Shown here: positions 1 through 64,000 of the stretch, piece after piece
Layout: every line of letters starts with the position of its first letter
Numbering within the stretch: position 1 is the stretch's first letter
NCBI GenBank assembly: GCA_014360685.1
Contig: JACIXB010000009.1
Coordinates: 1,971-65,970 of the forward strand
DNA: 64,000 nt
Direction of reading: 5' to 3'
Source of the DNA: Actinomycetota bacterium
GTDB lineage: Bacteria > Actinomycetota > Geothermincolia > Geothermincolales > RBG-13-55-18
The notes under the pieces: generated by a model
Databases searched by the model: none
The model's input: only the letters and a program-made list of their open reading frames with translations
What the model was told of the DNA's origin: nothing
Position numbers and translations under genes: made by a program

Positions 1-148
1 CTGGAGTAGGAAATGTGCGGGAAGGCCCGCCCGACCCCGTCGGCCCGGAGGGCGCCATGCCCTGCGCCCCGCGGGGAGGCGGAACCCTCCCCGCGCCGTA
101 GGGGCGGTCCCGGTTGGTGAGAGTGGAGATTTCAGGAAGGGGATAGCC

Positions 149-595
149 TTGCCGGAGATAGTATATATCTCGCTGAGGTATCTTTTCCTGGCACTGCTGT
201 ACCTCTTCCTCGCCCTGGTGATCAGGGTCATCTACCGGGAACTCAACCCCGAGACCCCTGAGCCCCCCGCACGCAAGCCCTCCAGGCCCGGCAGGAAGGG
301 GCGCCCCGCCACCCTGGTCCTTTTGGGAGGGGAGGGTCGCCGGGGACGGAAGGAGTGGCGGATCGTGGAGGAGCTGGTTATCGGGCGGGCCCCGGAATGC
401 GCGGTGTGTCTGGAGGACGAGTTCGCCTCCAACCTCCACGCCAGGGTATACGCCCTTCAGGGCCGCTACTACGTGGAGGACCTGGGAAGTACCAACGGAA
501 CCTATGTGAACGGAAGGCGCATCAATTATCCCATCGAGCTGCGCCTCGGAGACCGGATAAAAGTGGGTCGTACCCTGATGGAATTCAGGGCTTGA
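149..595 (+). CDS. FHA-domain protein with N-terminal membrane anchor (FhaB/FipA-like)
   Basis: N-terminal hydrophobic helix; FHA motifs IGR, S-x-x-HAR and DLGSTNGT; lies at the head of a PP2C-rodA-pbpA-pkn cluster. Confidence 0.9.
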   Translation: MPEIVYISLRYLFLALLYLFLALVIRVIYRELNPETPEPPARKPSRPGRKGRPATLVLLGGEGRRGRKEWRIVEELVIGRAPECAVCLEDEFASNLHARVYALQGRYYVEDLGSTNGTYVNGRRINYPIELRLGDRIKVGRTLMEFRA

Positions 596-678
596 CCCCA
601 TCCGGAAGGGGCAACCGCGGAATGTCGCAATGACCTGCGGGACGCCGTTTTCGAACCTGTGAACCGGAGGAGGGCCCC

Positions 679-1482
679 ATGCGTTATGCCGCCCTTAGCG
701 ATGTGGGTAGGGTGCGGGAGAGAAACGAGGATTTTTGCCACGCCGACGGTCGCCTGTTCATCGTTGCCGACGGCATGGGGGGTCACCAGGCGGGGGATGT
801 GGCCAGCTCCGCGGCGGTGGAGGAGTTCCTGCGTTGCGAAAAGGAGAACCGTGGGGCGGATCCCCTGCGGCGCCTGCGCGGTTGCCTGCAAGCCGCCAAC
901 CGCGTCATCCTGAAGATGGCCGAAAAGGACCCTGGACTCCGGGGCATGGGCACCACCTTCACCGTCCTGCTTCTGGAGGACGGCGCCTACCTGGGCCACG
1001 TGGGAGACAGCCGGGCTTACGTCCTGAGAGGAGGGACGTTGAATCCCCTTACCCGGGATCATTCCCTGGTGGAAAAGATGGTGAGGGAGGGTTTTCTCAC
1101 TCGGCGCGAGGCCAGGCGGCATCCCAAGCGCAACATCATCCTGCGGGCCCTGGGGTTGTCGGCCGACCTGGCCGCGGACCTGGTGAGGGTGGAGGTCATG
1201 CCCGGCGATCGCATCCTCTTGTGCACGGACGGCCTGACTTCCCAGTTGGAAGACGACCAACTCGCCCGCCTCCTCCTCGAGGAAAAGGATCCGGAGGCCT
1301 GCGCGCGCAAGCTCATCGAGGCGGCCAATGCCATGGGCGGGGAGGATAACGTGACCGTTGTCCTCGTGGACCTGGAGGAGGGAGACGGGTCCGTCTTTCC
1401 GGCTAAGGGCGCGGTTCCGCGACGGGAGGGGAAAAACCCGGTGGCACGGTGGTGGCGACGCATGCGCACGGGAAGGGCTTGA
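679..1482 (+). CDS. pstP: PP2C-family Ser/Thr phosphatase (Stp1/PstP)
   Basis: R-x-x-NED, VADGMGGH, HVGDSRAY, LCTDGL and GGEDNVT motifs. Confidence 0.93.
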   Translation: MRYAALSDVGRVRERNEDFCHADGRLFIVADGMGGHQAGDVASSAAVEEFLRCEKENRGADPLRRLRGCLQAANRVILKMAEKDPGLRGMGTTFTVLLLEDGAYLGHVGDSRAYVLRGGTLNPLTRDHSLVEKMVREGFLTRREARRHPKRNIILRALGLSADLAADLVRVEVMPGDRILLCTDGLTSQLEDDQLARLLLEEKDPEACARKLIEAANAMGGEDNVTVVLVDLEEGDGSVFPAKGAVPRREGKNPVARWWRRMRTGRA

Positions 1483-1567
1483 CCCGGGTTTCGGCGGTCC
1501 GCGCTCATGCGGCCTGGAGGTCATCGGAAGGCGGGATAGGGAACGGTATGGCGAGGAAGGATGAGAG

Positions 1568-2851
1568 ATGGGCATGAGCCCGAGGTGGAAGGAAGCGCTT
1601 CTCCTGGCACTTATCCTGCCCCTCTCCTTCCTGGGCTGGATCTCGCTCGACCTGGCCGAGGCCGGTGCCCTGGTTCCGGGCCACCTGGTTTATCCCCTGG
1701 CCTGGACGGCCGTCTTTCTCCTGGCCCACTTGGTCCTGCGATTCCTGCGTCCCCAGGCCGACCCCCTCCTGCTCCCCCTGGCTGCCGCCCTGACCTGCGT
1801 GGGACTGGTCATGCTCCTGCGCCTCAACATGCACATGGCCCGCCTGCAGCTCATCTGGCTGGGGACGGGGGCGGTCCTCATGCTGCTCCTGGTAGCCCTG
1901 CTGCGCGATTACCGGTCCCTGAAGAATTACCGGTACACGCTGGCCGTCCTGGGGCTGGTGCTGCTCCTTTCCACGGTGTTTTTCGGCCGCGAGGTCAACG
2001 GGGCCCGGCTGTGGTTGATCCTGGGCCCCCTACGCTTTCAACCCTCGGAGCTGGCCAAGATCTTTTTGGCCATATTTTTCGCCGCCTACCTGGCGGAAAG
2101 GAAAGAGCTCATCGCCGGTGCGGGCCGGGTGGTGGCCGGCGTTCACCTGCCCCGCCCGCGGGACCTGGGTCCGCTCCTGACCATGTGGGCTCTCTCGCTC
2201 CTGTTGCTCATTTTCCAGCGGGATCTCGGGTCCTCCCTGCTTTTTTTCGGCATCTTCCTGGCGGTGGTCTATGCGGCCACGGGAAGGGCGACCTTCGTGG
2301 TGGCCGGAGTGGTCCTGTTCCTGGTAGGGGCCACCCTCACCTTTTTCCTTTTCGGCCACGTGAGAACCCGGGTGGAGACCTGGCTGGACCCCCTCAACCC
2401 GGAGACGGTCAACGATGAGAGTTACCAGATAGCCCAGTCCCTTTTCGCCTTCGCCGAGGGCGGCCTTTCCGGGACCGGGTTGGCCCGGGGCAGCCCGAAC
2501 CTCATACCTTACGTGGAGACCGATTTCATCTATGCCGCCGTCGGCGAGGAGCTCGGTTTGCTGGGGGCAACGGCGTTGGCCCTCCTATACCTGGTGCTGT
2601 GCGGGCGCGGGCTGTACCTGGCCCTGCGCAACGAGGACGATTTCGGGAAGCTGCTGGCGGTGGGGATGACCGCCGTGTTGGGGCTTCAATCCTTCATCAT
2701 CATGGCCGGGGTCACCAGGTTGATGCCCCTCACCGGCATCACCTTGCCCTTCGTGAGTTACGGGGGAAGCTCCCTGGTGAGCAACTTCCTGCTCCTGGGG
2801 CTGCTCCTGTGCCTCTCCGAGGGAGGTGGAAGGCTTGCAGAGAACGATTAA
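1568..2851 (+). CDS. rodA: SEDS-family peptidoglycan polymerase (RodA/FtsW)
   Basis: Multi-TM protein; FQPSELAK, QRDLG, TDFI-x-A-x-x-GEE and TGITLPFVSYGGSS motifs. Confidence 0.93.
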   Translation: MGMSPRWKEALLLALILPLSFLGWISLDLAEAGALVPGHLVYPLAWTAVFLLAHLVLRFLRPQADPLLLPLAAALTCVGLVMLLRLNMHMARLQLIWLGTGAVLMLLLVALLRDYRSLKNYRYTLAVLGLVLLLSTVFFGREVNGARLWLILGPLRFQPSELAKIFLAIFFAAYLAERKELIAGAGRVVAGVHLPRPRDLGPLLTMWALSLLLLIFQRDLGSSLLFFGIFLAVVYAATGRATFVVAGVVLFLVGATLTFFLFGHVRTRVETWLDPLNPETVNDESYQIAQSLFAFAEGGLSGTGLARGSPNLIPYVETDFIYAAVGEELGLLGATALALLYLVLCGRGLYLALRNEDDFGKLLAVGMTAVLGLQSFIIMAGVTRLMPLTGITLPFVSYGGSSLVSNFLLLGLLLCLSEGGGRLAEND

Positions 2852-4268
2852 ACGCCTGGGAGCCTTCTTCATCGTCCTCACCATGGTCCTGGTGATCAAC
2901 CTCAGCTACCTCCAGGTCTGGGGGCAGAAAAGCCTTATGGAAAATAATGCCAATACGAGGCGCCTGGTGGAGGAGTACGGGATAGCCCGGGGCAGGATAA
3001 TCACCTCCGACGGCCTGGTCCTGGCGGAGAGCGTGCCCGCCCAGGGACCCTTCGCCTACCGCCGGCAATACCACCAGGGCTCCCTTTTCTCGCACGTGTT
3101 GGGTTACGACAGCCCCCGGTTCGGGAGGACGGGAGTGGAGGAAACCTATAACGAACAACTGCTGGGAAGGAAACCCCCCCGTTCCTGGGTGGAAGAGATG
3201 ACCTCCGACGTGCGCGAGGGAAACGACGTTTACCTCACCCTGGACACCGAGGTGCAGGCCGCGGCGGCCAAGGCCCTGGGTTCCCGCAAGGGGGCGGTGG
3301 TGGCCGTAAACCCCAAGACGGGTGCCGTCCTGGCCATGTACTCCTGGCCCACCTACGACCCCCAGTCCCTGGTGACCCCGGACAGAGATGCCGACGGGAC
3401 GCCGCTGGCGGAGAAGGCCATGCTCAACTACAGCCGGGACTCGAGCAGTCCCCTGCTCAACCGCGCGGCGGCCGGTCTCTACACCCCGGGCTCCGTCTTC
3501 AAGGTGGTGACCGGTTCGGCGGGGCTGGAAGCGGGATTCCCCGTGTCCACGGCCTTCGATTGCCCGGGGGTCTGGGAGGTGGGTGGTTCGCGGGTGACCA
3601 ACTACGGAAACCCGCCGCGCAGTTTCGGAAGTATCGACATGAAGACGGCTCTCACCTACTCCGTGAACACCTACTTCGCCCAGCTGGCGGTGAAGATGGG
3701 GGCTCCGGCCCTGGTCAAGTACGCGGAAGCCTTCGGCCTGAACTCCTTGCCCCCCTTGGACTTACCCGGGGTCTCCGTCTCGCGCATCCCGCCCCCCGGC
3801 GGCATGGACGCCGTCCTCCTGGCCTGGTCGGGTGCCGGCCAGGGAGAGATACTCCTTACCCCGCTCCAGCTCTGCCTGGTGGGCTGTGCGGTGGCCAACG
3901 GCGGGAGGATCATGGCCCCCCACCTGCTCAAAGAAGTCCGGAAGGGGGAGACCATCCTCGAGCGCTATGACGCCTCGGTGTGGAAAAACCCCATCTCCGC
4001 GGATTCGGCGGCGGAGATGCTGGAGATGATGGTCTCGGTGGTGGAGAGGGGGACCGGGACGGAGGCGGCCATCTCCGGGGTTACCGTGGCCGGGAAGACG
4101 GGCACCGCGGAGGTGGAAGGCAAGCCGCCCCATGCCTGGTTCCTGGGGATCGCGCCGGCGGAGAACCCGAGCGTGGTGGTGGCGGTGGTGGTGGAGAACA
4201 GCGGCGGCGGGGGGGGTACGGTTGCCGCACCCATCGCCCGTGAAGTCATGAAGGCCGCCTTGAGATGA
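2835..4268 (+). CDS. pbpA: Class B penicillin-binding protein (PbpA-like)
   Basis: SxxK (GSVFK), SxN (SVN) and KTGT motifs; N-terminal TM. Start placed at TTG 2835 after GGAGGT (ORF track starts at 2826). Confidence 0.9.
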   Translation: MQRTIKRLGAFFIVLTMVLVINLSYLQVWGQKSLMENNANTRRLVEEYGIARGRIITSDGLVLAESVPAQGPFAYRRQYHQGSLFSHVLGYDSPRFGRTGVEETYNEQLLGRKPPRSWVEEMTSDVREGNDVYLTLDTEVQAAAAKALGSRKGAVVAVNPKTGAVLAMYSWPTYDPQSLVTPDRDADGTPLAEKAMLNYSRDSSSPLLNRAAAGLYTPGSVFKVVTGSAGLEAGFPVSTAFDCPGVWEVGGSRVTNYGNPPRSFGSIDMKTALTYSVNTYFAQLAVKMGAPALVKYAEAFGLNSLPPLDLPGVSVSRIPPPGGMDAVLLAWSGAGQGEILLTPLQLCLVGCAVANGGRIMAPHLLKEVRKGETILERYDASVWKNPISADSAAEMLEMMVSVVERGTGTEAAISGVTVAGKTGTAEVEGKPPHAWFLGIAPAENPSVVVAVVVENSGGGGGTVAAPIAREVMKAALR

Positions 4269-4471
4269 GGCGGAATGGGTATTCTTCGCCATGGGAATGC
4301 GCTTGCGCATCATGGCCGCCTGCCTTGGGGGCGTAGGGCGGGTCGGTATTGTCCCCCCGGTGGTTTCCTGGATTACAATACCCCTGAAAAGTCCCCGGAT
4401 AGGAGCAGGGCCGGCCGCGGATCGAACCTAAGGGGTGGCGAAAGACCCCGGCACACGGAGGCTTTAGGTTG

Positions 4472-5830
4472 ATGGCCGAGAAATACCCCGACTGGCGGGG
4501 CAAGGTGCTGAGAAAGCGCTACCGCCTGGACGAGAGGATCGCCCTGGGAAGAACCGTGGAGGTCTTCAGGGCGTACGACCTCCTCGAGGAAAGGGAGGTC
4601 GCGGTGAAGCTCCCCCTTCCCCACCTGCTATCCGACCGCGAGTTCTGCGACCAGTTCCGCGCCGCCGCTCACCGCGCCACCAGGCTCCGGTATCCCGGCC
4701 TGGTGGAGGTCCTGGACTACGGCCTGGAAGAGGACCGCCCCTTCGTGGTGGAGGAGCTGGTGGAAGCCCGGACCCTCCACGAAATCCTGGAGACGGGGAA
4801 GAGGATGAAACCCCTCGGGGCCCTGTATTTCGCCCTGGAGATCTCCAGGACCCTGGCCTACCTGGAAAAACAGGGGGTGGCGCACGGTTCGCTGGACGAG
4901 AGGCACATCTTCATCTACCCCGGCCGTAAGGCCAAGATGTCCGACCCCGGTTTTCCGGTGGTCATGGGAGGCGGGGACAGCCCCTTCCCCGTTTTCCTTA
5001 ATCTCCAGCGGGATATCCGGGACCTGGGCTACCTCATTTACCGCTCCGTAACCAACCGGAGCAAGCAAGAGGTCCTGGAGGACGCCCGGAAGGGGAAGTT
5101 GCGGTGGGACCGCGAGGTCCCGCTCCGCCTCCAGAGGTTCGTGGAAGTGTGCCTGAAGAGCGCGGAGGGAAAGGGTTTCCCCACCGCCAGGGATGCCCTC
5201 CGGGACGTCGTTTCCTCCCTGAGGGAAGAACTCCCCCTGGCCCCCTTGCCTCCCGAAGAGCCGGAAGAGGAGAGGGTCGAGGAGGCGCCCGCCGCCCCCG
5301 CCGCGGCCCTTCCCCTACCGCTGCCTCGGCTGCGCCGTTGGCAGGTCTGGGTGGGGGGCGGCCTTTTGGCGGTGGCCGCGGTACTGCTTTTTTTCTGGAT
5401 CTTGTCCATGTTCATCGGGGGCACCAAGGTGGAAGTTCCCAACCTGGTGAACGTGAGCGTGGAGGAGGCCGCCAAGATGGCCGCGGAAAGGGATCTCGGC
5501 CTGCTGGTGGTGGGGAAAGATCACGACGCCCAGGTCAAGGCGGATTACGTCATTTCCCAGGATCCCAAGCCGGGCGAGATGGTGAAGAGGAAAACGGTGA
5601 TCAAGGTCCTCCAGAGCCTGGGCCCGCTTACCGTGCCCAACCTCGTCGGCTTGTCCCTCGAGGACGCGCGCTCGGTACTGGAGAGCAGGGGCTTCCGGGT
5701 GGGGGAAGTGATTTACAAGGAAGTGGCCGGTTACAGCCAGAACCGCGTGGTGGAGACCGATCCTCCCTACGGGTCCAAGCTCTCCAGCGGCGCCGCGGTG
5801 AACCTGGTGGTGAACCGAAAGCCGCAGTGA
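4472..5830 (+). CDS. Degenerate Ser/Thr kinase-like domain + TM + 2 PASTA domains (probable pseudokinase)
   Basis: VAVK retained, but HGSLDERHI replaces HRDIKPxN and SDPG replaces DFG; TM helix; two VPNLV-type PASTA repeats. Confidence 0.85.
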   Translation: MAEKYPDWRGKVLRKRYRLDERIALGRTVEVFRAYDLLEEREVAVKLPLPHLLSDREFCDQFRAAAHRATRLRYPGLVEVLDYGLEEDRPFVVEELVEARTLHEILETGKRMKPLGALYFALEISRTLAYLEKQGVAHGSLDERHIFIYPGRKAKMSDPGFPVVMGGGDSPFPVFLNLQRDIRDLGYLIYRSVTNRSKQEVLEDARKGKLRWDREVPLRLQRFVEVCLKSAEGKGFPTARDALRDVVSSLREELPLAPLPPEEPEEERVEEAPAAPAAALPLPLPRLRRWQVWVGGGLLAVAAVLLFFWILSMFIGGTKVEVPNLVNVSVEEAAKMAAERDLGLLVVGKDHDAQVKADYVISQDPKPGEMVKRKTVIKVLQSLGPLTVPNLVGLSLEDARSVLESRGFRVGEVIYKEVAGYSQNRVVETDPPYGSKLSSGAAVNLVVNRKPQ

Positions 5831-6103
5831 TGTGGAGGGGGGAACCACCGGAGGGCTCGGCCGTCAAAATATCCGGCCCCTTTCGAAGCGTGCTTATGAC
5901 GCGTCCGATGACGGGATGTGAGGCAGGGAGACGCGGGGTGGTTAGAGGGAAGAGGGTCCTTCCGGTATGGAGGGATTGCCGGCCGGACCATGGAAATTAT
6001 CTTCCGGGAAGGGGCGGAAGCCCGGGTTGAACCGGAAAAGCGCCGAGACTCGGTCGCCCGGGTGTACGGAGATCCGCGGTAAGTTCGGAGGCCGGGAGTA
6101 ATT

Positions 6104-7894
6104 ATGCTGGGAAAGATATTCAACCAACGCTACCGCTTGAAGGAAAAACTGGGGAGCGGGGGCATGGCCGACGTCTACCTCGCCGACGACCTGCTCCTGG
6201 AGAGGGAGGTGGCGGTCAAGGTCCTTCACCCCCAGTATGCCGCGGACCCGGCTTATATCCAGAGGTTTCGCCACGAGGCCCAGGCGGCGGCCAACCTCAA
6301 TCATCCCAACATCGTGAACATCTACGACTGGGGGAATGAAGGCGACCTCTATTACATCGTCATGGAGTACGTGGAGGGCCGGGACCTCAAGGAGGTGTTG
6401 CGCGGCGAGGGGCGTATCCTCCCGGAGCGGGCGGCGGAGATAACCGCTGAGGTATGTGCCGCCCTCCAGTTCGCCCATCGGCATAACCTCGTGCACCGGG
6501 ACATCAAGCCCCACAACATTTTCCTGACCAACATGGGCCAGGTCAAGGTGATGGATTTCGGGATCGCGCGTGAGGGCAACGGCAGCGGCTTCACCCAGAC
6601 GGGGGTGGTCATGGGCACGCCCCAATACATATCTCCCGAACAGGCGCAAGGCCGCCCGGTGGACGGACGCTCGGACATCTATTCCCTGGGAGTGGTCCTT
6701 TACGAGATGCTCACCGGCCGCGTCCCCTTTGACGATCCCAACCCGGTGACCGTGGCCTACCGCCAAGTGCGCGAGGACCCCATACCCCCCTCGGTCATCG
6801 ACCCCGAGATACCTCCCGCCCTGGAGGCGGTGGTCATGAAGGCCATGGCCAAGAACCCCGCCAACCGCTACCAGACGGCGCAGGAGATGAAGGCCGACTT
6901 GCTGCGTTTCCTGGAAGGCATGCCGGTTACCGCCACCCCGGTGCTGCCCGGGGCCTCCGCGCAGGCTTCCGCTACCGCCGCGGAGCCGCGGAGGAGGGTT
7001 CCCTGGGGATGGATAGCGGCGGGAGCGGCGGTCTTCCTGGCCGTCCTGGGCGTGGTGCTGGCCTTGCTGCTGACCGGGAGGGGCACCAAGGTGGAGGTCC
7101 CCAACCTGAAGGGCATGACCGAGGAGCAGGCCCGTCAAACGCTGGAGGGGCTGGGGCTCAAGTTGGGGCAGGTGGAAGATTATTACATCGAGGACCCCTC
7201 CGAGAAGGTGGGGGTCGTGGTCTCCCAGGACCCGGAATGGGGCACCCTCCTGCGCAAGGGAGAGAAGGTCAACGTGACCGTCTCCAGGGAGATGAAGATG
7301 CCCGGCGTGGTCGGCCTGACCAGGGAGGCCGCGGAGGAGAAGCTGCGCGAGGCGGGCGTCACCATCATCGAGATCGTCAACAAGCCCGTGGATGACGAGG
7401 ACAAGATAGGCAGGGTCCTTTCGCAGGACCCGTCGGCCGGCAAGCTCATCAACCCCCGCACCAACGTGAGGCTGGAGGTGGGGGTGGAGCAGAAAAAGGT
7501 GGCCGTGCCCGACGTGGTGGGTATGCTCAAGGAAGACGCCGAAAGAACCCTGGAGAACGCCGGCTTCCAGGTCACGGTGACCGAGGAGGCGAGCTCCGAG
7601 GTGGAGGAGGGAAGGGTCATCAGGCAGAGCCCCCTGGCCAACCAGAAGGTGGCCGAGGGGAGCACGGTGACCATCGTGGTGAGCACCGGACCAGCCAAGG
7701 TCACCGTCCCCAACCTGGTGGGAAAGAGCAAGGAAGAGGCGGAATCCATACTTGCCGGCCTGGGCCTGGAGCCCGACGTCTCCTACACCGTGGACCTGGC
7801 CCACGTGGGGAAGGTGGTGGACCAGGACCCGCCCGCGGGCACCGAGGTGGAGGAAGGGAGCCAGGTGGAGATCGTGGTGGGCAAACTTCCCTGA
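6104..7894 (+). CDS. pknB: Stk1/PknB PASTA-domain Ser/Thr kinase
   Basis: LGSGGMADV, VAVK, HRDIKPHN, DFGIAR and GTPQYISPEQ motifs; TM; four PASTA repeats. Confidence 0.95.
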   Translation: MLGKIFNQRYRLKEKLGSGGMADVYLADDLLLEREVAVKVLHPQYAADPAYIQRFRHEAQAAANLNHPNIVNIYDWGNEGDLYYIVMEYVEGRDLKEVLRGEGRILPERAAEITAEVCAALQFAHRHNLVHRDIKPHNIFLTNMGQVKVMDFGIAREGNGSGFTQTGVVMGTPQYISPEQAQGRPVDGRSDIYSLGVVLYEMLTGRVPFDDPNPVTVAYRQVREDPIPPSVIDPEIPPALEAVVMKAMAKNPANRYQTAQEMKADLLRFLEGMPVTATPVLPGASAQASATAAEPRRRVPWGWIAAGAAVFLAVLGVVLALLLTGRGTKVEVPNLKGMTEEQARQTLEGLGLKLGQVEDYYIEDPSEKVGVVVSQDPEWGTLLRKGEKVNVTVSREMKMPGVVGLTREAAEEKLREAGVTIIEIVNKPVDDEDKIGRVLSQDPSAGKLINPRTNVRLEVGVEQKKVAVPDVVGMLKEDAERTLENAGFQVTVTEEASSEVEEGRVIRQSPLANQKVAEGSTVTIVVSTGPAKVTVPNLVGKSKEEAESILAGLGLEPDVSYTVDLAHVGKVVDQDPPAGTEVEEGSQVEIVVGKLP

Positions 7895-8155
7895 AACCGG
7901 CCTTTTTCCCGCGGCCTATCAGGATCGGCGTGGATGGGTATTCCCAACATCCTCGTACCCCTCTTTTAAACGCATACCCGCCGCGGTTCACGAACGGGAA
8001 AGCCCGCGCAGGCACCACCCGGCTTGATCATGCGTTTCACCGTCCCCCACCTCGCCGTGACCGGTTTCCATTCCTCCGGGTAGCCTCTTAAGGGTGGGAA
8101 TGCCTAACGGCTTTTCCCCATTCCCCCCGGCCCCCGCAGCCCGTGAGGCGGCGAT

Positions 8156-8164
8156 TGGTATAAT
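8156..8164 (+). promoter_or_regulatory. Extended -10 promoter (TGgTATAAT), probably leaderless
   Basis: TGGTATAAT ends 7 nt before ATG 8172, with no Shine-Dalgarno in between. Confidence 0.6.
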
Positions 8165-8171
8165 CGACCTC

Positions 8172-9353
8172 ATGGGCGAAGAGTACGACGTGCTGGTTGC
8201 GGGAGCCGGCCCGGCGGGTTCCGTGGCCGCCATGCTGCTGGCGGGGCACGGCTTTCGCGTCCTGGTGCTGGAAAGGGACCGCTTTCCCCGCGACAAGATA
8301 TGCGGGGACGGCATAGCTCCCCGGGCCGTGCATTCACTCCATGTCCTGGGCCTGGAAGAGGAACTGGAGGGAAGGTTCCTCCGCACCCGGGGCATCCGTT
8401 TCTACGCCACGCGGGACGGGGTGACCGAGGTCCGCTACCCCATGGGCAGCCGCTATCCCGACCACGGTTACGTGGCCCCCCGCAGGGAGCTGGACGACAT
8501 CCTCCTCCGCCGGGCGAAAGAGAGGGGAGCCGAGGTGCTCGAGGGATGCCGCGTGACCGGGCTCCTTGAACCCTCGGGGGGCAGGATACCGGGAGTGCGG
8601 GCGGAGAGGGAAGGCGAGCGGCTGGAGCTCAAGGGCAGGTTCATACTGGGCGCCGACGGGCCTTCCTCCGTGGTGGGAAGGGAAGCGGGGCTCCTGCGCA
8701 GGGACCCCCTATACATCGGGGTCTCCGTGCGTTGTTACATGCGTGGAGTCCGGGACCTGGCCGACTTCCTGGAGATCTATCCCGAGGACGCCATATCTCC
8801 CGGATGCGGCTGGATATTCCCTGTCTCCGGGGATACGGCCAACGTGGGGGTGGGCTTCATGCTTTACGCCCGCGAGGCCAAGGGCCTGAACCTCAACCGC
8901 CTCTGGGAGGCTTTCCTCCGGGATACTCGGCACGCAGCGAAAAAGCTGGCCTCCGCCGAGCCCCTGGGCAGGCCGCGGGGGGCGCTTCTGCGGGTGGGGT
9001 TGGGAGGCGCCGTTCCCCGCCGGGCCAACGTGCTCCTGGCCGGCGACGCGGCCTCCATGACCAATCCCATCAGCGGCGAGGGCATCACCTATGCCCTGGA
9101 GAGCGGCCGTTGGGCGGCGGAGACCCTGGCCGCGGCCCTGCGTCGCGAGGATCCGGATATCCTGGCCCTTTACCCCAGGATATTGCATTGGTATTATGGA
9201 AGATATTACCATTATGGTACCTTGGCCATCCGCTACGGGAACCGCCCCGCCTTCGTCAATCCCCTGCTGGCCGTGACGTCCCGATTTCCCCGGCTGGGGG
9301 ACAAGATGGGGAGGTTCCTCATGAACTGCCGTCGCTCCGACCACCCCCTGTGA
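8172..9353 (+). CDS. Geranylgeranyl reductase-family FAD oxidoreductase (MenJ-like)
   Basis: GAGPAG, FPRDKICGDG, GADG, GWIFP and GDAA...NPISGEGI motifs; start placed at ATG 8172. Confidence 0.88.
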   Translation: MGEEYDVLVAGAGPAGSVAAMLLAGHGFRVLVLERDRFPRDKICGDGIAPRAVHSLHVLGLEEELEGRFLRTRGIRFYATRDGVTEVRYPMGSRYPDHGYVAPRRELDDILLRRAKERGAEVLEGCRVTGLLEPSGGRIPGVRAEREGERLELKGRFILGADGPSSVVGREAGLLRRDPLYIGVSVRCYMRGVRDLADFLEIYPEDAISPGCGWIFPVSGDTANVGVGFMLYAREAKGLNLNRLWEAFLRDTRHAAKKLASAEPLGRPRGALLRVGLGGAVPRRANVLLAGDAASMTNPISGEGITYALESGRWAAETLAAALRREDPDILALYPRILHWYYGRYYHYGTLAIRYGNRPAFVNPLLAVTSRFPRLGDKMGRFLMNCRRSDHPL

Positions 9354-9622
9354 TATGGTCGGCGGCGGCCGGAGAAGGAGGGTCATATGTAGCGGATGAG
9401 CCCCAGGCTACGGTCCGGCGGGCTTCCGTTCCCCGCGGCACGGGGAACGGGGAGCCGGGGTCCCCGGGGGAGCGGGGCCTTTTTAGGGGCGACGGGCGGT
9501 TATCTTGGGTGGGGCTCAGGCCGTAAATCGAGGGGACGCGGAGAGGGCCGGGGAGCGAGAGGGCGCGGAGAAAGAAGGGATCGGCCGGTGGAAACCGGAG
9601 ACGCCGGAAAGCGGGGTTGCGC

Positions 9623-11092
9623 ATGGGATTGAAGGTCACCTTCGTCTATCCCGACTTCTTCCAGTACGACGAGGAGCATTACCTCCCGGAGGGTCGCATT
9701 TACCTGGGGATCGGCTACCTTTCCGCCTACCTCAAGCGCGAGGGCCACCGTACCTCCCTCGTCCACCTGGTGCGCCCGGTGGGAAGGGAGGAGCTCCTGG
9801 AGCGGGTTCGCGCGGAGGCGCCGGACGTCCTGGCCTTCTCCAGCACCACCCACATGTTCCCCCACGTGCGGAAATGGGTGGGGTGGATAAAGGAGGACAT
9901 GGATATTTTTACCATATGCGGAGGCGCCCACCCCACCCTGGACCCGGAAGGAGCTCTCCGGGACGCCCCCCTGGACGCCGTGTGCCTGGGGGAGGGAGAG
10001 GAGGCGCTGGCCGAGCTGTGCGCGGCCCTGGAGGAGGGGAAAGACCCCACCGGCATACGGTCCCTGTGGTTCCGCGTGGAGGGGGAGGTGCGTCGCAACC
10101 CGGTGCGGCCGTTGGTGGAGGACCTGGACTCCCTTCCCTTCCCGGACCGGGACATCTTCGACCCCGCCTGTTTCTGTCCCCAACAGCACGAGCGGGGGAC
10201 CCTCATGGCCTCACGGGGCTGCCCCTACTCCTGCACCTACTGCTCCAACCACGCCCAGAGGAGTATCTACCCCAACAAGCGCAAGTACGTCCGTTTCCGA
10301 AGCGTGGACAACGTGATGCGGGAGATCGCGCAGATCGTCGCCGCGGACGCGGAGGGGCGCCTTCGCTACATCCGCTTCGACGACGACATCCTCACCCTGC
10401 ACCCCGAGTGGTTCCGGGAGCTTACCTCCCGTTACCGCCGGGAGGTGAACCTCCCCTTCATCTGCAATTCCCGGGTCAACGTGCTGGATGAGGAGACGGT
10501 GAAGGCCTTCGCCGAAGCCGGGTGTTCGGTCATCTGCATGGGCATCGAGAGCGGTAACCAGGAATTGAGGAGGAAGGTGCTTGGCCGGCACATGTCCGAC
10601 GGGGACATCGTCAGGGCCTTCCGTCTATGCCGGAAATACGGCATCAAGACCGTCTCCACCAACATGACCGGCCTCCCGGACGAGGACCTCCCGGCCCTCC
10701 TGGACACGGTGAAGATAAACGCCCGTGCCCGCCCCGACTGCCTCCAGGTATCCACCTACCATCCCTATCCCAACACCCGCCTGTACGCCTATTGCCAAAG
10801 GAAAGGTTACCTTACCGGGAGGCACGTGGACACCATCTTCGACGGGCGCAGCGCCCTGGACGTCCCCGCTTTCCGGGACCCGGCCTACGCTTACGCCAAG
10901 GAGAAGTTCTACCCCCTGGCCGAGCTCTACTCCCGGCTCTTCGAAGCCGGCCTCCCCGGGGAGGTGGCCGCGCGCTGGCTGGACCTGGTGTTTCTATCCG
11001 GGAGGATTCCTTGGAGGTGGCGGCACCGCCTGCTCTCGCGCCTGGTGGACTGGGCGGACCGCCACTCCCGCTTCGAGTGGATTTACTACTGA
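9623..11092 (+). CDS. B12-binding radical SAM protein
   Basis: N-terminal cobalamin-binding region (GGAHPT, GEGE); SRGCPYSCTYC CxxxCxxC motif; GIESG. Confidence 0.9.
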   Translation: MGLKVTFVYPDFFQYDEEHYLPEGRIYLGIGYLSAYLKREGHRTSLVHLVRPVGREELLERVRAEAPDVLAFSSTTHMFPHVRKWVGWIKEDMDIFTICGGAHPTLDPEGALRDAPLDAVCLGEGEEALAELCAALEEGKDPTGIRSLWFRVEGEVRRNPVRPLVEDLDSLPFPDRDIFDPACFCPQQHERGTLMASRGCPYSCTYCSNHAQRSIYPNKRKYVRFRSVDNVMREIAQIVAADAEGRLRYIRFDDDILTLHPEWFRELTSRYRREVNLPFICNSRVNVLDEETVKAFAEAGCSVICMGIESGNQELRRKVLGRHMSDGDIVRAFRLCRKYGIKTVSTNMTGLPDEDLPALLDTVKINARARPDCLQVSTYHPYPNTRLYAYCQRKGYLTGRHVDTIFDGRSALDVPAFRDPAYAYAKEKFYPLAELYSRLFEAGLPGEVAARWLDLVFLSGRIPWRWRHRLLSRLVDWADRHSRFEWIYY

Positions 11093-11558
11093 GGGGAGAT
11101 ATTGCCGGGTGGGCGGCGGGTTTTGCCGTTGCCGAGGGGCAGGGGGATCGGCGGTGCCGGTCAGGCATCTTCAAGGTGATGGGTCACTGGAGGGAAAAAG
11201 GTCTCCAGCGACGAAGTCCTTTTTAGGAATTCATGCGTTTGCCGTGTTCAGGGACAGGGATGCGCCGTATCTCGATTCCCGCACTTGGGTATGGGCCCAC
11301 GTGCTTGGTATACGGGGGGAGGGTAACCGCCTTGGTCCTTCAATTAAGGAATGGTTTAAGAGCAACGACGGGGATCCGTAGCCGGTACGCAGTACCACGA
11401 CCATGTAATGTTCGGGCCGGCGGAGGTCGATGTTAAGGATTAGTGAAGCGCGCGGATCTTGGACAGGCGGCAAACATGCCCGTCACTCAAGACCTTGGAG
11501 GCGGGGCTGCGGAAGTAATAAGAGTCGCCTCGTTTAAGTCTTAGGGGAGGGGTCGGCG

Positions 11559-12626
11559 ATGACCAGCCGGAGGTTTTGTCCGGAGTGCGGAGCTTCCCGC
11601 CGCATAGTGCGGGAGCACCGCTGGCTGAGCGACGGGACCATCGTGCAGGCCAAGAATCCCGATCACCGCATGATCTTCATCGAGAACGAGAACATAAACG
11701 GGATCTTCCGCAACATCGAGGAAATCATTTCCATGTCCATAGAGCGCATCATCGTGGAGGCCAAGCGGCGGGCCACCTTCGACTTCGTTGACCACATCCT
11801 CCCCGGGGTGGTCAAGGCGGTGGTGCAAAGGGTGGGCGTGAGGCCGGTGATACGCAACATCACCGCCCTGGGAAAGGTCATGGGCTACGGGAACATCGAG
11901 CTGGCCAACCTGAGGCGGGTGCGGGACGAGGGGGATTACGTGACCATCCACACCCGCGGCCTTTATTCCATCCCCCTCTTCTGCGGGGACCTGGCCGGTT
12001 CCTTCAACGCCATCGACCGCCGCGAGGTGGCGGTGAGCTACCGCGAGCTGGGACCCGATGAGCTCGAGCTCACCGGCTTCATCTCCGTCCACCCCATGGA
12101 GCTCATGGACCGGCTGAAGCCCGTTCCCTACACCCACAAGGAAGGGGACATACGGCTGGAGAGGTGCGGGAAGTGCGGCGGGCCCAGGGCCCTGGCCGAC
12201 TACCGGTGGGACTGGGAGAAGGGGATGATCCTCCACCGGGAGAGCGGGAGGCGGATGGTCATCCTGGGCCCCTCCACCATCGACACCATAATCGACGAGC
12301 TGCAGAAGGAGCTGGGGGAGAGCATCCCCGAGGTGGTCATCGAGGCCCAGAGGCGCTTCGTGCGCGAGGGCTTCTATTCCCTGGACGAGGCCCGCACCTT
12401 CGAGGACTTCCGGAAGGCCCTGGCCCTGCGGGGACTGGGGAACCTCCGGGACATGGACTGGTCCGCCGACCGGTTGCGCTTCCGCCTGGAGAACCCCTGC
12501 CTGTTCCTCCCCATGGTGGGCCTGGTCCTGGGGATATTCGAGCTCCGTTCGGGCAAGGATGGAAGCGCGGAATGGGAGGTTCGCCCGGACGGCGACCTGG
12601 TGGTGGAGGTGAGCCCCAAGCCCTGA
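11559..12626 (+). CDS. Hypothetical protein with two CxxC modules (V4R-like); paralog of 17187-18326
   Basis: GC3-biased ORF with an RBS; CPECG...W..DG module repeated as CGKCG...W.WEKG. Confidence 0.75.
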   Translation: MTSRRFCPECGASRRIVREHRWLSDGTIVQAKNPDHRMIFIENENINGIFRNIEEIISMSIERIIVEAKRRATFDFVDHILPGVVKAVVQRVGVRPVIRNITALGKVMGYGNIELANLRRVRDEGDYVTIHTRGLYSIPLFCGDLAGSFNAIDRREVAVSYRELGPDELELTGFISVHPMELMDRLKPVPYTHKEGDIRLERCGKCGGPRALADYRWDWEKGMILHRESGRRMVILGPSTIDTIIDELQKELGESIPEVVIEAQRRFVREGFYSLDEARTFEDFRKALALRGLGNLRDMDWSADRLRFRLENPCLFLPMVGLVLGIFELRSGKDGSAEWEVRPDGDLVVEVSPKP

Positions 12627-12643
12627 GGGCTCCCGCGGCTTTT

Positions 12644-12928
12644 TCACTCCGGGCAGGAGCAGGGGATGGAGCCGCAGCGCGGGCACCCGTGCGCGTACTT
12701 GCCCGCGGACTCCTGCAGGTCGATATCGCAGAGGTTGGCCAGGCTGGCCAACCAGGCAAGGACGTCGGCGAACTCCTCGTCAAGCGAGTCCCGGTCGCCG
12801 CTTCGCAGGGCGCGGGAGAGCTCCCCCATCTCCTCCACCAGCCAGGCGAAGGTCTCCGGCAGGCCCCGTCGACGGTCCCTGTCGAGGAAGGTCCTCCCGA
12901 GGAGTTCCTGAAAATCCCTTATCTCCAT
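12644..12928 (-). CDS. MazG-like nucleotide pyrophosphohydrolase
   Basis: WLVEEMGEL...EEFADV motif; C-terminal CPRC...C-x-C. Confidence 0.85.
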   Translation of the reverse strand: MEIRDFQELLGRTFLDRDRRRGLPETFAWLVEEMGELSRALRSGDRDSLDEEFADVLAWLASLANLCDIDLQESAGKYAHGCPRCGSIPCSCPE

Positions 12929-13402
12929 GTGTCCCCCAAGTCACCGCTTGATCGCCGGGGCGGATCAGGAGGCGAACCCACGTTTTTCCTGGAAATCCGC
13001 CATCTCCACGGATGCCTTGTACTTCCTTGCTCTTCGCGTGGTCCGGAAAGATGACCAAGGGCCGGCCTCCTCCCGGTCTCCTCCCTCTCCCTTGCCTGCC
13101 TCGGGCGTCTTACCGTCTAACGTGGGCAGGAATCGTCCTCCTCCGCCAGGCCCATTTCTGGTCCACCCAAAGTATATACTTTTCCTTCCTGCCGGCCCCT
13201 TTCAGGGGCGGAAAAAACACGACTATGAACGATCGCGAATGGAGCCGAGCCGCGGCTTCTCCGGGCGCCGGGATGACGCCGGGTGCCCCGCAGGCAGGGG
13301 GGGACACATTGGGCCGACCCTCTTGCGCATGTCTCGCCGGGATTTTGCGTCCCGCCTCCGGGGCCGGTTGCGGTAATCGGCGGCGATCACCTTGCTCGTA
13401 TT

Positions 13403-13411
13403 TGCTATAAT
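13403..13411 (+). promoter_or_regulatory. Extended -10 promoter of the tRNA-Leu
   Basis: TGCTATAAT about 30 nt upstream of the tRNA. Confidence 0.6.
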
Positions 13412-13441
13412 AACTTTTGCGCCCGGGAAAAGCGGGCATAC

Positions 13442-13528
13442 GGGCGAGTGGCGGAATTGGTAGACGCGCTGGGTTCAGGGTCCAGTGCTCGTAGGGGCAT
13501 GCGGGTTCGAGTCCCGCCTCGCCCACCA
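13442..13528 (+). tRNA. tRNA-Leu (anticodon CAG)
   Basis: GGGCGAG/CTCGCCC acceptor stem; D-loop GGAATTGGTAGAC; anticodon arm CTGGG-TTCAGGG-TCCAG; long variable arm; GGTTCGAGTCC T-arm; encoded CCA. Confidence 0.97.
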
Positions 13529-13536
13529 GGCGTAAG

Positions 13537-13560
13537 AGGGCGGCGTCAAGCCGCCCTTTG
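13537..13560 (+). terminator. Intrinsic terminator after tRNA-Leu
   Basis: AGGGCGGC-gtcaa-GCCGCCCT hairpin followed by a short T run. Confidence 0.65.
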
Positions 13561-13641
13561 AATTGTCACGCTTGATACCGCCGGGCGCCCCTTTGTATAG
13601 TGGCACTGGCCCCGGAAAGCGGCGGAGAAGGATGTAAGCCA

Positions 13642-14676
13642 TTGTACGCCCAGACCAGGACTCCGAGGTTCAGCAGGCGGCGCAGAAAGAGCCCTGCCCC
13701 GGCCATCATCATCGCCGTGGTCGTCCTCCTCCTCGGTTGCTGGCTTTTCAACCTCACCTGCGGCAGGGGCAAGAAGGAGGACGCCTCCTCCCTGAGCGAG
13801 TACGCCAACCGTATAAAGGCCCTGGTGGAGGCCTCCAACGGCATCGGGCAGTCCTTCGCTTCCCTGCGGGCCACCCTCGCGGAATTGATAGGGGATACCG
13901 GGAACCTGGGCGCCAGGCTGGAGGAACTGGAAGGCCAGGCCCTGGACCTCCTCGGCCAGGTCAAGGCCGTGGTCCCACCCCGGAGCCTGGAAAACGCCCA
14001 CTACGCCCTGGTTATCTGCTTCGAGCAGCGCTACCGCGCCCTGAAGAATTACCGTCCCGACATCATCAACGCCATATCCGCGCTGGAGATCGACGTTTAC
14101 GCGGAGAGCATCAGCCAGGACATGCTGGAGCTCGTTTACTCCGACGGGAATTACCTATTCTTCCGCCGCGCCCTGGAGGACCTCCTGGCGGCCAACAACC
14201 TGCAGGACCTGGATCTGCCCGATTCCCGGTGGCTCGAGGACTGGGAGAGCGCCTCCGTGGAGAGGGTGCGCTCCTTCCTCCAGGCGCTCAAGGGCACCGA
14301 AGTGCACGGCCTGGCCCTGGGAAAGGTGACCTTCGATCCCGCGGGGACGGTGGTGAGCATGGATGGAGACGACGTCCACCGCCTTCCGGCCGTGGACGAG
14401 ATCAGCGTGACCGCGGTGGTGGAGAACCAGGGTAACCGTCCCGAGAACGGGGTGACCGTGACCCTGAGCTTGTACTCCAAGATCGATACCACGCCCGTGC
14501 GCCAGGAGAAGACCATCGACAGGCTCGGGCCGGGGGAAAAGGTGCAGGTGGTGTTCAGCGGGCTGCGCCCCACCACGGGAGGAGTGCGCAACATCCTGGA
14601 GATCAAGGTCGAACCGGTGCCCAAGGAGACCTTTATCGACAACAACCAGAAGTTGATATACTTCACCTTAGGATGA
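13642..14676 (+). CDS. Membrane-anchored protein with C-terminal CARDB/Ig-like domain
   Basis: Basic N-terminus plus hydrophobic helix; VENQG...LGPGE...NN pattern. Start moved to TTG 13642 because a TTGATA-18-TATAGT promoter overlaps 13600. Confidence 0.7.
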   Translation: MYAQTRTPRFSRRRRKSPAPAIIIAVVVLLLGCWLFNLTCGRGKKEDASSLSEYANRIKALVEASNGIGQSFASLRATLAELIGDTGNLGARLEELEGQALDLLGQVKAVVPPRSLENAHYALVICFEQRYRALKNYRPDIINAISALEIDVYAESISQDMLELVYSDGNYLFFRRALEDLLAANNLQDLDLPDSRWLEDWESASVERVRSFLQALKGTEVHGLALGKVTFDPAGTVVSMDGDDVHRLPAVDEISVTAVVENQGNRPENGVTVTLSLYSKIDTTPVRQEKTIDRLGPGEKVQVVFSGLRPTTGGVRNILEIKVEPVPKETFIDNNQKLIYFTLG

Positions 14677-16307
14677 AAGAACCGAAGACCCTGCACGGCG
14701 AAGACCCTGCGGCCCCCCGCCACTCTCCGGCCGTGGACCTGCTCCGCGAGCACCTGGAGTCCATAAGCGAGGAGATAGTGGACCGCGTCCGGAGAGAGGT
14801 TCCCGCCTTCGCGGAGATGCCGGAATCCTTCATGCCCCTGCTCCGGGAAGTGGGCCGCAAGGCCTGCCTGACCCTCTTCAGGGGCATGGAGGGTTCCCTC
14901 CCCCCCGACTGGAGGATGGAGGTGGGGGAACTTCGCGGATTCGAGCTGGTGGACGTTCTGCGCGCCTTCCAGGTGGGAAGCGAGGTGGTCTGGAGCTGGG
15001 CCAAGCGGCTCTGGGAGGCGGAAGGATTCCCGGACCGCGAGCTGGTGGGGGTGGCGGAGACCATATGGGACGCCTATTTCCGGGCCGCCAACTCGGTGGC
15101 CGATGAGTACCTGCGCCACCGGCAGGCCCTGGTGAGGGAGTTCAACCGCTTCCTCAACCGGCTCCGGGCGGGCCAGGACGTGGATTACCTGGTGGGGCAG
15201 ATCGTCGAGGGGGCCTGCGAGGTGCTCGGCTTCCGCCGCGCCGTGTTCTTCCGTTACGAGCACGAGATGCTCATACCCGCCGCGGCTCGGGACCGCCTGG
15301 ACGAGGACTGGGGGGATGCGCTTCTCCGGGAGAAGAAGGCCTATCCCATCCACCCCCTATCGGACAGCCCGGAGGCGCAGGCCTTTTTCGCCGGGGCGGT
15401 GAAGGAGGGGCGCGGGGACGAGCCGGCGAGGACGGCCTTCCTGGACCCCTTGCCCGGTTCACGTTATTTCCTGGTTCCCGTGAACCCTCAAGGCTCTTTG
15501 AAGGGGCTCTTCTACGTGGAGGCGGAGGCGGGGATGCCGGTCACCGACAGGGACCTGGAGATGCTCGGTTCCTTCGCCGACACGGTGGGCCTGTCCCTGG
15601 AGAACGCCCGCCTGTACCAGGAGCTCATGGCCCGGAGAAAGATGATGGACCACCTCCTCTCCAGGGTGAACACCGCCCACGAGGAGGAAAGGGCCCGCAT
15701 CGCGCGCGAGCTTCACGATTCCGTGGCCCAGTCCCTGCTGAAGATCATCTACACCGCGGGTTTCGCCCTCGATTTCCTCAAGGAGGACCCGAGGCTGGCG
15801 GTGGAGGAGATCGAGGAAGTGCAGCAAAGGGCCAAGGACTGCCTCCGGGAATTGCGGGCCATCATGTCCAACCTGAGGCCCACCTCCCTGGATATCCTGG
15901 GGCTACGGGAGACCATCCAGCGCTACGCCGAGCAATTCGAGGAGGAGTACGCCATCACCACCACCGTGGACCTGCAGGGGCTGGAATCCCTTTCTCCCTC
16001 CGTGGAGTTGGCCGTCTTCCGCATCCTGCAGGAGGAGCTGACCAACGTGCGCAAGCATTCCAATGCCGAATCGGTGCACATAAAGACGGAGAGAAAGGGC
16101 GACGACCTCTACCTGGTGGTGGAGGACGACGGGATCGGTTTCGACCCCCAGTCCCTGGCCGCGGAGCAGGAAAGCGGAAAACACCTCGGCCTGGTGGCCA
16201 TACGGGAGCGGGCGGAACTGCTGGGCGGGGAGATGACCATCGACTCGGAGCCCGGACGGGGAACGCGCATCATCGTGCGCATCCCCATGATGGTGGCGGG
16301 GGAATGA
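14673..16307 (+). CDS. Cytoplasmic GAF sensor histidine kinase (HisKA_3, NarX/DegS-like)
   Basis: EERARIARELHD H-box; QEELTNVRKH N-box; EDDGIGF, GL..IRER and G.GT motifs; GAF region; no TM. Confidence 0.92.
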   Translation: MKEPKTLHGEDPAAPRHSPAVDLLREHLESISEEIVDRVRREVPAFAEMPESFMPLLREVGRKACLTLFRGMEGSLPPDWRMEVGELRGFELVDVLRAFQVGSEVVWSWAKRLWEAEGFPDRELVGVAETIWDAYFRAANSVADEYLRHRQALVREFNRFLNRLRAGQDVDYLVGQIVEGACEVLGFRRAVFFRYEHEMLIPAAARDRLDEDWGDALLREKKAYPIHPLSDSPEAQAFFAGAVKEGRGDEPARTAFLDPLPGSRYFLVPVNPQGSLKGLFYVEAEAGMPVTDRDLEMLGSFADTVGLSLENARLYQELMARRKMMDHLLSRVNTAHEEERARIARELHDSVAQSLLKIIYTAGFALDFLKEDPRLAVEEIEEVQQRAKDCLRELRAIMSNLRPTSLDILGLRETIQRYAEQFEEEYAITTTVDLQGLESLSPSVELAVFRILQEELTNVRKHSNAESVHIKTERKGDDLYLVVEDDGIGFDPQSLAAEQESGKHLGLVAIRERAELLGGEMTIDSEPGRGTRIIVRIPMMVAGE

Positions 16308-16308
16308 C

Positions 16309-17010
16309 ATGGCCGGCAGGGGCGAGTCGGTGAACGTGATGCTGGTTGACGACCACGAGGTGGTCCTGGAGGGCCTGATTCGTATCCTGGAGAAACAGGG
16401 AGGGATAAAGATCGTCAGCGTGGCGCGCAGCGCGGAGGAGGCCTTGGAAAAAATTGACAGGTTCCCGCCCGACGTGGTCATCGTGGACATACAGCTTCCG
16501 GGTATGAACGGGATCGAGCTCATCAGGCGCATAAAGTCCCGGTATCCCGACATCGAGGCCATCACCCTTACCGTGTTCGACGACGAGCAGTTCGCCAAGC
16601 AGGCCATCAAGGCGGGGGCCATAGGATACGTGATCAAGGACGCCGCCAAGGAGGAGCTGGTCAAGGCGGTGCGGGCGGCGGCCAAGGGGGAATCGCTGAT
16701 CTCCACCTCCGTGGCCCGCAAGCTCATCGAGGAGATCAGCGAGCCCGCCGGCAGGAAAAAGAGGGAAGAGGAATACGAGGGCCTTTCCCAGAGGGAGCTG
16801 GACGTCATCAAGTTGATGGCCCGCGGCTACAACAACCGGCAGATAGCCGACATCCTCTTCATCAGCGAGCACACGGTGAAGGTCCACATCCGCAACATCT
16901 TCCGCAAGATCGGGGTGACGGACCGCACCAACGCCGTGCTCTGGGCCATCGAAAGGGGGCTGGTCCTCAAGGACAAGGACACCGTCAAACCGGACAAGCC
17001 GCCCGTTTAG
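16309..17010 (+). CDS. NarL/LuxR-family response regulator
   Basis: VDDH...VDIQLP..NG receiver; LSQRE...N.QIA..LFISEHTVKVH LuxR HTH. Confidence 0.95.
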   Translation: MAGRGESVNVMLVDDHEVVLEGLIRILEKQGGIKIVSVARSAEEALEKIDRFPPDVVIVDIQLPGMNGIELIRRIKSRYPDIEAITLTVFDDEQFAKQAIKAGAIGYVIKDAAKEELVKAVRAAAKGESLISTSVARKLIEEISEPAGRKKREEEYEGLSQRELDVIKLMARGYNNRQIADILFISEHTVKVHIRNIFRKIGVTDRTNAVLWAIERGLVLKDKDTVKPDKPPV

Positions 17011-17186
17011 GGAACGCCCCGCCCGCCCTACCCTCTGCCGGCCCTGCCGCGCGCTCGGCATCCTTCCCGGTCTTCCCGCTTTCCCCGGCCGGGGGCAGAC
17101 TGTGCCCGTGCCGCGCGGAGGATACAGGCCGCCAAGGTGGGTGACGCGCTTTGCTGTCTCGCTCCGTCCGGAGGTAGCCCGAGGCC

Positions 17187-18326
17187 TCAGAAGGGCAGGA
17201 TGACCCGCAGGGCGGCGGGAAGGTCCGCCGGCGCCGCCAGGCTGGAGACGGGAAGGAAAGGCCCCTGGATGCGGGGGCCCACCAGGTAATTCCAGGTGGA
17301 GTCCCCCCGGCTCCGGTATTCCACCTCGGGGACCTCTTTTTCCAAACCCTGGAAAACGCCCCCCAGCTTCCAGGACAGCAGCTGCGGGAAGGGCACCCCC
17401 TCGATGAGGGCGTCGATGAGGAAGGGCTTGCGGCTCACCCTCTTGGGCTTTCCCCAGCCGAGGACGGGTAGGCCCATGAAGAAGTTGCGGTAGGCGGTCT
17501 TGTAGTTACCGCCGGGAGGCGAGGCGTGTGCCCTGGCCGTCCTGGTGGTTATCAAGTCCGCGAGGGAGGGGGGGAGCTCCTCCCGGCGCGACCCGCTTAT
17601 CTCCTGGAGGACTTCCTCCCATCCCCGCACCGAGGTTATCACCAGGCGCCGGTGGTCGTTGGGGCGGTATATGGTTCCCAGGTCGGGGTCCCACCTGATC
17701 TCCATGGGAAAAACGGGCAATCGGCACCGTTCGCAGACCTCGAGGTCGTAATCGCGCTCCGGGCGCCGGGAAGGGGTCTCCTTCCCCTGGGGCCAGGCAC
17801 GCCGCTCCACGGTCTTCACCGTCACCTCGTATTCCGTCTCCGACACCTCGGCCATGGAGACCAGGGCTTCCACCCCGAAGAGCCCTTCCCAGAAACCCCA
17901 GAGGTCCCCGGCCAGAAGGTGGGGATGGTAGGGATGACGCACCTTCACCTTCATCTCCCGTCTCGGCTTGAGGGCGGTGACGGAGAGGTTGCCGCTTCCG
18001 TAGAAGGCCGCCTCCCTCAGAGCTTCGCGGATCAACCTCGCCGCCCACGGGCGTCGGGCCAGCAGGCGTCGGCGAGCTCTTCCCAGCTGCGAGAGGATCT
18101 CGCTTCGCGTGAAGGAGCGGCGTTTCTCGCGCAGGGTGTCCAATAATTCCTCGCCCCGGAGCTTAACGCCCTCGGTCAGGATGAGGGAGATCTCCTCGTG
18201 TTCCAGGAAGATGAGCCGGTCGGACCTCTTTTCACGGAAATATATCCCGCCGTCCTCGGCCCAGACCAGTCTCCGGTTGAGGGCCAGGGGAAGGCCGCAC
18301 GATGGACAGTTTTGGGAATCGCTCAT
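17187..18326 (-). CDS. Hypothetical protein with two CxxC modules; paralog of 11559-12626
   Basis: CPSCG...W.EDG and CERC...W...G modules; shares GDL.G motif and overall layout with 11559-12626. Confidence 0.72.
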   Translation of the reverse strand: MSDSQNCPSCGLPLALNRRLVWAEDGGIYFREKRSDRLIFLEHEEISLILTEGVKLRGEELLDTLREKRRSFTRSEILSQLGRARRRLLARRPWAARLIREALREAAFYGSGNLSVTALKPRREMKVKVRHPYHPHLLAGDLWGFWEGLFGVEALVSMAEVSETEYEVTVKTVERRAWPQGKETPSRRPERDYDLEVCERCRLPVFPMEIRWDPDLGTIYRPNDHRRLVITSVRGWEEVLQEISGSRREELPPSLADLITTRTARAHASPPGGNYKTAYRNFFMGLPVLGWGKPKRVSRKPFLIDALIEGVPFPQLLSWKLGGVFQGLEKEVPEVEYRSRGDSTWNYLVGPRIQGPFLPVSSLAAPADLPAALRVILPF

Positions 18327-18476
18327 CTTCCACCTCTTGACAAAAGGTTAATGGAGGAGGAAAACGGGCGCAACCGCGACTTCGACGAGGTTTCTTTCCT
18401 GTTTTGGAGATCCGCCCTTCACCCCGCGCGGTCTTTGTAAGAAAATCGGTGGGGGGATTGAAAATGTGGAAAACGG

Positions 18477-18505
18477 AAAAGGCCCCGCAGGGGGAACGGG
18501 GCCTT
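18477..18505 (-). terminator. Intrinsic terminator
   Basis: Minus strand AAGGCCCCG-loop-CGGGGCCTT hairpin running into a T run (TTTTCCGTTTT). Confidence 0.7.
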
Positions 18506-18800
18506 CCGCTGATGCGGACTCCATTGGGGATTCAGGGGATACCTCAGGGATGATCGGCTGAGCTGCGATCGTGCTGCGATCCTTGCTGCTTTCCCTGCTG
18601 CGACTGGTCTGCGTCTGTACTTCAAACTTTGCGTCATGGGCGAGGGCTTTAAGTAGTCCGTCTGGGCTGCATTCGATGTAATGGGGTAGATGGCTGTCTC
18701 GGCTAGTCGGCTTCGGATGGTGCTAGGGGAATGCTATTGCGTCTACTTAAGGGGGCTGCGACTATTGCGTAACCGGCTCGCCCACGACGTCAATCTTCTT
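18477..18800 (-). ncRNA. Candidate ~320-nt structured non-coding RNA (unassigned)
   Basis: No credible ORF; upstream TATAGT (18808-18813); nested stems CGTCGTGGGCGAG/CTCGCCCATGACG, TTAAGTAG/CTACTTAA and GCATTC/GAATGC; ends at a terminator. Confidence 0.5.
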
Positions 18801-19311
18801 CTCTGGCACTATATCCCCGGGGTCCGCTTGGGGCCTTTTTCAAGGTTCTTTCACCGATAAACAACATAAAAAAGACGGGGACGGAATACCATTCCTCGAA
18901 GGTATTAATTTAAACCGCAAAAAATAATACTCCGGTATTAGTGTTCGGGGACGCCGAAAGGCCCTGAGCCCGCGGTTTCCGCGGCCATCCGAAGGCCATT
19001 TCCGGCCCATCTTTCCTGGCACGACGGGGTATTCGCGGGCCGGATGGAGTCCGCCGGGAGGCCGTTGGGGGCCCGACTTTTCAACCCACGCCATTCGGTC
19101 GACGGGCTATCCGCGGGCCGGGGGATGCCGCCGGTAGGGCATCGAGGGTCGAGGATGGCCGGGCGGGCCGCGTGCCCTTTTCTGGTACCATAAGGGAAGC
19201 GGAGGAAAAAGCGTTAGAGCGGGTGTTCGCCGCGAGATCGAGAAGGGACCGAACGGGCGAACGCCGGGCTCCAAGAGGAGGTGGTATCCACGGCCTCCCG
19301 CGGCCCGGTAG

Positions 19312-20583
19312 ATGAGAGAGCGGCGCCTGAACATACCGCCGGGAGAGGTGAAGCAGTTGTCCTACGAGACGGAGAACCCCTGGGACCGCAGCCTGCGGGA
19401 GGTGAACCGCTTCATGGAGGCGGTGGCCCGCAAGATCCCCGTCATCCGTTCCCTGCGGGAGGCCTTTGCCGGGGAAGGGGACGGGTTCATCGACTGGGAG
19501 CAGGCCAAGGAGATAGCCAAGCTGGTGGCGGAGTCGGAGGGCGTCGCCCCGGCTCCGGGGCTCGAGGTGCGCGAGCAATTCGAGGCCATGCGCCGGCGCA
19601 GCGAGAAGCTGGTCAGGTCCTTCACCGGGCTGCGGCCGCTGGAGGAGGTCGGGCCCCTGTTCGTCTTCGACCGCCCCCAGTGGATAGAGGCCAACCTCTC
19701 CAGCTTCAAGCTCATCTTCGAGCCCCTGGCGGAGAGCTACGCCAAGACCCTCCATCGCCTGGAGGAACAGAGGGACCGGCAGTACCGGCTGGGACGCAAG
19801 TTCACCAGGGGTTTGCTCACCGCCCAGCTGGGGATGGTCATGGGCTACCTGGCGCGCAGCGTGCTGGGCCAGTTCGACCTCGGGCTTCCCCGGCTGGAGG
19901 ACAGCGGGAAGCTGTACATCGTGTACCCCAACCTGCTCAAGGCGGAGGACAAGATGCGGCTCAACCCCGCCGATTTCCGGCTGTGGATCACCCTCCACGA
20001 GGTGACCCACGGCTTCGAGTTCGCTTCCCATCCGTGGTTGAGGGAGTACCTCAGGTCGCTCATGGAGCGTTATTTCCGCAGCGTTTCCTTGCGCCTGGAG
20101 GACATGAGCCTGAACTTGAGGCCCGGGGAGCTGAGGGACGCTCGGCGCCTCAACGAGATAATCGGGCAGGGGGGCCTGATGTCCATCATCCATACCCCCG
20201 AGCAGCGGGAGATCCTGGATCGCATCCAGGCTTTCATGTCCCTGGTGGAGGGGTACAGCAACCTGGTCATGGACATGGTGGGCCGGGAGATCATCCCCAC
20301 CTACAAGCAGATGAGCATCGCCTTCCGCCACCGGCGCGACTCCAAGTCCGGGGCGGAGCGCCTGGTGGAGAGGATGCTGGGGTTCGACCTCAAGCTGCAG
20401 CAGTACCAGGTGGGAGAACTATTCTGCCGCGAGGTGGAGGAGAAGAAAGGCCTGGAGTTCCTCAACCTGGCCTGGAAAAGGGAGGAAAACCTTCCCACAG
20501 CGGAGGAGATCCGCCGTCCCTACCTGTGGATAGAGCGCCTGGAAAGGCAGGAGGGCCACCGGATCATCTACCACCGGATCTGA
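19312..20583 (+). CDS. Zinc-dependent metalloprotease (actinobacterial Zincin_2 family)
   Basis: LHEVTH zincin motif; VLGQFD, MSLVEGY, QY..GE.F and LPT..EI..P..W family motifs. Confidence 0.85.
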   Translation: MRERRLNIPPGEVKQLSYETENPWDRSLREVNRFMEAVARKIPVIRSLREAFAGEGDGFIDWEQAKEIAKLVAESEGVAPAPGLEVREQFEAMRRRSEKLVRSFTGLRPLEEVGPLFVFDRPQWIEANLSSFKLIFEPLAESYAKTLHRLEEQRDRQYRLGRKFTRGLLTAQLGMVMGYLARSVLGQFDLGLPRLEDSGKLYIVYPNLLKAEDKMRLNPADFRLWITLHEVTHGFEFASHPWLREYLRSLMERYFRSVSLRLEDMSLNLRPGELRDARRLNEIIGQGGLMSIIHTPEQREILDRIQAFMSLVEGYSNLVMDMVGREIIPTYKQMSIAFRHRRDSKSGAERLVERMLGFDLKLQQYQVGELFCREVEEKKGLEFLNLAWKREENLPTAEEIRRPYLWIERLERQEGHRIIYHRI

Positions 20584-20661
20584 CCGGGACTGGACATGCC
20601 GCCCTTTCCTCTCGCCCATTCCCTACGGCCGGCCGGGCGCCCGGGGGAGTGGGCCCGTGTA

Positions 20662-21717
20662 TCACCCCTGGGCGAGCAACCAGGCGGCCAAGGTGACCAC
20701 GCGGGTCACCTTGAGGAGGCCCTCGCTGTTCATCCTCTCCGGGGTGTCGGTCACGCGGTGGAAATCCGGGTGCTCGGAGCGCTCAAACCATGACCAGTCG
20801 CAGGTAACGGCGGGCACGTGGTACATGAAGAAGGTCCCCGCGGAAGACCCGGGGTCCGCGCCGCCCAGCTCCAGGGTGACCCCCAGGATCTCGGCCGCCT
20901 CCTCCAGCGCCTTGACCGTCTCCCGGTTGGGGCGGTAGTTGAGATCCCAGACGTCCATGTAATCCCCGTCCCCGGCGGCAAGACCTTCCAGGTTGATGAT
21001 CCTGGCGCGCTCCCGAAGGCCCCTCTCCTCTATGGCTTCGGCCAGGGCGGAGGCCCCGTACCCCCCGCATTCCTCCCCTCCCAGCAAGGCGAAGACCAGG
21101 GTCTTCCCGGGTGGTTCTTCCAGGGAGACCAGGACCCTCGCCGCTTCCAGCACGGCGGCCGTCCCGGAGGCGTTGTAGTCCGCTCCCGGGTAGACCTCCC
21201 CGCTCTGCGGGTCGCGTCCCAGGCCGTCGTAGTTGGCGGTGAGGATGATCATGTCCTCCGCCTCCCCCCTTAGCATGCCCAGGATGTTGGACGCTTCCAC
21301 CACCTCGCCGGGCTGGGTCTCCCGGTCCAGGTAGCAGCGGTCGGCGGGAACCTGGAAGGATTGGCGGAAGTCCGTGAGGCCCAGAGGGCTTACCGGCTCC
21401 AGGCCCAGTTCCTGGAGACGCTCGCAGAGGTACCCCTCGAGCATGGCGCTCTGCGGGGAGCCCGTGGCCCGCCCGGCCAGTTCCTCGCCGGCCAGGAAAC
21501 GCACGGTCTCCATCATGCGGGAGATGTCCACCATGCCTGTGATGCGCTCCGCAAGGACGTCGCTTACCTCCCCCTCCGGCGGGGAAGTGGCGTTCCCGCA
21601 GCCGACCGCAAGGGCCAGGGCGGCCAGGAGCAGTGCCGAAACCACCACTTTCAGAGGGGATGGCCTGGTAGTCGCTTTCAGCCGCGAACGCCCACGGAAT
21701 GGCACCTTGAGATCCAT
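20662..21717 (-). CDS. M28-family peptidase-like lipoprotein with degenerate metal site
   Basis: Lipobox AVGC; GR.TGS, NILG, ANYDGLG, GADYNASG, GGEE.G and DFH...DT motifs. Confidence 0.8.
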   Translation of the reverse strand: MDLKVPFRGRSRLKATTRPSPLKVVVSALLLAALALAVGCGNATSPPEGEVSDVLAERITGMVDISRMMETVRFLAGEELAGRATGSPQSAMLEGYLCERLQELGLEPVSPLGLTDFRQSFQVPADRCYLDRETQPGEVVEASNILGMLRGEAEDMIILTANYDGLGRDPQSGEVYPGADYNASGTAAVLEAARVLVSLEEPPGKTLVFALLGGEECGGYGASALAEAIEERGLRERARIINLEGLAAGDGDYMDVWDLNYRPNRETVKALEEAAEILGVTLELGGADPGSSAGTFFMYHVPAVTCDWSWFERSEHPDFHRVTDTPERMNSEGLLKVTRVVTLAAWLLAQG

Positions 21718-21959
21718 GTTCGCTTATCCCTTCCCGCCCTCCCCCCGGCACGCTCCATAGCCGAGTTGTGGCTTCCCGGTGATGTTCTCATTCCCTTTAT
21801 CTTTCCCCGCCGAAACAGGCGATCCGGATTACCGGCGGTGCCTTCAGGCCGAGGGTGATGTTCTCAACCCTCGATCCTTCCCCGCCAAGCCCTTCGACAT
21901 TCGCTGTCCTGGACTCCCCGGGACCGGCAGCCGGCGGGGATTTCCGGCCCGGGCTCGAC

Positions 21960-22850
21960 TCAATCCTCCTTCCGGTCCCGTTTTCGCCCTTTCTTCCTCC
22001 CCTTTCTGGCGTTACGGGGTTCCTTCCAGGGGGCGGGAGGAGGCGGCGAAGCGTCCCGGCGCCTTTTCACCCGCATGGTGGGCCTGGAGGAGGTTCCCAC
22101 CACTGGCTTTACCTTCCCCGGGTTGGACCTTTTTCTCAACCCGTGCATGAGGGCCAGCACCACCAGCAGCACCAAGGCCGGGATGCCCACGGCCAGGAGA
22201 AGGATCAGCCACCAGTTGACGCCGGAAGGTAGGGGGCCGGATATTTCCTCCTCCACCTCCCTTGGAGTCACCCCCAGTGCTTTGAAGGCGTCCTCGGGTT
22301 GGGCGCCGGTTTCCTCCAGGTCCACGAAAACCCCTATCTTCTCTATCCCGGTCACTTCCCTCAAGGTCTTCACCAACTGGGCCAGGGCCCGGATGGCCCG
22401 CTCGCGGTCCCCGGAGAGCTCCATGAGCTCGCTGGACAGGTTGACGCTGAACTCGCTGCGGTCCTGTTTTACCGTGGTGTACCGGAGCTTGACGCCCTCG
22501 GGGATGTAGGTGACGTAGCCCTGCGCCTTTTCCTCCTCCTTGGGGCCGTTGAGCAGTTCCATGACCGTGAACTCCGCGGCCTGCGGTCCGGCGGCCACCT
22601 CCCTCGCCACCGGGGTCAGGACTCCATCCAGGTAGAAGTAGACCTGTCCGGCCTGAGAAACCCCTTCGCCGGGGGTCTCGGGTACGGGGGGAGTCTCCTC
22701 CTGGGCCCGCGCCCACCTCCCTCCCGGGTTGAGGAGGAGCAGCAGGAGGCATAACGCCGCGGCGGTTATCGAGGCGGCAGGAGTGACCAATGGAGCGGCG
22801 TGCCTTATCCCGTCGTCGGGTATCCGCTTCTTCCTGATTTTCATACTCAT
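21960..22850 (-). CDS. GerMN-domain membrane protein
   Basis: Signal peptide; L.PV.R...LL.GP...E...G..T.IP.G..L...VNLS GerMN pattern; C-terminal TM and basic tail. Confidence 0.78.
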   Translation of the reverse strand: MSMKIRKKRIPDDGIRHAAPLVTPAASITAAALCLLLLLLNPGGRWARAQEETPPVPETPGEGVSQAGQVYFYLDGVLTPVAREVAAGPQAAEFTVMELLNGPKEEEKAQGYVTYIPEGVKLRYTTVKQDRSEFSVNLSSELMELSGDRERAIRALAQLVKTLREVTGIEKIGVFVDLEETGAQPEDAFKALGVTPREVEEEISGPLPSGVNWWLILLLAVGIPALVLLVVLALMHGLRKRSNPGKVKPVVGTSSRPTMRVKRRRDASPPPPAPWKEPRNARKGRKKGRKRDRKED

Positions 22851-23219
22851 CACCTCGGGTCCTTGATTAATATCCCGAGGGGTAAAGGCGGACCGTTGTC
22901 TCCGGTGTTCACCCTTACCATCAAGCTCCTCCCGTGCTTTCCTTCATGATTACGATTCCTTATGTCTATATGCGCGGAGGCCTCGTATCCGAGTCATCTT
23001 GAAGGTCCGGCATGCCCTTCAAGCGGATACACGGGCACTGTCCCCGTGACCTTACACGTCCTTTATTCGCTCCGCGGCCTTTGCTCGACGCGACAACTGG
23101 AAGCGGCTTTCCGAGCCCTCTTCTCAATGGCGCTGGCCAGGACGCGACCCGAACCGGTATGGTTCCGGAAGGAGGCCTTAAGCTTCATTTCCGGCCCCCT
23201 TCCGGATCGCGTCCCCTAA

Positions 23220-23248
23220 ATTGTATGAGGGCGCGGTTTGCCAGGCAA
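23220..23248 (-). promoter_or_regulatory. Sigma70-type promoter TTGCCT-17-TACAAT
   Basis: -35 at 23243-23248 and -10 at 23220-23225 with a 17-nt spacer, pointing toward the GerMN gene. Confidence 0.55.
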
Positions 23249-23326
23249 GCTGAAATGGGGGATCCGGTGAAGGCACGCTCAACCCCATTGCTTTTGAACC
23301 CGTTTGTTCCGATCTCGGATCTTCGT

Positions 23327-23531
23327 CGGTCTCCCCCGACAAGGTATGATCCGGATAGGAGGAATGGGAGGGCACCGGTGGGATGGAGAGGCGGAACGCG
23401 TTCCTCGATGGAACCCCGGCTCACAGTCCCGCTCAAGGACGCCTTATGAGATGGAGGACGAAAGCGCCCCCCTCGTTGGAGCCCGGTGGCTTGGGACCGA
23501 AGGCCTTCCGGTCTCCCCCGACAGGTATGAT
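23327..23531. repeat. Imperfect direct repeat CGGTCTCCCCCGACA(A)GGTATGAT (23327-23350, 23509-23531)
   Basis: Two near-identical 23-24 nt copies read directly. Confidence 0.75.
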
Positions 23532-23736
23532 TAGAAAAAGGCGGATGTGGCTATAATTACTCAGATGAGTGAAAAAAGGTGGTTTTACCTTCCCTCCGGG
23601 ACATGTAAAGGGGGTTGGAACGAGCTGAGGTGAAGAGGAAGCGTTTTTTGCCGAGATGCCGTCTCGTTTATACCCTGTCGTTTATCACGGCTTCGTGTCT
23701 CTCGGCTCCTAAGGGGGCATGGCGAAAGGGGGAACC

Positions 23737-24414
23737 ATGAAGAGAACGGTGAGTATGTCCGTCATCCTCCTGCTCCTCCTGCTTTTCTGGATGACGCCGT
23801 TTGTCGGGTGTGGGGGCAAGGAGGCGGAGAAGAAAGAGGAGGGTGCGGTGGAGGAGGAGGCGGTGACGGAAGAGGAAGCAGAAGCGGAGGAAACCGCCGC
23901 CGGCCGGGAAGCGGAGGAGGGCGCCGAGACGGATGAAGACGCCGAGGCGGATGAGGACGCCGAGGCCGGGCCTCCTCCCGGTTACCTCTACGAGAGGCAG
24001 GAGATAGGCAGCAAGACCCCGCTCGAGTACCTCCAGTTGGTGGATGTGCGTTGGAGCGACCACGGGGACTATTTCCGCTTGGTGGCCGAGCTGAAGCGCT
24101 TGGACGGCAGCGACACCACCCAGGTGCCCTGGTGCTTCGCCGATTATTCAGACGACCCCACCATAGAATACGGGACGGAAATACAGCTCTATATGCGGGG
24201 GATAAGGCGGGAAGACGTGCATGTCGCTTCCCTGCGAGCGGGGACGGGAGTGCTTACCGGGGACGCGGTCTGTCTCCAGGTCCTGATGACCATGCACGGC
24301 TCGGTGGACGGGGTGGAACCGGTGAACCTTTTCGTGACCACCAGGACCAAGAGGCCTTTCCGTCTGTCCTACGCTACGGCGCCCATGCGCATCATCCTGG
24401 ACATATGGAAATAA
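23737..24414 (+). CDS. Lipoprotein with acidic linker and AMIN-like C-terminal domain
   Basis: MKR..hydrophobic..FVGC lipobox; Glu-rich linker; DVRW..H.DY.R.V...P.RIILDI pattern. Confidence 0.7.
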   Translation: MKRTVSMSVILLLLLLFWMTPFVGCGGKEAEKKEEGAVEEEAVTEEEAEAEETAAGREAEEGAETDEDAEADEDAEAGPPPGYLYERQEIGSKTPLEYLQLVDVRWSDHGDYFRLVAELKRLDGSDTTQVPWCFADYSDDPTIEYGTEIQLYMRGIRREDVHVASLRAGTGVLTGDAVCLQVLMTMHGSVDGVEPVNLFVTTRTKRPFRLSYATAPMRIILDIWK

Positions 24415-24436
24415 GGGATGGGGGTCACAAGGGATG

Positions 24437-24528
24437 GGGGTCACATCTTCGTTTTTCGATTCCCTCTCCGTTTACGAAAAGCTTACCATCTCCAGCGAGC
24501 TGCCTCCGAAAATCGAAGATATGACCCC
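24437..24528. repeat. 21-bp imperfect inverted repeat (REP/MITE-like) between convergent genes
   Basis: GGGGTCACATCTTCGTTTTTC (24437-24457) matches the reverse complement of GAAAATCGAAGATATGACCCC (24508-24528) with 2 mismatches. Confidence 0.7.
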
Positions 24529-24532
24529 GGTT

Positions 24533-25195
24533 TCAGTAGCGGAATTCCCCGGCCAAGGCCACGAGGTTCATGACCACCGGCACGGCGTAGATGCCTCCCA
24601 CGAAGAGGAGCTTGCTCCGCATGGACTTCATGTCCAGCATCAGGTTCACGGCCGCGAACCAGTAGAAATACCCCAGGACGAAGATGAGCCAGATGCCGGC
24701 AAAGGTGCGGTTCCACCAGGGATATTCCCACACCAGGTGCCCGCCGAGGTTGAGGCACACCTCGACGAAGACGCAGAAGGCGGCGAAGAAAAGGGCGAAG
24801 AACCAGCGGTTGGGGATTCCCAGTATCTTCCTTTCCCTCTCCGGGAGCAGGGAGTGGTAATAGACCAGCCCCAGCAGCAGGAAGGTGAAGATGATCTCCA
24901 GGTTCCAACCTATGGTCATGCGGAAGGCGGTGTCTCCCGGGGTGGTCCACACCGCCGACCTCCCGGTGAAGTGGAAGACCCAGCCGTTCCAGGTCTCGTT
25001 GAAGAAGTCGCACCCGAAGACCACCAGGGCGGCCAGGATGGGATCCCAGTTGCCCGTCTCCCGCGAGCGCAGGACCTCCCGGGCGTAGATGTAGGCCACC
25101 AGCGCCAGCAGCGGGACGGCGTACCACTTCAGGGTGTGCAGGTCGCGCAGCCCCTCCAGCGCCCTACGCGAAGCCTCGGTCATTTCGAAGAACAT
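24533..25195 (-). CDS. Conserved-looking multi-pass membrane protein of unknown function
   Basis: About 6 hydrophobic helices; strong GC3 codon bias; RBS AAGGAG. Confidence 0.75.
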   Translation of the reverse strand: MFFEMTEASRRALEGLRDLHTLKWYAVPLLALVAYIYAREVLRSRETGNWDPILAALVVFGCDFFNETWNGWVFHFTGRSAVWTTPGDTAFRMTIGWNLEIIFTFLLLGLVYYHSLLPERERKILGIPNRWFFALFFAAFCVFVEVCLNLGGHLVWEYPWWNRTFAGIWLIFVLGYFYWFAAVNLMLDMKSMRSKLLFVGGIYAVPVVMNLVALAGEFRY

Positions 25196-25197
25196 GG

Positions 25198-25312
25198 CCT
25201 CTGCTCCTTTCCCCGCCTCCGGACACCGGGACTACTGTAAGTAAGTCGAGGCGCCCCTTAAAGACCATACCCGGACCTCTGCTCTTTTCCCGCCTCCGGA
25301 CACCGGCACTAC
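25198..25312. repeat. ~38-nt direct repeat duplicating the RBS region of 24533-25195
   Basis: CCTCTGCTC(C/T)TTT(C)CCCGCCTCCGGACACCGG(G/C)ACTAC at 25198-25235 and 25276-25312. Confidence 0.75.
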
Positions 25313-25668
25313 CACTCGGCCGGGGTCTCCGCGCCGCTTGGGACCCGGTAAGCGTGCCCCAGGGCCGGAGAACTACTCCATCCTTTTTCTTGGCCGTTGA
25401 GGCTGGATTTCCTTCCCTCGAACCGTGCCCTTACCCTTAACCGTGAAGGGCGAACGGATTTGCCTGCGCTCCCTTCGCCGGCTGCGGCGTCCCGGATGCG
25501 ATCAAGCGTCCTCGCCCGCCGGGCGGTGAACGGCTTTTACCCGCTCACCTGGCCGTCCACGAGGCCGATTATGGAATGGTAAATAATACCATATGGTTGA
25601 TCCGGTCGGGAGGTCTTGTGGGGGCCTCGTCTCCCGGCCACTGCCGCCGTATGACCCTTGGGCTCACG

Positions 25669-26691
25669 TCAGGCGAAGCACTCCTCGAGGAAGGCCCCCA
25701 GGTCGCGGTTCACCTCCTCCGGGCACTCCAACATGGTGTCGTGTCCCTTTTCGGGGTAGACCACCAGGCGGGATCCGGGGATCATGGAGGCCGTGCGCTC
25801 GTTGGCCTTCCGCGCCGTGAGCCGGTCCTCGCTCCCCACCAGGATGAGCACCGGGACCTCTATCCGGGAGAGGGCGGCCGGTTCCACGTGGTAATCCAGG
25901 CAGGCCTTCATGGCCCGCATGAAGTTTGGCAGGGCGGTGGAGAAGATGAGCTCCCGCTGGAATTCCACCTCCTCCGCGGGGGGTTTCTTGCCGAAAGCCG
26001 TGTAGCGCGCCAGGTAATATCCCAGGGCGGATCTCCCGTAGAGGTCCCAGGCCCTCAGCGCCAACGGCCGTTCCCTGGCCAGCAGGTTGAGGGCGGCGGC
26101 CAGAGGGAAGGGGTAAAGGCGCTTGACCAGGCTTCCGAAGACCATCCCCTCCACCACGTCCAAACCGGAGGAATCCACGAGAACCAGCCCCTTCAGGCGG
26201 CCGCCGTAGCGCTCGCCGAAGCGCTCGTGCCACTTCAAGGTGGTGAACCCGCCCATGCTGTGCCCGATGACGGCGAACTCCGGGGGGTCGAAGGCCTCCA
26301 CCACCGCCTGGAGGTCCTCGGCCAGGCGCTCTGTGCCCTGGTCCCCGCTGGCGGGCGTCCCGGACTTACCGTGACCGCGGAGGTCCAGGGAGACCACGCG
26401 GTACCTGTCCTTAAGGAAGGCCCGCTGGTAGCGCCAGATGGTGTGGTTACAGGCCAGCCCGTGCACCAGGAAGAGGGTGGGGCCCTCCCCGCAGGAGTCG
26501 GCGTAGATGGGGGTGCCGTCCGCGGAGCGTATGCCCTCCCGCGGTTCCCCGTCCGGCAGGGCCGGGGGAGGCTCCATCCCCCGGGACCTGCGGTGGTCCG
26601 CGTAGCGCACCCCCGCCGCGGCGGCATAGGCTCCCATGGTGCCTAGGAGGGCTACCTTTACCATCTTGATTCCGAACTTTCCACCAGACAT
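25669..26691 (-). CDS. Alpha/beta hydrolase
   Basis: LVHG, DLRGHG, GHSMGG nucleophile elbow, G.ED and GH motifs; start uncertain (26691 or 26664). Confidence 0.9.
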   Translation of the reverse strand: MSGGKFGIKMVKVALLGTMGAYAAAAGVRYADHRRSRGMEPPPALPDGEPREGIRSADGTPIYADSCGEGPTLFLVHGLACNHTIWRYQRAFLKDRYRVVSLDLRGHGKSGTPASGDQGTERLAEDLQAVVEAFDPPEFAVIGHSMGGFTTLKWHERFGERYGGRLKGLVLVDSSGLDVVEGMVFGSLVKRLYPFPLAAALNLLARERPLALRAWDLYGRSALGYYLARYTAFGKKPPAEEVEFQRELIFSTALPNFMRAMKACLDYHVEPAALSRIEVPVLILVGSEDRLTARKANERTASMIPGSRLVVYPEKGHDTMLECPEEVNRDLGAFLEECFA

Positions 26692-27425
26692 GCAACATCA
26701 CCCCATTTTCGAAACCAGTCGAGAACATACCCCTGGAGAACACATCCCTCTCGCGGCACACGCCTTGTGGTTGAGGAATGTCCCTTAATGATTGAAAACA
26801 TATCGTGAAGGTACTTGCAAGGGCGACAGCATCCCCGGCGGCTTTCTTGACCCGGGGCATCGCCAATGGCACGAGAGACGATACGAAGGATGTGAGTGCA
26901 ACGGGCGGTAAAAGGCGTTGCGTGCGGGTACGGCTCAGCCCGCCGCTGACTCAGGACGCGGCGGAGCAAGCGGAACCATCGCGTGCGCTTCACACGGGTT
27001 TCATACGCCGAACTCTTCATAACCGGACCTTACGTCGTGACCTGCGGAAGAGTGGAATTGGTGGCCCGCATGATCAATCTTCAACCCGGCGGAGGACATA
27101 TCAATCCAGGGTATGATCATGGAAACCGGGACGCGTCCGGTTACCAGGTCTATCCTGTGGAGGTGGAAATTTCCTTCTCCGAGAGGGACGTCTCCGGCGA
27201 GTCACACCTGCGCGCTCATCTGCGCTCGTGAGGAAAGGGTACAAGTAGAGACCATTTCCTACCAAGCGGCGCACGGGGATCGTTTACCCCTTCGTCTCCG
27301 GGGCCTTTCAGGCCGTTAACCAGAGCGACATAATGCGGCCGGCGTGAAAGCGGAATAGGGAGTTCCACTAGTGAAGACGCATTCCCGAGGTCATCCGGAG
27401 GGCTTACCTGGACAGGCTCCGGGAG

Positions 27426-28206
27426 GTGGGCGTGAAGCCCTCCTCTGGGGATGTGGCCAGAAAGTACAGGGAGATGGAGGTGGAACAGATGTCCGTACCG
27501 GAGGCGTCGCACAGAGACTATGAGGGGAACAGGATCCACCCAGCAACCTCGGTGGAGGCCGCGGCCAGGGTCTTCGGTCCTGAGGCCATAAACATAGGCG
27601 TTGGCAACATTAGCCAGTTCAATGCGCTTTACACGCGCTTCGCCAAGACCAGGACCTCGCTGGGCATCTTCGATTTCGGGCACCTGGGCACGGGCATCCC
27701 CCGGTCCATCGGTGCCAAGCTGGCCAACCCGGACAGGGAGATGTATGTCATAATCGAAGACGGTGCGGCCGGTTTCAACTTCATGGAGATGTCCACGGCG
27801 GCCCTGGGGAAGGTGAAGATAACCGTCATCATGCATGCCGGGGAGTCCCTGGTACATGGAGGAAATGGGGCAGTTGGCCTTCTTCCAGGGAGACACCTCA
27901 AAGGTCATAGCCTATCGGCAGTACCCCATACGGTGGGACTTGGCGGCGGAGAGCATGGGCTGTTACGGGAAGTACGTGTAGCGGTAGGAAGAGCTTGTGC
28001 CCGCCTTCGAGTGGGCCGGGAATCATGAGCCTCCCGTCGTGGTCTTCGTGAAAACAGATTTCTACGCCAACCTGGAACCCGCCCCTGGCCAACCGCTTTA
28101 TGGAGGCCTACGAGCAACCCGCGCAGAAAGCCGCGGAATAGCGGGGACGGAAGGACGCGGCATGGAAAGCGAACGTCCGCTCTTACCTAATATTAGAGAC
28201 GGGTGA
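27426..28206 (+). pseudogene. Fragment of a thiamine-pyrophosphate-dependent enzyme (acetolactate synthase/oxalyl-CoA decarboxylase-like C-terminus)
   Basis: FGHLGTGIP..IGAKLANPDR and EDGAAGFNFMEM (canonical GDG altered); N-terminal domains absent; likely continuation in another frame (PVVVFVKTD). Confidence 0.7.
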
Positions 28207-28328
28207 ACAAGCAATAAATCTGTTCCTCGGGCCAGGGAAGGACCTTGCAAAGCTTCATCTTTACTTATGCCCGGATCTCTCCTTATTATTTATGCCAGGG
28301 TCAGTTTTCGGCTTTAAGGGGGTTCGTC

Positions 28329-29762
28329 ATGGGTGAGTGCAGCACCATCGTCATCTGCGGAAGAAGAATCACCGATTACGTCTTATCCTGTCTTTCCCAG
28401 TTCAACAACGGCAAGGATCTGGTCGAGCTGAAGGCGGTTGCCGGAAACATAACCAGGGGCGTCGAGATAGCGCATATCCTGAAGTCCCAGGTACAAGACA
28501 TAATCCTGGAGAAATGCGAAATAGAGACCACGAAGATTATTGGCGTCGATACGCCATGCCTCGATATTAACCTGAGATTCAGCGGGCAAAGGAGGCAGAA
28601 AACGGAGGAAGATTTTAGGGAAGTCCTGGCCTATCCCTACTATCACCTGCTTTTCGACCGGATTCTCCACAAGTACGGAAAGTTATCCATATCCAGGTTC
28701 GATGACGTAAGTCTCCTCGACATACTGCACGAGAATGGTTGCATCAAATGCGTGCGCGCTGATGGTTACCCCGACGCGAACATCTATTTCAAAGGGGTGG
28801 GATCGTTCTTGTACCGTTCCTCGATGATACTGCCGGCCAACTGGAAAGAGGTCTCTAACGTGTTATCCGCTTCTGACGACGTCATCATCGGGGTAGATAC
28901 CAATATCCTCTATAACTGCTCATTGACGGAGCACCTCATTCCCTCGCTTTCCGTGGCGGATATAAAGAAATACGTGCATACTCCCAACTGGATACTTCTA
29001 GTCATACCGAGTGCGGTGATGCACGAACTGGAAGAGGCCTCGAACATAAGGGACGACAAGGGTTTTCTACAGGTGGAGGGAAGAATCGGGTACCGCGCGC
29101 TCCAGGAGATCCTGGAACTGAGCGAGGGCACCGACATAGAGGGGGTTTCCGTGGTTATAGTCGGGGAAACGAACCCCATACTCGATACCCGGGTGGAGTT
29201 GCAGGGGCTGAGATCCGACTTTTGCAGGATGGGGGCCGTTGGCGTCGCGGGCGGGCCCTTCCTTTCCAAGAAGAAATCGAGCGGTGACATGATCATAAGG
29301 GATCAGTTCAAATCGTTCCTGAGGCAGATAGGGTTCCATAAGGGCATTTACTTTATGACTGCCGATAAGTCCAACGCCGCCCTATCCCGGGCGGAAGGGC
29401 TGAACTCCATCCTTCTCGTGTTTCCGTTCGAGCAGCTGAAGAACAACAAGGAATTTCTGCCACCGGCCATCGACGACAACGGCAGATATAGGGTTAATGT
29501 TCCGCTGGGGAAATTGATATATGAGGCGGCCGTGGAAAACGGCACCATTAAGATCACTTACCACAACGGAAAGACTGGGAGAAAGATAACCCTGCATTGC
29601 GATTCGAGAGGAGAGACATTGGATAACTGGGTACAGAGAAATCTCTTTTTCAGAGAGGATGATTTAGGGGTCCTTCAGGAGGATTACGATCCCATTTTCA
29701 GTTTCCGGGAGATAGGCAACATCTGGCGGGTTCTCGCGCCGAGATTGGGATATGAGATATGA
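28329..29762 (+). CDS. Alba-like domain fused to a PIN-domain nuclease
   Basis: N-terminus IVICGRRITDYVLSCLSQFNNGKDLVELKA...ITRGVEIA resembles archaeal Alba; PIN motifs GVDTNIL, IPSAVMHELE, GDMII and FMTADK; lower GC than flanks; start ATG 28329 after AAGGGG. Confidence 0.72.
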   Translation: MGECSTIVICGRRITDYVLSCLSQFNNGKDLVELKAVAGNITRGVEIAHILKSQVQDIILEKCEIETTKIIGVDTPCLDINLRFSGQRRQKTEEDFREVLAYPYYHLLFDRILHKYGKLSISRFDDVSLLDILHENGCIKCVRADGYPDANIYFKGVGSFLYRSSMILPANWKEVSNVLSASDDVIIGVDTNILYNCSLTEHLIPSLSVADIKKYVHTPNWILLVIPSAVMHELEEASNIRDDKGFLQVEGRIGYRALQEILELSEGTDIEGVSVVIVGETNPILDTRVELQGLRSDFCRMGAVGVAGGPFLSKKKSSGDMIIRDQFKSFLRQIGFHKGIYFMTADKSNAALSRAEGLNSILLVFPFEQLKNNKEFLPPAIDDNGRYRVNVPLGKLIYEAAVENGTIKITYHNGKTGRKITLHCDSRGETLDNWVQRNLFFREDDLGVLQEDYDPIFSFREIGNIWRVLAPRLGYEI

Positions 29763-30047
29763 ACCAGGCGGAAAGCCGGTCCCGCAGGGATTTTCGCCAA
29801 AGAAAAATACCGTATATGTCAGCGTTCGTGTTTAAACGCCAGGAGAAATACGTGCCTTCTTCCTGAAAAAGCGGTCGCACTGTTTTTGTCCATCACTCAA
29901 GTCTTAATTCCGAAGTTCTGGGGATTCCCGCGGGAATGCAAGATCTAATGCGAGACATGATGGGGGGATCACAGGATCTGTCGTCGGCGAGTGGTATAAA
30001 TCCAACATAGGGTGTTCCCGAAAATATTTTTCGAAGGGTGATGGGCA

Positions 30048-30272
30048 ATGGCCGGATTTTTCGATTCCCTCGGCGACGCCTTCTTAGCCGGGGAGATCAT
30101 CGGCTTCATCGAGGACAACACCCGGGAGTGCCGCCGCTGCGGCGGGGAGGTGGCCTTCGACGAGGAGGGCTTCGAGGAGTACCTCTGCCCGCGCTGCCTG
30201 GAGGAGGAATACTACGACGGAGATTTCGACGAGGAGGGCGAGGAGGGCGGGGACTTCGAGGACCGCTGGTAG
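30048..30272 (+). CDS. Small, highly acidic Zn-ribbon protein
   Basis: CRRC-x15-CPRC; very D/E-rich; GC3-biased codons; TGGTATAAA upstream. Confidence 0.65.
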   Translation: MAGFFDSLGDAFLAGEIIGFIEDNTRECRRCGGEVAFDEEGFEEYLCPRCLEEEYYDGDFDEEGEEGGDFEDRW

Positions 30273-30591
30273 GTCCTTTTATGGTAGATCCTGATAAGCG
30301 AGATATACGACTGTCGCCGGTTGGCGGCGCCTAAGCATGTGTGGATGATCCACAATTCCCGGAACGCAGGGATCAACGTCTGATAGGGAGGGAGATAAGG
30401 TTGATCCTGCAGCCATCGCGGGGCGCATGGAAGGTCAGGACAGAAAAGCATGCAAATGCCGAAAACGATAACTTGACGGCCGCGAAATTAGGAGATGGGG
30501 AAAGACCGGGCGAGGGGTGCGGCTATCGCCGGTTGCTGAGGAGGAAAAGGTCCGCCAATCCATCTGGAAAACAAAGGAAAGGGGTTCAGCG

Positions 30592-32571
30592 TTGGCCAGG
30601 ATGATACCGGAGACCAGGGTGGAGCCGGGCGCCCGCGGAGAGCTCAGGTTCTACCGGTACCTGAGGGACGGGCTGCCCGACGACTACACGGTCTTCCACT
30701 CCCTGCCCTACCTCTCCGCCGGGGAGAGGGGTATCTTCGATCACGAGATAGATTTCCTGGTCGTCCACCGGAGGAAGGGCATCCTGACCCTCGAGGTCAA
30801 GGGCGGCGAGGAGATCATCTACCGCCCCAAGGAGAAGAAGTGGTTCTCCGTCCCCGCCTCGGGCGATAAGCGCCACGAGATAAAGGACCCCTTCGACCAG
30901 GCGCGGGGCAACATGCACTGGCTGAAGAAGGAGATCCTCAACCGCGGGGTCTTCCCCGGGGCGGAGGACCTGCCCTTCGCCTACGGGTACGCGGTGGCCT
31001 TCCCCGACGCCTCGGTGCAGACCAAGTATTTTCCTCCCCACGCCATTCCGGAGCTGGTCATCGACCGCGACGGCTTGGACCGGGTGGGGGAAAGGATAGA
31101 GGAGATCATGGGCCGCATGAGGCGCCAGGGCAGCCGGGCCATGAGCGAGCAAGAGTACAACGACCTCTACAACAAGTTCCTCCTCCCGGAGTTCCGCCTC
31201 ACCGCTTCCATAGCCCGGCGCCTGGAGGACGAGGAGGCGCAGATCGTCCGCCTCACCGAGGAACAGTGCCGCATGCTGGACTTCCTCCGCAACCGGAAAA
31301 AGGCCCTCATCCAGGGGTACGCGGGGACGGGCAAGACCCAGCTGGCCGTGGAGAAGGCCCGCCGCCTGGCCGCGGAAGGGCTTTCCGTGCTCCTGCTGTG
31401 TTTCAACAGCCCCCTGGCCGCCTACCTGCGCCGTCAACTCCGGCCGGAAGAGGGAAAGATAGAGGCCTACAATTACCACGACCTGTGCATCCGCCTGGCC
31501 CAGAGTGCGGACCTCCCCTACGAGGTGCCGGGGCCGGAGGACTCCCAGAGAAGGCGGCGCTTCTGGGACGAGGAGGTGCCCCTCCTCCTGGAAAAGGCGC
31601 TGGACATCCTCGACGTCCGCTACGACGCGGTGATCATGGATGAGGGCCAGGACTTCAAGCGCCACTGGTCGAAGAGCGTGCTCAAGCTGCTGCGGGACCC
31701 CAAGGAGGGCCACCTCTACATCTTCTACGACGAGAAGCAGAACATCTACCACGGGGACGACCTGCAGTTCCCGCTGAGAGGCGAGCCCTACCTTTTGAGC
31801 GAGAACTGCCGCAACACCAGGAGGATATGCGAGATGGCCTCCCGCATAGGCGGCATCGACCCGGAGGGCTACCGTTACCAAAGGAACCCGGAGGGCGAGG
31901 AGGTGCGCTTCCTCCCCTACCGCGACCCGGCCGAGCAGCCGGGGCTCATCGAGGACACGGTGCGCAAGCTCCTCAAGAAGGGCTTGAAACCGGGGCAGAT
32001 AACCATCCTCTCGCCCCGGGTGAGGGAGAAGAGCTGCCTCGCCGGGGTGGAGGAGATCGCCGGGTGCCGGGTGGTGGATTACGAGGAGCCGGTCCCACCC
32101 GACGCCCTGGTCTTCTCCACCCTCAAGCGCTTCAAGGGGCTGGAGTCCGACGTGGTCATCTTCTGCGACATGGACGGGAAGTTCCCCATCCACGACCGCA
32201 AGGACCAGTACGTGGCCGTCACCCGCGCCAAGCACCTCCTCTTCGTGGTCCACGACCGGGACTGGAGCCCACCCGAAAACCCGCCCTCTGACCCGCGGAA
32301 CGCTAGGCCCGTGAGCGCGCCCTCTGACCCGCGTGACGCCCGGCCGGAAAAACCGCCCTCTGACCCGCGGGACGCCCGGCTTGAAGGCCTGCCAGGCGGT
32401 TCGCCGGACGCCCAGCCCGAGAGCCTGCACTCTGCACCACGGGACGCCCGATCCGGAAGCGCGCCCTCGGTCAAGCTGGTGGGCCAACGTGAGGATACGA
32501 CGAGCGGTACGCCCCAAAGCCCACCCCCGGTCAAGCCGGAGGACCAACAAAATGGCCCTCCCGACGGATGA
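30592..32571 (+). CDS. NERD nuclease fused to an SF1 (UvrD-like) helicase/ATPase
   Basis: GE...EIDF...LEVKG...P..Q NERD motifs; GYAGTGKT Walker A; DEGQD, ENCRNT, FKGLE and YVAVTRAK motifs; start TTG 30592 after AAGGAAAGGGG. Confidence 0.85.
   Translation: MARMIPETRVEPGARGELRFYRYLRDGLPDDYTVFHSLPYLSAGERGIFDHEIDFLVVHRRKGILTLEVKGGEEIIYRPKEKKWFSVPASGDKRHEIKDPFDQARGNMHWLKKEILNRGVFPGAEDLPFAYGYAVAFPDASVQTKYFPPHAIPELVIDRDGLDRVGERIEEIMGRMRRQGSRAMSEQEYNDLYNKFLLPEFRLTASIARRLEDEEAQIVRLTEEQCRMLDFLRNRKKALIQGYAGTGKTQLAVEKARRLAAEGLSVLLLCFNSPLAAYLRRQLRPEEGKIEAYNYHDLCIRLAQSADLPYEVPGPEDSQRRRRFWDEEVPLLLEKALDILDVRYDAVIMDEGQDFKRHWSKSVLKLLRDPKEGHLYIFYDEKQNIYHGDDLQFPLRGEPYLLSENCRNTRRICEMASRIGGIDPEGYRYQRNPEGEEVRFLPYRDPAEQPGLIEDTVRKLLKKGLKPGQITILSPRVREKSCLAGVEEIAGCRVVDYEEPVPPDALVFSTLKRFKGLESDVVIFCDMDGKFPIHDRKDQYVAVTRAKHLLFVVHDRDWSPPENPPSDPRNARPVSAPSDPRDARPEKPPSDPRDARLEGLPGGSPDAQPESLHSAPRDARSGSAPSVKLVGQREDTTSGTPQSPPPVKPEDQQNGPPDG
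32272..32469 (+). repeat. Degenerate 36-nt tandem repeat (~5 copies) encoding 12-aa PSDPRDARP-type units
   Basis: CGCCCTCTGACCCGCG recurs every 36 nt three times, then two decayed copies. Confidence 0.85.
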
Positions 32572-32620
32572 GGGACGGCTATGTAATGGGAAAGATCCGA
32601 GGAACCGCAAAAAGCGTCGA

Positions 32621-32660
32621 TTGACATAAAATATTAGTCAAATGACTAAAATGTTTAGTC
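32621..32660 (+). promoter_or_regulatory. Promoter/operator region of the helicase-methylase operon
   Basis: TTGACA (32621-32626); overlapping inverted repeats TTAGTCA-aa-TGACTAA (32634-32649) and GACTAAA-atg-TTTAGTC (32644-32660); GGAGG RBS follows. Confidence 0.6.
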
Positions 32661-32673
32661 GGGAGGAAAATCC

Positions 32674-35600
32674 ATGAGCATCTTTCAACTGAAGGACGCC
32701 GTGATCGAGGAATATAAGGAATACGTGCACAGTTTCCTCACCATCCAGGACGAGAGGATCCGCGATTTCGTCTCCCGGGAATTGTTGGAGAAAGGCGTCC
32801 TGTGGCCGCCGGCCCTCGTCCAGCTCAACCCCGCCTATAAAAAGGCGGCGAGCGTAGAAGATCTGGTAGCCGAGGGGAAGCTGCATCCCGAATGCGCGGA
32901 GATCTTCCGTGACCGGGACGGCAGGTCCATAACCCTTTTCCAGCACCAGCAGGAGGCCATCGAGACGGCCCTTTCGGGAAGGGGTTTCGTGGTCACTAGC
33001 GGAACGGGTTCCGGGAAGAGCCTCACCTACTTCGTGCCCATAATCGACGCCGTGCTCAAGGGCGATCCCCGTGAGCATAAGGTATGGGCCATCATCATCT
33101 ACCCCATGAACGCCCTGGTGAACTCGCAATTTTTGGCCCTGCAGGAGATGGCGGACGCATATCAAGAAAGGACCGGCCGCCAGTTCCCGGTGCGTTTCAA
33201 CCGCTATACAGGCCAGAACCTTTACGACCGTCCGGCTATCCAGAAGGAGCCACCCCACATCCTCCTCACCAACTACGTCATGCTTGAGCTGATGCTGGTC
33301 CGCCCCGAGGAACACGTCTTCGTGGATCGCACCACGGCCGGCGTAAAGTATCTGGTCATAGACGAGCTCCATACCTACCGGGGGCGCCAGGGCGCGGACG
33401 TGGCCCTCCTCATCCGCCGCCTCAAGGAGAGGTGCGGTAACCCGCATCTTTTGTGCATGGGCACCAGCGCCACCATGATCGCCGGAAAAGATTCCTCGCG
33501 CCAGGAGAGGCGCCGGGCGGTGGCCGATTTCGCCCAGAAGATGTTCGGCGCTCCCTTGCATCCCGATCAAGTAATCGAGGAGAGCCTGGAGCGCCTGACC
33601 TTCGGCGCCGGAGAAACCGATGGCCAAAGTCTCAAGGAGGCCGTGGGCTCCCCGTTGCCCGACGAGCCGGAAGCCTTCCTGCGCCATCCCCTGGTCTCCT
33701 GGTTGGAGGACAACTTCGGCCTCGAGGAGGAGGAAGAAGGGCGGTTCAGGCGCCGCCCCCCGCTCAGCCTCGAGGAGGGCGCGTCGAGGCTCTCGGAGCT
33801 GACGGGGCTGGACGAGGAGGCCTGCCGGGAGGCCTTGAGCCGGGTTTTCCTGAAGGGAGCGTCCCTGCGGAACGCGGAGGGCGAGCCCCTGCTCTCCTTC
33901 AAATTGCACCAGTTCATAGCCCAGGGGAACCGCGTTTTCGCCACCCTGGAATCTCCTTCCCAGCGCCTCCTGGACATGGAGGGACACGCTTATGCGAGCA
34001 GGGAGGGTAGAACGCTGCCCCTCTTTCCCCTCAAGTTCTGCCGGGTCTGCGGCGTGGAGTACTACGAGGTGGCGCACGACCCCCAGGACAGCCGTTTCGA
34101 GCCCTTGGGAGACGAATCCGAGCTTGTCGACGAATACGGTGAGGCCAAGGAACGGGGATACCTTCTCGTACCCCCGCAGGAACGCGACGTGGAGTGGGGA
34201 CCGGAAAATCTTCCCAGGGAGTGGCTCCAGGACAACGGAAAGGTCAAGAGGGATTACCGCGACTACGTCCCCCGGCCCGTGTGGGTCTATCCAGATGGCA
34301 AGTATTCCCAATACCTGGCCGAGGACGCCGTCAAGGCCTGGTTCCAGCCCTTCCCCTTCCGCCTCTGCTTGAACTGCGGGGTCTTCTACACCGGCAAGGA
34401 CAGCGAGTTCAGCAAGCTCGCCGGCCTCTCCAGCGAGGGGCGGAGCAGCGCCACCACCGTCCTGACCCTCTCGGCGCTTGAGAAGGCGCCCGTGGGTGAC
34501 ATAGAGGAGGGGGCCCGCAAGGTCCTCAGCTTCACCGACAACCGGCAGGACGCCAGCCTGCAGGCCGGGCATTTCAACGATTTCGTCCGCACGGGGCTTC
34601 TCCGGGCCGCCATATACCGGGCGGTGAGCGAAGCCGGCCCCCTCCGCCACGACCAGGTGGCTTCCAGGGTGGTGGAGGCCCTGAACCTTCCCTTCCGGGA
34701 GATCTCCGCCAACAAGGATCTCCAACCCCATACCCCCCTGGGAGGCGAGGTGTTGAAGGTCTTTACCGACCTCGTCGAGTACCGCGTCTACGAGGACTTG
34801 CGCCGGGGGTGGCGGTTCTTGCAGCCCAACCTGGAACAGTGCGGCCTTCTACGATTCGACTACCTGGGGCTCGAGGAGCTGTGCGCCGACGGGGAGGCCT
34901 GGCGGGAGCTCGAGCCCTTCGCGGGCCTCGACGCCGCCGGGCGACGGGAGATCCTCACCGCCCTGCTGGACCACTTCCGCAGGCAGCTGGCCGTCCATGC
35001 CTACTGGCTGCAGGAGACCAACCAGCAGCAGTTGAGGAAGCGCGTGGAGGAATGCATTGACGAGAGGTGGGGTTTCGGCGATGAGGGGCGCCTTTTCACC
35101 GCCTCGCGTTTCGTCCTTCCCGGCCAGGAGGAAAAGATCACCAACAGCTACAGCCTGGCCGAGAGGAGCCTGGTGTACCGCTACCTGAAGCGGGTTCTAC
35201 CTTCCTTCTTGCCGGAATACTCCGAGAACATGCACGGGCTCATGGATATTCTCTGCGCCCATGGCCTCCTGCGCCGCGGCAGCGAAAGGGGGATTTCCTA
35301 CGTGCAGGTGGAGTCGTCGTGCCTTATCTGGAAGCCGGGTGAAGGGACTCCGGCCGGGGAGCCCCTTTACCGGAGGCGCTCCGACGACCCCGTTTACCAA
35401 AAGGTGGAAAAGGAGGCCAACCGCTATTTCGTCAACTTCTACACCCGGCCGCCCGGCCTGCTGCTCCTGGCCGAGGGGCGGGAGCACACCGCCCAGGTCG
35501 ATTACGAGCGGAGGCAGGAGAGGGAGCGCCGTTTCCGGGACGGCGAGCTCAAGTGCCTCTTCTGCTCGCCCACCATGGAACTGGGTATCGACATCGCCGA

Positions 35601-37748
35601 CCTGCAGCTGGTGCACATGCGCAACGTCCCACCCACCCCCGCCAACTACGCCCAGCGCAGCGGCCGCGCCGGCCGCATGGGCGACCCCGCCCTGGTCATC
35701 ACCTACTGCCTGGCCGGAAGCGGCCACGACCAGTACTTCTTCCACCATAAGCGGGAAATGGTCTCCGGTTCCGTGCAACCCCCGCGCATCGACCTCTCCA
35801 GCGAGGAGCTGGCCAGGACTCACCTTCATTCCATTTGGCTGGCCAGAACCGGGCTTTCCCTGGGCCGTTCCATAACCGAGTTCATCGACGTGCGCCTGGA
35901 GGGCTGCCCCCTGAACGAGGACGCGGCGAACAAGGTGAAGCTCGGCGAGAAGGCTTTCCGTGAATGCCTGGAGGAGGCCCGGCGCATATTCGCATCCTGC
36001 TATCCGGAGGGCGAGGCGCCGGCCTGGTATTCCGAGGAGTGGCTGGAAGAGGCGCTCAAGCGGGCCCCGGAGGAGTTCGACCGGGCCTTCGACCGCTTTC
36101 GCGAGCTCTACCGCGCCGCGGACCGCCAGTGGATGGAGGCCAACGAGATCCTTCGCTATCCTACCGGCAACAAGAAGGAGAGGGAGGAGGCCAGGAGAAG
36201 GCGCGACGAGGTGGAACGCCAGAAGCAGCTACTGGAGAACAGCACCTCGTTCTACGAGGAATCGGACTTCTACCCCTACCGCTACCTGGCCAGCGAGGCC
36301 TTCCTCCCCGGCTACAACTTCCCCCGCCTGCCCCTTTCCGCCTTCCTGCCGCGAAAAGGGGAAGGCGATTACGTGTCGCGGCCCCGCTTCCTGGCCATCT
36401 CCGAGTTCGGCCCGGAGAACCTCATCTACCACGAGGGCTCCAAGTACCGGGTGGCCAGCCTCAAGACCGTGCTTTCCGACCTGGAGAAGAGGCTCTTCCA
36501 GGCGAAGATCTGCAGCACCTGCGGATATCTCCACTCCGACGAGAGCGTGGAGATATGCCACAACTGCGAGAGCCGCCTCTCCGGCGAGGGTTACGCCTAC
36601 GCCACCCTGCTCGAGGCCACGAGCGTATATACCCGCCGCAGGGAGCGCATCACCAGCGAGGAAGAGGAAAGGGTGCGTTACGGCTACGACATCACCACCC
36701 ACTTCGAGTTCTCCCCCTCCAGCGGGGCGAGCGAGGGGCGCGTCCCGGCCGTGGTGAGCGACAAGGGAGGCAAACCGCTCCTGGAGCTCGTCTACGCGCC
36801 ATCGGCCACCCTGTACCGCGTGAACCATCGCTGGAGGAACAGCAGGGAGTCCGGCTACCTCCTGAACATGGATACGGGGGAGTTCCTCTCCCGGAGCGGT
36901 CGGGACTCGGAGAGGGCCGCTTCCGCCCGGGTGGAGACGGTGCGCCTCTTCGTGCGCGACACCATGAACGTCATGCTCATCTACCCCGGCCGCGACGGCC
37001 TCGAGCTTACCGAGGAGACCCTGGCCACTCTGGAACACGCCCTGCGCCGCGGCATGGAGAGGGTCTACCAGCTGGAACCCTCCGAGCTCGCCTCGGAGCG
37101 CATCGGGAGCGACGGCCGCCGCGGCATCCTCTTCTACGAGGCCGGCGAGGGAGGCTACGGCATTCTGCGCGCCCTCGCCGTGGAGAGGGACGCCCTGGCC
37201 GCCGTGGCCCGCGAGGCCCTGGCGGCGTGCCACTACCACCCGGACAGCCTGGAAGACCTCAACGCGGAATGCCTGCGCGCCTGCTACGACTGCCTGCTCT
37301 CCTACACCAACCAGCGCGACTATCCCCTGCTCGACCGCGCGCTGGCCAGGGACCTTCTCGCGGAGATCTCCCGCTCCGAGACGCAACCCAAGGTCAGGGG
37401 CCGGGATTACCACGAACATTACCAATGGCTGCGCGCCCTCGCCGATTCCCGTTCCGAACTGGAGAGGAGGTTCCTCGACCACCTCTACGCCACCGGGCGC
37501 CGCCTTCCCGATGACGCCCAGCGGGCGCTGGCCGACCACCACGGCACCGTCCCCGATTTCTTCTACGAGAAGTACACCTGCGTTTTCTGCGACGGGTCCG
37601 TGCACGACGAGCCCGCCCAGAGGGAGAAGGACATGAAGGTGCGGCGGGAGCTGGAAGATCTTGGGTACCGCGTCGTCGTCATCCGTTATGACCGTGACCT
37701 GGAGGAGCAGGTATCCAAGTATCCTGATGTTTTCGGGGAGGCGAGACC

Positions 37749-37752
<4 letters not shown>
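32674..37752 (+). CDS. YprA/SftH-like DEAD/DEAH helicase with DUF1998 and C-terminal Vsr/DUF559-like nuclease
   Basis: Q motif LFQHQ; SGTGSGKS, YPMNAL, DELH, TSAT, TMELGIDI and QRSGRAGR motifs; several CxxC pairs; C..ACYDCL DUF1998 motif; SELE...PDF...FCDGSVH...D...R..L...GY.V tail. Confidence 0.88.
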
Positions 37753-40585
<2,833 letters not shown>

Positions 40586-40589
<4 letters not shown>

Positions 40590-43500
40590 GCCGCTTCGAG
40601 AGCCTTCGCGTGGAGGGCGGGCTCCTCAGCCCGGACCTCATCGACCGCATCGCCGACGGCGAAGCGCCGGGGCAGAAACCGGCCGACTTCGGCCTCCCGC
40701 CCAAGGCCGCTTTCATAGACGAGATCTCCGAGGCCTGGGGCGCCGCCCGCCGCTTCTGGGAGGCCTTCCGGGCCCGCCTGGAGCGCCTGTCCCCCGACGA
40801 CCCGGCCACCGGGCCCACCCGCGACCAATGGGTGATACCCCTCATGAGCCTCCTCGGCTACGATCTGACCTACCGTCCCAAGGCGCAACTGGTGGACGGG
40901 CTGACCTTCGCCGTGAGCCACGGCGCCGGCCCGAACGCGGACGCGCCGCCGGTCCACGTGGTGGGTTGGCGGCAGGACCTGGGCAAGCTCCCGCCCTCCG
41001 GTCGCCCCCGCCTGGCGCCTCACGTGCTGGTGCAGGAATACCTCAACCGCACCGAGCATCTCTGGGGCGTGGTCACCAACGGCCGCATCCTGCGCCTGCT
41101 TCGCGACAGCCAGCTCCTCTCCCGCCAGGCCTATATCGAGTTCGACCTGGAGGGCATGTTCGAGGGGGAGAGGCTCTCCGACTTCGCACTTCTCTGGCGC
41201 CTGGCCCACCGCACCCGGCTTCCCCGCGGCATGGACGACGCCCCCTCCTGCCTCTTGGAGAGCTACTACGTGGAGAGCGTGGAGCAGGGGGGAAGGGTGC
41301 GCGAGCGGCTGCGCGACGGGGTGGAGAAGGCCCTGGTAATAATTGGTAATGGATTCCTTTCCCACCCCGCCAACGACGGGCTGCGCGAGCGGGTGGCCAC
41401 GGGTGAGACCAGACCGGAGTCCTTCTACCGGGATCTCCTGCACCTCATCTACCGCCTGCTCTTCCTCATGGTGGCCGAGGAGAGGAAGCTCATCTCCCCC
41501 TCCCCCGTTTACCTGGAGCACTACAGCCTGGAGCGCCTGCGCCGCCTGGCCGACATGCGCCTGCGCGGCGAGGAACACCGGGACCTCTGGATATCCCTGC
41601 AGGCCACCTTCGACCTCTTCCGCCGCCAGGAGCTGGGGGCCCTTCTCCAGGTGCCTCCGCTCAACGGGGAGCTCTTCGAGGAGACGGAGCTGGACCGCTG
41701 CGCCCTCTACAACCGGGACCTCCTGGCCGCCCTGCGCGAGCTCTCCACCTACGCCGAGGACGCCCGCTCCCCCCGCCGCCGCGTCAACTACTCCGCCCTG
41801 AACGTGGAGGAGCTGGGGAGCGTTTACGAGAGCCTGCTCGATTACCACCCCGCCTTCCTCGAGCGGGAGGGGAGGGCCGACTTCCGCCTGGTGCCGGGTA
41901 CGGAGCGCAAGGCCACCGGCTCCTACTACACCCCGCCCGAGCTGGTCAACGAGCTGGTGAAGAGCGCCCTCGAGCCCGTGCTCGCGGGGAGGCTGGCCGG
42001 GACCAGGGGCAGGGAGGAAAGGGAGAAGGCCATCCTGGACATCAAGGTCTGCGACCCCGCCTGCGGGAGCGGCCACTTCCTCCTGGCCGCCGCCCGCCGC
42101 CTGGGTAAGGAGCTGGCCCGCGTGCGCACCGGCGACGAGGAGCCCGCCCCCGAGGAGGTGCGTTCCGCCGTGCGCGAGGTCATCGGCCACTGCATCTACG
42201 GGGTGGACAAGAACCCCCTGGCCGTGGACCTCTGCAAGGTGGCCCTGTGGATAGAGGGCCATGCCGAGGGGCGACCCCTCACCTTCCTCGACCACCGCAT
42301 CCGCTGCGGCGACTCCCTGGTGGGCGTCTTCGACCTCAAGGTCCTTGAGGAGGGCATACCCGATGGGGCCTTCGAGCCCGTGGCGGATGACGACAAGGCC
42401 CTCGCCAGGTCCATAAAGAGGGACAACAAGGCGGAGAGGACCGAGAGGGCCGATTGGCTTTCCTTTGCGGTGGAGGCCGAAAGCGACGTTCGCGAACTCT
42501 CCGAGGCCTCCCGCAGGCTCTCCGATATCCCCGACGACACCCCGGATCAGGTGCGTAATAAGCAGGAGGCCTACGAGAGGCTGCGGGGCGAGGGAGGGCG
42601 CTGGTGGAACGATAATACCGCCTGCCACCTCTGGACGTCCGCCTTCTTCGCCAGGCTGGATAAGGATAGCTACCGGGAGAAGGCCGTCCCCACCACCGAG
42701 GTCCTGCGCAATTATTTAGACAATCCGGCATCCGTTGATCCTCGATATCCTAGCCACGCTTGGGAGGCGGCGCTGCGCCACCGTTTCTTCCACTGGCCCC
42801 TGGAGTTCCCCGAGGTCTTCGAGAAGGGGGGCTTCGACGTGGTGCTCTGCAACCCCCCGTGGGAGTTGATACAGCTTCAGGAGAAAGAATTCTTTGCGCA
42901 TAGGGACCCGCATATTGCCTCGGCTCCAAATTCGAATGCTCGTAAAAAGATGATAAAGGAACTCCAGATACGCAAACCCGCCTTATGGCGGGAATATCTG
43001 GATTCTTTACATCTTGCCGATGCAACAAGAAAATTTCTACGTAAATCGGGGAGATTCCGTCTTACCTCGAGCGGAAGGATAAATCATTATTCCGTCTTCT
43101 CCGAGCTCTTCAGCGGGTTGATCAACCCGGACGGCAGGGCGGGAGTGGTGGTGCCCACCGGCATCGCCACCGACGACACCAACAAGGAGTTTTTCTCCCA
43201 CCTGGTGAATAAGGGCTACCTGGCCAGCCTCTACGACTTCGAGAACCGGGATAAGATCTTTCCGGCGATTCACAGCAGACAGAAGTTCTCCCTCCTCACC
43301 CTCAAGGGCGACGGCGCCGAAGCTGGTAAGCCGGCGCGCTTCGCCTTCTTCCTCACCCGCGCCTCCCAGCTCAGGGACGAGCGGCGGGTTTTAGAGCTCA
43401 CCGCCGAGGACTTCGCCCTCCTCAACCCTAACACCCGCACCTGCCCCGTCTTCCGCACCCGCCAGGACGCCGAGCTCACCAGGTACATCTACCAGAGGGT

Positions 43501-44689
43501 GCCGGTACTGGTGAACGAGGCCACGGGCGAAAACCCCTGGGGTGTCACTTTTAAACAAGGTTTATTCAACATGTCAGACGACTCCCACCTCTTCCACACC
43601 CGAAGCGAGCTCGAGGAAGCCGGCTTCCGCCTCCACGGCAACCGCTTCGTCAAGGGCGAAGGCGCCAAGCGCGAAGTCTGGCTCCCCCTATACGAAGCGA
43701 AGATGATTCACCAGTTCGACCACCGCTTCGGCACCTACGAAGGCATGAACCGACGCACCAACACGCAGATTGCCACCCCAACCCCTGAGCAGCATGCCGA
43801 CCCTTGTTACTTGGTTGAGCCATGGTACTGGGTGGAACAAGAGGAAGTAAATACAAGATTAGGCGAATATGGAAGAAAATGGCTTTTAGGCTTTCGCGAC
43901 ATCGCAAGGGCAACCGATGAGCGCACCGCCATCTTCACCGTTATCCCAAAAACCGGAGTTGGAGACACTCTACCGTTACTGATTGTTAAAAACCTAAAAA
44001 CGCTTTTTGTTTCCTCTATTCTCTCTAACTTCAATGCTGTAATCCTAGATTTCATAGCTAAACAGAAAATTGCTGGAACACACCTGAATTTTTTCTATGT
44101 CGAGCAATTCCCAATCTTGGGCGCTTCAAATCTTGATGTTAGCTATTTGAATTTGATAATTCCCAGATTTTTAGAACAAATCTACACCTCCTGGGACATC
44201 AAGCCTTTCGCCGATGACGTGTGGCGTGAGGCCGATGAGGATCTCCGGAAGGCCATCCGAACCCAATGGGAGGAGAACAAACGGGCCACGGGAGGCCATA
44301 CCTGGGATCCTCCCGAGTGGACGGAGATCGCCGAGGACGGCATCCACCTCCCTCCCTTCAAGTGGGACGAGGAGCGTCGTGCCCGCCTGCGCGCCCAGCT
44401 GGACGCCATCTACGCCAGGCTATACGGCCTCAACCGCAAGCAGCTCCGCTACATCCTCGACCCCGCTGACCTCACCGAGAAGGAGCTGGAGGACATCCTC
44501 GACGACTATGAGGAGGTGGAGGACCCTCTGGACGAGGAAGCCTACCGCCGCCGCTGCGAGGCCTCCACCTTCCCCGGCGAGACCTTCCGCGTCCTCAAGG
44601 AAAAGGAGATCAGGAAATACGGCTTCTACCGCACCCGCCGTCTGGTCCTCGAGGCATGGGAGAGGTTGAACGAGAGGGATCGGAAATGA
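40586..44689 (+). CDS. Type IIG/Eco57I-like N6-adenine DNA methyltransferase (DrmMI/BrxX-like)
   Basis: VTNG..LRL N-domain; LG.VYE.LL, RK.TGSYYTP, DPACGSGHF (motif I), YGVD and GFDVVLCNPPW (motif IV); C-terminal TRD region; ATGA overlap. Confidence 0.9.
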
Positions 44690-45195
44690 AGGGGATCGGG
44701 AAAGGGCATGGAGAGATCGTCTATTTCGCCTATGGCTCCAACATGCCCGAGAGCAGGATGAGAGAAAGGACCCCGTCCGCCGTGGCTTTGGTCGTCTGGA
44801 AGCTGGAGGGCATGAGGGTGGCCATGAACAAGAAAGGATGGAACGACTCGGAGAAAGCGAACCTCGTGGAGGATCCGGGAAGCGTCGTTTACAGCACCCT
44901 CTACAGAATCGATTCATCCGAGCTTCCACGTCTGGATAGCGCGGAGGGAGGCTACGAACGCCGTTCCTTCAAGGCTGTCTTTGGTGACGAGATCGTGGAA
45001 GCGCAGGTATATATCTCCCGAGAGATAACCGAAGCGCCTGTCGCCTGGGATTGGTATAAAGACATTATCTTGAAAGGTGCAAAGGAACACGGGCTTCCTG
45101 GGTCTTACATCCAATATTTAGAAAGCCTGCCCAGCAAGCCATGTTCGGAGAATAGCAACGGTCAGAGACTGAGCGGGGAATACCGAGGGGGTTGA
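44686..45195 (+). CDS. Gamma-glutamylcyclotransferase-family protein
   Basis: YFAYGSNM, LD..EG.Y and Y...I..GA.EHGLP..Y motifs; ATG 44686 overlaps the methylase stop. Confidence 0.82.
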   Translation: MKGIGKGHGEIVYFAYGSNMPESRMRERTPSAVALVVWKLEGMRVAMNKKGWNDSEKANLVEDPGSVVYSTLYRIDSSELPRLDSAEGGYERRSFKAVFGDEIVEAQVYISREITEAPVAWDWYKDIILKGAKEHGLPGSYIQYLESLPSKPCSENSNGQRLSGEYRGG

Positions 45196-45770
45196 TGGAC
45201 ATGCCGAGAAAGCTGGAGAACGACGTGGTGCTGGCCTTCGAGGTACTGCTGGAGGAGATCGAGGGGGCGGTGAACTCCCTGAACCAGATGGGGGCGGAGG
45301 CCTTTGAGAAGGGCGACTACAGTCTGGCCAGAGACCTGATAGACAAGGGATCGCGGATGGCCTCCTTCCGGGAAAAGGTGCAGAACCTGCAGAAGGAGTG
45401 GAAGAACCTTTTCGCTCCTTCGCCTAAGCCGAGAAGGGTCGTGAAGGAAAGGCTAAAGAGGGGCATGAGAACGCCCGAGGATTTCTTCCGGGAGCCCATC
45501 CTGACCGTGCTCCTGGAGATGGGAGGGTCGGCGCCCATGTCCGAGGTGTTGGATAGGGTGTACGAGAAGGTCAAGGCCAGCCTGAACAAGTACGACCTGC
45601 AGCCCTTGCCGTCCGATCCCCAGAGCATACGCTGGCGAAACACGGCCCAGTGGTGCCGCAACACCATGGTAAGGGAAGGTTTGCTACGGTCTGATTCGCC
45701 ACGGGGCACCTGGGAGCTCTCCGAGGAAGGAAGAAGGCAGGCGATGCTCTTGCGAAAGGAGAACACGTGA
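45192..45770 (+). CDS. Stand-alone Mrr N-terminal (winged-helix) domain protein
   Basis: PIL..L.E.GG...RWRN..QW.R..MV..G.L....PRG.W.LSE.G pattern; N-terminal helical region; no Mrr catalytic domain. Confidence 0.75.
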   Translation: MMDMPRKLENDVVLAFEVLLEEIEGAVNSLNQMGAEAFEKGDYSLARDLIDKGSRMASFREKVQNLQKEWKNLFAPSPKPRRVVKERLKRGMRTPEDFFREPILTVLLEMGGSAPMSEVLDRVYEKVKASLNKYDLQPLPSDPQSIRWRNTAQWCRNTMVREGLLRSDSPRGTWELSEEGRRQAMLLRKENT

Positions 45771-45799
45771 ATTGACCTCGGTTAATGCGTGGGAGGCAG

Positions 45800-47209
45800 A
45801 TGACGCCCTTGGAGGAGAGGTTCGAGGTATCCAACCCCGCCATTGAAAAGGACGCGGAATGGATTCCCGACATAAGCGAGATCTGGAAATCCGACACGAG
45901 CACCTACAAGTACGTGAAGAACTTCCTGGAAAGACTGCGGTCAAGGAGGGCGGTTTCGGATGAGGAAGAAGAGAGGATTGAAAATGCCATAAGCCGCTTG
46001 GAAAAGATCGTCGATTATCCGCTCACCGCCCTGGAGGTATCCCCCTCGGTGGACGAGGACCAGGTGGCGGAGATCTTCGTCAGGATAAACAGTAAGGGCA
46101 CTCCCCTCAACCAGGCCGATTTCATACTTACCTTGATGTCCGTGTTCTGGGACGACGGCAGAGCCGAGTTGGAGGATTTCTGCCGAAGGGCGAAGGCACA
46201 GCCCTTGGATAATCAACCATCGCCTTTCAACCACTACATAAAGCCCAACCCGGATCAACTCCTGCGCGTGAGCGTGGCCCTGGGGTTCAGGCGCGCGCGC
46301 CTGGAGTACGTGTATTCCCTTCTTCGCGGAAAGGATCTGCAAACGAAACAATTTTCGATCGAACAACGGGAAAGACAGTTCGAAGTTCTCCGTGAGGCCC
46401 AAAAATACACTCTCAAACTCCACAACTGGCATGATTTTTTCAAGGTCATAAGGAGCGCGGGGTATCCGAGCGACAGGATAATATCTTCGCACAACACCAT
46501 CCTCTACACATATGCCCTGTGGCTCATTGGCAAGCGAGACTTCGAGGTAAACGATCGCGAGTTGCGCAAGCTCATGGCCCGCTGGTTCTTCATGTCCGCG
46601 CTCACCGGTCGTTATACCGATTCTCCCGAGGCGCGCATGGAGCAGGACATGGCCATGTTGAGGGGCTTGAGCGCTCCGGAGCATTTCGTCGGGGCCTTGA
46701 ACCGGCAGATAGATGTGGTCTTGACCAACGACTTTTGGGAGGTGACCCTCCCCAACCAGTTGGAGACGGCCGCAGCCCAGAACACGGGCCAGTTCGCCTT
46801 TTTCGCTGCCCTGTGCCTACTTGATGCCAACGTCCTCTACTCCAATATGAAGGTGAAGGATCTGCTTGACCCCACCACGAAATCCAGCAAGGCGGCATTG
46901 GACCGGCATCACCTTTTCCCGCGTGCTTACCTGAAGTCCATGGGCATCACCGACCGCAGGTCGATCAACCAGGTGGCCAACTACACCCTGGTGGAGTGGA
47001 AGGACAACGTCTCCATTTCCAATAAGCCACCAAGGGAATACGCGCCCCAAATGGAAAGATACTTCACCGATGAAGAACTGGCGAAGATGTACGAATGGCA
47101 CGCCCTTCCCGAAAGGTGGTACGAGATGGATTACAGGGATTTCCTGGAAGAAAGGCGGAGGCGCATAGCCCAGGTGATAAGAAAGGGATACATGCGGTTA
47201 TTGAACTGA
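45800..47209 (+). CDS. N-terminally truncated GmrSD-like protein (partial DUF262 + DUF1524 HNH-like)
   Basis: IFVRINSKGTPL (end of DUF262) and DRHHLFP...N.VAN......N..I (DUF1524); no QR or DGQQR motif; GGAGG RBS before ATG 45800. Confidence 0.75.
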   Translation: MTPLEERFEVSNPAIEKDAEWIPDISEIWKSDTSTYKYVKNFLERLRSRRAVSDEEEERIENAISRLEKIVDYPLTALEVSPSVDEDQVAEIFVRINSKGTPLNQADFILTLMSVFWDDGRAELEDFCRRAKAQPLDNQPSPFNHYIKPNPDQLLRVSVALGFRRARLEYVYSLLRGKDLQTKQFSIEQRERQFEVLREAQKYTLKLHNWHDFFKVIRSAGYPSDRIISSHNTILYTYALWLIGKRDFEVNDRELRKLMARWFFMSALTGRYTDSPEARMEQDMAMLRGLSAPEHFVGALNRQIDVVLTNDFWEVTLPNQLETAAAQNTGQFAFFAALCLLDANVLYSNMKVKDLLDPTTKSSKAALDRHHLFPRAYLKSMGITDRRSINQVANYTLVEWKDNVSISNKPPREYAPQMERYFTDEELAKMYEWHALPERWYEMDYRDFLEERRRRIAQVIRKGYMRLLN

Positions 47210-47309
47210 TCCGGTCAACCCGCTAGGTCGCTATTTAGAGGTTCCGAGAGGGCCTTGGCTATTCCCTTTCCAGCAGAGCAGTTGTGAGTTAGCGGCTTAA
47301 AAAGAAAGT

Positions 47310-47337
47310 TTGCATCACATGGCATAATATATATAAT
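47310..47337 (+). promoter_or_regulatory. Sigma70-type promoter TTGCAT-16-TATAAT
   Basis: AT-rich stretch upstream of ATG 47399. Confidence 0.55.
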
Positions 47338-47398
47338 AAGTGACACCAAAGTTTGAACGTATGCTTGAAGGGCAACTAAGGTCTTATTAGGTGACAAG

Positions 47399-50300
47399 AT
47401 GGAAATAAACCCCTCTACCCTTAGCGCAAGGCTCATTGCCTTGGAGAACCTCATCGACAAAGCGAAAGAATCGCTTCAAAACCTTCACGAAAAACTGGGC
47501 GCAAACATAGATGAGGCGTGTAGGTTGTTCAAGGAATTCACCTCACTGATGAAAAAGGTGGAGGAGGATTACTTTTCGCTTTGTCGCGTGGTAAGAGAAA
47601 AAGCGCAGGAGTTGGATATCAAGTCACCCCATTCCTTCGAAAGCTCCTTGCCGCTTCCCTTGCTGAAGGAGCTCATTTCGGCGATCGAGAGAAAGATGGA
47701 AAAGATCAAGGGCGCGAGTGGCGCAAAATCCAATATATTGCAGGTTTTGGAAAAGGCCACACATATAAACTCGCTCCAACCGGACGAAGAAATAGAGGAT
47801 GCGCTGGAGAACGTGAGGAAGCTGTGCGGTGAAGTCAGGGATGCCGTTGAAAAGCTCTTACCGGATGGCATCGGAGAATTGAAAAAGATCGAGGAAAGCG
47901 TCCGGAACAAGGAACATCCCGTAAGTGCGCTGGTATGGTTCGTGGATGAAAACAGGCCCGCGGATACCGATATCGAGGAAAAGCTTTTCGATATAGTGAA
48001 GAATGAGTTTGGGTTTAAACTTGCCGCGGCAGCCATTAAGGGTCAGCTCAAATCGGAGACGCCCGTCAGGGATACTGCACAAGTAATGGAAGACCCGGAA
48101 ATAGTCGAAGCCAAGGAAGAGGAAACCCAAGCGCCACAGGCGGAGGAGGCCCAAGCGGAACCGAAAGTAGAAGCTGTTCCCGGGTGCCAGGAATCGGAAG
48201 AGGCAAGGCCTGGTAATGATGGAGGGGCGGCACAGAAAGTCTTGGTCCTGGAAGAGGAGGAGACCGCCAAGCGAACTCCGGTGATTGCGGAAGAGCTCAA
48301 GAGGGAGGAAAAACCAGAGACTCAAAGGATTGAAATCAAGGTATCTCCCGAGAAACCCATCGAGGAAATCGCGAAGGAAATACTGGAATCGGAAGATGGG
48401 CGTGCAGAACGGCTCCTGCATGCGGTGCTGAAAACGATAAGCGAGGGCAGGTTTGCCCTATCCTACTGGTTGGCGAAGGTGGCCGAGGAAGAGGGCCTTG
48501 AGATCGCCTTTCCCAGCTGGATTCCCGAAGTGCTGGAGATTTTGCCGGTTTTCGGGGGATACAGTGCAGAGATCACCGAGTTCTTGAGGGATAGGTACAA
48601 GCACTACAACCCGGGGATTCTTGATGACGAAGACAACGAGAAAAAACAGGCCATGTCCATTTTGCTTTTCTCCACGGCCATCAAGCCGGCATTGGTGGCT
48701 CCCCATATTGGCGCTTCGGGTATGCTTCGCAGTCTGCGAAATCTTCCCGACAGCATGTACGACCTGAGCTTGGCTGTGGCCGATTGCTCTGACAGGGGGA
48801 TCGTGTTTCATCCGGATGTGATCTCCAGCGTCGTGGACGAACTTCAAACCCAGATGCGCCTGAAGGATATTGCCGAGAGGGCGAGTGGATGGCTGAAGGA
48901 GGCAAGGGATAGGAAGAACATATTCCAGAAAGCGGGGAGCCTGTGGCGTTACTGGTTTACCCCTGGTAAATTGCTGCACGGACTCCTTACGCCGGTGGCG
49001 GAAAATGACGGGCGGAAGGCGAAAGAAGTCCAAGCCCTTATCCAGTCAATAGAAGATGAAAAAAGCTTTCAGAGGATCATTGAAAACACCCTGAAAGAAA
49101 TCAGGAAAACCGGAAAGCCGATAAGGATCGAAGCAAAGGCGCTGAGGCAAATCAAAATGCACGCCAACGAAGCGGTGGACATCGCCAGCGAGTGGCTGAA
49201 TCTTTTAAGGATGGAAGACAGTGGAAAGGACCAGGAAAGGGTCGGTACCGTCCGGCGTGAGTGGCAAAAGATCAAGGTATTGCTGGACAGGGCACTGGAG
49301 GATATAAGGGCCCTCGACGATAGTCGTAGCGCCTGGATGGCCGCGGCGAAGAAAGCATGCGTCCTCATGCTGGAGGATCTCGTGGATTACCTCGAAAACG
49401 GTAGTTACAGGCCGGCTACCGGGTTGTTGCCCCTTCCATTTCTCAGGCTACCCTTGCTTCGCATGAAGGGCTGGCCGGAGGGTTTGCCGAAGCCCCTTGA
49501 TGAAGACTGGGTTCCACCTCTGTCGTTGTTGTTGAAATGCCTGTCGGAGCCGCTCTATGGACCCGAAGAGGCAGCGGCTAGATTAATGGAAAGAGGGCGT
49601 TTCGACTTGCTGGCGGAACTCGTGAAGGTCCATGAAAAGGTCCGACTCGGGAGCATCGTCGAGCCGCGTAGTATCCAAGAATCTAAAAGAGCATTTAGGA
49701 TCCGGTTGAGCGAAGAGGTGTCCAGGGTCCGCCAGGTGGTGGAAGAGGCAGTCTTGGTGGATGCGATCGACGATGTGGCCAGATCGGCGTTCATGCAGGT
49801 ATTGGAATCACTGGCAAGTGAAGGAGTGGAGGATTACGAGTCGGCGTTCGTTAGGTTGCGAGAGATAGAAAAGAAAGTTGAGGAAAGCAAGCAAAGGCTT
49901 AAGGGAGACCTGGAGAAGCGGCTTGAGGCCATAGATAACAAGGATGAAGAAAAAACACGCATAAGAAACGCGTTGGATCAGAGCGATTTCGCCGTGGCGA
50001 GCGAACTGATCGAGATGCTCGAAAAGGGCGAGACGATAGAGGAAGCCTCTAAACTTGAAAGGGAAGATTATTTCGAGTTCTTCAAAAACATCTCGAAACT
50101 GGAAGCGATTTTGGTTGATAACGAGGGTTCGAGCCATGCCGCGCAAAGGATCGCAGATATACTGAGAAGTAAGAGGCAGATAGGAAGCATCGACCTGGCT
50201 AGGTTGACGAGCGGCAACATAAGAGACGCCGAGAGGCTTTTGAATTCGTGGTTTTTCCTTAAAAAGGGGCCGGGCGGCGAAACAATCGCCGTGTTGAGGG

Positions 50301-52858
50301 ACATACTCCTGAGCGCTGGATTCGACGCCGAAACGATCGAGCCGGCAAGGATCATCAATAAGAATGCACGAACGTATAGGTTGCGGACGGCAAACGTTCC
50401 GGTCTCCCCGGTTCATCAGTTCGGTTCCAACGCCGACAGGTCCTATCAACTTCTCTGCCTGTGGGAGAGGCCTGCCGAAAAGGATATCCTCAGTTATGTG
50501 AAGGAATATTGCAGGGAAAGACCCACGATCGTGTTCTTCTTCGGCAGGTTGAGCCAGTTTTCCAGGCAAGAACTGTCCAGAATGACATGGGAAGAGACAA
50601 CCCCACCTTTTATCGTGGTCGATGACCTGGTTATTCTTTACCTTTGCACTGTCAGGGGGGATAAGCGCGCAGCATTGTTCAGAAGCACGCTTCCCCTTAT
50701 AGGCGTCAATCCTTTTGTCCCGGAGGCAAGGGCTAATGTTCCGCCGGAGATATTTTTCGGAAGGGAAAAGGAAAAGGCTTCCATCATCGACCCCCGGGGA
50801 TCGAGTTTCATATACGGGGGAAGGCAGTTCGGGAAATCCGCGCTTATGAAAAACGTCGTCCGGGATTTCCACGATCCGGAAAGTGGAAGAATCGCGATCT
50901 ATATCGATCTAAAGAGCAGGGGAATAGGACATGACCGTAGCATAAACGAGATATGGGACGTACTGTTCGATGCCTTGAGAAGCAACGACGTAATCCCACG
51001 GGCAGCGACCAAGATCAGCAACAGGGATAAAATCTACGAATATGTCAAAAGATGGCTTTCCGAGGACAGGGAGAGAAGGATACTGTTGATGCTCGATGAA
51101 GCTGACGAGTTCTTGCGCCAGGACGCGAAAGGAGTGCAAGGCCAAAAGGGCAGCGAGTTCGTCATAGTCAGTGCACTGAAAGGGTGGCAGGATGAGTTCG
51201 AGGGCCGCGTAAAGATAGTATTTGCGGGCTTGCACAGCGTTCAAAGGTTCTGGAGAATCCCGAACCAGCCGCTGGCCCACCTGGGATTCCCGATCTCCAT
51301 CGGTCCTTTGAATCCAGGGGACGCTGCCAAGCTTATCAACAGGCCGTTTAAATACGCGGGATTTGAGTTCGAGGATCAGAACGCCGTCAGAAGGATCCTT
51401 TCACACACCAACTATCAACCCCTCCTCATACAGATATACTGCGACAGGCTCTTCAGGCACATGATGAAGAAGAGGAGATCGGACGAAAAGAGCGACCTCC
51501 CTCCTTACGTGATAACCAGCGCGGATGTCGATGCGGTTTACAATGAGCAGGATTTGCGCAGGTTGATAAAAGAGCGGTTTGAGCTGACGCTGCAGTTGGA
51601 TCCGTGGTTTGAGTTGTTGTCGTATATTTTCGCGTATAAGCACGTTACCGGTGAACTTGACCATCGTGGTCTTTCCGATGCGGACGTGGAAATGGAGGCG
51701 CGCTATTGGTGGGAAGAGGGGATGAAGGGCGCCGACCCGGATTGGGTTACCGGTCTGCTGGACGAAATGATAGGGTTGGGGTTGCTGGTGCGGGATGAGG
51801 CCAAACGGTATCGGTTGAGAAGCCCCAACGTGGTCCGGCTTCTCGGGAGCCATGAGGATATAGAAAGGGTCCTGCTTTCATTCGCGGACCGCCATCCGGA
51901 TTTCGATAGAGGACCCGCGATCAACAGAAGGAGATTGTACGACGATCCGAGCAGAAGAAGCCCGTTGACCCTTTCGCAAGAAGCAAACATCCTTGAGGAC
52001 CGCAACAGTGTGCTCGTTATCGCGGGTTGCGTCGCCAGCGGGATCGACAGGCTTTTCGATGCTCTCAACGAGGTTTCCTTCACTGGGAACAAGTCAAGGA
52101 TAGTCCGGCAGCTTAGCGAGGTCCCGGCCGGAGAAAGGGAGTTTACGAACAGTTTGGATCTTAAAAACAGAAACGCGCGGCCTGGTCTCAGCATATATTT
52201 GATCCCGGGTAGCTATTTGAAAGGGAATCTTGTTGAAGCGGCACTGGATTTTTCGCAAAAGAGGTACGCCAACAAGTTCTTCAAGGTAGCTTTCTTTTCG
52301 GATGACCGGGATTTTATTCGTTGGGTCAGGGATGCGGGAGTAAGGGAGATTGAAAGATTGAAGGAGAAAGGCCTTGAAAACGTTTTTCTCCGTCCTTGGA
52401 ATAAAGATATGCTCAGGAACTGGTGTTGGGACCTGGAGCTCAACCTGAATCAGAGCAACATCGAGCAATTGATGGACCTCACCGGAGGTTTCCCGGTGTT
52501 TGTCGAAAGATTTTATGAAGCGCTTTCGGATAGGGAGGGCGCAGTCGATGATGCGTTCGCGGTCATCAAGAGCGAGATGTACGGCTCGAACACGGCCATC
52601 GCTGCTTTGAAATCGGCATGCGGCTTTTCAAGCCTCTGGCCAAACGCGTTAGGTTGCCTGAACTTACTGGCGGAATATCAAAGCCCTGTGACCGAAGAAG
52701 AGTTCCGTGAACTGTGCGCTGAGGAATTCGCCGATTTTAAAGAGATATTTTACTGCCTGGATAGCTTGTCCTTGATCGTCAAAGACGATGAAGGACTGTT
52801 CCTTCCGAATCCCGTGGTGCGCCACATCCTGGCCCTGGAAGCCCGTGGAATCTCGTGA
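47399..52858 (+). CDS. Very large STAND/AAA-like ATPase (1819 aa)
   Basis: NPF...FFGR..E pre-motif; YGGRQFGKS Walker A; LLMLDEAD Walker B; long helical N-terminus; lower GC than flanks. Confidence 0.8.
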   Translation: MEINPSTLSARLIALENLIDKAKESLQNLHEKLGANIDEACRLFKEFTSLMKKVEEDYFSLCRVVREKAQELDIKSPHSFESSLPLPLLKELISAIERKMEKIKGASGAKSNILQVLEKATHINSLQPDEEIEDALENVRKLCGEVRDAVEKLLPDGIGELKKIEESVRNKEHPVSALVWFVDENRPADTDIEEKLFDIVKNEFGFKLAAAAIKGQLKSETPVRDTAQVMEDPEIVEAKEEETQAPQAEEAQAEPKVEAVPGCQESEEARPGNDGGAAQKVLVLEEEETAKRTPVIAEELKREEKPETQRIEIKVSPEKPIEEIAKEILESEDGRAERLLHAVLKTISEGRFALSYWLAKVAEEEGLEIAFPSWIPEVLEILPVFGGYSAEITEFLRDRYKHYNPGILDDEDNEKKQAMSILLFSTAIKPALVAPHIGASGMLRSLRNLPDSMYDLSLAVADCSDRGIVFHPDVISSVVDELQTQMRLKDIAERASGWLKEARDRKNIFQKAGSLWRYWFTPGKLLHGLLTPVAENDGRKAKEVQALIQSIEDEKSFQRIIENTLKEIRKTGKPIRIEAKALRQIKMHANEAVDIASEWLNLLRMEDSGKDQERVGTVRREWQKIKVLLDRALEDIRALDDSRSAWMAAAKKACVLMLEDLVDYLENGSYRPATGLLPLPFLRLPLLRMKGWPEGLPKPLDEDWVPPLSLLLKCLSEPLYGPEEAAARLMERGRFDLLAELVKVHEKVRLGSIVEPRSIQESKRAFRIRLSEEVSRVRQVVEEAVLVDAIDDVARSAFMQVLESLASEGVEDYESAFVRLREIEKKVEESKQRLKGDLEKRLEAIDNKDEEKTRIRNALDQSDFAVASELIEMLEKGETIEEASKLEREDYFEFFKNISKLEAILVDNEGSSHAAQRIADILRSKRQIGSIDLARLTSGNIRDAERLLNSWFFLKKGPGGETIAVLRDILLSAGFDAETIEPARIINKNARTYRLRTANVPVSPVHQFGSNADRSYQLLCLWERPAEKDILSYVKEYCRERPTIVFFFGRLSQFSRQELSRMTWEETTPPFIVVDDLVILYLCTVRGDKRAALFRSTLPLIGVNPFVPEARANVPPEIFFGREKEKASIIDPRGSSFIYGGRQFGKSALMKNVVRDFHDPESGRIAIYIDLKSRGIGHDRSINEIWDVLFDALRSNDVIPRAATKISNRDKIYEYVKRWLSEDRERRILLMLDEADEFLRQDAKGVQGQKGSEFVIVSALKGWQDEFEGRVKIVFAGLHSVQRFWRIPNQPLAHLGFPISIGPLNPGDAAKLINRPFKYAGFEFEDQNAVRRILSHTNYQPLLIQIYCDRLFRHMMKKRRSDEKSDLPPYVITSADVDAVYNEQDLRRLIKERFELTLQLDPWFELLSYIFAYKHVTGELDHRGLSDADVEMEARYWWEEGMKGADPDWVTGLLDEMIGLGLLVRDEAKRYRLRSPNVVRLLGSHEDIERVLLSFADRHPDFDRGPAINRRRLYDDPSRRSPLTLSQEANILEDRNSVLVIAGCVASGIDRLFDALNEVSFTGNKSRIVRQLSEVPAGEREFTNSLDLKNRNARPGLSIYLIPGSYLKGNLVEAALDFSQKRYANKFFKVAFFSDDRDFIRWVRDAGVREIERLKEKGLENVFLRPWNKDMLRNWCWDLELNLNQSNIEQLMDLTGGFPVFVERFYEALSDREGAVDDAFAVIKSEMYGSNTAIAALKSACGFSSLWPNALGCLNLLAEYQSPVTEEEFRELCAEEFADFKEIFYCLDSLSLIVKDDEGLFLPNPVVRHILALEARGIS

Positions 52859-53149
52859 ATGGCATTATGGCCTTCCGGAGATGCCCGATATCCATGTGCC
52901 GGCATGTTGAAATATCGGGCAAGGAACATTGGCGTAAAAAGCTAATGGGCGAAATGCGGCCAAGGGGGGACAGCCCCCAGTGAAAAGGAATGCCTCTTTG
53001 GCCCTTTTTATCGGGGGAAGGGGACGAGAAGCCGCAGGAAAAGGCTGCAATTCGGGCGGAATGCCGCAAGGGAACATGGACGAGAAGGCCCCGCCGGGGT
53101 ATCCCTGGCGGGGCCCCGTGGTTATAACCAAGGCCCTGACCCGTGCCCG

Positions 53150-54799
53150 TCAGCCCTCCGCGTACTTTTCCTGCACCAGCCGCCGGAGGATCTTGCCCGC
53201 GCCGCTCTTGGGGAGGGAGTCCACGAAGACCACCCTCCGCGGATACTTGTAGGCGGACATCTTCTCCCGGCACCAATCTATGAACTCCTCCTCGGTGACC
53301 TTCCCCTTGTACTCGGGCTTCAGCACCACCACCGCCACTGGCTCCTCGCCGCGGTAAGGGTGCCTGCCGCCGATGGTGGTGGCCTCGGCCACCGCGGGAT
53401 GCCTATACAGGAAGTTGTCGATCTCCGCCAGGAACACCGTGTAACCGGAGACCTTGATCATCTCCTTCCGCCGCCCCACTATGGAGACCACGCCCTCCTC
53501 GCTGACCTTGGCGATGTCTCCCGTCCTCAACCACCCATCCCCGGAAAGCACCTGGGCCGTCTGTTCTGGGGCCTGCCAGTACCCCTTCATGACGTAGGGT
53601 CCCTTGACCCACAGCTCCCCTTCCTCCTCGAAGCCGAGCTCGCGCTCCTCGTCCTCGGGATCGGTCACCTTGATGTCCAGCCAGTAGAGCGGACAGCCCA
53701 CCGTGCCCGGCCTGTGTATGGAATGCGTGTTGCCGATTATGCCCCCCGTGGCCTCGCTCAGCCCGTATCCCTCGTAGATCTTGGTCCCCGTGACCTCCTC
53801 CCACTTGGCGTGGATGTCCAGGGGCACCGGCGCCCCTCCGGATATGACGTAGCGGAGGGAGCTGAAATCGTATTCCGACACGTTGGGCAGGAAAATCACG
53901 GCCATGTTGATGGGAGCGATGGTCACCCACACGGTGGCCTTGTACCTCATGATGGACTCAAGGGTGGCCGCGAGGTCGAACCGCGTGAAGAGGACGATCT
54001 TGCCCCCCGCGGCCAGGGCCGGGTTCATGCATATGTCCAGGCCGGTGATGTGGAAGAGGGGGAGCACGATGATGTGCACGTCCTCGGAGGAATAACGGTA
54101 GATGTGCCGGATGGCAGCCCCGTGCCAAGCCAGGTTGGCGTGGGTGAGCATGGCGCCCTTGGGATACCCCGTGGTCCCCGCCGTGTACTGGAGCATGGCC
54201 AGGTCCTCCAGGCTCACCTCCACTTCCCTCGGTCCCGCCTTGCCATTCTTTACCAGTTCCAAAAAGTCGCGGCTTTGGGGCGGCGGGTTTTTCTCCGTGC
54301 TCATAGTGGGGTGCAGGGGGATGGAGGGCTCCTCGGGCAGGTAGTCCAGGAAGGCGGTGGAGACGAGCTCCCGCACCGGCGAATCACCCCTTACCTTCTC
54401 GAAGGTGGGGTAAAGCGATTCCTCGATGAACAGCACCTTGATCCCCGCGTCCTGCAGCTCGTAGCGCAGCTCGTCCTCCTTGAACATGGGGCTGCAGGCG
54501 ACCGCCACCCCGCCCGCCTTGAGTATCCCGTAATAGGCCATCACGAACTGCGGGCAGTTCTCCATGTAGAGGCCCACGCGGTCGCCTTTCTCCACCCCCA
54601 TCTCCGCCAGGGAGGCGGCCAGGGCGTCCGAGGCCTCGTCCAGCTCCCGGTAGGTTATCTCCCTTCCGTAGTAGATGATGGCCACCCTGTCCGGCGCCCT
54701 CTCCGCCCAGTATCCCAGGTTATGGAAAATGGGCTTCTCGGGTACCGGGGGGAGGAACGGCTCCTGCTTAGGCCACTTGTCTTCCCATACTCTTTCCAT
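53150..54799 (-). CDS. Long-chain acyl-CoA synthetase
   Basis: QYTAGTTGYPKG, EGYGLSE, WLRTGD and LPKSGAGKI motifs. Confidence 0.92.
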   Translation of the reverse strand: MERVWEDKWPKQEPFLPPVPEKPIFHNLGYWAERAPDRVAIIYYGREITYRELDEASDALAASLAEMGVEKGDRVGLYMENCPQFVMAYYGILKAGGVAVACSPMFKEDELRYELQDAGIKVLFIEESLYPTFEKVRGDSPVRELVSTAFLDYLPEEPSIPLHPTMSTEKNPPPQSRDFLELVKNGKAGPREVEVSLEDLAMLQYTAGTTGYPKGAMLTHANLAWHGAAIRHIYRYSSEDVHIIVLPLFHITGLDICMNPALAAGGKIVLFTRFDLAATLESIMRYKATVWVTIAPINMAVIFLPNVSEYDFSSLRYVISGGAPVPLDIHAKWEEVTGTKIYEGYGLSEATGGIIGNTHSIHRPGTVGCPLYWLDIKVTDPEDEERELGFEEEGELWVKGPYVMKGYWQAPEQTAQVLSGDGWLRTGDIAKVSEEGVVSIVGRRKEMIKVSGYTVFLAEIDNFLYRHPAVAEATTIGGRHPYRGEEPVAVVVLKPEYKGKVTEEEFIDWCREKMSAYKYPRRVVFVDSLPKSGAGKILRRLVQEKYAEG

Positions 54800-54834
54800 C
54801 GCTTCCCCCTTCACTCACTCCAAGAGGCTTTCCT

Positions 54835-55812
54835 TTACCCACGCGCCTCTCCGGTCGAAGCCGGCTGCCCCGCGCCCTCCCGCGCCCGGTCCAGGCCCGG
54901 CAAGCGCGCCACGACGCGGTAGTACTCCTCCACGATCTCCTCCACGATATTCTTGGCCCCCTTTATCTCCCGGGTCTGCGCCACGCTTTGACCGGCGCTC
55001 CACAGGTCCTTCCACGCCGGCGAATCCGCAGCCAGCGGGCGCTCCACGCCCTGGATGGAGGAGGCTATCCAATTGGCGGGATTACCCGTGACGCGGTCGG
55101 TGCACACGATGTCCTCGGGTGACGCCTCCAGCACCGCCCGCTTGTAGGCGGGGGAGGCCACCGCCTCGGTTGAGGCTATAAGGCGGGTGCCCACCACCGC
55201 CCCGCACGCTCCCAGCGCCAGGGCCGCCGCCAGCTGGGAGCCGGTGGCCACCCCGCCCGCGGCGATCACCGGCAGGCCCGTCTCCCTGGCCAGGTAGGGC
55301 ACCAGGACCATGGTGCTGATATGCCCCCCGTGGCCCCCCGCGCCCGAGCCCACCGCTATCAGGCCGTCCACCCCGGCCTGGGCCGCCGTCCTCGCCTGGC
55401 GGAGGTTGATGACGCAGGCCAGGACGGTGCCGCCCTTGGCGTGCACCTCCTCCACCACCCGGGCGGGGTTGCCCAGCGAGGTGATGATGATCTTTACCTC
55501 TTGGCGCAGGCAGGCCCGCAGGGATTCCCGCCAGGGAAATTTTTCCGAGAGGTGCAGGTTGGCGCCCACCGGCCTTCGCGTGAGCCGTCGGACGCGTTCC
55601 AGCGCCTCGTCCAAGGATTCCTGGGTGGGATAGTTGGTGGTGGCCAGGCAACCCAGGCCACCCGCCTCGGACACCGCGGCGGCCAACTCCTCGTAGGTGA
55701 TCTTGAACATGGGGGCCCCGATGACCGGGTAGTCCACGCCCGCCCTCTCCGTCAGCCAGGTGGGTATGGGAGGGAGGCCGCCCCCCGGTCCGGCGAGGTT
55801 CTGGCCCCCCAA
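54835..55812 (-). CDS. Nitronate monooxygenase/FabK-family flavoprotein
   Basis: PVIGAPM, AVSEAGGLG, AGGHGG, PVIAAGG and GTR motifs. Confidence 0.85.
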   Translation of the reverse strand: MGGQNLAGPGGGLPPIPTWLTERAGVDYPVIGAPMFKITYEELAAAVSEAGGLGCLATTNYPTQESLDEALERVRRLTRRPVGANLHLSEKFPWRESLRACLRQEVKIIITSLGNPARVVEEVHAKGGTVLACVINLRQARTAAQAGVDGLIAVGSGAGGHGGHISTMVLVPYLARETGLPVIAAGGVATGSQLAAALALGACGAVVGTRLIASTEAVASPAYKRAVLEASPEDIVCTDRVTGNPANWIASSIQGVERPLAADSPAWKDLWSAGQSVAQTREIKGAKNIVEEIVEEYYRVVARLPGLDRAREGAGQPASTGEARG

Positions 55813-55814
55813 GT

Positions 55815-57530
55815 TCAGCCCTCCTCGGCCTGCCCGCGGATCATCTCCCGGATCTTGGACTTGATGACCTTGTTGAGCGGGTTGCGGGGCAAACTCTCCA
55901 CGACGATCAGCTTCTCCGGGTACTTGTACTTGGCGATGTCCTTTTCCGCCAGGAAGGCGTTGATCTCCTCCAGGGTGACCTCCTCACCCTGGACGGGCAC
56001 CACCACGACGCACACCCGCTCCCCCAGGCGCTCGTCGGGGTACCCCACCGCCGCCACCTCGGCCACCTTGGGATGCTCCACCACCAGCGTCTCGATCTCC
56101 TCGGGGCTTATGTTCACCCCTCCCCGGATTATCAGGTCCTTGTACCGGCCGTGGAAACGGTAGCGGTCCATGTTCTCTCCCTCGATGGAGAAGAGGTCAC
56201 CCGAGCGGTAGTAGCCGTCCTTGTCGAAGGCCTTCTCGGTGAGCTCCGGCTGCCGGTAATAACCGGAGAAGACGGTGGGGCCGGCGAAGCGCAGCTCCCC
56301 CACCACCCCCTTCTCCTCGATGACCTTCTCCGTCTCCGGGTCGACCAGCCTGGTGCGGAAACCCTGCACGGCCTTTGCCTTCCAGGAGATGCCCTCCACG
56401 CCGAAACGGGGGAAGTACTTCGCCCTCTCGTAGGGGTCCGGGATGTCCTTGGGGCTGCTGTACAGGGCCACGCCCTCGTTGGAGGCGAAGAAATTCACGA
56501 TCCCTATCCCGAATTCGTTCTGGAACTTGGCCACCATCCACTCCGAGAGCGGTGCGGAGCCCGAGCCGATGACCTTCAGGTCGCCCTTGTCCATCTCCGC
56601 CCACTGGGGAGATTTGGCCAGGGCGTCCAGGAGGGCGGGAGGGGCCAGCGTGTAATAGACCCGCTCTTTCACCAGCTGCTGCAGGAAGACCATCAGGTCA
56701 AACGGGTGGTGCAGGACCATCTTGCCCCCGGTTATCACCCAGGGGACGAGCACCGCTCCCAGGCCGGCCATGTTGATGGCCGGGAACAGGGAGAGGTAAA
56801 CGCACTCCTCGTCGGGGAGGAAGGACTCCACGGCCGCCCTGGAGATGGCCAGCCAGTGGTTGTGGCTGCGCGGCACCGCCTTGGGATCCGCCTCGGTACC
56901 CGAGGTCCAGCAGATGGTGAAAACCTCGTTGGCGTCGGGACGCCTTTCCTCGAGGCGCTTCCGCTCCTCCCTGGATATGTCCCCACCCTCCAGCAGGTCC
57001 TGGAAACGCAGGGCATCCTCCGCGGCGCCCGCCCCGACCACGATCAACCGCCCCAAACCCGGAAAGTCAGCCTTGAGCTCCCCCGCCATCTCCAGGTGCG
57101 AGAATCCGTGGAACTCGCGCGGGACCACCATCATGGTGGCCTCGGTCAAAGCCAGCGCGTGGCGTATCTCGTGGGTCCTCCACTGCATGGGCAGGGGACT
57201 GGGTACGCCTCCCGCCCTGGCCACGGCGAAGAGGGTTATCACCAGCTCCGCCGTGTTGGGGAGCTGGACGAGGACCACGTCGTCCTTGCCCAGCCCCAAT
57301 TCCATGAGGGAGATGGCCAGGCGGTCGATATCCCTGGTTATCTCCCGATAGGTCATGCGGCGCGGCTCGAGTCCGACGAGATCCGCCTTGTTATAGGGAT
57401 CCACCAGGGCTTCCATTTCCGGCCTTTGCTCCGCCCTGGCGTAGAGCAGGTCAAGGATGTTCTCCCTCCCCCACCATCCCTTGCCCTCGTATTCCTCGAT
57501 CAGTTCCCGCTGCACCAGGATCACGCTCAT
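55815..57530 (-). CDS. AMP-forming acyl-CoA ligase (aryl/cycloalkyl carboxylate type)
   Basis: WTSGTE..PK, YYRSGD, GR.KD.I.RGG.NI and PD.RLGE motifs. Confidence 0.88.
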   Translation of the reverse strand: MSVILVQRELIEEYEGKGWWGRENILDLLYARAEQRPEMEALVDPYNKADLVGLEPRRMTYREITRDIDRLAISLMELGLGKDDVVLVQLPNTAELVITLFAVARAGGVPSPLPMQWRTHEIRHALALTEATMMVVPREFHGFSHLEMAGELKADFPGLGRLIVVGAGAAEDALRFQDLLEGGDISREERKRLEERRPDANEVFTICWTSGTEADPKAVPRSHNHWLAISRAAVESFLPDEECVYLSLFPAINMAGLGAVLVPWVITGGKMVLHHPFDLMVFLQQLVKERVYYTLAPPALLDALAKSPQWAEMDKGDLKVIGSGSAPLSEWMVAKFQNEFGIGIVNFFASNEGVALYSSPKDIPDPYERAKYFPRFGVEGISWKAKAVQGFRTRLVDPETEKVIEEKGVVGELRFAGPTVFSGYYRQPELTEKAFDKDGYYRSGDLFSIEGENMDRYRFHGRYKDLIIRGGVNISPEEIETLVVEHPKVAEVAAVGYPDERLGERVCVVVVPVQGEEVTLEEINAFLAEKDIAKYKYPEKLIVVESLPRNPLNKVIKSKIREMIRGQAEEG

Positions 57531-57551
57531 CACCCCCTAAACCGACTTGCC

Positions 57552-59105
57552 TCAGCGGTGATATTCCGGCAGCACTTCCTCCGTGTACCGGCTGCCGCAC
57601 ATGGCGTCCACGCAGAGGAGCGCGGACAGGACCGCCGCGTCCATGCCGCTGCCCCAGGTCTTTTCCCCGTAGCCGTCACCGGAGAAGAAAAGCCCTTGGA
57701 CGTAGGGGCACACCACGTCCGGCCTCTTTTCGCCCGGGGGCGGCCAGTCCCCGAATCCCTTGTCCGAACAGGTCCAGATCTCCCATTCCCGGCACTGGGA
57801 AAGGCTGGGAAAAACCTCCTCGAAGAGCTGGACGGACGCGTCGATGACCCGGTCCACCTTCTTTCGGTCATGCAGCTCGCCCTCGGTTAAGGCTATGGAG
57901 AAGGCCAGGGTGTGCTTGTCGGGGGGCGCCAGGGTGGGGGTGAAGCTGGAGGGCATTATGGAGATTATGTCCACGTCTCCTATGTAGCCCTCCTCCGATT
58001 TTATGATGGCCGGGGCCAGGAGCCAGCTCTTGGGGTTTATGCCCGCCTCCTCCAGCACGTTGCGGTTCAGCCCCATGTAGCCGGTGAGCATGCCCACGCT
58101 GAAGAACCTCTCCTCCACCTTACGCACGAAATCCTCGGGGAAGAGGCTGCGGGAGATGAAATTCCATATCTTCCTCACCGGGACCGTGCACACCAGCTGC
58201 CGGCAGCGGAAGGTCTCCTCGCCCCCCGGGCCGGCCACCCTGGCGCCCGTGACCTTCCCGTCCTCCACGAGCACCTCCTTCACCTCGTGGCCAGTGAGGA
58301 TCTTTCCCCCGCCCTCCTCCACCGTCTCGGCGATGAGCTCGGCGATGCGGATGAAGCCCGGGCGGGGCACGATGCCCGTGGACCCCTGCACCAGGTTCAT
58401 GCCTATCTTCACCGCCGTGGTCATGAACCTGATGAAGTCCCCCGCGGGGATCATGTCCGGCTCTCCCATGACCATGTGGATGGAGGCGATGGCGGCCAGG
58501 TACTCGTACACCTTGCGGTTGTCGGTCCTGTCCTTCAACCACTTGCCGAAGGAGATGGTGTCCCACTCCTTCAGCTTTTCCTCGCCGGCCAGGGCCATCT
58601 CCCGCAGCAGTTCCTTGGTGATGCGGTTGGATTCCTCGTCCATCCAGCCGTAAGCGCCTCCCCTCTGCACGGGGTAGAGCGCCTTGGAGGCCGGGTCGAT
58701 GACCGCGAAGCCCTGGTTTCCCGGAAGGTCTATCTCCTTCCCGATGTAGGAGAGCAGGTGGGCCACCCGGCCCCTGGTGCCCCAGAAGGTGGCGTGCCCG
58801 CCCGCCTCGAAGGTGTAGCCGTCCAGGAGACCCTTTTTCATGATGGTCTCCAGGTCCGGATTCGAGCGGCCCACCCAGGTGTACACGGCGCGCAGGGCCT
58901 TCCTGAAACCCTCCACGTCCAGCTTCTTTCCCTGCAGGAGGAGGTGGTCCCCCTCCCCCGTAAAGGAGAGAAGGCGCCCGCCGATGAAGTCCTCCTTTTC
59001 CAGGACGGCCACCCTCTTGCCCTCTCCCCTGGCCAGAAGAGAAGCCGCCGTCAGGCCGGCCAGGCCCGCCCCCACCACCAGCACGTCGTACTCATTTGCT
59101 GACAC
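57552..59105 (-). CDS. FAD-dependent oxidoreductase (phytoene desaturase/amine oxidase-like)
   Basis: VVGAGLAGL...LEK...GGR dinucleotide-binding motif; GLFFSGD near the C-terminus. Confidence 0.82.
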   Translation of the reverse strand: MSANEYDVLVVGAGLAGLTAASLLARGEGKRVAVLEKEDFIGGRLLSFTGEGDHLLLQGKKLDVEGFRKALRAVYTWVGRSNPDLETIMKKGLLDGYTFEAGGHATFWGTRGRVAHLLSYIGKEIDLPGNQGFAVIDPASKALYPVQRGGAYGWMDEESNRITKELLREMALAGEEKLKEWDTISFGKWLKDRTDNRKVYEYLAAIASIHMVMGEPDMIPAGDFIRFMTTAVKIGMNLVQGSTGIVPRPGFIRIAELIAETVEEGGGKILTGHEVKEVLVEDGKVTGARVAGPGGEETFRCRQLVCTVPVRKIWNFISRSLFPEDFVRKVEERFFSVGMLTGYMGLNRNVLEEAGINPKSWLLAPAIIKSEEGYIGDVDIISIMPSSFTPTLAPPDKHTLAFSIALTEGELHDRKKVDRVIDASVQLFEEVFPSLSQCREWEIWTCSDKGFGDWPPPGEKRPDVVCPYVQGLFFSGDGYGEKTWGSGMDAAVLSALLCVDAMCGSRYTEEVLPEYHR

Positions 59106-59155
59106 TTCAGACCCTTCCTCCCTTGCTCGAGCTCTTCAAGGCCGCCATCTATCTT

Positions 59156-60319
59156 TCAACGCCGCGATTTGTATATGAGGCTCGCTATCTGGTTCTTGAG
59201 GATCTGGCTGGTCCCTCCCCCTATGGTCAGCACCAGGGAATCCCTCACGTAACGCTGCACGTCGCATTCCATGGTGTAGCCCAGCCCCCCGTATATCTGC
59301 AGGGCGTCCAGGGCGCATTTCTTGGCCGTCTCGGTGGCGAAGTACTTGGCCATGCAGGCCTCCAGCCCCGCCGGAAGGCCCTCCTCGATGAGGGAGCAGC
59401 ACTCGCGCACCATAAGGCGGGAGGCCTGGATGTTGGTGGCCATGTCCGCCAGCATGTGCGCCACGGCCTGGAACTTCACGATGGGCCTGCCGAACTGCGT
59501 TCTCTGCGCCGCGTACTCCTTGGCCAGGTCGAAGGCGCCCTGGGCCAGCCCCGTCCCGCAGGCGGCGATCTCCAGGTGCTCCACGTCCAGGGTCTTGAGC
59601 AGCTGTTCCCAGCCGCGGTCCCGGCACCCCGGGCCGCCCAGGATGTTGTCCTCCGGGACCGGCACCCGGTCCAGGACGACCTCGCACAGGGTCGAGCCCT
59701 TGTAGCCGAGCTTTTCGATGGGGTTGAAGGACAACCCCTCGCTTCCGCGCGGGACGAGGAAAAAGGTCAGGCCGTGCCGGGGATCATCGCCCCTCTCCGT
59801 CCTGGCCAGGACGATGATCCAGTCGGCGTGGTCCGGCAGGGAGATGAAGGTCTTGGTGCCCTCGAGGATGTAAGCGGAGCCCTCCTTGGTGGCCCTGGTC
59901 CGGATGGACAGGGTGTCCGATCCCGCCTCCGGTTCGGTGAGGGCGTAGGCGAAGAAGAGGTCCCCGGAGGCCAGCCCGGGCAGGAAGGCGCGCTTTTGCT
60001 CCTCGGAGCCCAGCTTGTAGATGTTCTCTCCCCCGTAGAAGGCGGTGCCTATGTATATCCAGGCCAGCGCGGGCCACACCCGCGAGAGTTCCTCCACCAC
60101 CATCACCGCCTCGGTGACGCAACGGCCCGCCCCCCCGAATTCCTCGGGGACGGTGAGGCCGAAAACGCCGAGCGGCTTCATCTTTTCCCGCAGTTCCATG
60201 GGAGGCCGGTCTTCCTTGTCGTACTCCCTGATCATGCCGGCGGGGACCTCGCGATCCAGGAACTCCCGCAGGCTGCCCAAAAGCATCTCCTGCTCGTCGG
60301 TGAGTCGAAGCGGGGACAT
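59156..60319 (-). CDS. Acyl-CoA dehydrogenase
   Basis: ALTEPEAGSD, GTKTFIS, R.QFGRPI..FQ, QIYGG.GY and IGGGT motifs; start ATG 60319 after GGAGGT. Confidence 0.93.
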   Translation of the reverse strand: MSPLRLTDEQEMLLGSLREFLDREVPAGMIREYDKEDRPPMELREKMKPLGVFGLTVPEEFGGAGRCVTEAVMVVEELSRVWPALAWIYIGTAFYGGENIYKLGSEEQKRAFLPGLASGDLFFAYALTEPEAGSDTLSIRTRATKEGSAYILEGTKTFISLPDHADWIIVLARTERGDDPRHGLTFFLVPRGSEGLSFNPIEKLGYKGSTLCEVVLDRVPVPEDNILGGPGCRDRGWEQLLKTLDVEHLEIAACGTGLAQGAFDLAKEYAAQRTQFGRPIVKFQAVAHMLADMATNIQASRLMVRECCSLIEEGLPAGLEACMAKYFATETAKKCALDALQIYGGLGYTMECDVQRYVRDSLVLTIGGGTSQILKNQIASLIYKSRR

Positions 60320-60664
60320 CCTACCTCCCAGGGTTTTGATTGTGCGATGATCAAATCCTAACGATACTAATGTCCATTTTATGAGGATTATAGGCTTTTT
60401 TGGAAAGGATGTCAACTTTAGCTGAAACAACGTTTAACTTAAAGGTATCTTTTAAGATTTTATTGTATTATGGAAGGGATACAGCGGTTCTGCCCGCAAA
60501 GCGCAAGTGACGAGCGCGTGGCGGGGAATCCGGCAAAAACGGAGGAAGGCCGTTTAGGCGGGTAGCTTTTTGCACCCGCAGGTGAAGGGAATTCTACGGA
60601 GAATCCATAAAGCGGAAGGGCGGGTAAGGCCGGAAGATCAGCGTAAGCGCAGAGGTGATGTGGC

Positions 60665-61885
60665 GTGACCCCGGAGCAGCAGGACACGTCGGCCAGGAAC
60701 AGGGGCAAGGCTTACACCAGGCGCCGCATCCAGGAAGTGGCCCTGGAGTCCTTCGTGGAGAAGGGCTACAACGGGGCCACCATAGGGGAGATAGCGGCCC
60801 GGGCGGGGGTGGCGGAAACCACCATTTATGAGCATTTCCGCAACAAGGAGGACATCCTTTTCTCCATTCCCCGCGATTTCTTTTCCCGGCTCTGTCGCAG
60901 CCTGGAGAACCATTTCCTGGGCGTAGACGGGGTGGAGAACCTCTTCCGGAAATTCGTCTGGCATCACCTGCATTTCTTCCAGGAGAACCCCCTCTCGAGC
61001 GCCCTTTACATCCTCGAACTGTGGAACAACCCCGCTTTCCTGAAAACCAAGGGCTTTTCCTTCCTTTCCGAGTACCGGGCCAGGCTGGAGGGGATCCTGG
61101 AAAGCGGCCAGCAGGAGGGAACCTTCGACCCCAAGCTACCCAAGGAGATATGCGCGAGCATGGTCCTGGGCACCTTCAACCACCTCATCCTGAGCAAGGT
61201 CATGCTCAAGAGGCCGCTGGAACTCATACCTTACGCGGAACGGCTGTTCAAGGTCTTCAGGAAAGTGCTGGAGCCCACGGACGCCGTGGACCAGAGGGTT
61301 TTCCGCGGCCAGGAGGGGAGGAGGAAGGACATCCTGATGGCCGCCCTCATGGAGTTCGAGAAGCACGGGTACGAGGGAGCCACCATAGCCCGCATAGCCA
61401 AGCGGGCGGGAGTCACCCAACCCACCATCTACGAGTATTTCAAGAGCAAGGAGGACCTCCTTTACTCCATCCCCGAGGTGGCCATGCAGGATTTTCTGAA
61501 GTCGCTCGAGGAATCCCTGCGCAACCTGGACAACCCCGTCAACCGTCTCTACAACTTCATCCTCCACCAGGTGAGGTCGGTGAGGGACGCCCCCACCTAT
61601 TACCGGCTCCTCATCATGGAACTTCGGAACAACCCGGGGTTCTACGATTCACCGGGGTACCGATCGCTCCGCGAGTACAGCGCGCGGTTCGTGGAGATCG
61701 TGAAGGAGGGCGCGGCGAGCGGCTGTTTCCGGGACGACGTGGACATCACCTGCGTGCAGAACCTCTACTTCGGGACCTTCGACGACCTCACCATACAGTT
61801 CCTCCTGAACGGGAAACTGCAATACATCGTGGGGGTGAGCGAGTACCTTTTCGACCTCACCTACCGGGCGCTGAAGAAGGAGTGA
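60665..61885 (+). CDS. Tandem (double) TetR-family regulator
   Basis: Two TetR HTHs: GYNGATIGEIAARAGV...IYEHF.NKE and GYEGATIARIAKRAGV...IYEYF.SKE. Confidence 0.9.
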   Translation: MTPEQQDTSARNRGKAYTRRRIQEVALESFVEKGYNGATIGEIAARAGVAETTIYEHFRNKEDILFSIPRDFFSRLCRSLENHFLGVDGVENLFRKFVWHHLHFFQENPLSSALYILELWNNPAFLKTKGFSFLSEYRARLEGILESGQQEGTFDPKLPKEICASMVLGTFNHLILSKVMLKRPLELIPYAERLFKVFRKVLEPTDAVDQRVFRGQEGRRKDILMAALMEFEKHGYEGATIARIAKRAGVTQPTIYEYFKSKEDLLYSIPEVAMQDFLKSLEESLRNLDNPVNRLYNFILHQVRSVRDAPTYYRLLIMELRNNPGFYDSPGYRSLREYSARFVEIVKEGAASGCFRDDVDITCVQNLYFGTFDDLTIQFLLNGKLQYIVGVSEYLFDLTYRALKKE

Positions 61886-62186
61886 GCGCCCCCGGGCATA
61901 GTTGCACCTACAATCGCTCCCTCATCCGAAGAAGGCGAGACTCGGAGGGAACATGGCCAGGGAGATGGTCGCGCCTGGGCTTACATCGACCCCCGGGGGT
62001 GGAGGCAGGAAATAACTCGGCCGTGACCCCAAGAACGACAGATATACCCAAACGACATATAGATCGCCTCTTGAATCCGGCAGTTGTTTTGACGCCCGTG
62101 AATCGCCGTCCGAGTATTATCTTTATATAAGGGATTTTCTAAAAAGCATGTCGTCTTCAACCCCCCGCTTTTCGCTGCTTTCGCGT

Positions 62187-62250
62187 TTGACAATTCCCCG
62201 AAAAGCGGCGATTATATAGAAAGATTAAAATCAGTTTTAATATTTAAATA
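62187..62250 (+). promoter_or_regulatory. Promoter and palindromic operator candidates upstream of the thiolase operon
   Basis: TTGACA at 62187 followed by a GATTAT/TATATA -10; ATTAAAA-tcag-TTTTAAT (62224-62241) and TATTTAAATA (62241-62250). Confidence 0.55.
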
Positions 62251-62301
62251 ACATTAAGATTAAAAGGCAGGCAGCTCGACCGGAGGGGAAAGGACGGGAA
62301 G

Positions 62302-63486
62302 ATGAGCGATCTCAAGGGAAAGGTGGCCATAATAGGCGTGGGAGAAGTGCCCACCGGGAAGTTCCCGGACAGGCCATGCGTGGAGTCGGCGCTGCGATCG
62401 GCCAGGCAGGCCATAGGCGATGCGGGAATAGACAAGGACCTGATAGATTTCCTCATCCCCATCGGCGCCGTCTACAGCTCCGCCTACAACAGCGACCTGG
62501 TGTGCAGCAGGATCGTGGAGGAGCTGGGCCTCAAGGGGGTGAGGGGGAACGCCCAGGTCTTCTCCGGCGGAGCCTCCTGTTCCACCTCCCTTAAAACGGC
62601 GGCCGGCCTGATCTCCGCGGGCATCGCCCGCGTGGTGCTCGTGGTGCACTCGGACAAGCTGGGCACCGGCGTCTCCACTCAGGAGGGGATCGACCTCTTC
62701 GCCTTGGCGGGGATAAGCAAGGAATGGGAGGTGCCCTTCGGGCAGCACTATTCCTCCATCGCCGGCCTGGTGACCACGCGCTACATGTTCGAGACGGGCA
62801 CCACGGAGGAGCAGGTGGCCGCGGTGGTGGTCAGCAACCGCAAGTGGGCGGAGCTCAACCCCAACGCCATGATACGCAAACCCACAACCGTGGAGGAGGT
62901 CCTGTCCTCCAAGGTCCTCTCCACGCCGCTGCACGCCCGGGAATCCAACGTGCTGGCCGACGGGGGCTCCGCCTTCATCGTGACCGACGCCGAGAGGGCG
63001 AGGGAGTGGGTGGAAAAACCCGTCTACCTGCTGGGTGACGGATCCCGGGTGACCCACTTCTGCCTGTCCCAGGAGAAGGACATAACCCGTTTCGGCTACC
63101 GCGAAGCGGCGAGGGAGGCCTTCGGGATGGCCGGCCTCTCTACCTCCGACATAGACGTGGCCGAGGTTTACGACTCCTACCCGGTTTTCGAGATGATAGC
63201 CCTGGAGGAGATGGGCTTCATGGAAAGGGGAGAGAGCGGCGCCTGGTTCCTGGAGGGCAGGACCTGGCCCGGCGGAGAGCTCCCGGTGACCACCAACGGC
63301 GGGATGCTCTCGCAGGGCCATACCGGGGCGGGGGGCGGAATGGCCCTCCTCGTGGAGGCCGTGCGCCAGTTGAAGGGCCAGGCGGGGGAAAGGCAGGTCC
63401 AGGGAGCCCGTTTCGCCGTGCTCACCTCCACGGGGGGAGCTTATGTTGACGCCCACGTGGAGATCCTGGGCACCGAGGTCCCCTGA
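62302..63486 (+). CDS. SCP2/Ltp-type thiolase-family protein
   Basis: VAIIGVG, NPNA, DGG.A, EVYDSY and P..TNGG.LS.GH motifs. Confidence 0.9.
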   Translation: MSDLKGKVAIIGVGEVPTGKFPDRPCVESALRSARQAIGDAGIDKDLIDFLIPIGAVYSSAYNSDLVCSRIVEELGLKGVRGNAQVFSGGASCSTSLKTAAGLISAGIARVVLVVHSDKLGTGVSTQEGIDLFALAGISKEWEVPFGQHYSSIAGLVTTRYMFETGTTEEQVAAVVVSNRKWAELNPNAMIRKPTTVEEVLSSKVLSTPLHARESNVLADGGSAFIVTDAERAREWVEKPVYLLGDGSRVTHFCLSQEKDITRFGYREAAREAFGMAGLSTSDIDVAEVYDSYPVFEMIALEEMGFMERGESGAWFLEGRTWPGGELPVTTNGGMLSQGHTGAGGGMALLVEAVRQLKGQAGERQVQGARFAVLTSTGGAYVDAHVEILGTEVP

Positions 63487-63503
63487 GCGAGGAGGAGGTA
63501 GAG

Positions 63504-63929
63504 ATGGAAACCGCTAAAATCCCGAGCAAACCCCTTCCCCAGGCCACGCCGTGGTCGGCCCCCTTCTGGGAGGCGGCCAAGCGGGGGGAGCTCAAGGTGC
63601 AGAGATGCCTCGACTGCGGAAAGCCCTTCTTTTACCCCCGCATAGCCTGCCCGCACTGTTTCTCCGAGGACCTGGAGTGGGTGAAGTTGAGCGGAAGGGG
63701 GAAGATATACAGTTTCTCCGTGGTGTTCAATTATGCCCCCTCCGCTTTCGCCGACGACGTGCCCTACGTGGTGGCCATCGTGGAGCTGGAGGAAGGCTTG
63801 CGCATGCTGACCAATATAGTCACGGACAAGCCCGAGTCCCTGCGCTGCGAGATGCCCGTGCAGGTCATCTTCGAGCCCGCGGGCGAGGATTTCGTCCTGC
63901 CCAAGTTCCGGCCGGTCGATGAGGCGTGA
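63504..63929 (+). CDS. DUF35 Zn-ribbon/OB-fold protein
   Basis: PFWEA...QRC..CG...YPR..CP.C...G.IYSF...PY..A.VEL.EG pattern; follows the thiolase. Confidence 0.92.
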   Translation: METAKIPSKPLPQATPWSAPFWEAAKRGELKVQRCLDCGKPFFYPRIACPHCFSEDLEWVKLSGRGKIYSFSVVFNYAPSAFADDVPYVVAIVELEEGLRMLTNIVTDKPESLRCEMPVQVIFEPAGEDFVLPKFRPVDEA

Positions 63930-63959
63930 AAAGCCGAGAAGACGGAGAGGTGGATGGAA

Positions 63960-64000
63960 ATGGCGTTGAGAACCCCCGAACAGTATCTGGAGAGCCTGAG
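63960..64000 (+). CDS. 5' end of a gene, probably 4-hydroxybutyryl-CoA dehydratase/HpaB family (cut by window edge)
   Basis: MALRTPEQYLESL.. resembles the family N-terminus; only 13 full codons visible. Confidence 0.5.
   Translation, partial: MALRTPEQYLESL

Follow-up and report, generated by a model that had tools for sequence, protein, structure and literature searches.

Alba proteins (PF01918), represented by Sso10b, Mth10b and AF1956, are free archaeal chromatin or RNA proteins of 90 amino acids, and PDB depositions label archaeal Alba proteins as DNA/RNA-binding. They homodimerize via helix 2 and the hairpin formed by strands 3 and 4. The 'Alba domain' named in papers on SAMD9 and SAMD9L is a domain of the AlbA_2/Schlafen type, which we take to be a different family. 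PIN nuclease domains are known from the VapC-type toxins of type II toxin-antitoxin systems, which are about 130 amino acids long and have an upstream antitoxin, and from PIN_4-like proteins such as MJ1533, PINA, Nmd4 and SMG6. According to the classification of PIN domains in PMC5499597, no toxin fold is commoner than PIN among type II toxin-antitoxin systems, and some members of the PIN-like superfamily cut DNA.

In this work we analysed a protein that joins the two folds and is encoded within a window of 64,000 nucleotides (the whole stretch of DNA that was studied) from a genome of Actinomycetota. An earlier note, made from the letters of this DNA and its open reading frames, had proposed a horizontally acquired single-gene system, Alba fused to a PIN nuclease in a bacterial defence island, and knew of no described system with this architecture. 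Our searches agree on the last point: no relevant paper on Alba joined to PIN was found in the literature, no family of PADLOC-DB 2.0.0 matches the protein at E<=1, and the main text of PMC5499597 is without the word 'Alba', while the architecture might stand in the supplements of that source.

Domain architecture of the Alba-PIN protein

The open reading frame starts with the ATG at 28329 and ends with the stop codon at 29760-29762 (window ORF list). The gene and the conserved parts of its product are as follows.

28329..29762, + strand: Alba-PIN gene, intact, 477 amino acids plus stop
28329..28589, + strand: Alba domain (residues 1-87), beta-alpha-beta-alpha-beta-beta, by Pfam and structural match
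28626..28823, + strand: small conserved alpha-beta-beta-beta-alpha domain (residues about 100-165), by model and invariant columns
28878..29423, + strand: PIN nuclease domain (residues 184-365), by fold match and the conserved acidic residues D190, E233/E235, D320 and D346
29496..29744, + strand: conserved C-terminal alpha/beta domain (residues about 390-472), by model and alignment

The assignment of the N-terminus to an archaeal-type Alba domain, made in the earlier note, is borne out both by Pfam, where PF01918 matches residues 12-57 above its cut-off (E 1.8e-9, 37.7 bits against 25), and by superposition of the model on solved Alba proteins (Z 10.4-12.3, rmsd 1.1-2.4 A over 79-88 residues), with pLDDT of 79-95 across model residues 1-90. 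A phmmer search against PDB finds Mth10b (3toe, E 5.2e-7, residues 3-79), the family profile finds 13 Alba chains (E 1.7e-11 to 6.9e-8), and the sequence of this part can be aligned to Mth10b, AF1956 and the P. horikoshii Alba. The fold conforms to that of archaeal Alba proteins of the Sso10b/Mth10b/AF1956 type over about 80 residues (rmsd 1.1-1.5 A), and the sequence retains both their basic G-(K/R)-(K/R) motif close to the N-terminus and their ...KA.G..I.R.V..A.I... stretch. Unlike them, the Alba part is here a domain of a 477-aa enzyme in a bacterial host. It scores below the cut-offs of the NCBIfam Alba equivalogs TIGR00285 and NF003088 (33.8 against 88.25 and 31.4 against 90, respectively) and, judged by sequence, is a domain relative of the free Alba proteins and not their orthologue. 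The same fold also resembles subunits of RNase P/MRP, with Z of 8-9.6 to Rpp20/25 and Pop6/7.

The PIN domain carries a helical and disordered insert at about residues 283-317. On the window protein, Pfam PIN_4 (PF13638) scores 17.4 bits, under its cut-off of 21.9, which is exceeded by the relatives at loci L024 (26.4), L026 (22.9) and L036 (26.0); many homologue matches also bear a precomputed PF13638 label. The fold match is clear, being led by 3i8o (MJ1533; Z 10.4-12.3 over 136 residues, 26% identity) and followed by Nmd4 (Z 10.4), PINA (5f4h; Z 10.2) and SMG6/EST1A (Z 8.3). The four acidic positions listed in the earlier note, D190 (VDTN), E233/E235 (HELE), D320 (GDMII) and D346 (TADK), prove invariant in 45 homologues. 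In a 41-row alignment covering both branches of the family, D190, E235 and D346 never vary, while at least 90% of rows keep E233 and D320; these residues were assigned to catalytic positions by their place in the secondary structure and not by residue-level superposition. VapC-type toxins likewise have the PIN fold with four conserved acidic residues, and their structural match to the window protein reaches just Z 6-7. Unlike VapC, the window protein has four domains, is 3-4 times longer and stands without an adjacent antitoxin. MJ1533, PINA, Nmd4 and SMG6 provide the closest PIN folds; unlike these proteins, it is without an ATPase, KH or helicase-binding part, and the helical insert at 283-317 and both domains flanking PIN are specific to the Alba-PIN family. 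A weak NCBIfam match of the window protein is to PRK13764, named 'ATPase', which is presumably the PINA family. A search of the ESM Atlas returned only the cluster of the protein itself and PIN_4 clusters. Longer fused homologues (836-2385 aa) were searched for and none were found, which is weak evidence.

Two further domains complete the protein. The middle one has invariant Y105 and R163, and its alpha-beta-beta-beta-alpha order, as modelled, reminded us of a dsRBD; the C-terminal one has invariant G394, E399, D425 and W434. Pfam gave no match at E<=1 on the pieces that contain them (residues 88-184 and 366-477). The two-domain make-up given in the earlier note is therefore right as to both named domains but incomplete, the conserved domains being four and not two.

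A symmetric homodimer is predicted with a score of 0.72 (runs 0.58, 0.72 and 0.74), against 0.00 for the best of three controls. Of 30 proteins solved as pairs of one chain, 20 attain the same mark, as does 1 of 23 single-chain structures; these counts hold only roughly because our own alignment was used for the window protein. The runs share at least 85% of contacts, with partner pLDDT of at least 79, and place Alba residues 38-53 and 60-80 together with PIN residues 213-223, 267-278 and 330-338 in the interface. In this prediction, pairing would involve helix 2 and strands 3-4 of Alba, a part of the model that may merely reproduce solved Alba dimers. We read the product as a probable metal-dependent endoribonuclease, probably homodimeric, with four conserved domains.

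The gene and its surroundings in the window

The following features surround the Alba-PIN gene.

27426..28206, + strand: remains of a decayed gene for a thiamine-pyrophosphate enzyme, immediately 5' of the Alba-PIN gene
about 28200..30000, no strand: low-GC patch (0.47-0.57 in 200-nt bins), confined to the gene and its two flanks
28260..28289, + strand: promoter-like site (TTTACT, 18 nt, TATTAT) upstream of the ATG
28316..28322, + strand: Shine-Dalgarno-like AAGGGGG, 6 nt before the ATG, read from the sequence
30517..32571, + strand: NERD plus UvrD-type helicase (Pfam NERD and UvrD_C_2; PADLOC RTasNERD-Hel 6.7e-73 and C3a187 2.7e-37)
32674..44689, + strand: three co-directional defence-type genes, by Pfam and PADLOC matches

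The base composition noted earlier as low is indeed so, with a GC of 0.511 and a GC3 of 0.674 in the Alba-PIN gene versus a GC3 of 0.85-0.91 in the neighbouring genes. In the upstream remnant, the TPP_enzyme_C match covers just profile positions 1-80 of 151, and there are three deletions relative to the collinear contig L081, whose open reading frame has TPP_enzyme_M. Neither way of placing an insertion boundary succeeded within the window: its only tRNA lies at 13442-13528, and no convincing flanking repeats were found. The 300 bases upstream of the gene hold no same-strand open reading frame of at least 50 amino acids except its own TTG extension, which agrees with the reported lack of an adjacent antitoxin; the only small downstream one (30048-30272) has a host-like GC3 of 0.907 and no family match. 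The promoter-like site is weak evidence, because one such site was found versus 1.9 expected by chance.

Several observations bear on the integrity of the gene. It is a single copy in its own genome (self-match 100%), keeps every family-invariant residue, and has intact, collinear counterparts both in Ca. Solincola and in a contig of 93% identity. Across 26500-30175, the DNA contigs of three studies (three DNA runs) show no differences from the window. No RNA data set is listed for this DNA. A further run, labelled metatranscriptomic and rated 'probably DNA', has contigs over 27614-29178 and none over 29321-30188, from which we draw nothing.

The placement in a defence island is confirmed by the genes downstream. 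Besides the NERD helicase, they include a DEAD/MZB helicase (DruE-like, 1692 aa; PADLOC DruE 1.8e-92), an SNF2 helicase (DpdE/DrmD-like, 946 aa; DpdE 5.8e-204) and an Eco57I-type methyltransferase (DrmMI-like, 1367 aa; DrmMI 8.7e-85), all within 32674-44689, and a HEC-05 match (5.2e-21) is also located downstream. In GC3 the neighbouring helicase and methylase genes are like the host, and they do not recur beside homologues of the Alba-PIN gene. Among the 23 window ORFs scanned we found no Cas family, no cyclase and no Cas10.

Family branches and gene neighbourhoods

The Alba-PIN family consists of two branches, and its known extent comprises 173 metagenome relatives and 74 genome loci. The Alba-bearing clade (23 rows, SH-aLRT 100) mixes bacteria (Actinomycetota, Bacillota, Chloroflexota, Minisyncoccota, Bacteroidota, Acidobacteriota and Thermodesulfobacteriota) and archaea (Thermoplasmatota, Thermoproteota and Brockarchaeota) on long branches. 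Some homologues, P0034, P0040 and P0059, have an added N-terminal cold-shock domain. Archaeal nearest relatives, a question raised in the earlier note, are rejected by the tree, in which the closest homologues are bacterial: Ca. Solincola at 72-75%, then a Eubacteriales MAG. A match is present in 3 of the 41 genomes of the class, that of the window included. Within the genus the gene is carried by one of three other genomes, and in one genome of another family the orthologue has an in-frame TAA. The remaining 38 of the 41 genomes, most of them at least 90% complete, are without a match, so the gene cannot be essential here. Together with the low GC3 and the patchy bacterial-archaeal tree, this distribution makes the gene look horizontally acquired. 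Relatives on viral contigs were searched for and none were found, and the matches in a viral structure library were all generic ones of PIN or PhoH type.

The Alba-less branch occurs in Thermoplasmata only. In 41 of 48 loci its gene directly follows ftsY in the same orientation, and prefoldin alpha is present in 39 loci and ribosomal L18Ae in 25. Among 44 genomes from a single order of Thermoplasmata, 25 gave a match, 24 of them one each and the other two half-length pieces on separate contigs. The catalytic residues and many others are common to both branches. Since the Alba-less branch resides in an operon of ribosomal protein, prefoldin and ftsY genes, the nuclease core is not intrinsically a defence module; this gene order suggests that the core acts on a cellular RNA.

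The neighbourhoods of the Alba-bearing branch are of a different kind. Defence- or conflict-type neighbours occur within 3-4 called ORFs in 21 of 63 distinct loci, an uncontrolled raw count in which many loci are interrelated (six are Bacteroidota-type, and L111/L128 and L123/L125 form pairs); at 14 of the 63 loci the contig offers no ORF upstream of the gene. Genes for cas proteins were found at three loci: L010, the only type III case, with a type III-E gRAMP (4.2e-128) and RT-Cas1; L106, where the order is Cas7/Cas8-like, Alba-PIN gene, Cas4-Cas1; and L129, with Cas1. Other neighbours are i) GmrSD and type I HsdR at L070; ii) ThsB-type TIR and caspase genes at L011, L019, L022, L109 and L126, with L023 counted solely from a BLAST cluster with caspase genes; iii) CHAT at L016 and SIR2_2 at L099; iv) vWA with Tubulin_2 or Metallophos and a kinase at L082, L133, L093, L111 and L128; and v) toxin-antitoxin-type genes, namely PemK/MazF at L123 and L125, and a Panacea antitoxin domain immediately 3' of the Alba-PIN gene at L104 (1 of 63 loci).

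The other 42 loci have no clear defence neighbour. Ordinary-looking surroundings are seen at L001, L006, L013, L017/L117 and L007, the last with RsfS and SMC and with TumE nearby. The L005 copy is surrounded by archease, RtcB, NIF3 and DUF763, which is a context of RNA repair or tRNA. No housekeeping neighbour was found to recur across the Alba-bearing loci. In nine of the 63 loci the gene is adjoined by a conserved partner protein that consists of a deoxyribosyltransferase/TIR-like domain, usually TPR repeats, and an S1 RNA-binding domain at its end. In the genome of the window this partner was not found, only S1-domain matches on another contig being present. The description as a single-gene system is thus not general. 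Based on these distributions, the Alba-bearing branch behaves like an accessory gene that is mobile and has settled time and again in islands of defence and conflict genes. The identity between phyla, 38-48% across all four domains, is, as a sequence measure, unusually high for a fast-evolving immune gene and speaks against a defence reading.

Proposed function and relation to described sensor nucleases

The window protein is probably an immune nuclease, because its family hops between bacteria and archaea and is often found among anti-virus genes. More specifically, we propose a self-contained, nucleic-acid-sensing RNase effector, a reading for which we see the chances as evenly balanced. According to this model, the two Alba domains would pair about the two-fold axis in the manner usual for Alba, and the dimer would bind double-stranded or structured nucleic acid. 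Once bound, Alba would bring RNA to, or license, the two PIN active sites (D190, E235, D320 and D346), which would then cut RNA and thereby shut down the infected cell or the invading element. RNA is inferred to be the PIN substrate from the sequences of relatives, the cold-shock domains and the S1-bearing partner being counted in its favour.

Four other explanations have to be weighed against the sensing effector. The protein might be an RNA-processing or quality-control enzyme acting on a conserved cellular RNA (rRNA, tRNA or SRP RNA), an accessory copy of the Alba-less function whose location among defence genes is coincidental. The ftsY-linked branch, its presence in 25 of the 44 genomes, the catalytic residues common to both branches and the high conservation across phyla all favour such a role, as do the copy beside archease and RtcB, the use of Alba-fold proteins as RNase P/MRP subunits, and the RNA-surveillance or archaeal multidomain character of the closest PIN folds, VapC being further away. 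We nevertheless judge this role unlikely in view of the absence of the gene from 38 of 41 related genomes, its foreign GC3, the copy broken by a stop codon in one relative, the frequency of defence and conflict neighbours and the lack of a recurring housekeeping one. A toxin-like, selfish or stress-response RNase (addiction or dormancy), held in check by autoinhibition or a variable antitoxin and without a dedicated anti-phage role, seems somewhat less probable again. It would fit the prevalence of PIN among type II toxins (PMC5499597), the Panacea (SocA-like), PemK/MazF and TumE neighbours and the patchy distribution, but the length of 477 aa and the four domains are unlike VapC, Panacea occurs at just one locus, no antitoxin-like ORF lies upstream, and the small downstream ORF is host-like in composition and matches no family.

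Cleavage of DNA or RNA:DNA hybrids, with Alba as a DNA or chromatin binder and PIN as a structure-specific DNA nuclease that might, for instance, serve repair or cooperate with the nearby helicases and methylase, is highly improbable in our view. The DNA/RNA-binding labels of archaeal Alba proteins, the DNA cleavage reported for some PIN-like members (PMC5499597), the DNA helicases and DNA methylase in the window, and the likeness to PINA, a Holliday-junction helicase with an N-terminal PIN, can be cited for it. However, the cold-shock and S1 domains added in relatives are binders of RNA or single strands, it is RNA enzymes that have the closest PIN folds, and the helicase and methylase genes resemble the host in GC3 and are not kept next to homologues. 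The slimmest chance is given to a gene that was transferred recently and is carried along inertly, being unexpressed or non-functional in this host. Such a fate is suggested by the foreign GC of the flanks, the decaying upstream gene and the in-frame stop in the orthologue from a related family, and is opposed by the intact reading frame with all its family-invariant residues, the intact collinear copies in the 93%-identical contig and Ca. Solincola, the absence of differences among three studies, and the Shine-Dalgarno-like site.

The best structural match to the window protein as a whole is SiRe_0806 of Sulfolobus islandicus (PDB 9jxw; 9jxx with cA4), for which no paper was found in the literature. 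It matches the whole model with Z 14.4 over 287 residues, and the model of the Alba-less core with Z 14.7 (rmsd 4.0 A over 251 residues; model residues 7-384 on chain residues 151-420). The likeness extends beyond PIN, since PIN-only matches reach at most Z 12.3. It is structural only: identity to the window family is 12-14%, and PDB sequence-profile searches with both family alignments did not find SiRe_0806. Nothing in the model of the Alba-less core corresponds to the first 150 or so residues of SiRe_0806, and in the window protein this core is preceded by Alba. We infer that this region of SiRe_0806 is a CARF-type cA4 sensor from the title of the entry and from what PMC6546367 says on CARF plus PIN proteins of Sulfolobales. 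Since N-terminal Alba and the extra ~150 residues of SiRe_0806 stand on the same core, we suggest one core with exchangeable N-terminal sensors; the family looks like a nuclease core preceded by Alba, by a cold-shock domain plus Alba, by nothing, or by a cyclic-oligoadenylate binder.

A possible, though doubtful, evolutionary scenario is that an archaeal housekeeping RNase core, which the ftsY operon of Thermoplasmata would still preserve, gained such sensors: a cyclic-oligoadenylate binder would have made it an ancillary CRISPR nuclease of the SiRe_0806 type, and an Alba dimer would have let it recognise foreign double-stranded or structured nucleic acid directly and respond by cleaving RNA. 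In its Alba form it would then have spread horizontally to at least seven bacterial phyla, sometimes with the S1 partner. If so, this would be a clear case of an archaeal housekeeping nuclease recruited to immunity and exported to bacteria, and a defence effector whose PIN RNase is controlled by a chromatin-type Alba and not by a cyclic-nucleotide sensor; it would also suggest that the SiRe_0806 core belongs to a much wider scaffold family. If instead the housekeeping reading is true, the Thermoplasmata branch would point to an unknown RNase tied to the SRP receptor operon. The analysis offers a testable role for bacterial Alba domains, and the family is easy to test because it is small (one gene, 477 aa), shows strong conservation and gives high-confidence models.

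The sensing effector proposed here would follow the logic of the CARF- and SAVED-nuclease effectors of type III CRISPR and CBASS, by analogy with which a dimeric N-terminal sensor is placed on a promiscuous nuclease. Unlike the ancillary effectors of type III CRISPR, the window gene is not accompanied by any Cas family among the ORFs scanned, and unlike the CARF-PIN and SiRe_0806-like members of that group, its product has at the N-terminus Alba and not a cyclic-oligoadenylate binder. The Alba-PIN sensor would differ from those of CARF and SAVED effectors in binding nucleic acid instead of a cyclic nucleotide.

Four-domain architecture and predicted dimer

The Alba-PIN gene lies in the following open reading frame:

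28245-29762, forward strand: Alba-PIN open reading frame, first ATG at 28329

Translation from this ATG, which has an AAGGGGG run 6 nt on its 5' side, gives 477 residues, and we adopt the start at 28329, as the earlier note placed it. The sole promoter-like site in 27800-30700, at 28260-28289, is of little weight, because chance alone would give 1.9 such sites. The proposed Alba domain is borne out by Pfam (PF01918 on residues 12-57, 37.7 bits against a cut-off of 25), by phmmer comparison with solved structures (Mth10b, 3toe, E 5.2e-7, residues 3-79, the alignment showing the G-basic-basic motif and the KA.G..I.R.V..A.I stretch), and by a profile from 45 homologues that matches 13 Alba chains at E 1.7e-11 to 6.9e-8. 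Pfam PIN_4 scores 17.4 bits, under its cut-off of 21.9; the four acidic PIN motifs proposed earlier were correctly recognized, with D190, E233, E235, D320 and D346 invariant across the 45 homologues. The two-domain reading holds for Alba and PIN but overlooked a middle and a C-terminal domain that are conserved as strongly as these two; Y105, R163, G394, E399, D425 and W434 are likewise invariant. An AlphaFold2 model of the whole protein from the 45-row alignment (pLDDT 87.9, pTM 0.89) contains four units:

residues 1-87: Alba
residues about 100-165: small alpha-beta-beta-beta-alpha unit
residues 184-365: PIN, with a helical, partly disordered insert at 283-317
residues about 390-472: C-terminal alpha/beta domain

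By VIA-align, the model matches archaeal Alba proteins at Z 10.4-12.3 (rmsd 1.1-2.4 A), and its PIN part matches the MJ1533 PIN domain (3i8o) at Z 10.4.

Prediction of a two-copy complex scored 0.72 (runs 0.58, 0.72 and 0.74; best of three controls 0.00), a mark attained by 20/30 proteins solved as same-chain pairs and by 1/23 solved as single chains, counts that hold roughly because our own alignment was supplied. The runs share at least 85% of contacts, with a partner pLDDT of at least 79. The predicted symmetric interface joins Alba to Alba (residues 38-53 and 60-80) and PIN to PIN (213-223, including the invariant W221, 267-278 and 330-338); the Alba half may reflect memory rather than inference by the predictor, since solved Alba dimers exist.

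History and neighbours of the locus

The gene is low in GC, as had been noticed (GC 0.511; GC3 0.674 versus 0.85-0.91 in neighbouring genes), and the low-GC patch is limited to about 28200-30000. The L081 contig, which encodes a 93%-identical protein, is collinear with 24437-30160; by comparison, three deletions mark the window's copy of the thiamine-pyrophosphate enzyme gene upstream of Alba-PIN, L081 being longer by 1.7 kb, 0.75 kb and 0.53 kb at three points and having a TPP_enzyme_M ORF. In the window this gene (27113-28206) is decayed, with pieces in different frames and TPP_enzyme_C matched only over positions 1-80 of its 151-position profile. On a Ca. Solincola contig, the hydrolase gene found upstream in the window is present too, as is Alba-PIN itself. 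Matches occur in 3/41 genomes of the class, the window's own counted: one of three other same-genus genomes has Alba-PIN at 75% identity, and one genome from another family of the order has a match at 63% identity with an in-frame TAA. Alba-PIN has thus been at this spot within the genus, yet is not fixed in it. Positions 26500-30175 are without differences in DNA contigs from three studies, whose runs may include the source sample.

The label of a defence island is fair, given five defence-type genes on the 3' side, listed here with the small ORF before them and the ATPase gene after them:

30048-30272, forward strand: 74-aa ORF
downstream: NERD+UvrD helicase (PADLOC RTasNERD-Hel, 6.7e-73)
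downstream: DEAD/MZB helicase, 1692 aa (DruE, 1.8e-92)
downstream: SNF2 helicase (DpdE, 5.8e-204; DrmD, 1.2e-87)
downstream: Eco57I-type methylase (DrmMI, 8.7e-85)
downstream: GmrSD-like protein (HEC-05, 5.2e-21)
47399-52858, forward strand: 1819-aa ATPase

The 74-aa ORF, between Alba-PIN and the NERD helicase, is very acidic and zinc-ribbon-like (CxxC...CxxC), with no Pfam or PADLOC match; its GC3 is host-like (0.907) and its start is collinear in L081. The first four defence-type genes also have host-like GC3 (0.81-0.91), and a second low-GC stretch (43000-53000, GC 0.48-0.56) contains the GmrSD-like gene (GC3 0.74) and the ATPase gene (0.63). The 1819-aa protein belongs to no PADLOC or NCBIfam family and gives weak ATPase_2/AAA_22 matches only, around residues 1133-1282; it could be a STAND-like defence protein that is as yet uncharacterised. 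Within the NERD-helicase gene, towards its 3' end, contig depth over a short stretch (32142-32358) is very high, up to about 55,000 (run X7) and about 1,979 (run X1), and loose contig ends fall at 32181-32259; the protein here is a low-complexity PSDPRDARP-type repeat, and the depth suggests a repeat or a sequence common to other abundant organisms.

Two branches of the family and their settings

Among 5.8 billion protein sequences, 7,998 candidates were scored and 172 matched at E<=1e-3; most of the best 120 of these are full length, at 37-72% identity. Few are named (hypothetical, 'DNA-binding protein Alba' or 'ribonuclease P subunit p25 family protein'), and three among the matches listed have an additional N-terminal cold-shock domain. 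A search of 185,579 species, each represented by a single genome, yielded 74 loci, and metagenome contigs yielded 173 relatives, 80 of which were kept. The tree of 68 rows, from which L002 was excluded for an in-frame stop, has two clades with SH-aLRT 100 each. Clade A (23 rows, long branches) has Alba in its full-length members and intermixes seven named bacterial phyla with Thermoplasmatota, Thermoproteota and Brockarchaeota. Clade B (45 rows, short branches) is without Alba; its proteins, of about 363-368 aa, have matches whose first query residue lies at 81-163 (at about 96-99 for the longest), and every row is labelled Thermoplasmatota or Methanobacteriota. The earlier note had asked whether the nearest homologues are archaeal; the closest are bacterial, since Ca. 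Solincola is the immediate sister of the window protein (SH-aLRT 100) and a Eubacteriales MAG joins this pair next (88). The Alba-bearing form is the only one in a Thermoplasmata genome that was submitted as one chromosome record.

Of 48 clade B loci, 41 share the gene immediately upstream on the strand of the PIN gene, 39 share the one before that and 25 a third; judged by one representative each, these are, outward, an SRP54-type GTPase as long as FtsY, prefoldin alpha and the ribosomal protein L18Ae. In the Thermoplasmata loci (L024-L072), the operon, conserved in 41/48, runs from L18Ae through prefoldin alpha and FtsY to a PIN protein of 363-368 aa, as at L024 6050-8773. Strong family-profile matches occur in 11/101 genomes sampled from the class and in 25/44 of one Thermoplasmata order, 24 of these with one match each and one with two half-length pieces on separate contigs. 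The clade B setting is lineage-restricted, vertically inherited and housekeeping-type, and a putative RNase associated with the operon of the SRP receptor seems not to have been described before.

For clade A, 66 loci minus three duplicates (L090, L100, L101) left 63. L002 and L107 (same contig as L019) had been excluded beforehand, as had the truncated or partial matches L014/L108, L020, L120-L122, L127, L130-L132 and L134. We scanned neighbours up to four ORFs away in genome loci and up to three in metagenome loci, called by a crude longest-ORF heuristic, using Pfam and, for genome loci only, PADLOC. No neighbour is universal among the 63. Defence- or conflict-type neighbours occur in 21/63, the window included, a fraction that is suggestive of a link to defence and not proof, because the count is uncontrolled and several positive loci are close kin. 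Beyond these and the ambiguous loci of the Table, the clade A loci have no such neighbour in the scan range, and many of them are short.

Table. Defence-, conflict-type and ambiguous neighbours at clade A loci
L010: type III-E gRAMP with cold-shock tail, RT-Cas1
L106: Cas7 and Cas8-like, Alba-PIN, Cas4-Cas1, in that order
L129: Cas1
L070: GmrSD and HsdR
L011, L019, L022, L109, L126: TIR/ThsB and/or caspase
L023: counted solely via a BLAST cluster with caspase genes
L016: CHAT and serine recombinase
L099: SIR2_2
L104: Panacea antitoxin domain
L123, L125: PemK
L082, L133: vWA with Tubulin_2
L093, L111, L128: metallophosphatase with vWA or kinase
Ambiguous, L004, L084: HerA/TrwB-like ATPase
Ambiguous, L118: ClpP and AAA protein
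Ambiguous, L110, L115: M48 peptidase
Ambiguous, L007: TumE
Ambiguous, L012: trypsin-like protein
Ambiguous, L098: IS110 transposase
Ambiguous, L005: archease-RtcB

A partner protein, not found in the window's genome, directly adjoins Alba-PIN in 9/63 loci (eight by the alignment A2 HMM, plus L018). Its N-terminal domain has an ADxTG..PNVxYE.G.A motif, with weak Nuc_deoxyrib_tr in 3/5 pieces, all below cut-off, and its C-terminus is an S1 domain. Bacteroidota-type partners carry TPR repeats (by Pfam in L011, L019, L021 and L109, by alignment only in L022); those of Acidobacteriota (L015, L018) have no TPR by Pfam and extra S1-like repeats instead.

Three settings deserve description. In Flavobacteriales MAGs (L011 3939-13162, L019 2471-13763, L022 3826-13994) a conserved co-directional array runs from a TPR-histidine kinase through a LuxR-type response regulator and the S1-domain partner to Alba-PIN, and its 3' part holds a DUF4407-like gene (Pfam match in L011 only), ThsB-type TIR proteins in L011 and L019, caspases at each of the three loci, and vWA in L022. 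The array has the look of a conflict system that is regulated and has several effectors. In a Desulfobacteraceae MAG (L010 10861-17494), type III-E CRISPR gRAMP (Cas7-11e) has a cold-shock domain fused C-terminally and stands beside an RT-Cas1 fusion and an MntA-like nucleotidyltransferase, with Alba-PIN two ORFs from RT-Cas1. A Minisyncoccales MAG (L005 2623-12507) has PHP, archease, intein-containing RtcB, NIF3, Alba-PIN, DUF763 and Elp3-like radical SAM, which is an RNA-repair or tRNA neighbourhood.

Interpretation and comparison with SiRe_0806

The core (residues 88-477, without Alba) is a putative RNase scaffold of archaeal flavour that looks to have a cellular role in Thermoplasmata, and the Alba-fronted form behaves as a mobile accessory gene gathering in conflict islands. 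Evidence of more than one kind suggests that the substrate is RNA: relatives add cold-shock or S1 domains, and the closest PIN folds belong to RNA-surveillance and related proteins. On account of this conflict-island habit and these pointers to RNA we favour, with about even confidence, a self-contained sensor-effector in which Alba, dimeric on the two-fold axis, would bind double-stranded or structured nucleic acid, and would deliver RNA to two PIN sites or license them. The main rival, which we consider unlikely, is an RNA-processing enzyme whose substrate is a conserved cellular RNA; the closest PIN folds and the cellular look of the core suit it, and the frequent defence-type neighbours of the Alba form speak against it. 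A toxin-like selfish module is a still more doubtful proposition. Action on DNA or a hybrid, against which the added RNA-type domains of relatives and the closest PIN folds speak, is very improbable, and least probable of all is an inert passenger, given an ORF that is intact and keeps the invariant residues.

Literature searches turned up no account of an Alba (PF01918)-PIN protein, nor did we find a PADLOC model for one, in line with the earlier note, which knew of no described system with this architecture; 'Alba' is absent from the main text of the PIN-superfamily classification (PMC5499597), whose supplements could still list the architecture. As a predicted sensor-coupled PIN RNase the protein is not categorically new. 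What this analysis adds is the four-domain anatomy, a two-branch family history with an ftsY-operon sister, and a structural tie to a cA4-binding Sulfolobus protein.

That protein, SiRe_0806 of Sulfolobus islandicus (9jxw; 9jxx in complex with cA4), is the top match of the full model (Z 14.4, 287 residues). The core folded alone (41-row alignment, pLDDT 85.6) and compared with all 48,161 representative chains again matches it best (Z 14.7, rmsd 4.0 A, 251 residues; core-model 7-384 against chain 151-420), followed by 3i8o (Z 12.3), Nmd4 (10.4), PINA (10.2) and SMG6/EST1A (8.3), with VapC toxins at Z 6-7 only. By the extent of the core match, the modelled likeness to SiRe_0806 reaches past the PIN domain; it is a structural likeness only, because the family profiles miss the SiRe_0806 chain. 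A literature search found no publication on SiRe_0806, and passages of PMC6546367 describe CARF+PIN accessory proteins encoded by Sulfolobales; on this footing we infer that the about 150 additional N-terminal residues of SiRe_0806, unmatched in the Alba-PIN core model, are its cA4 sensor.
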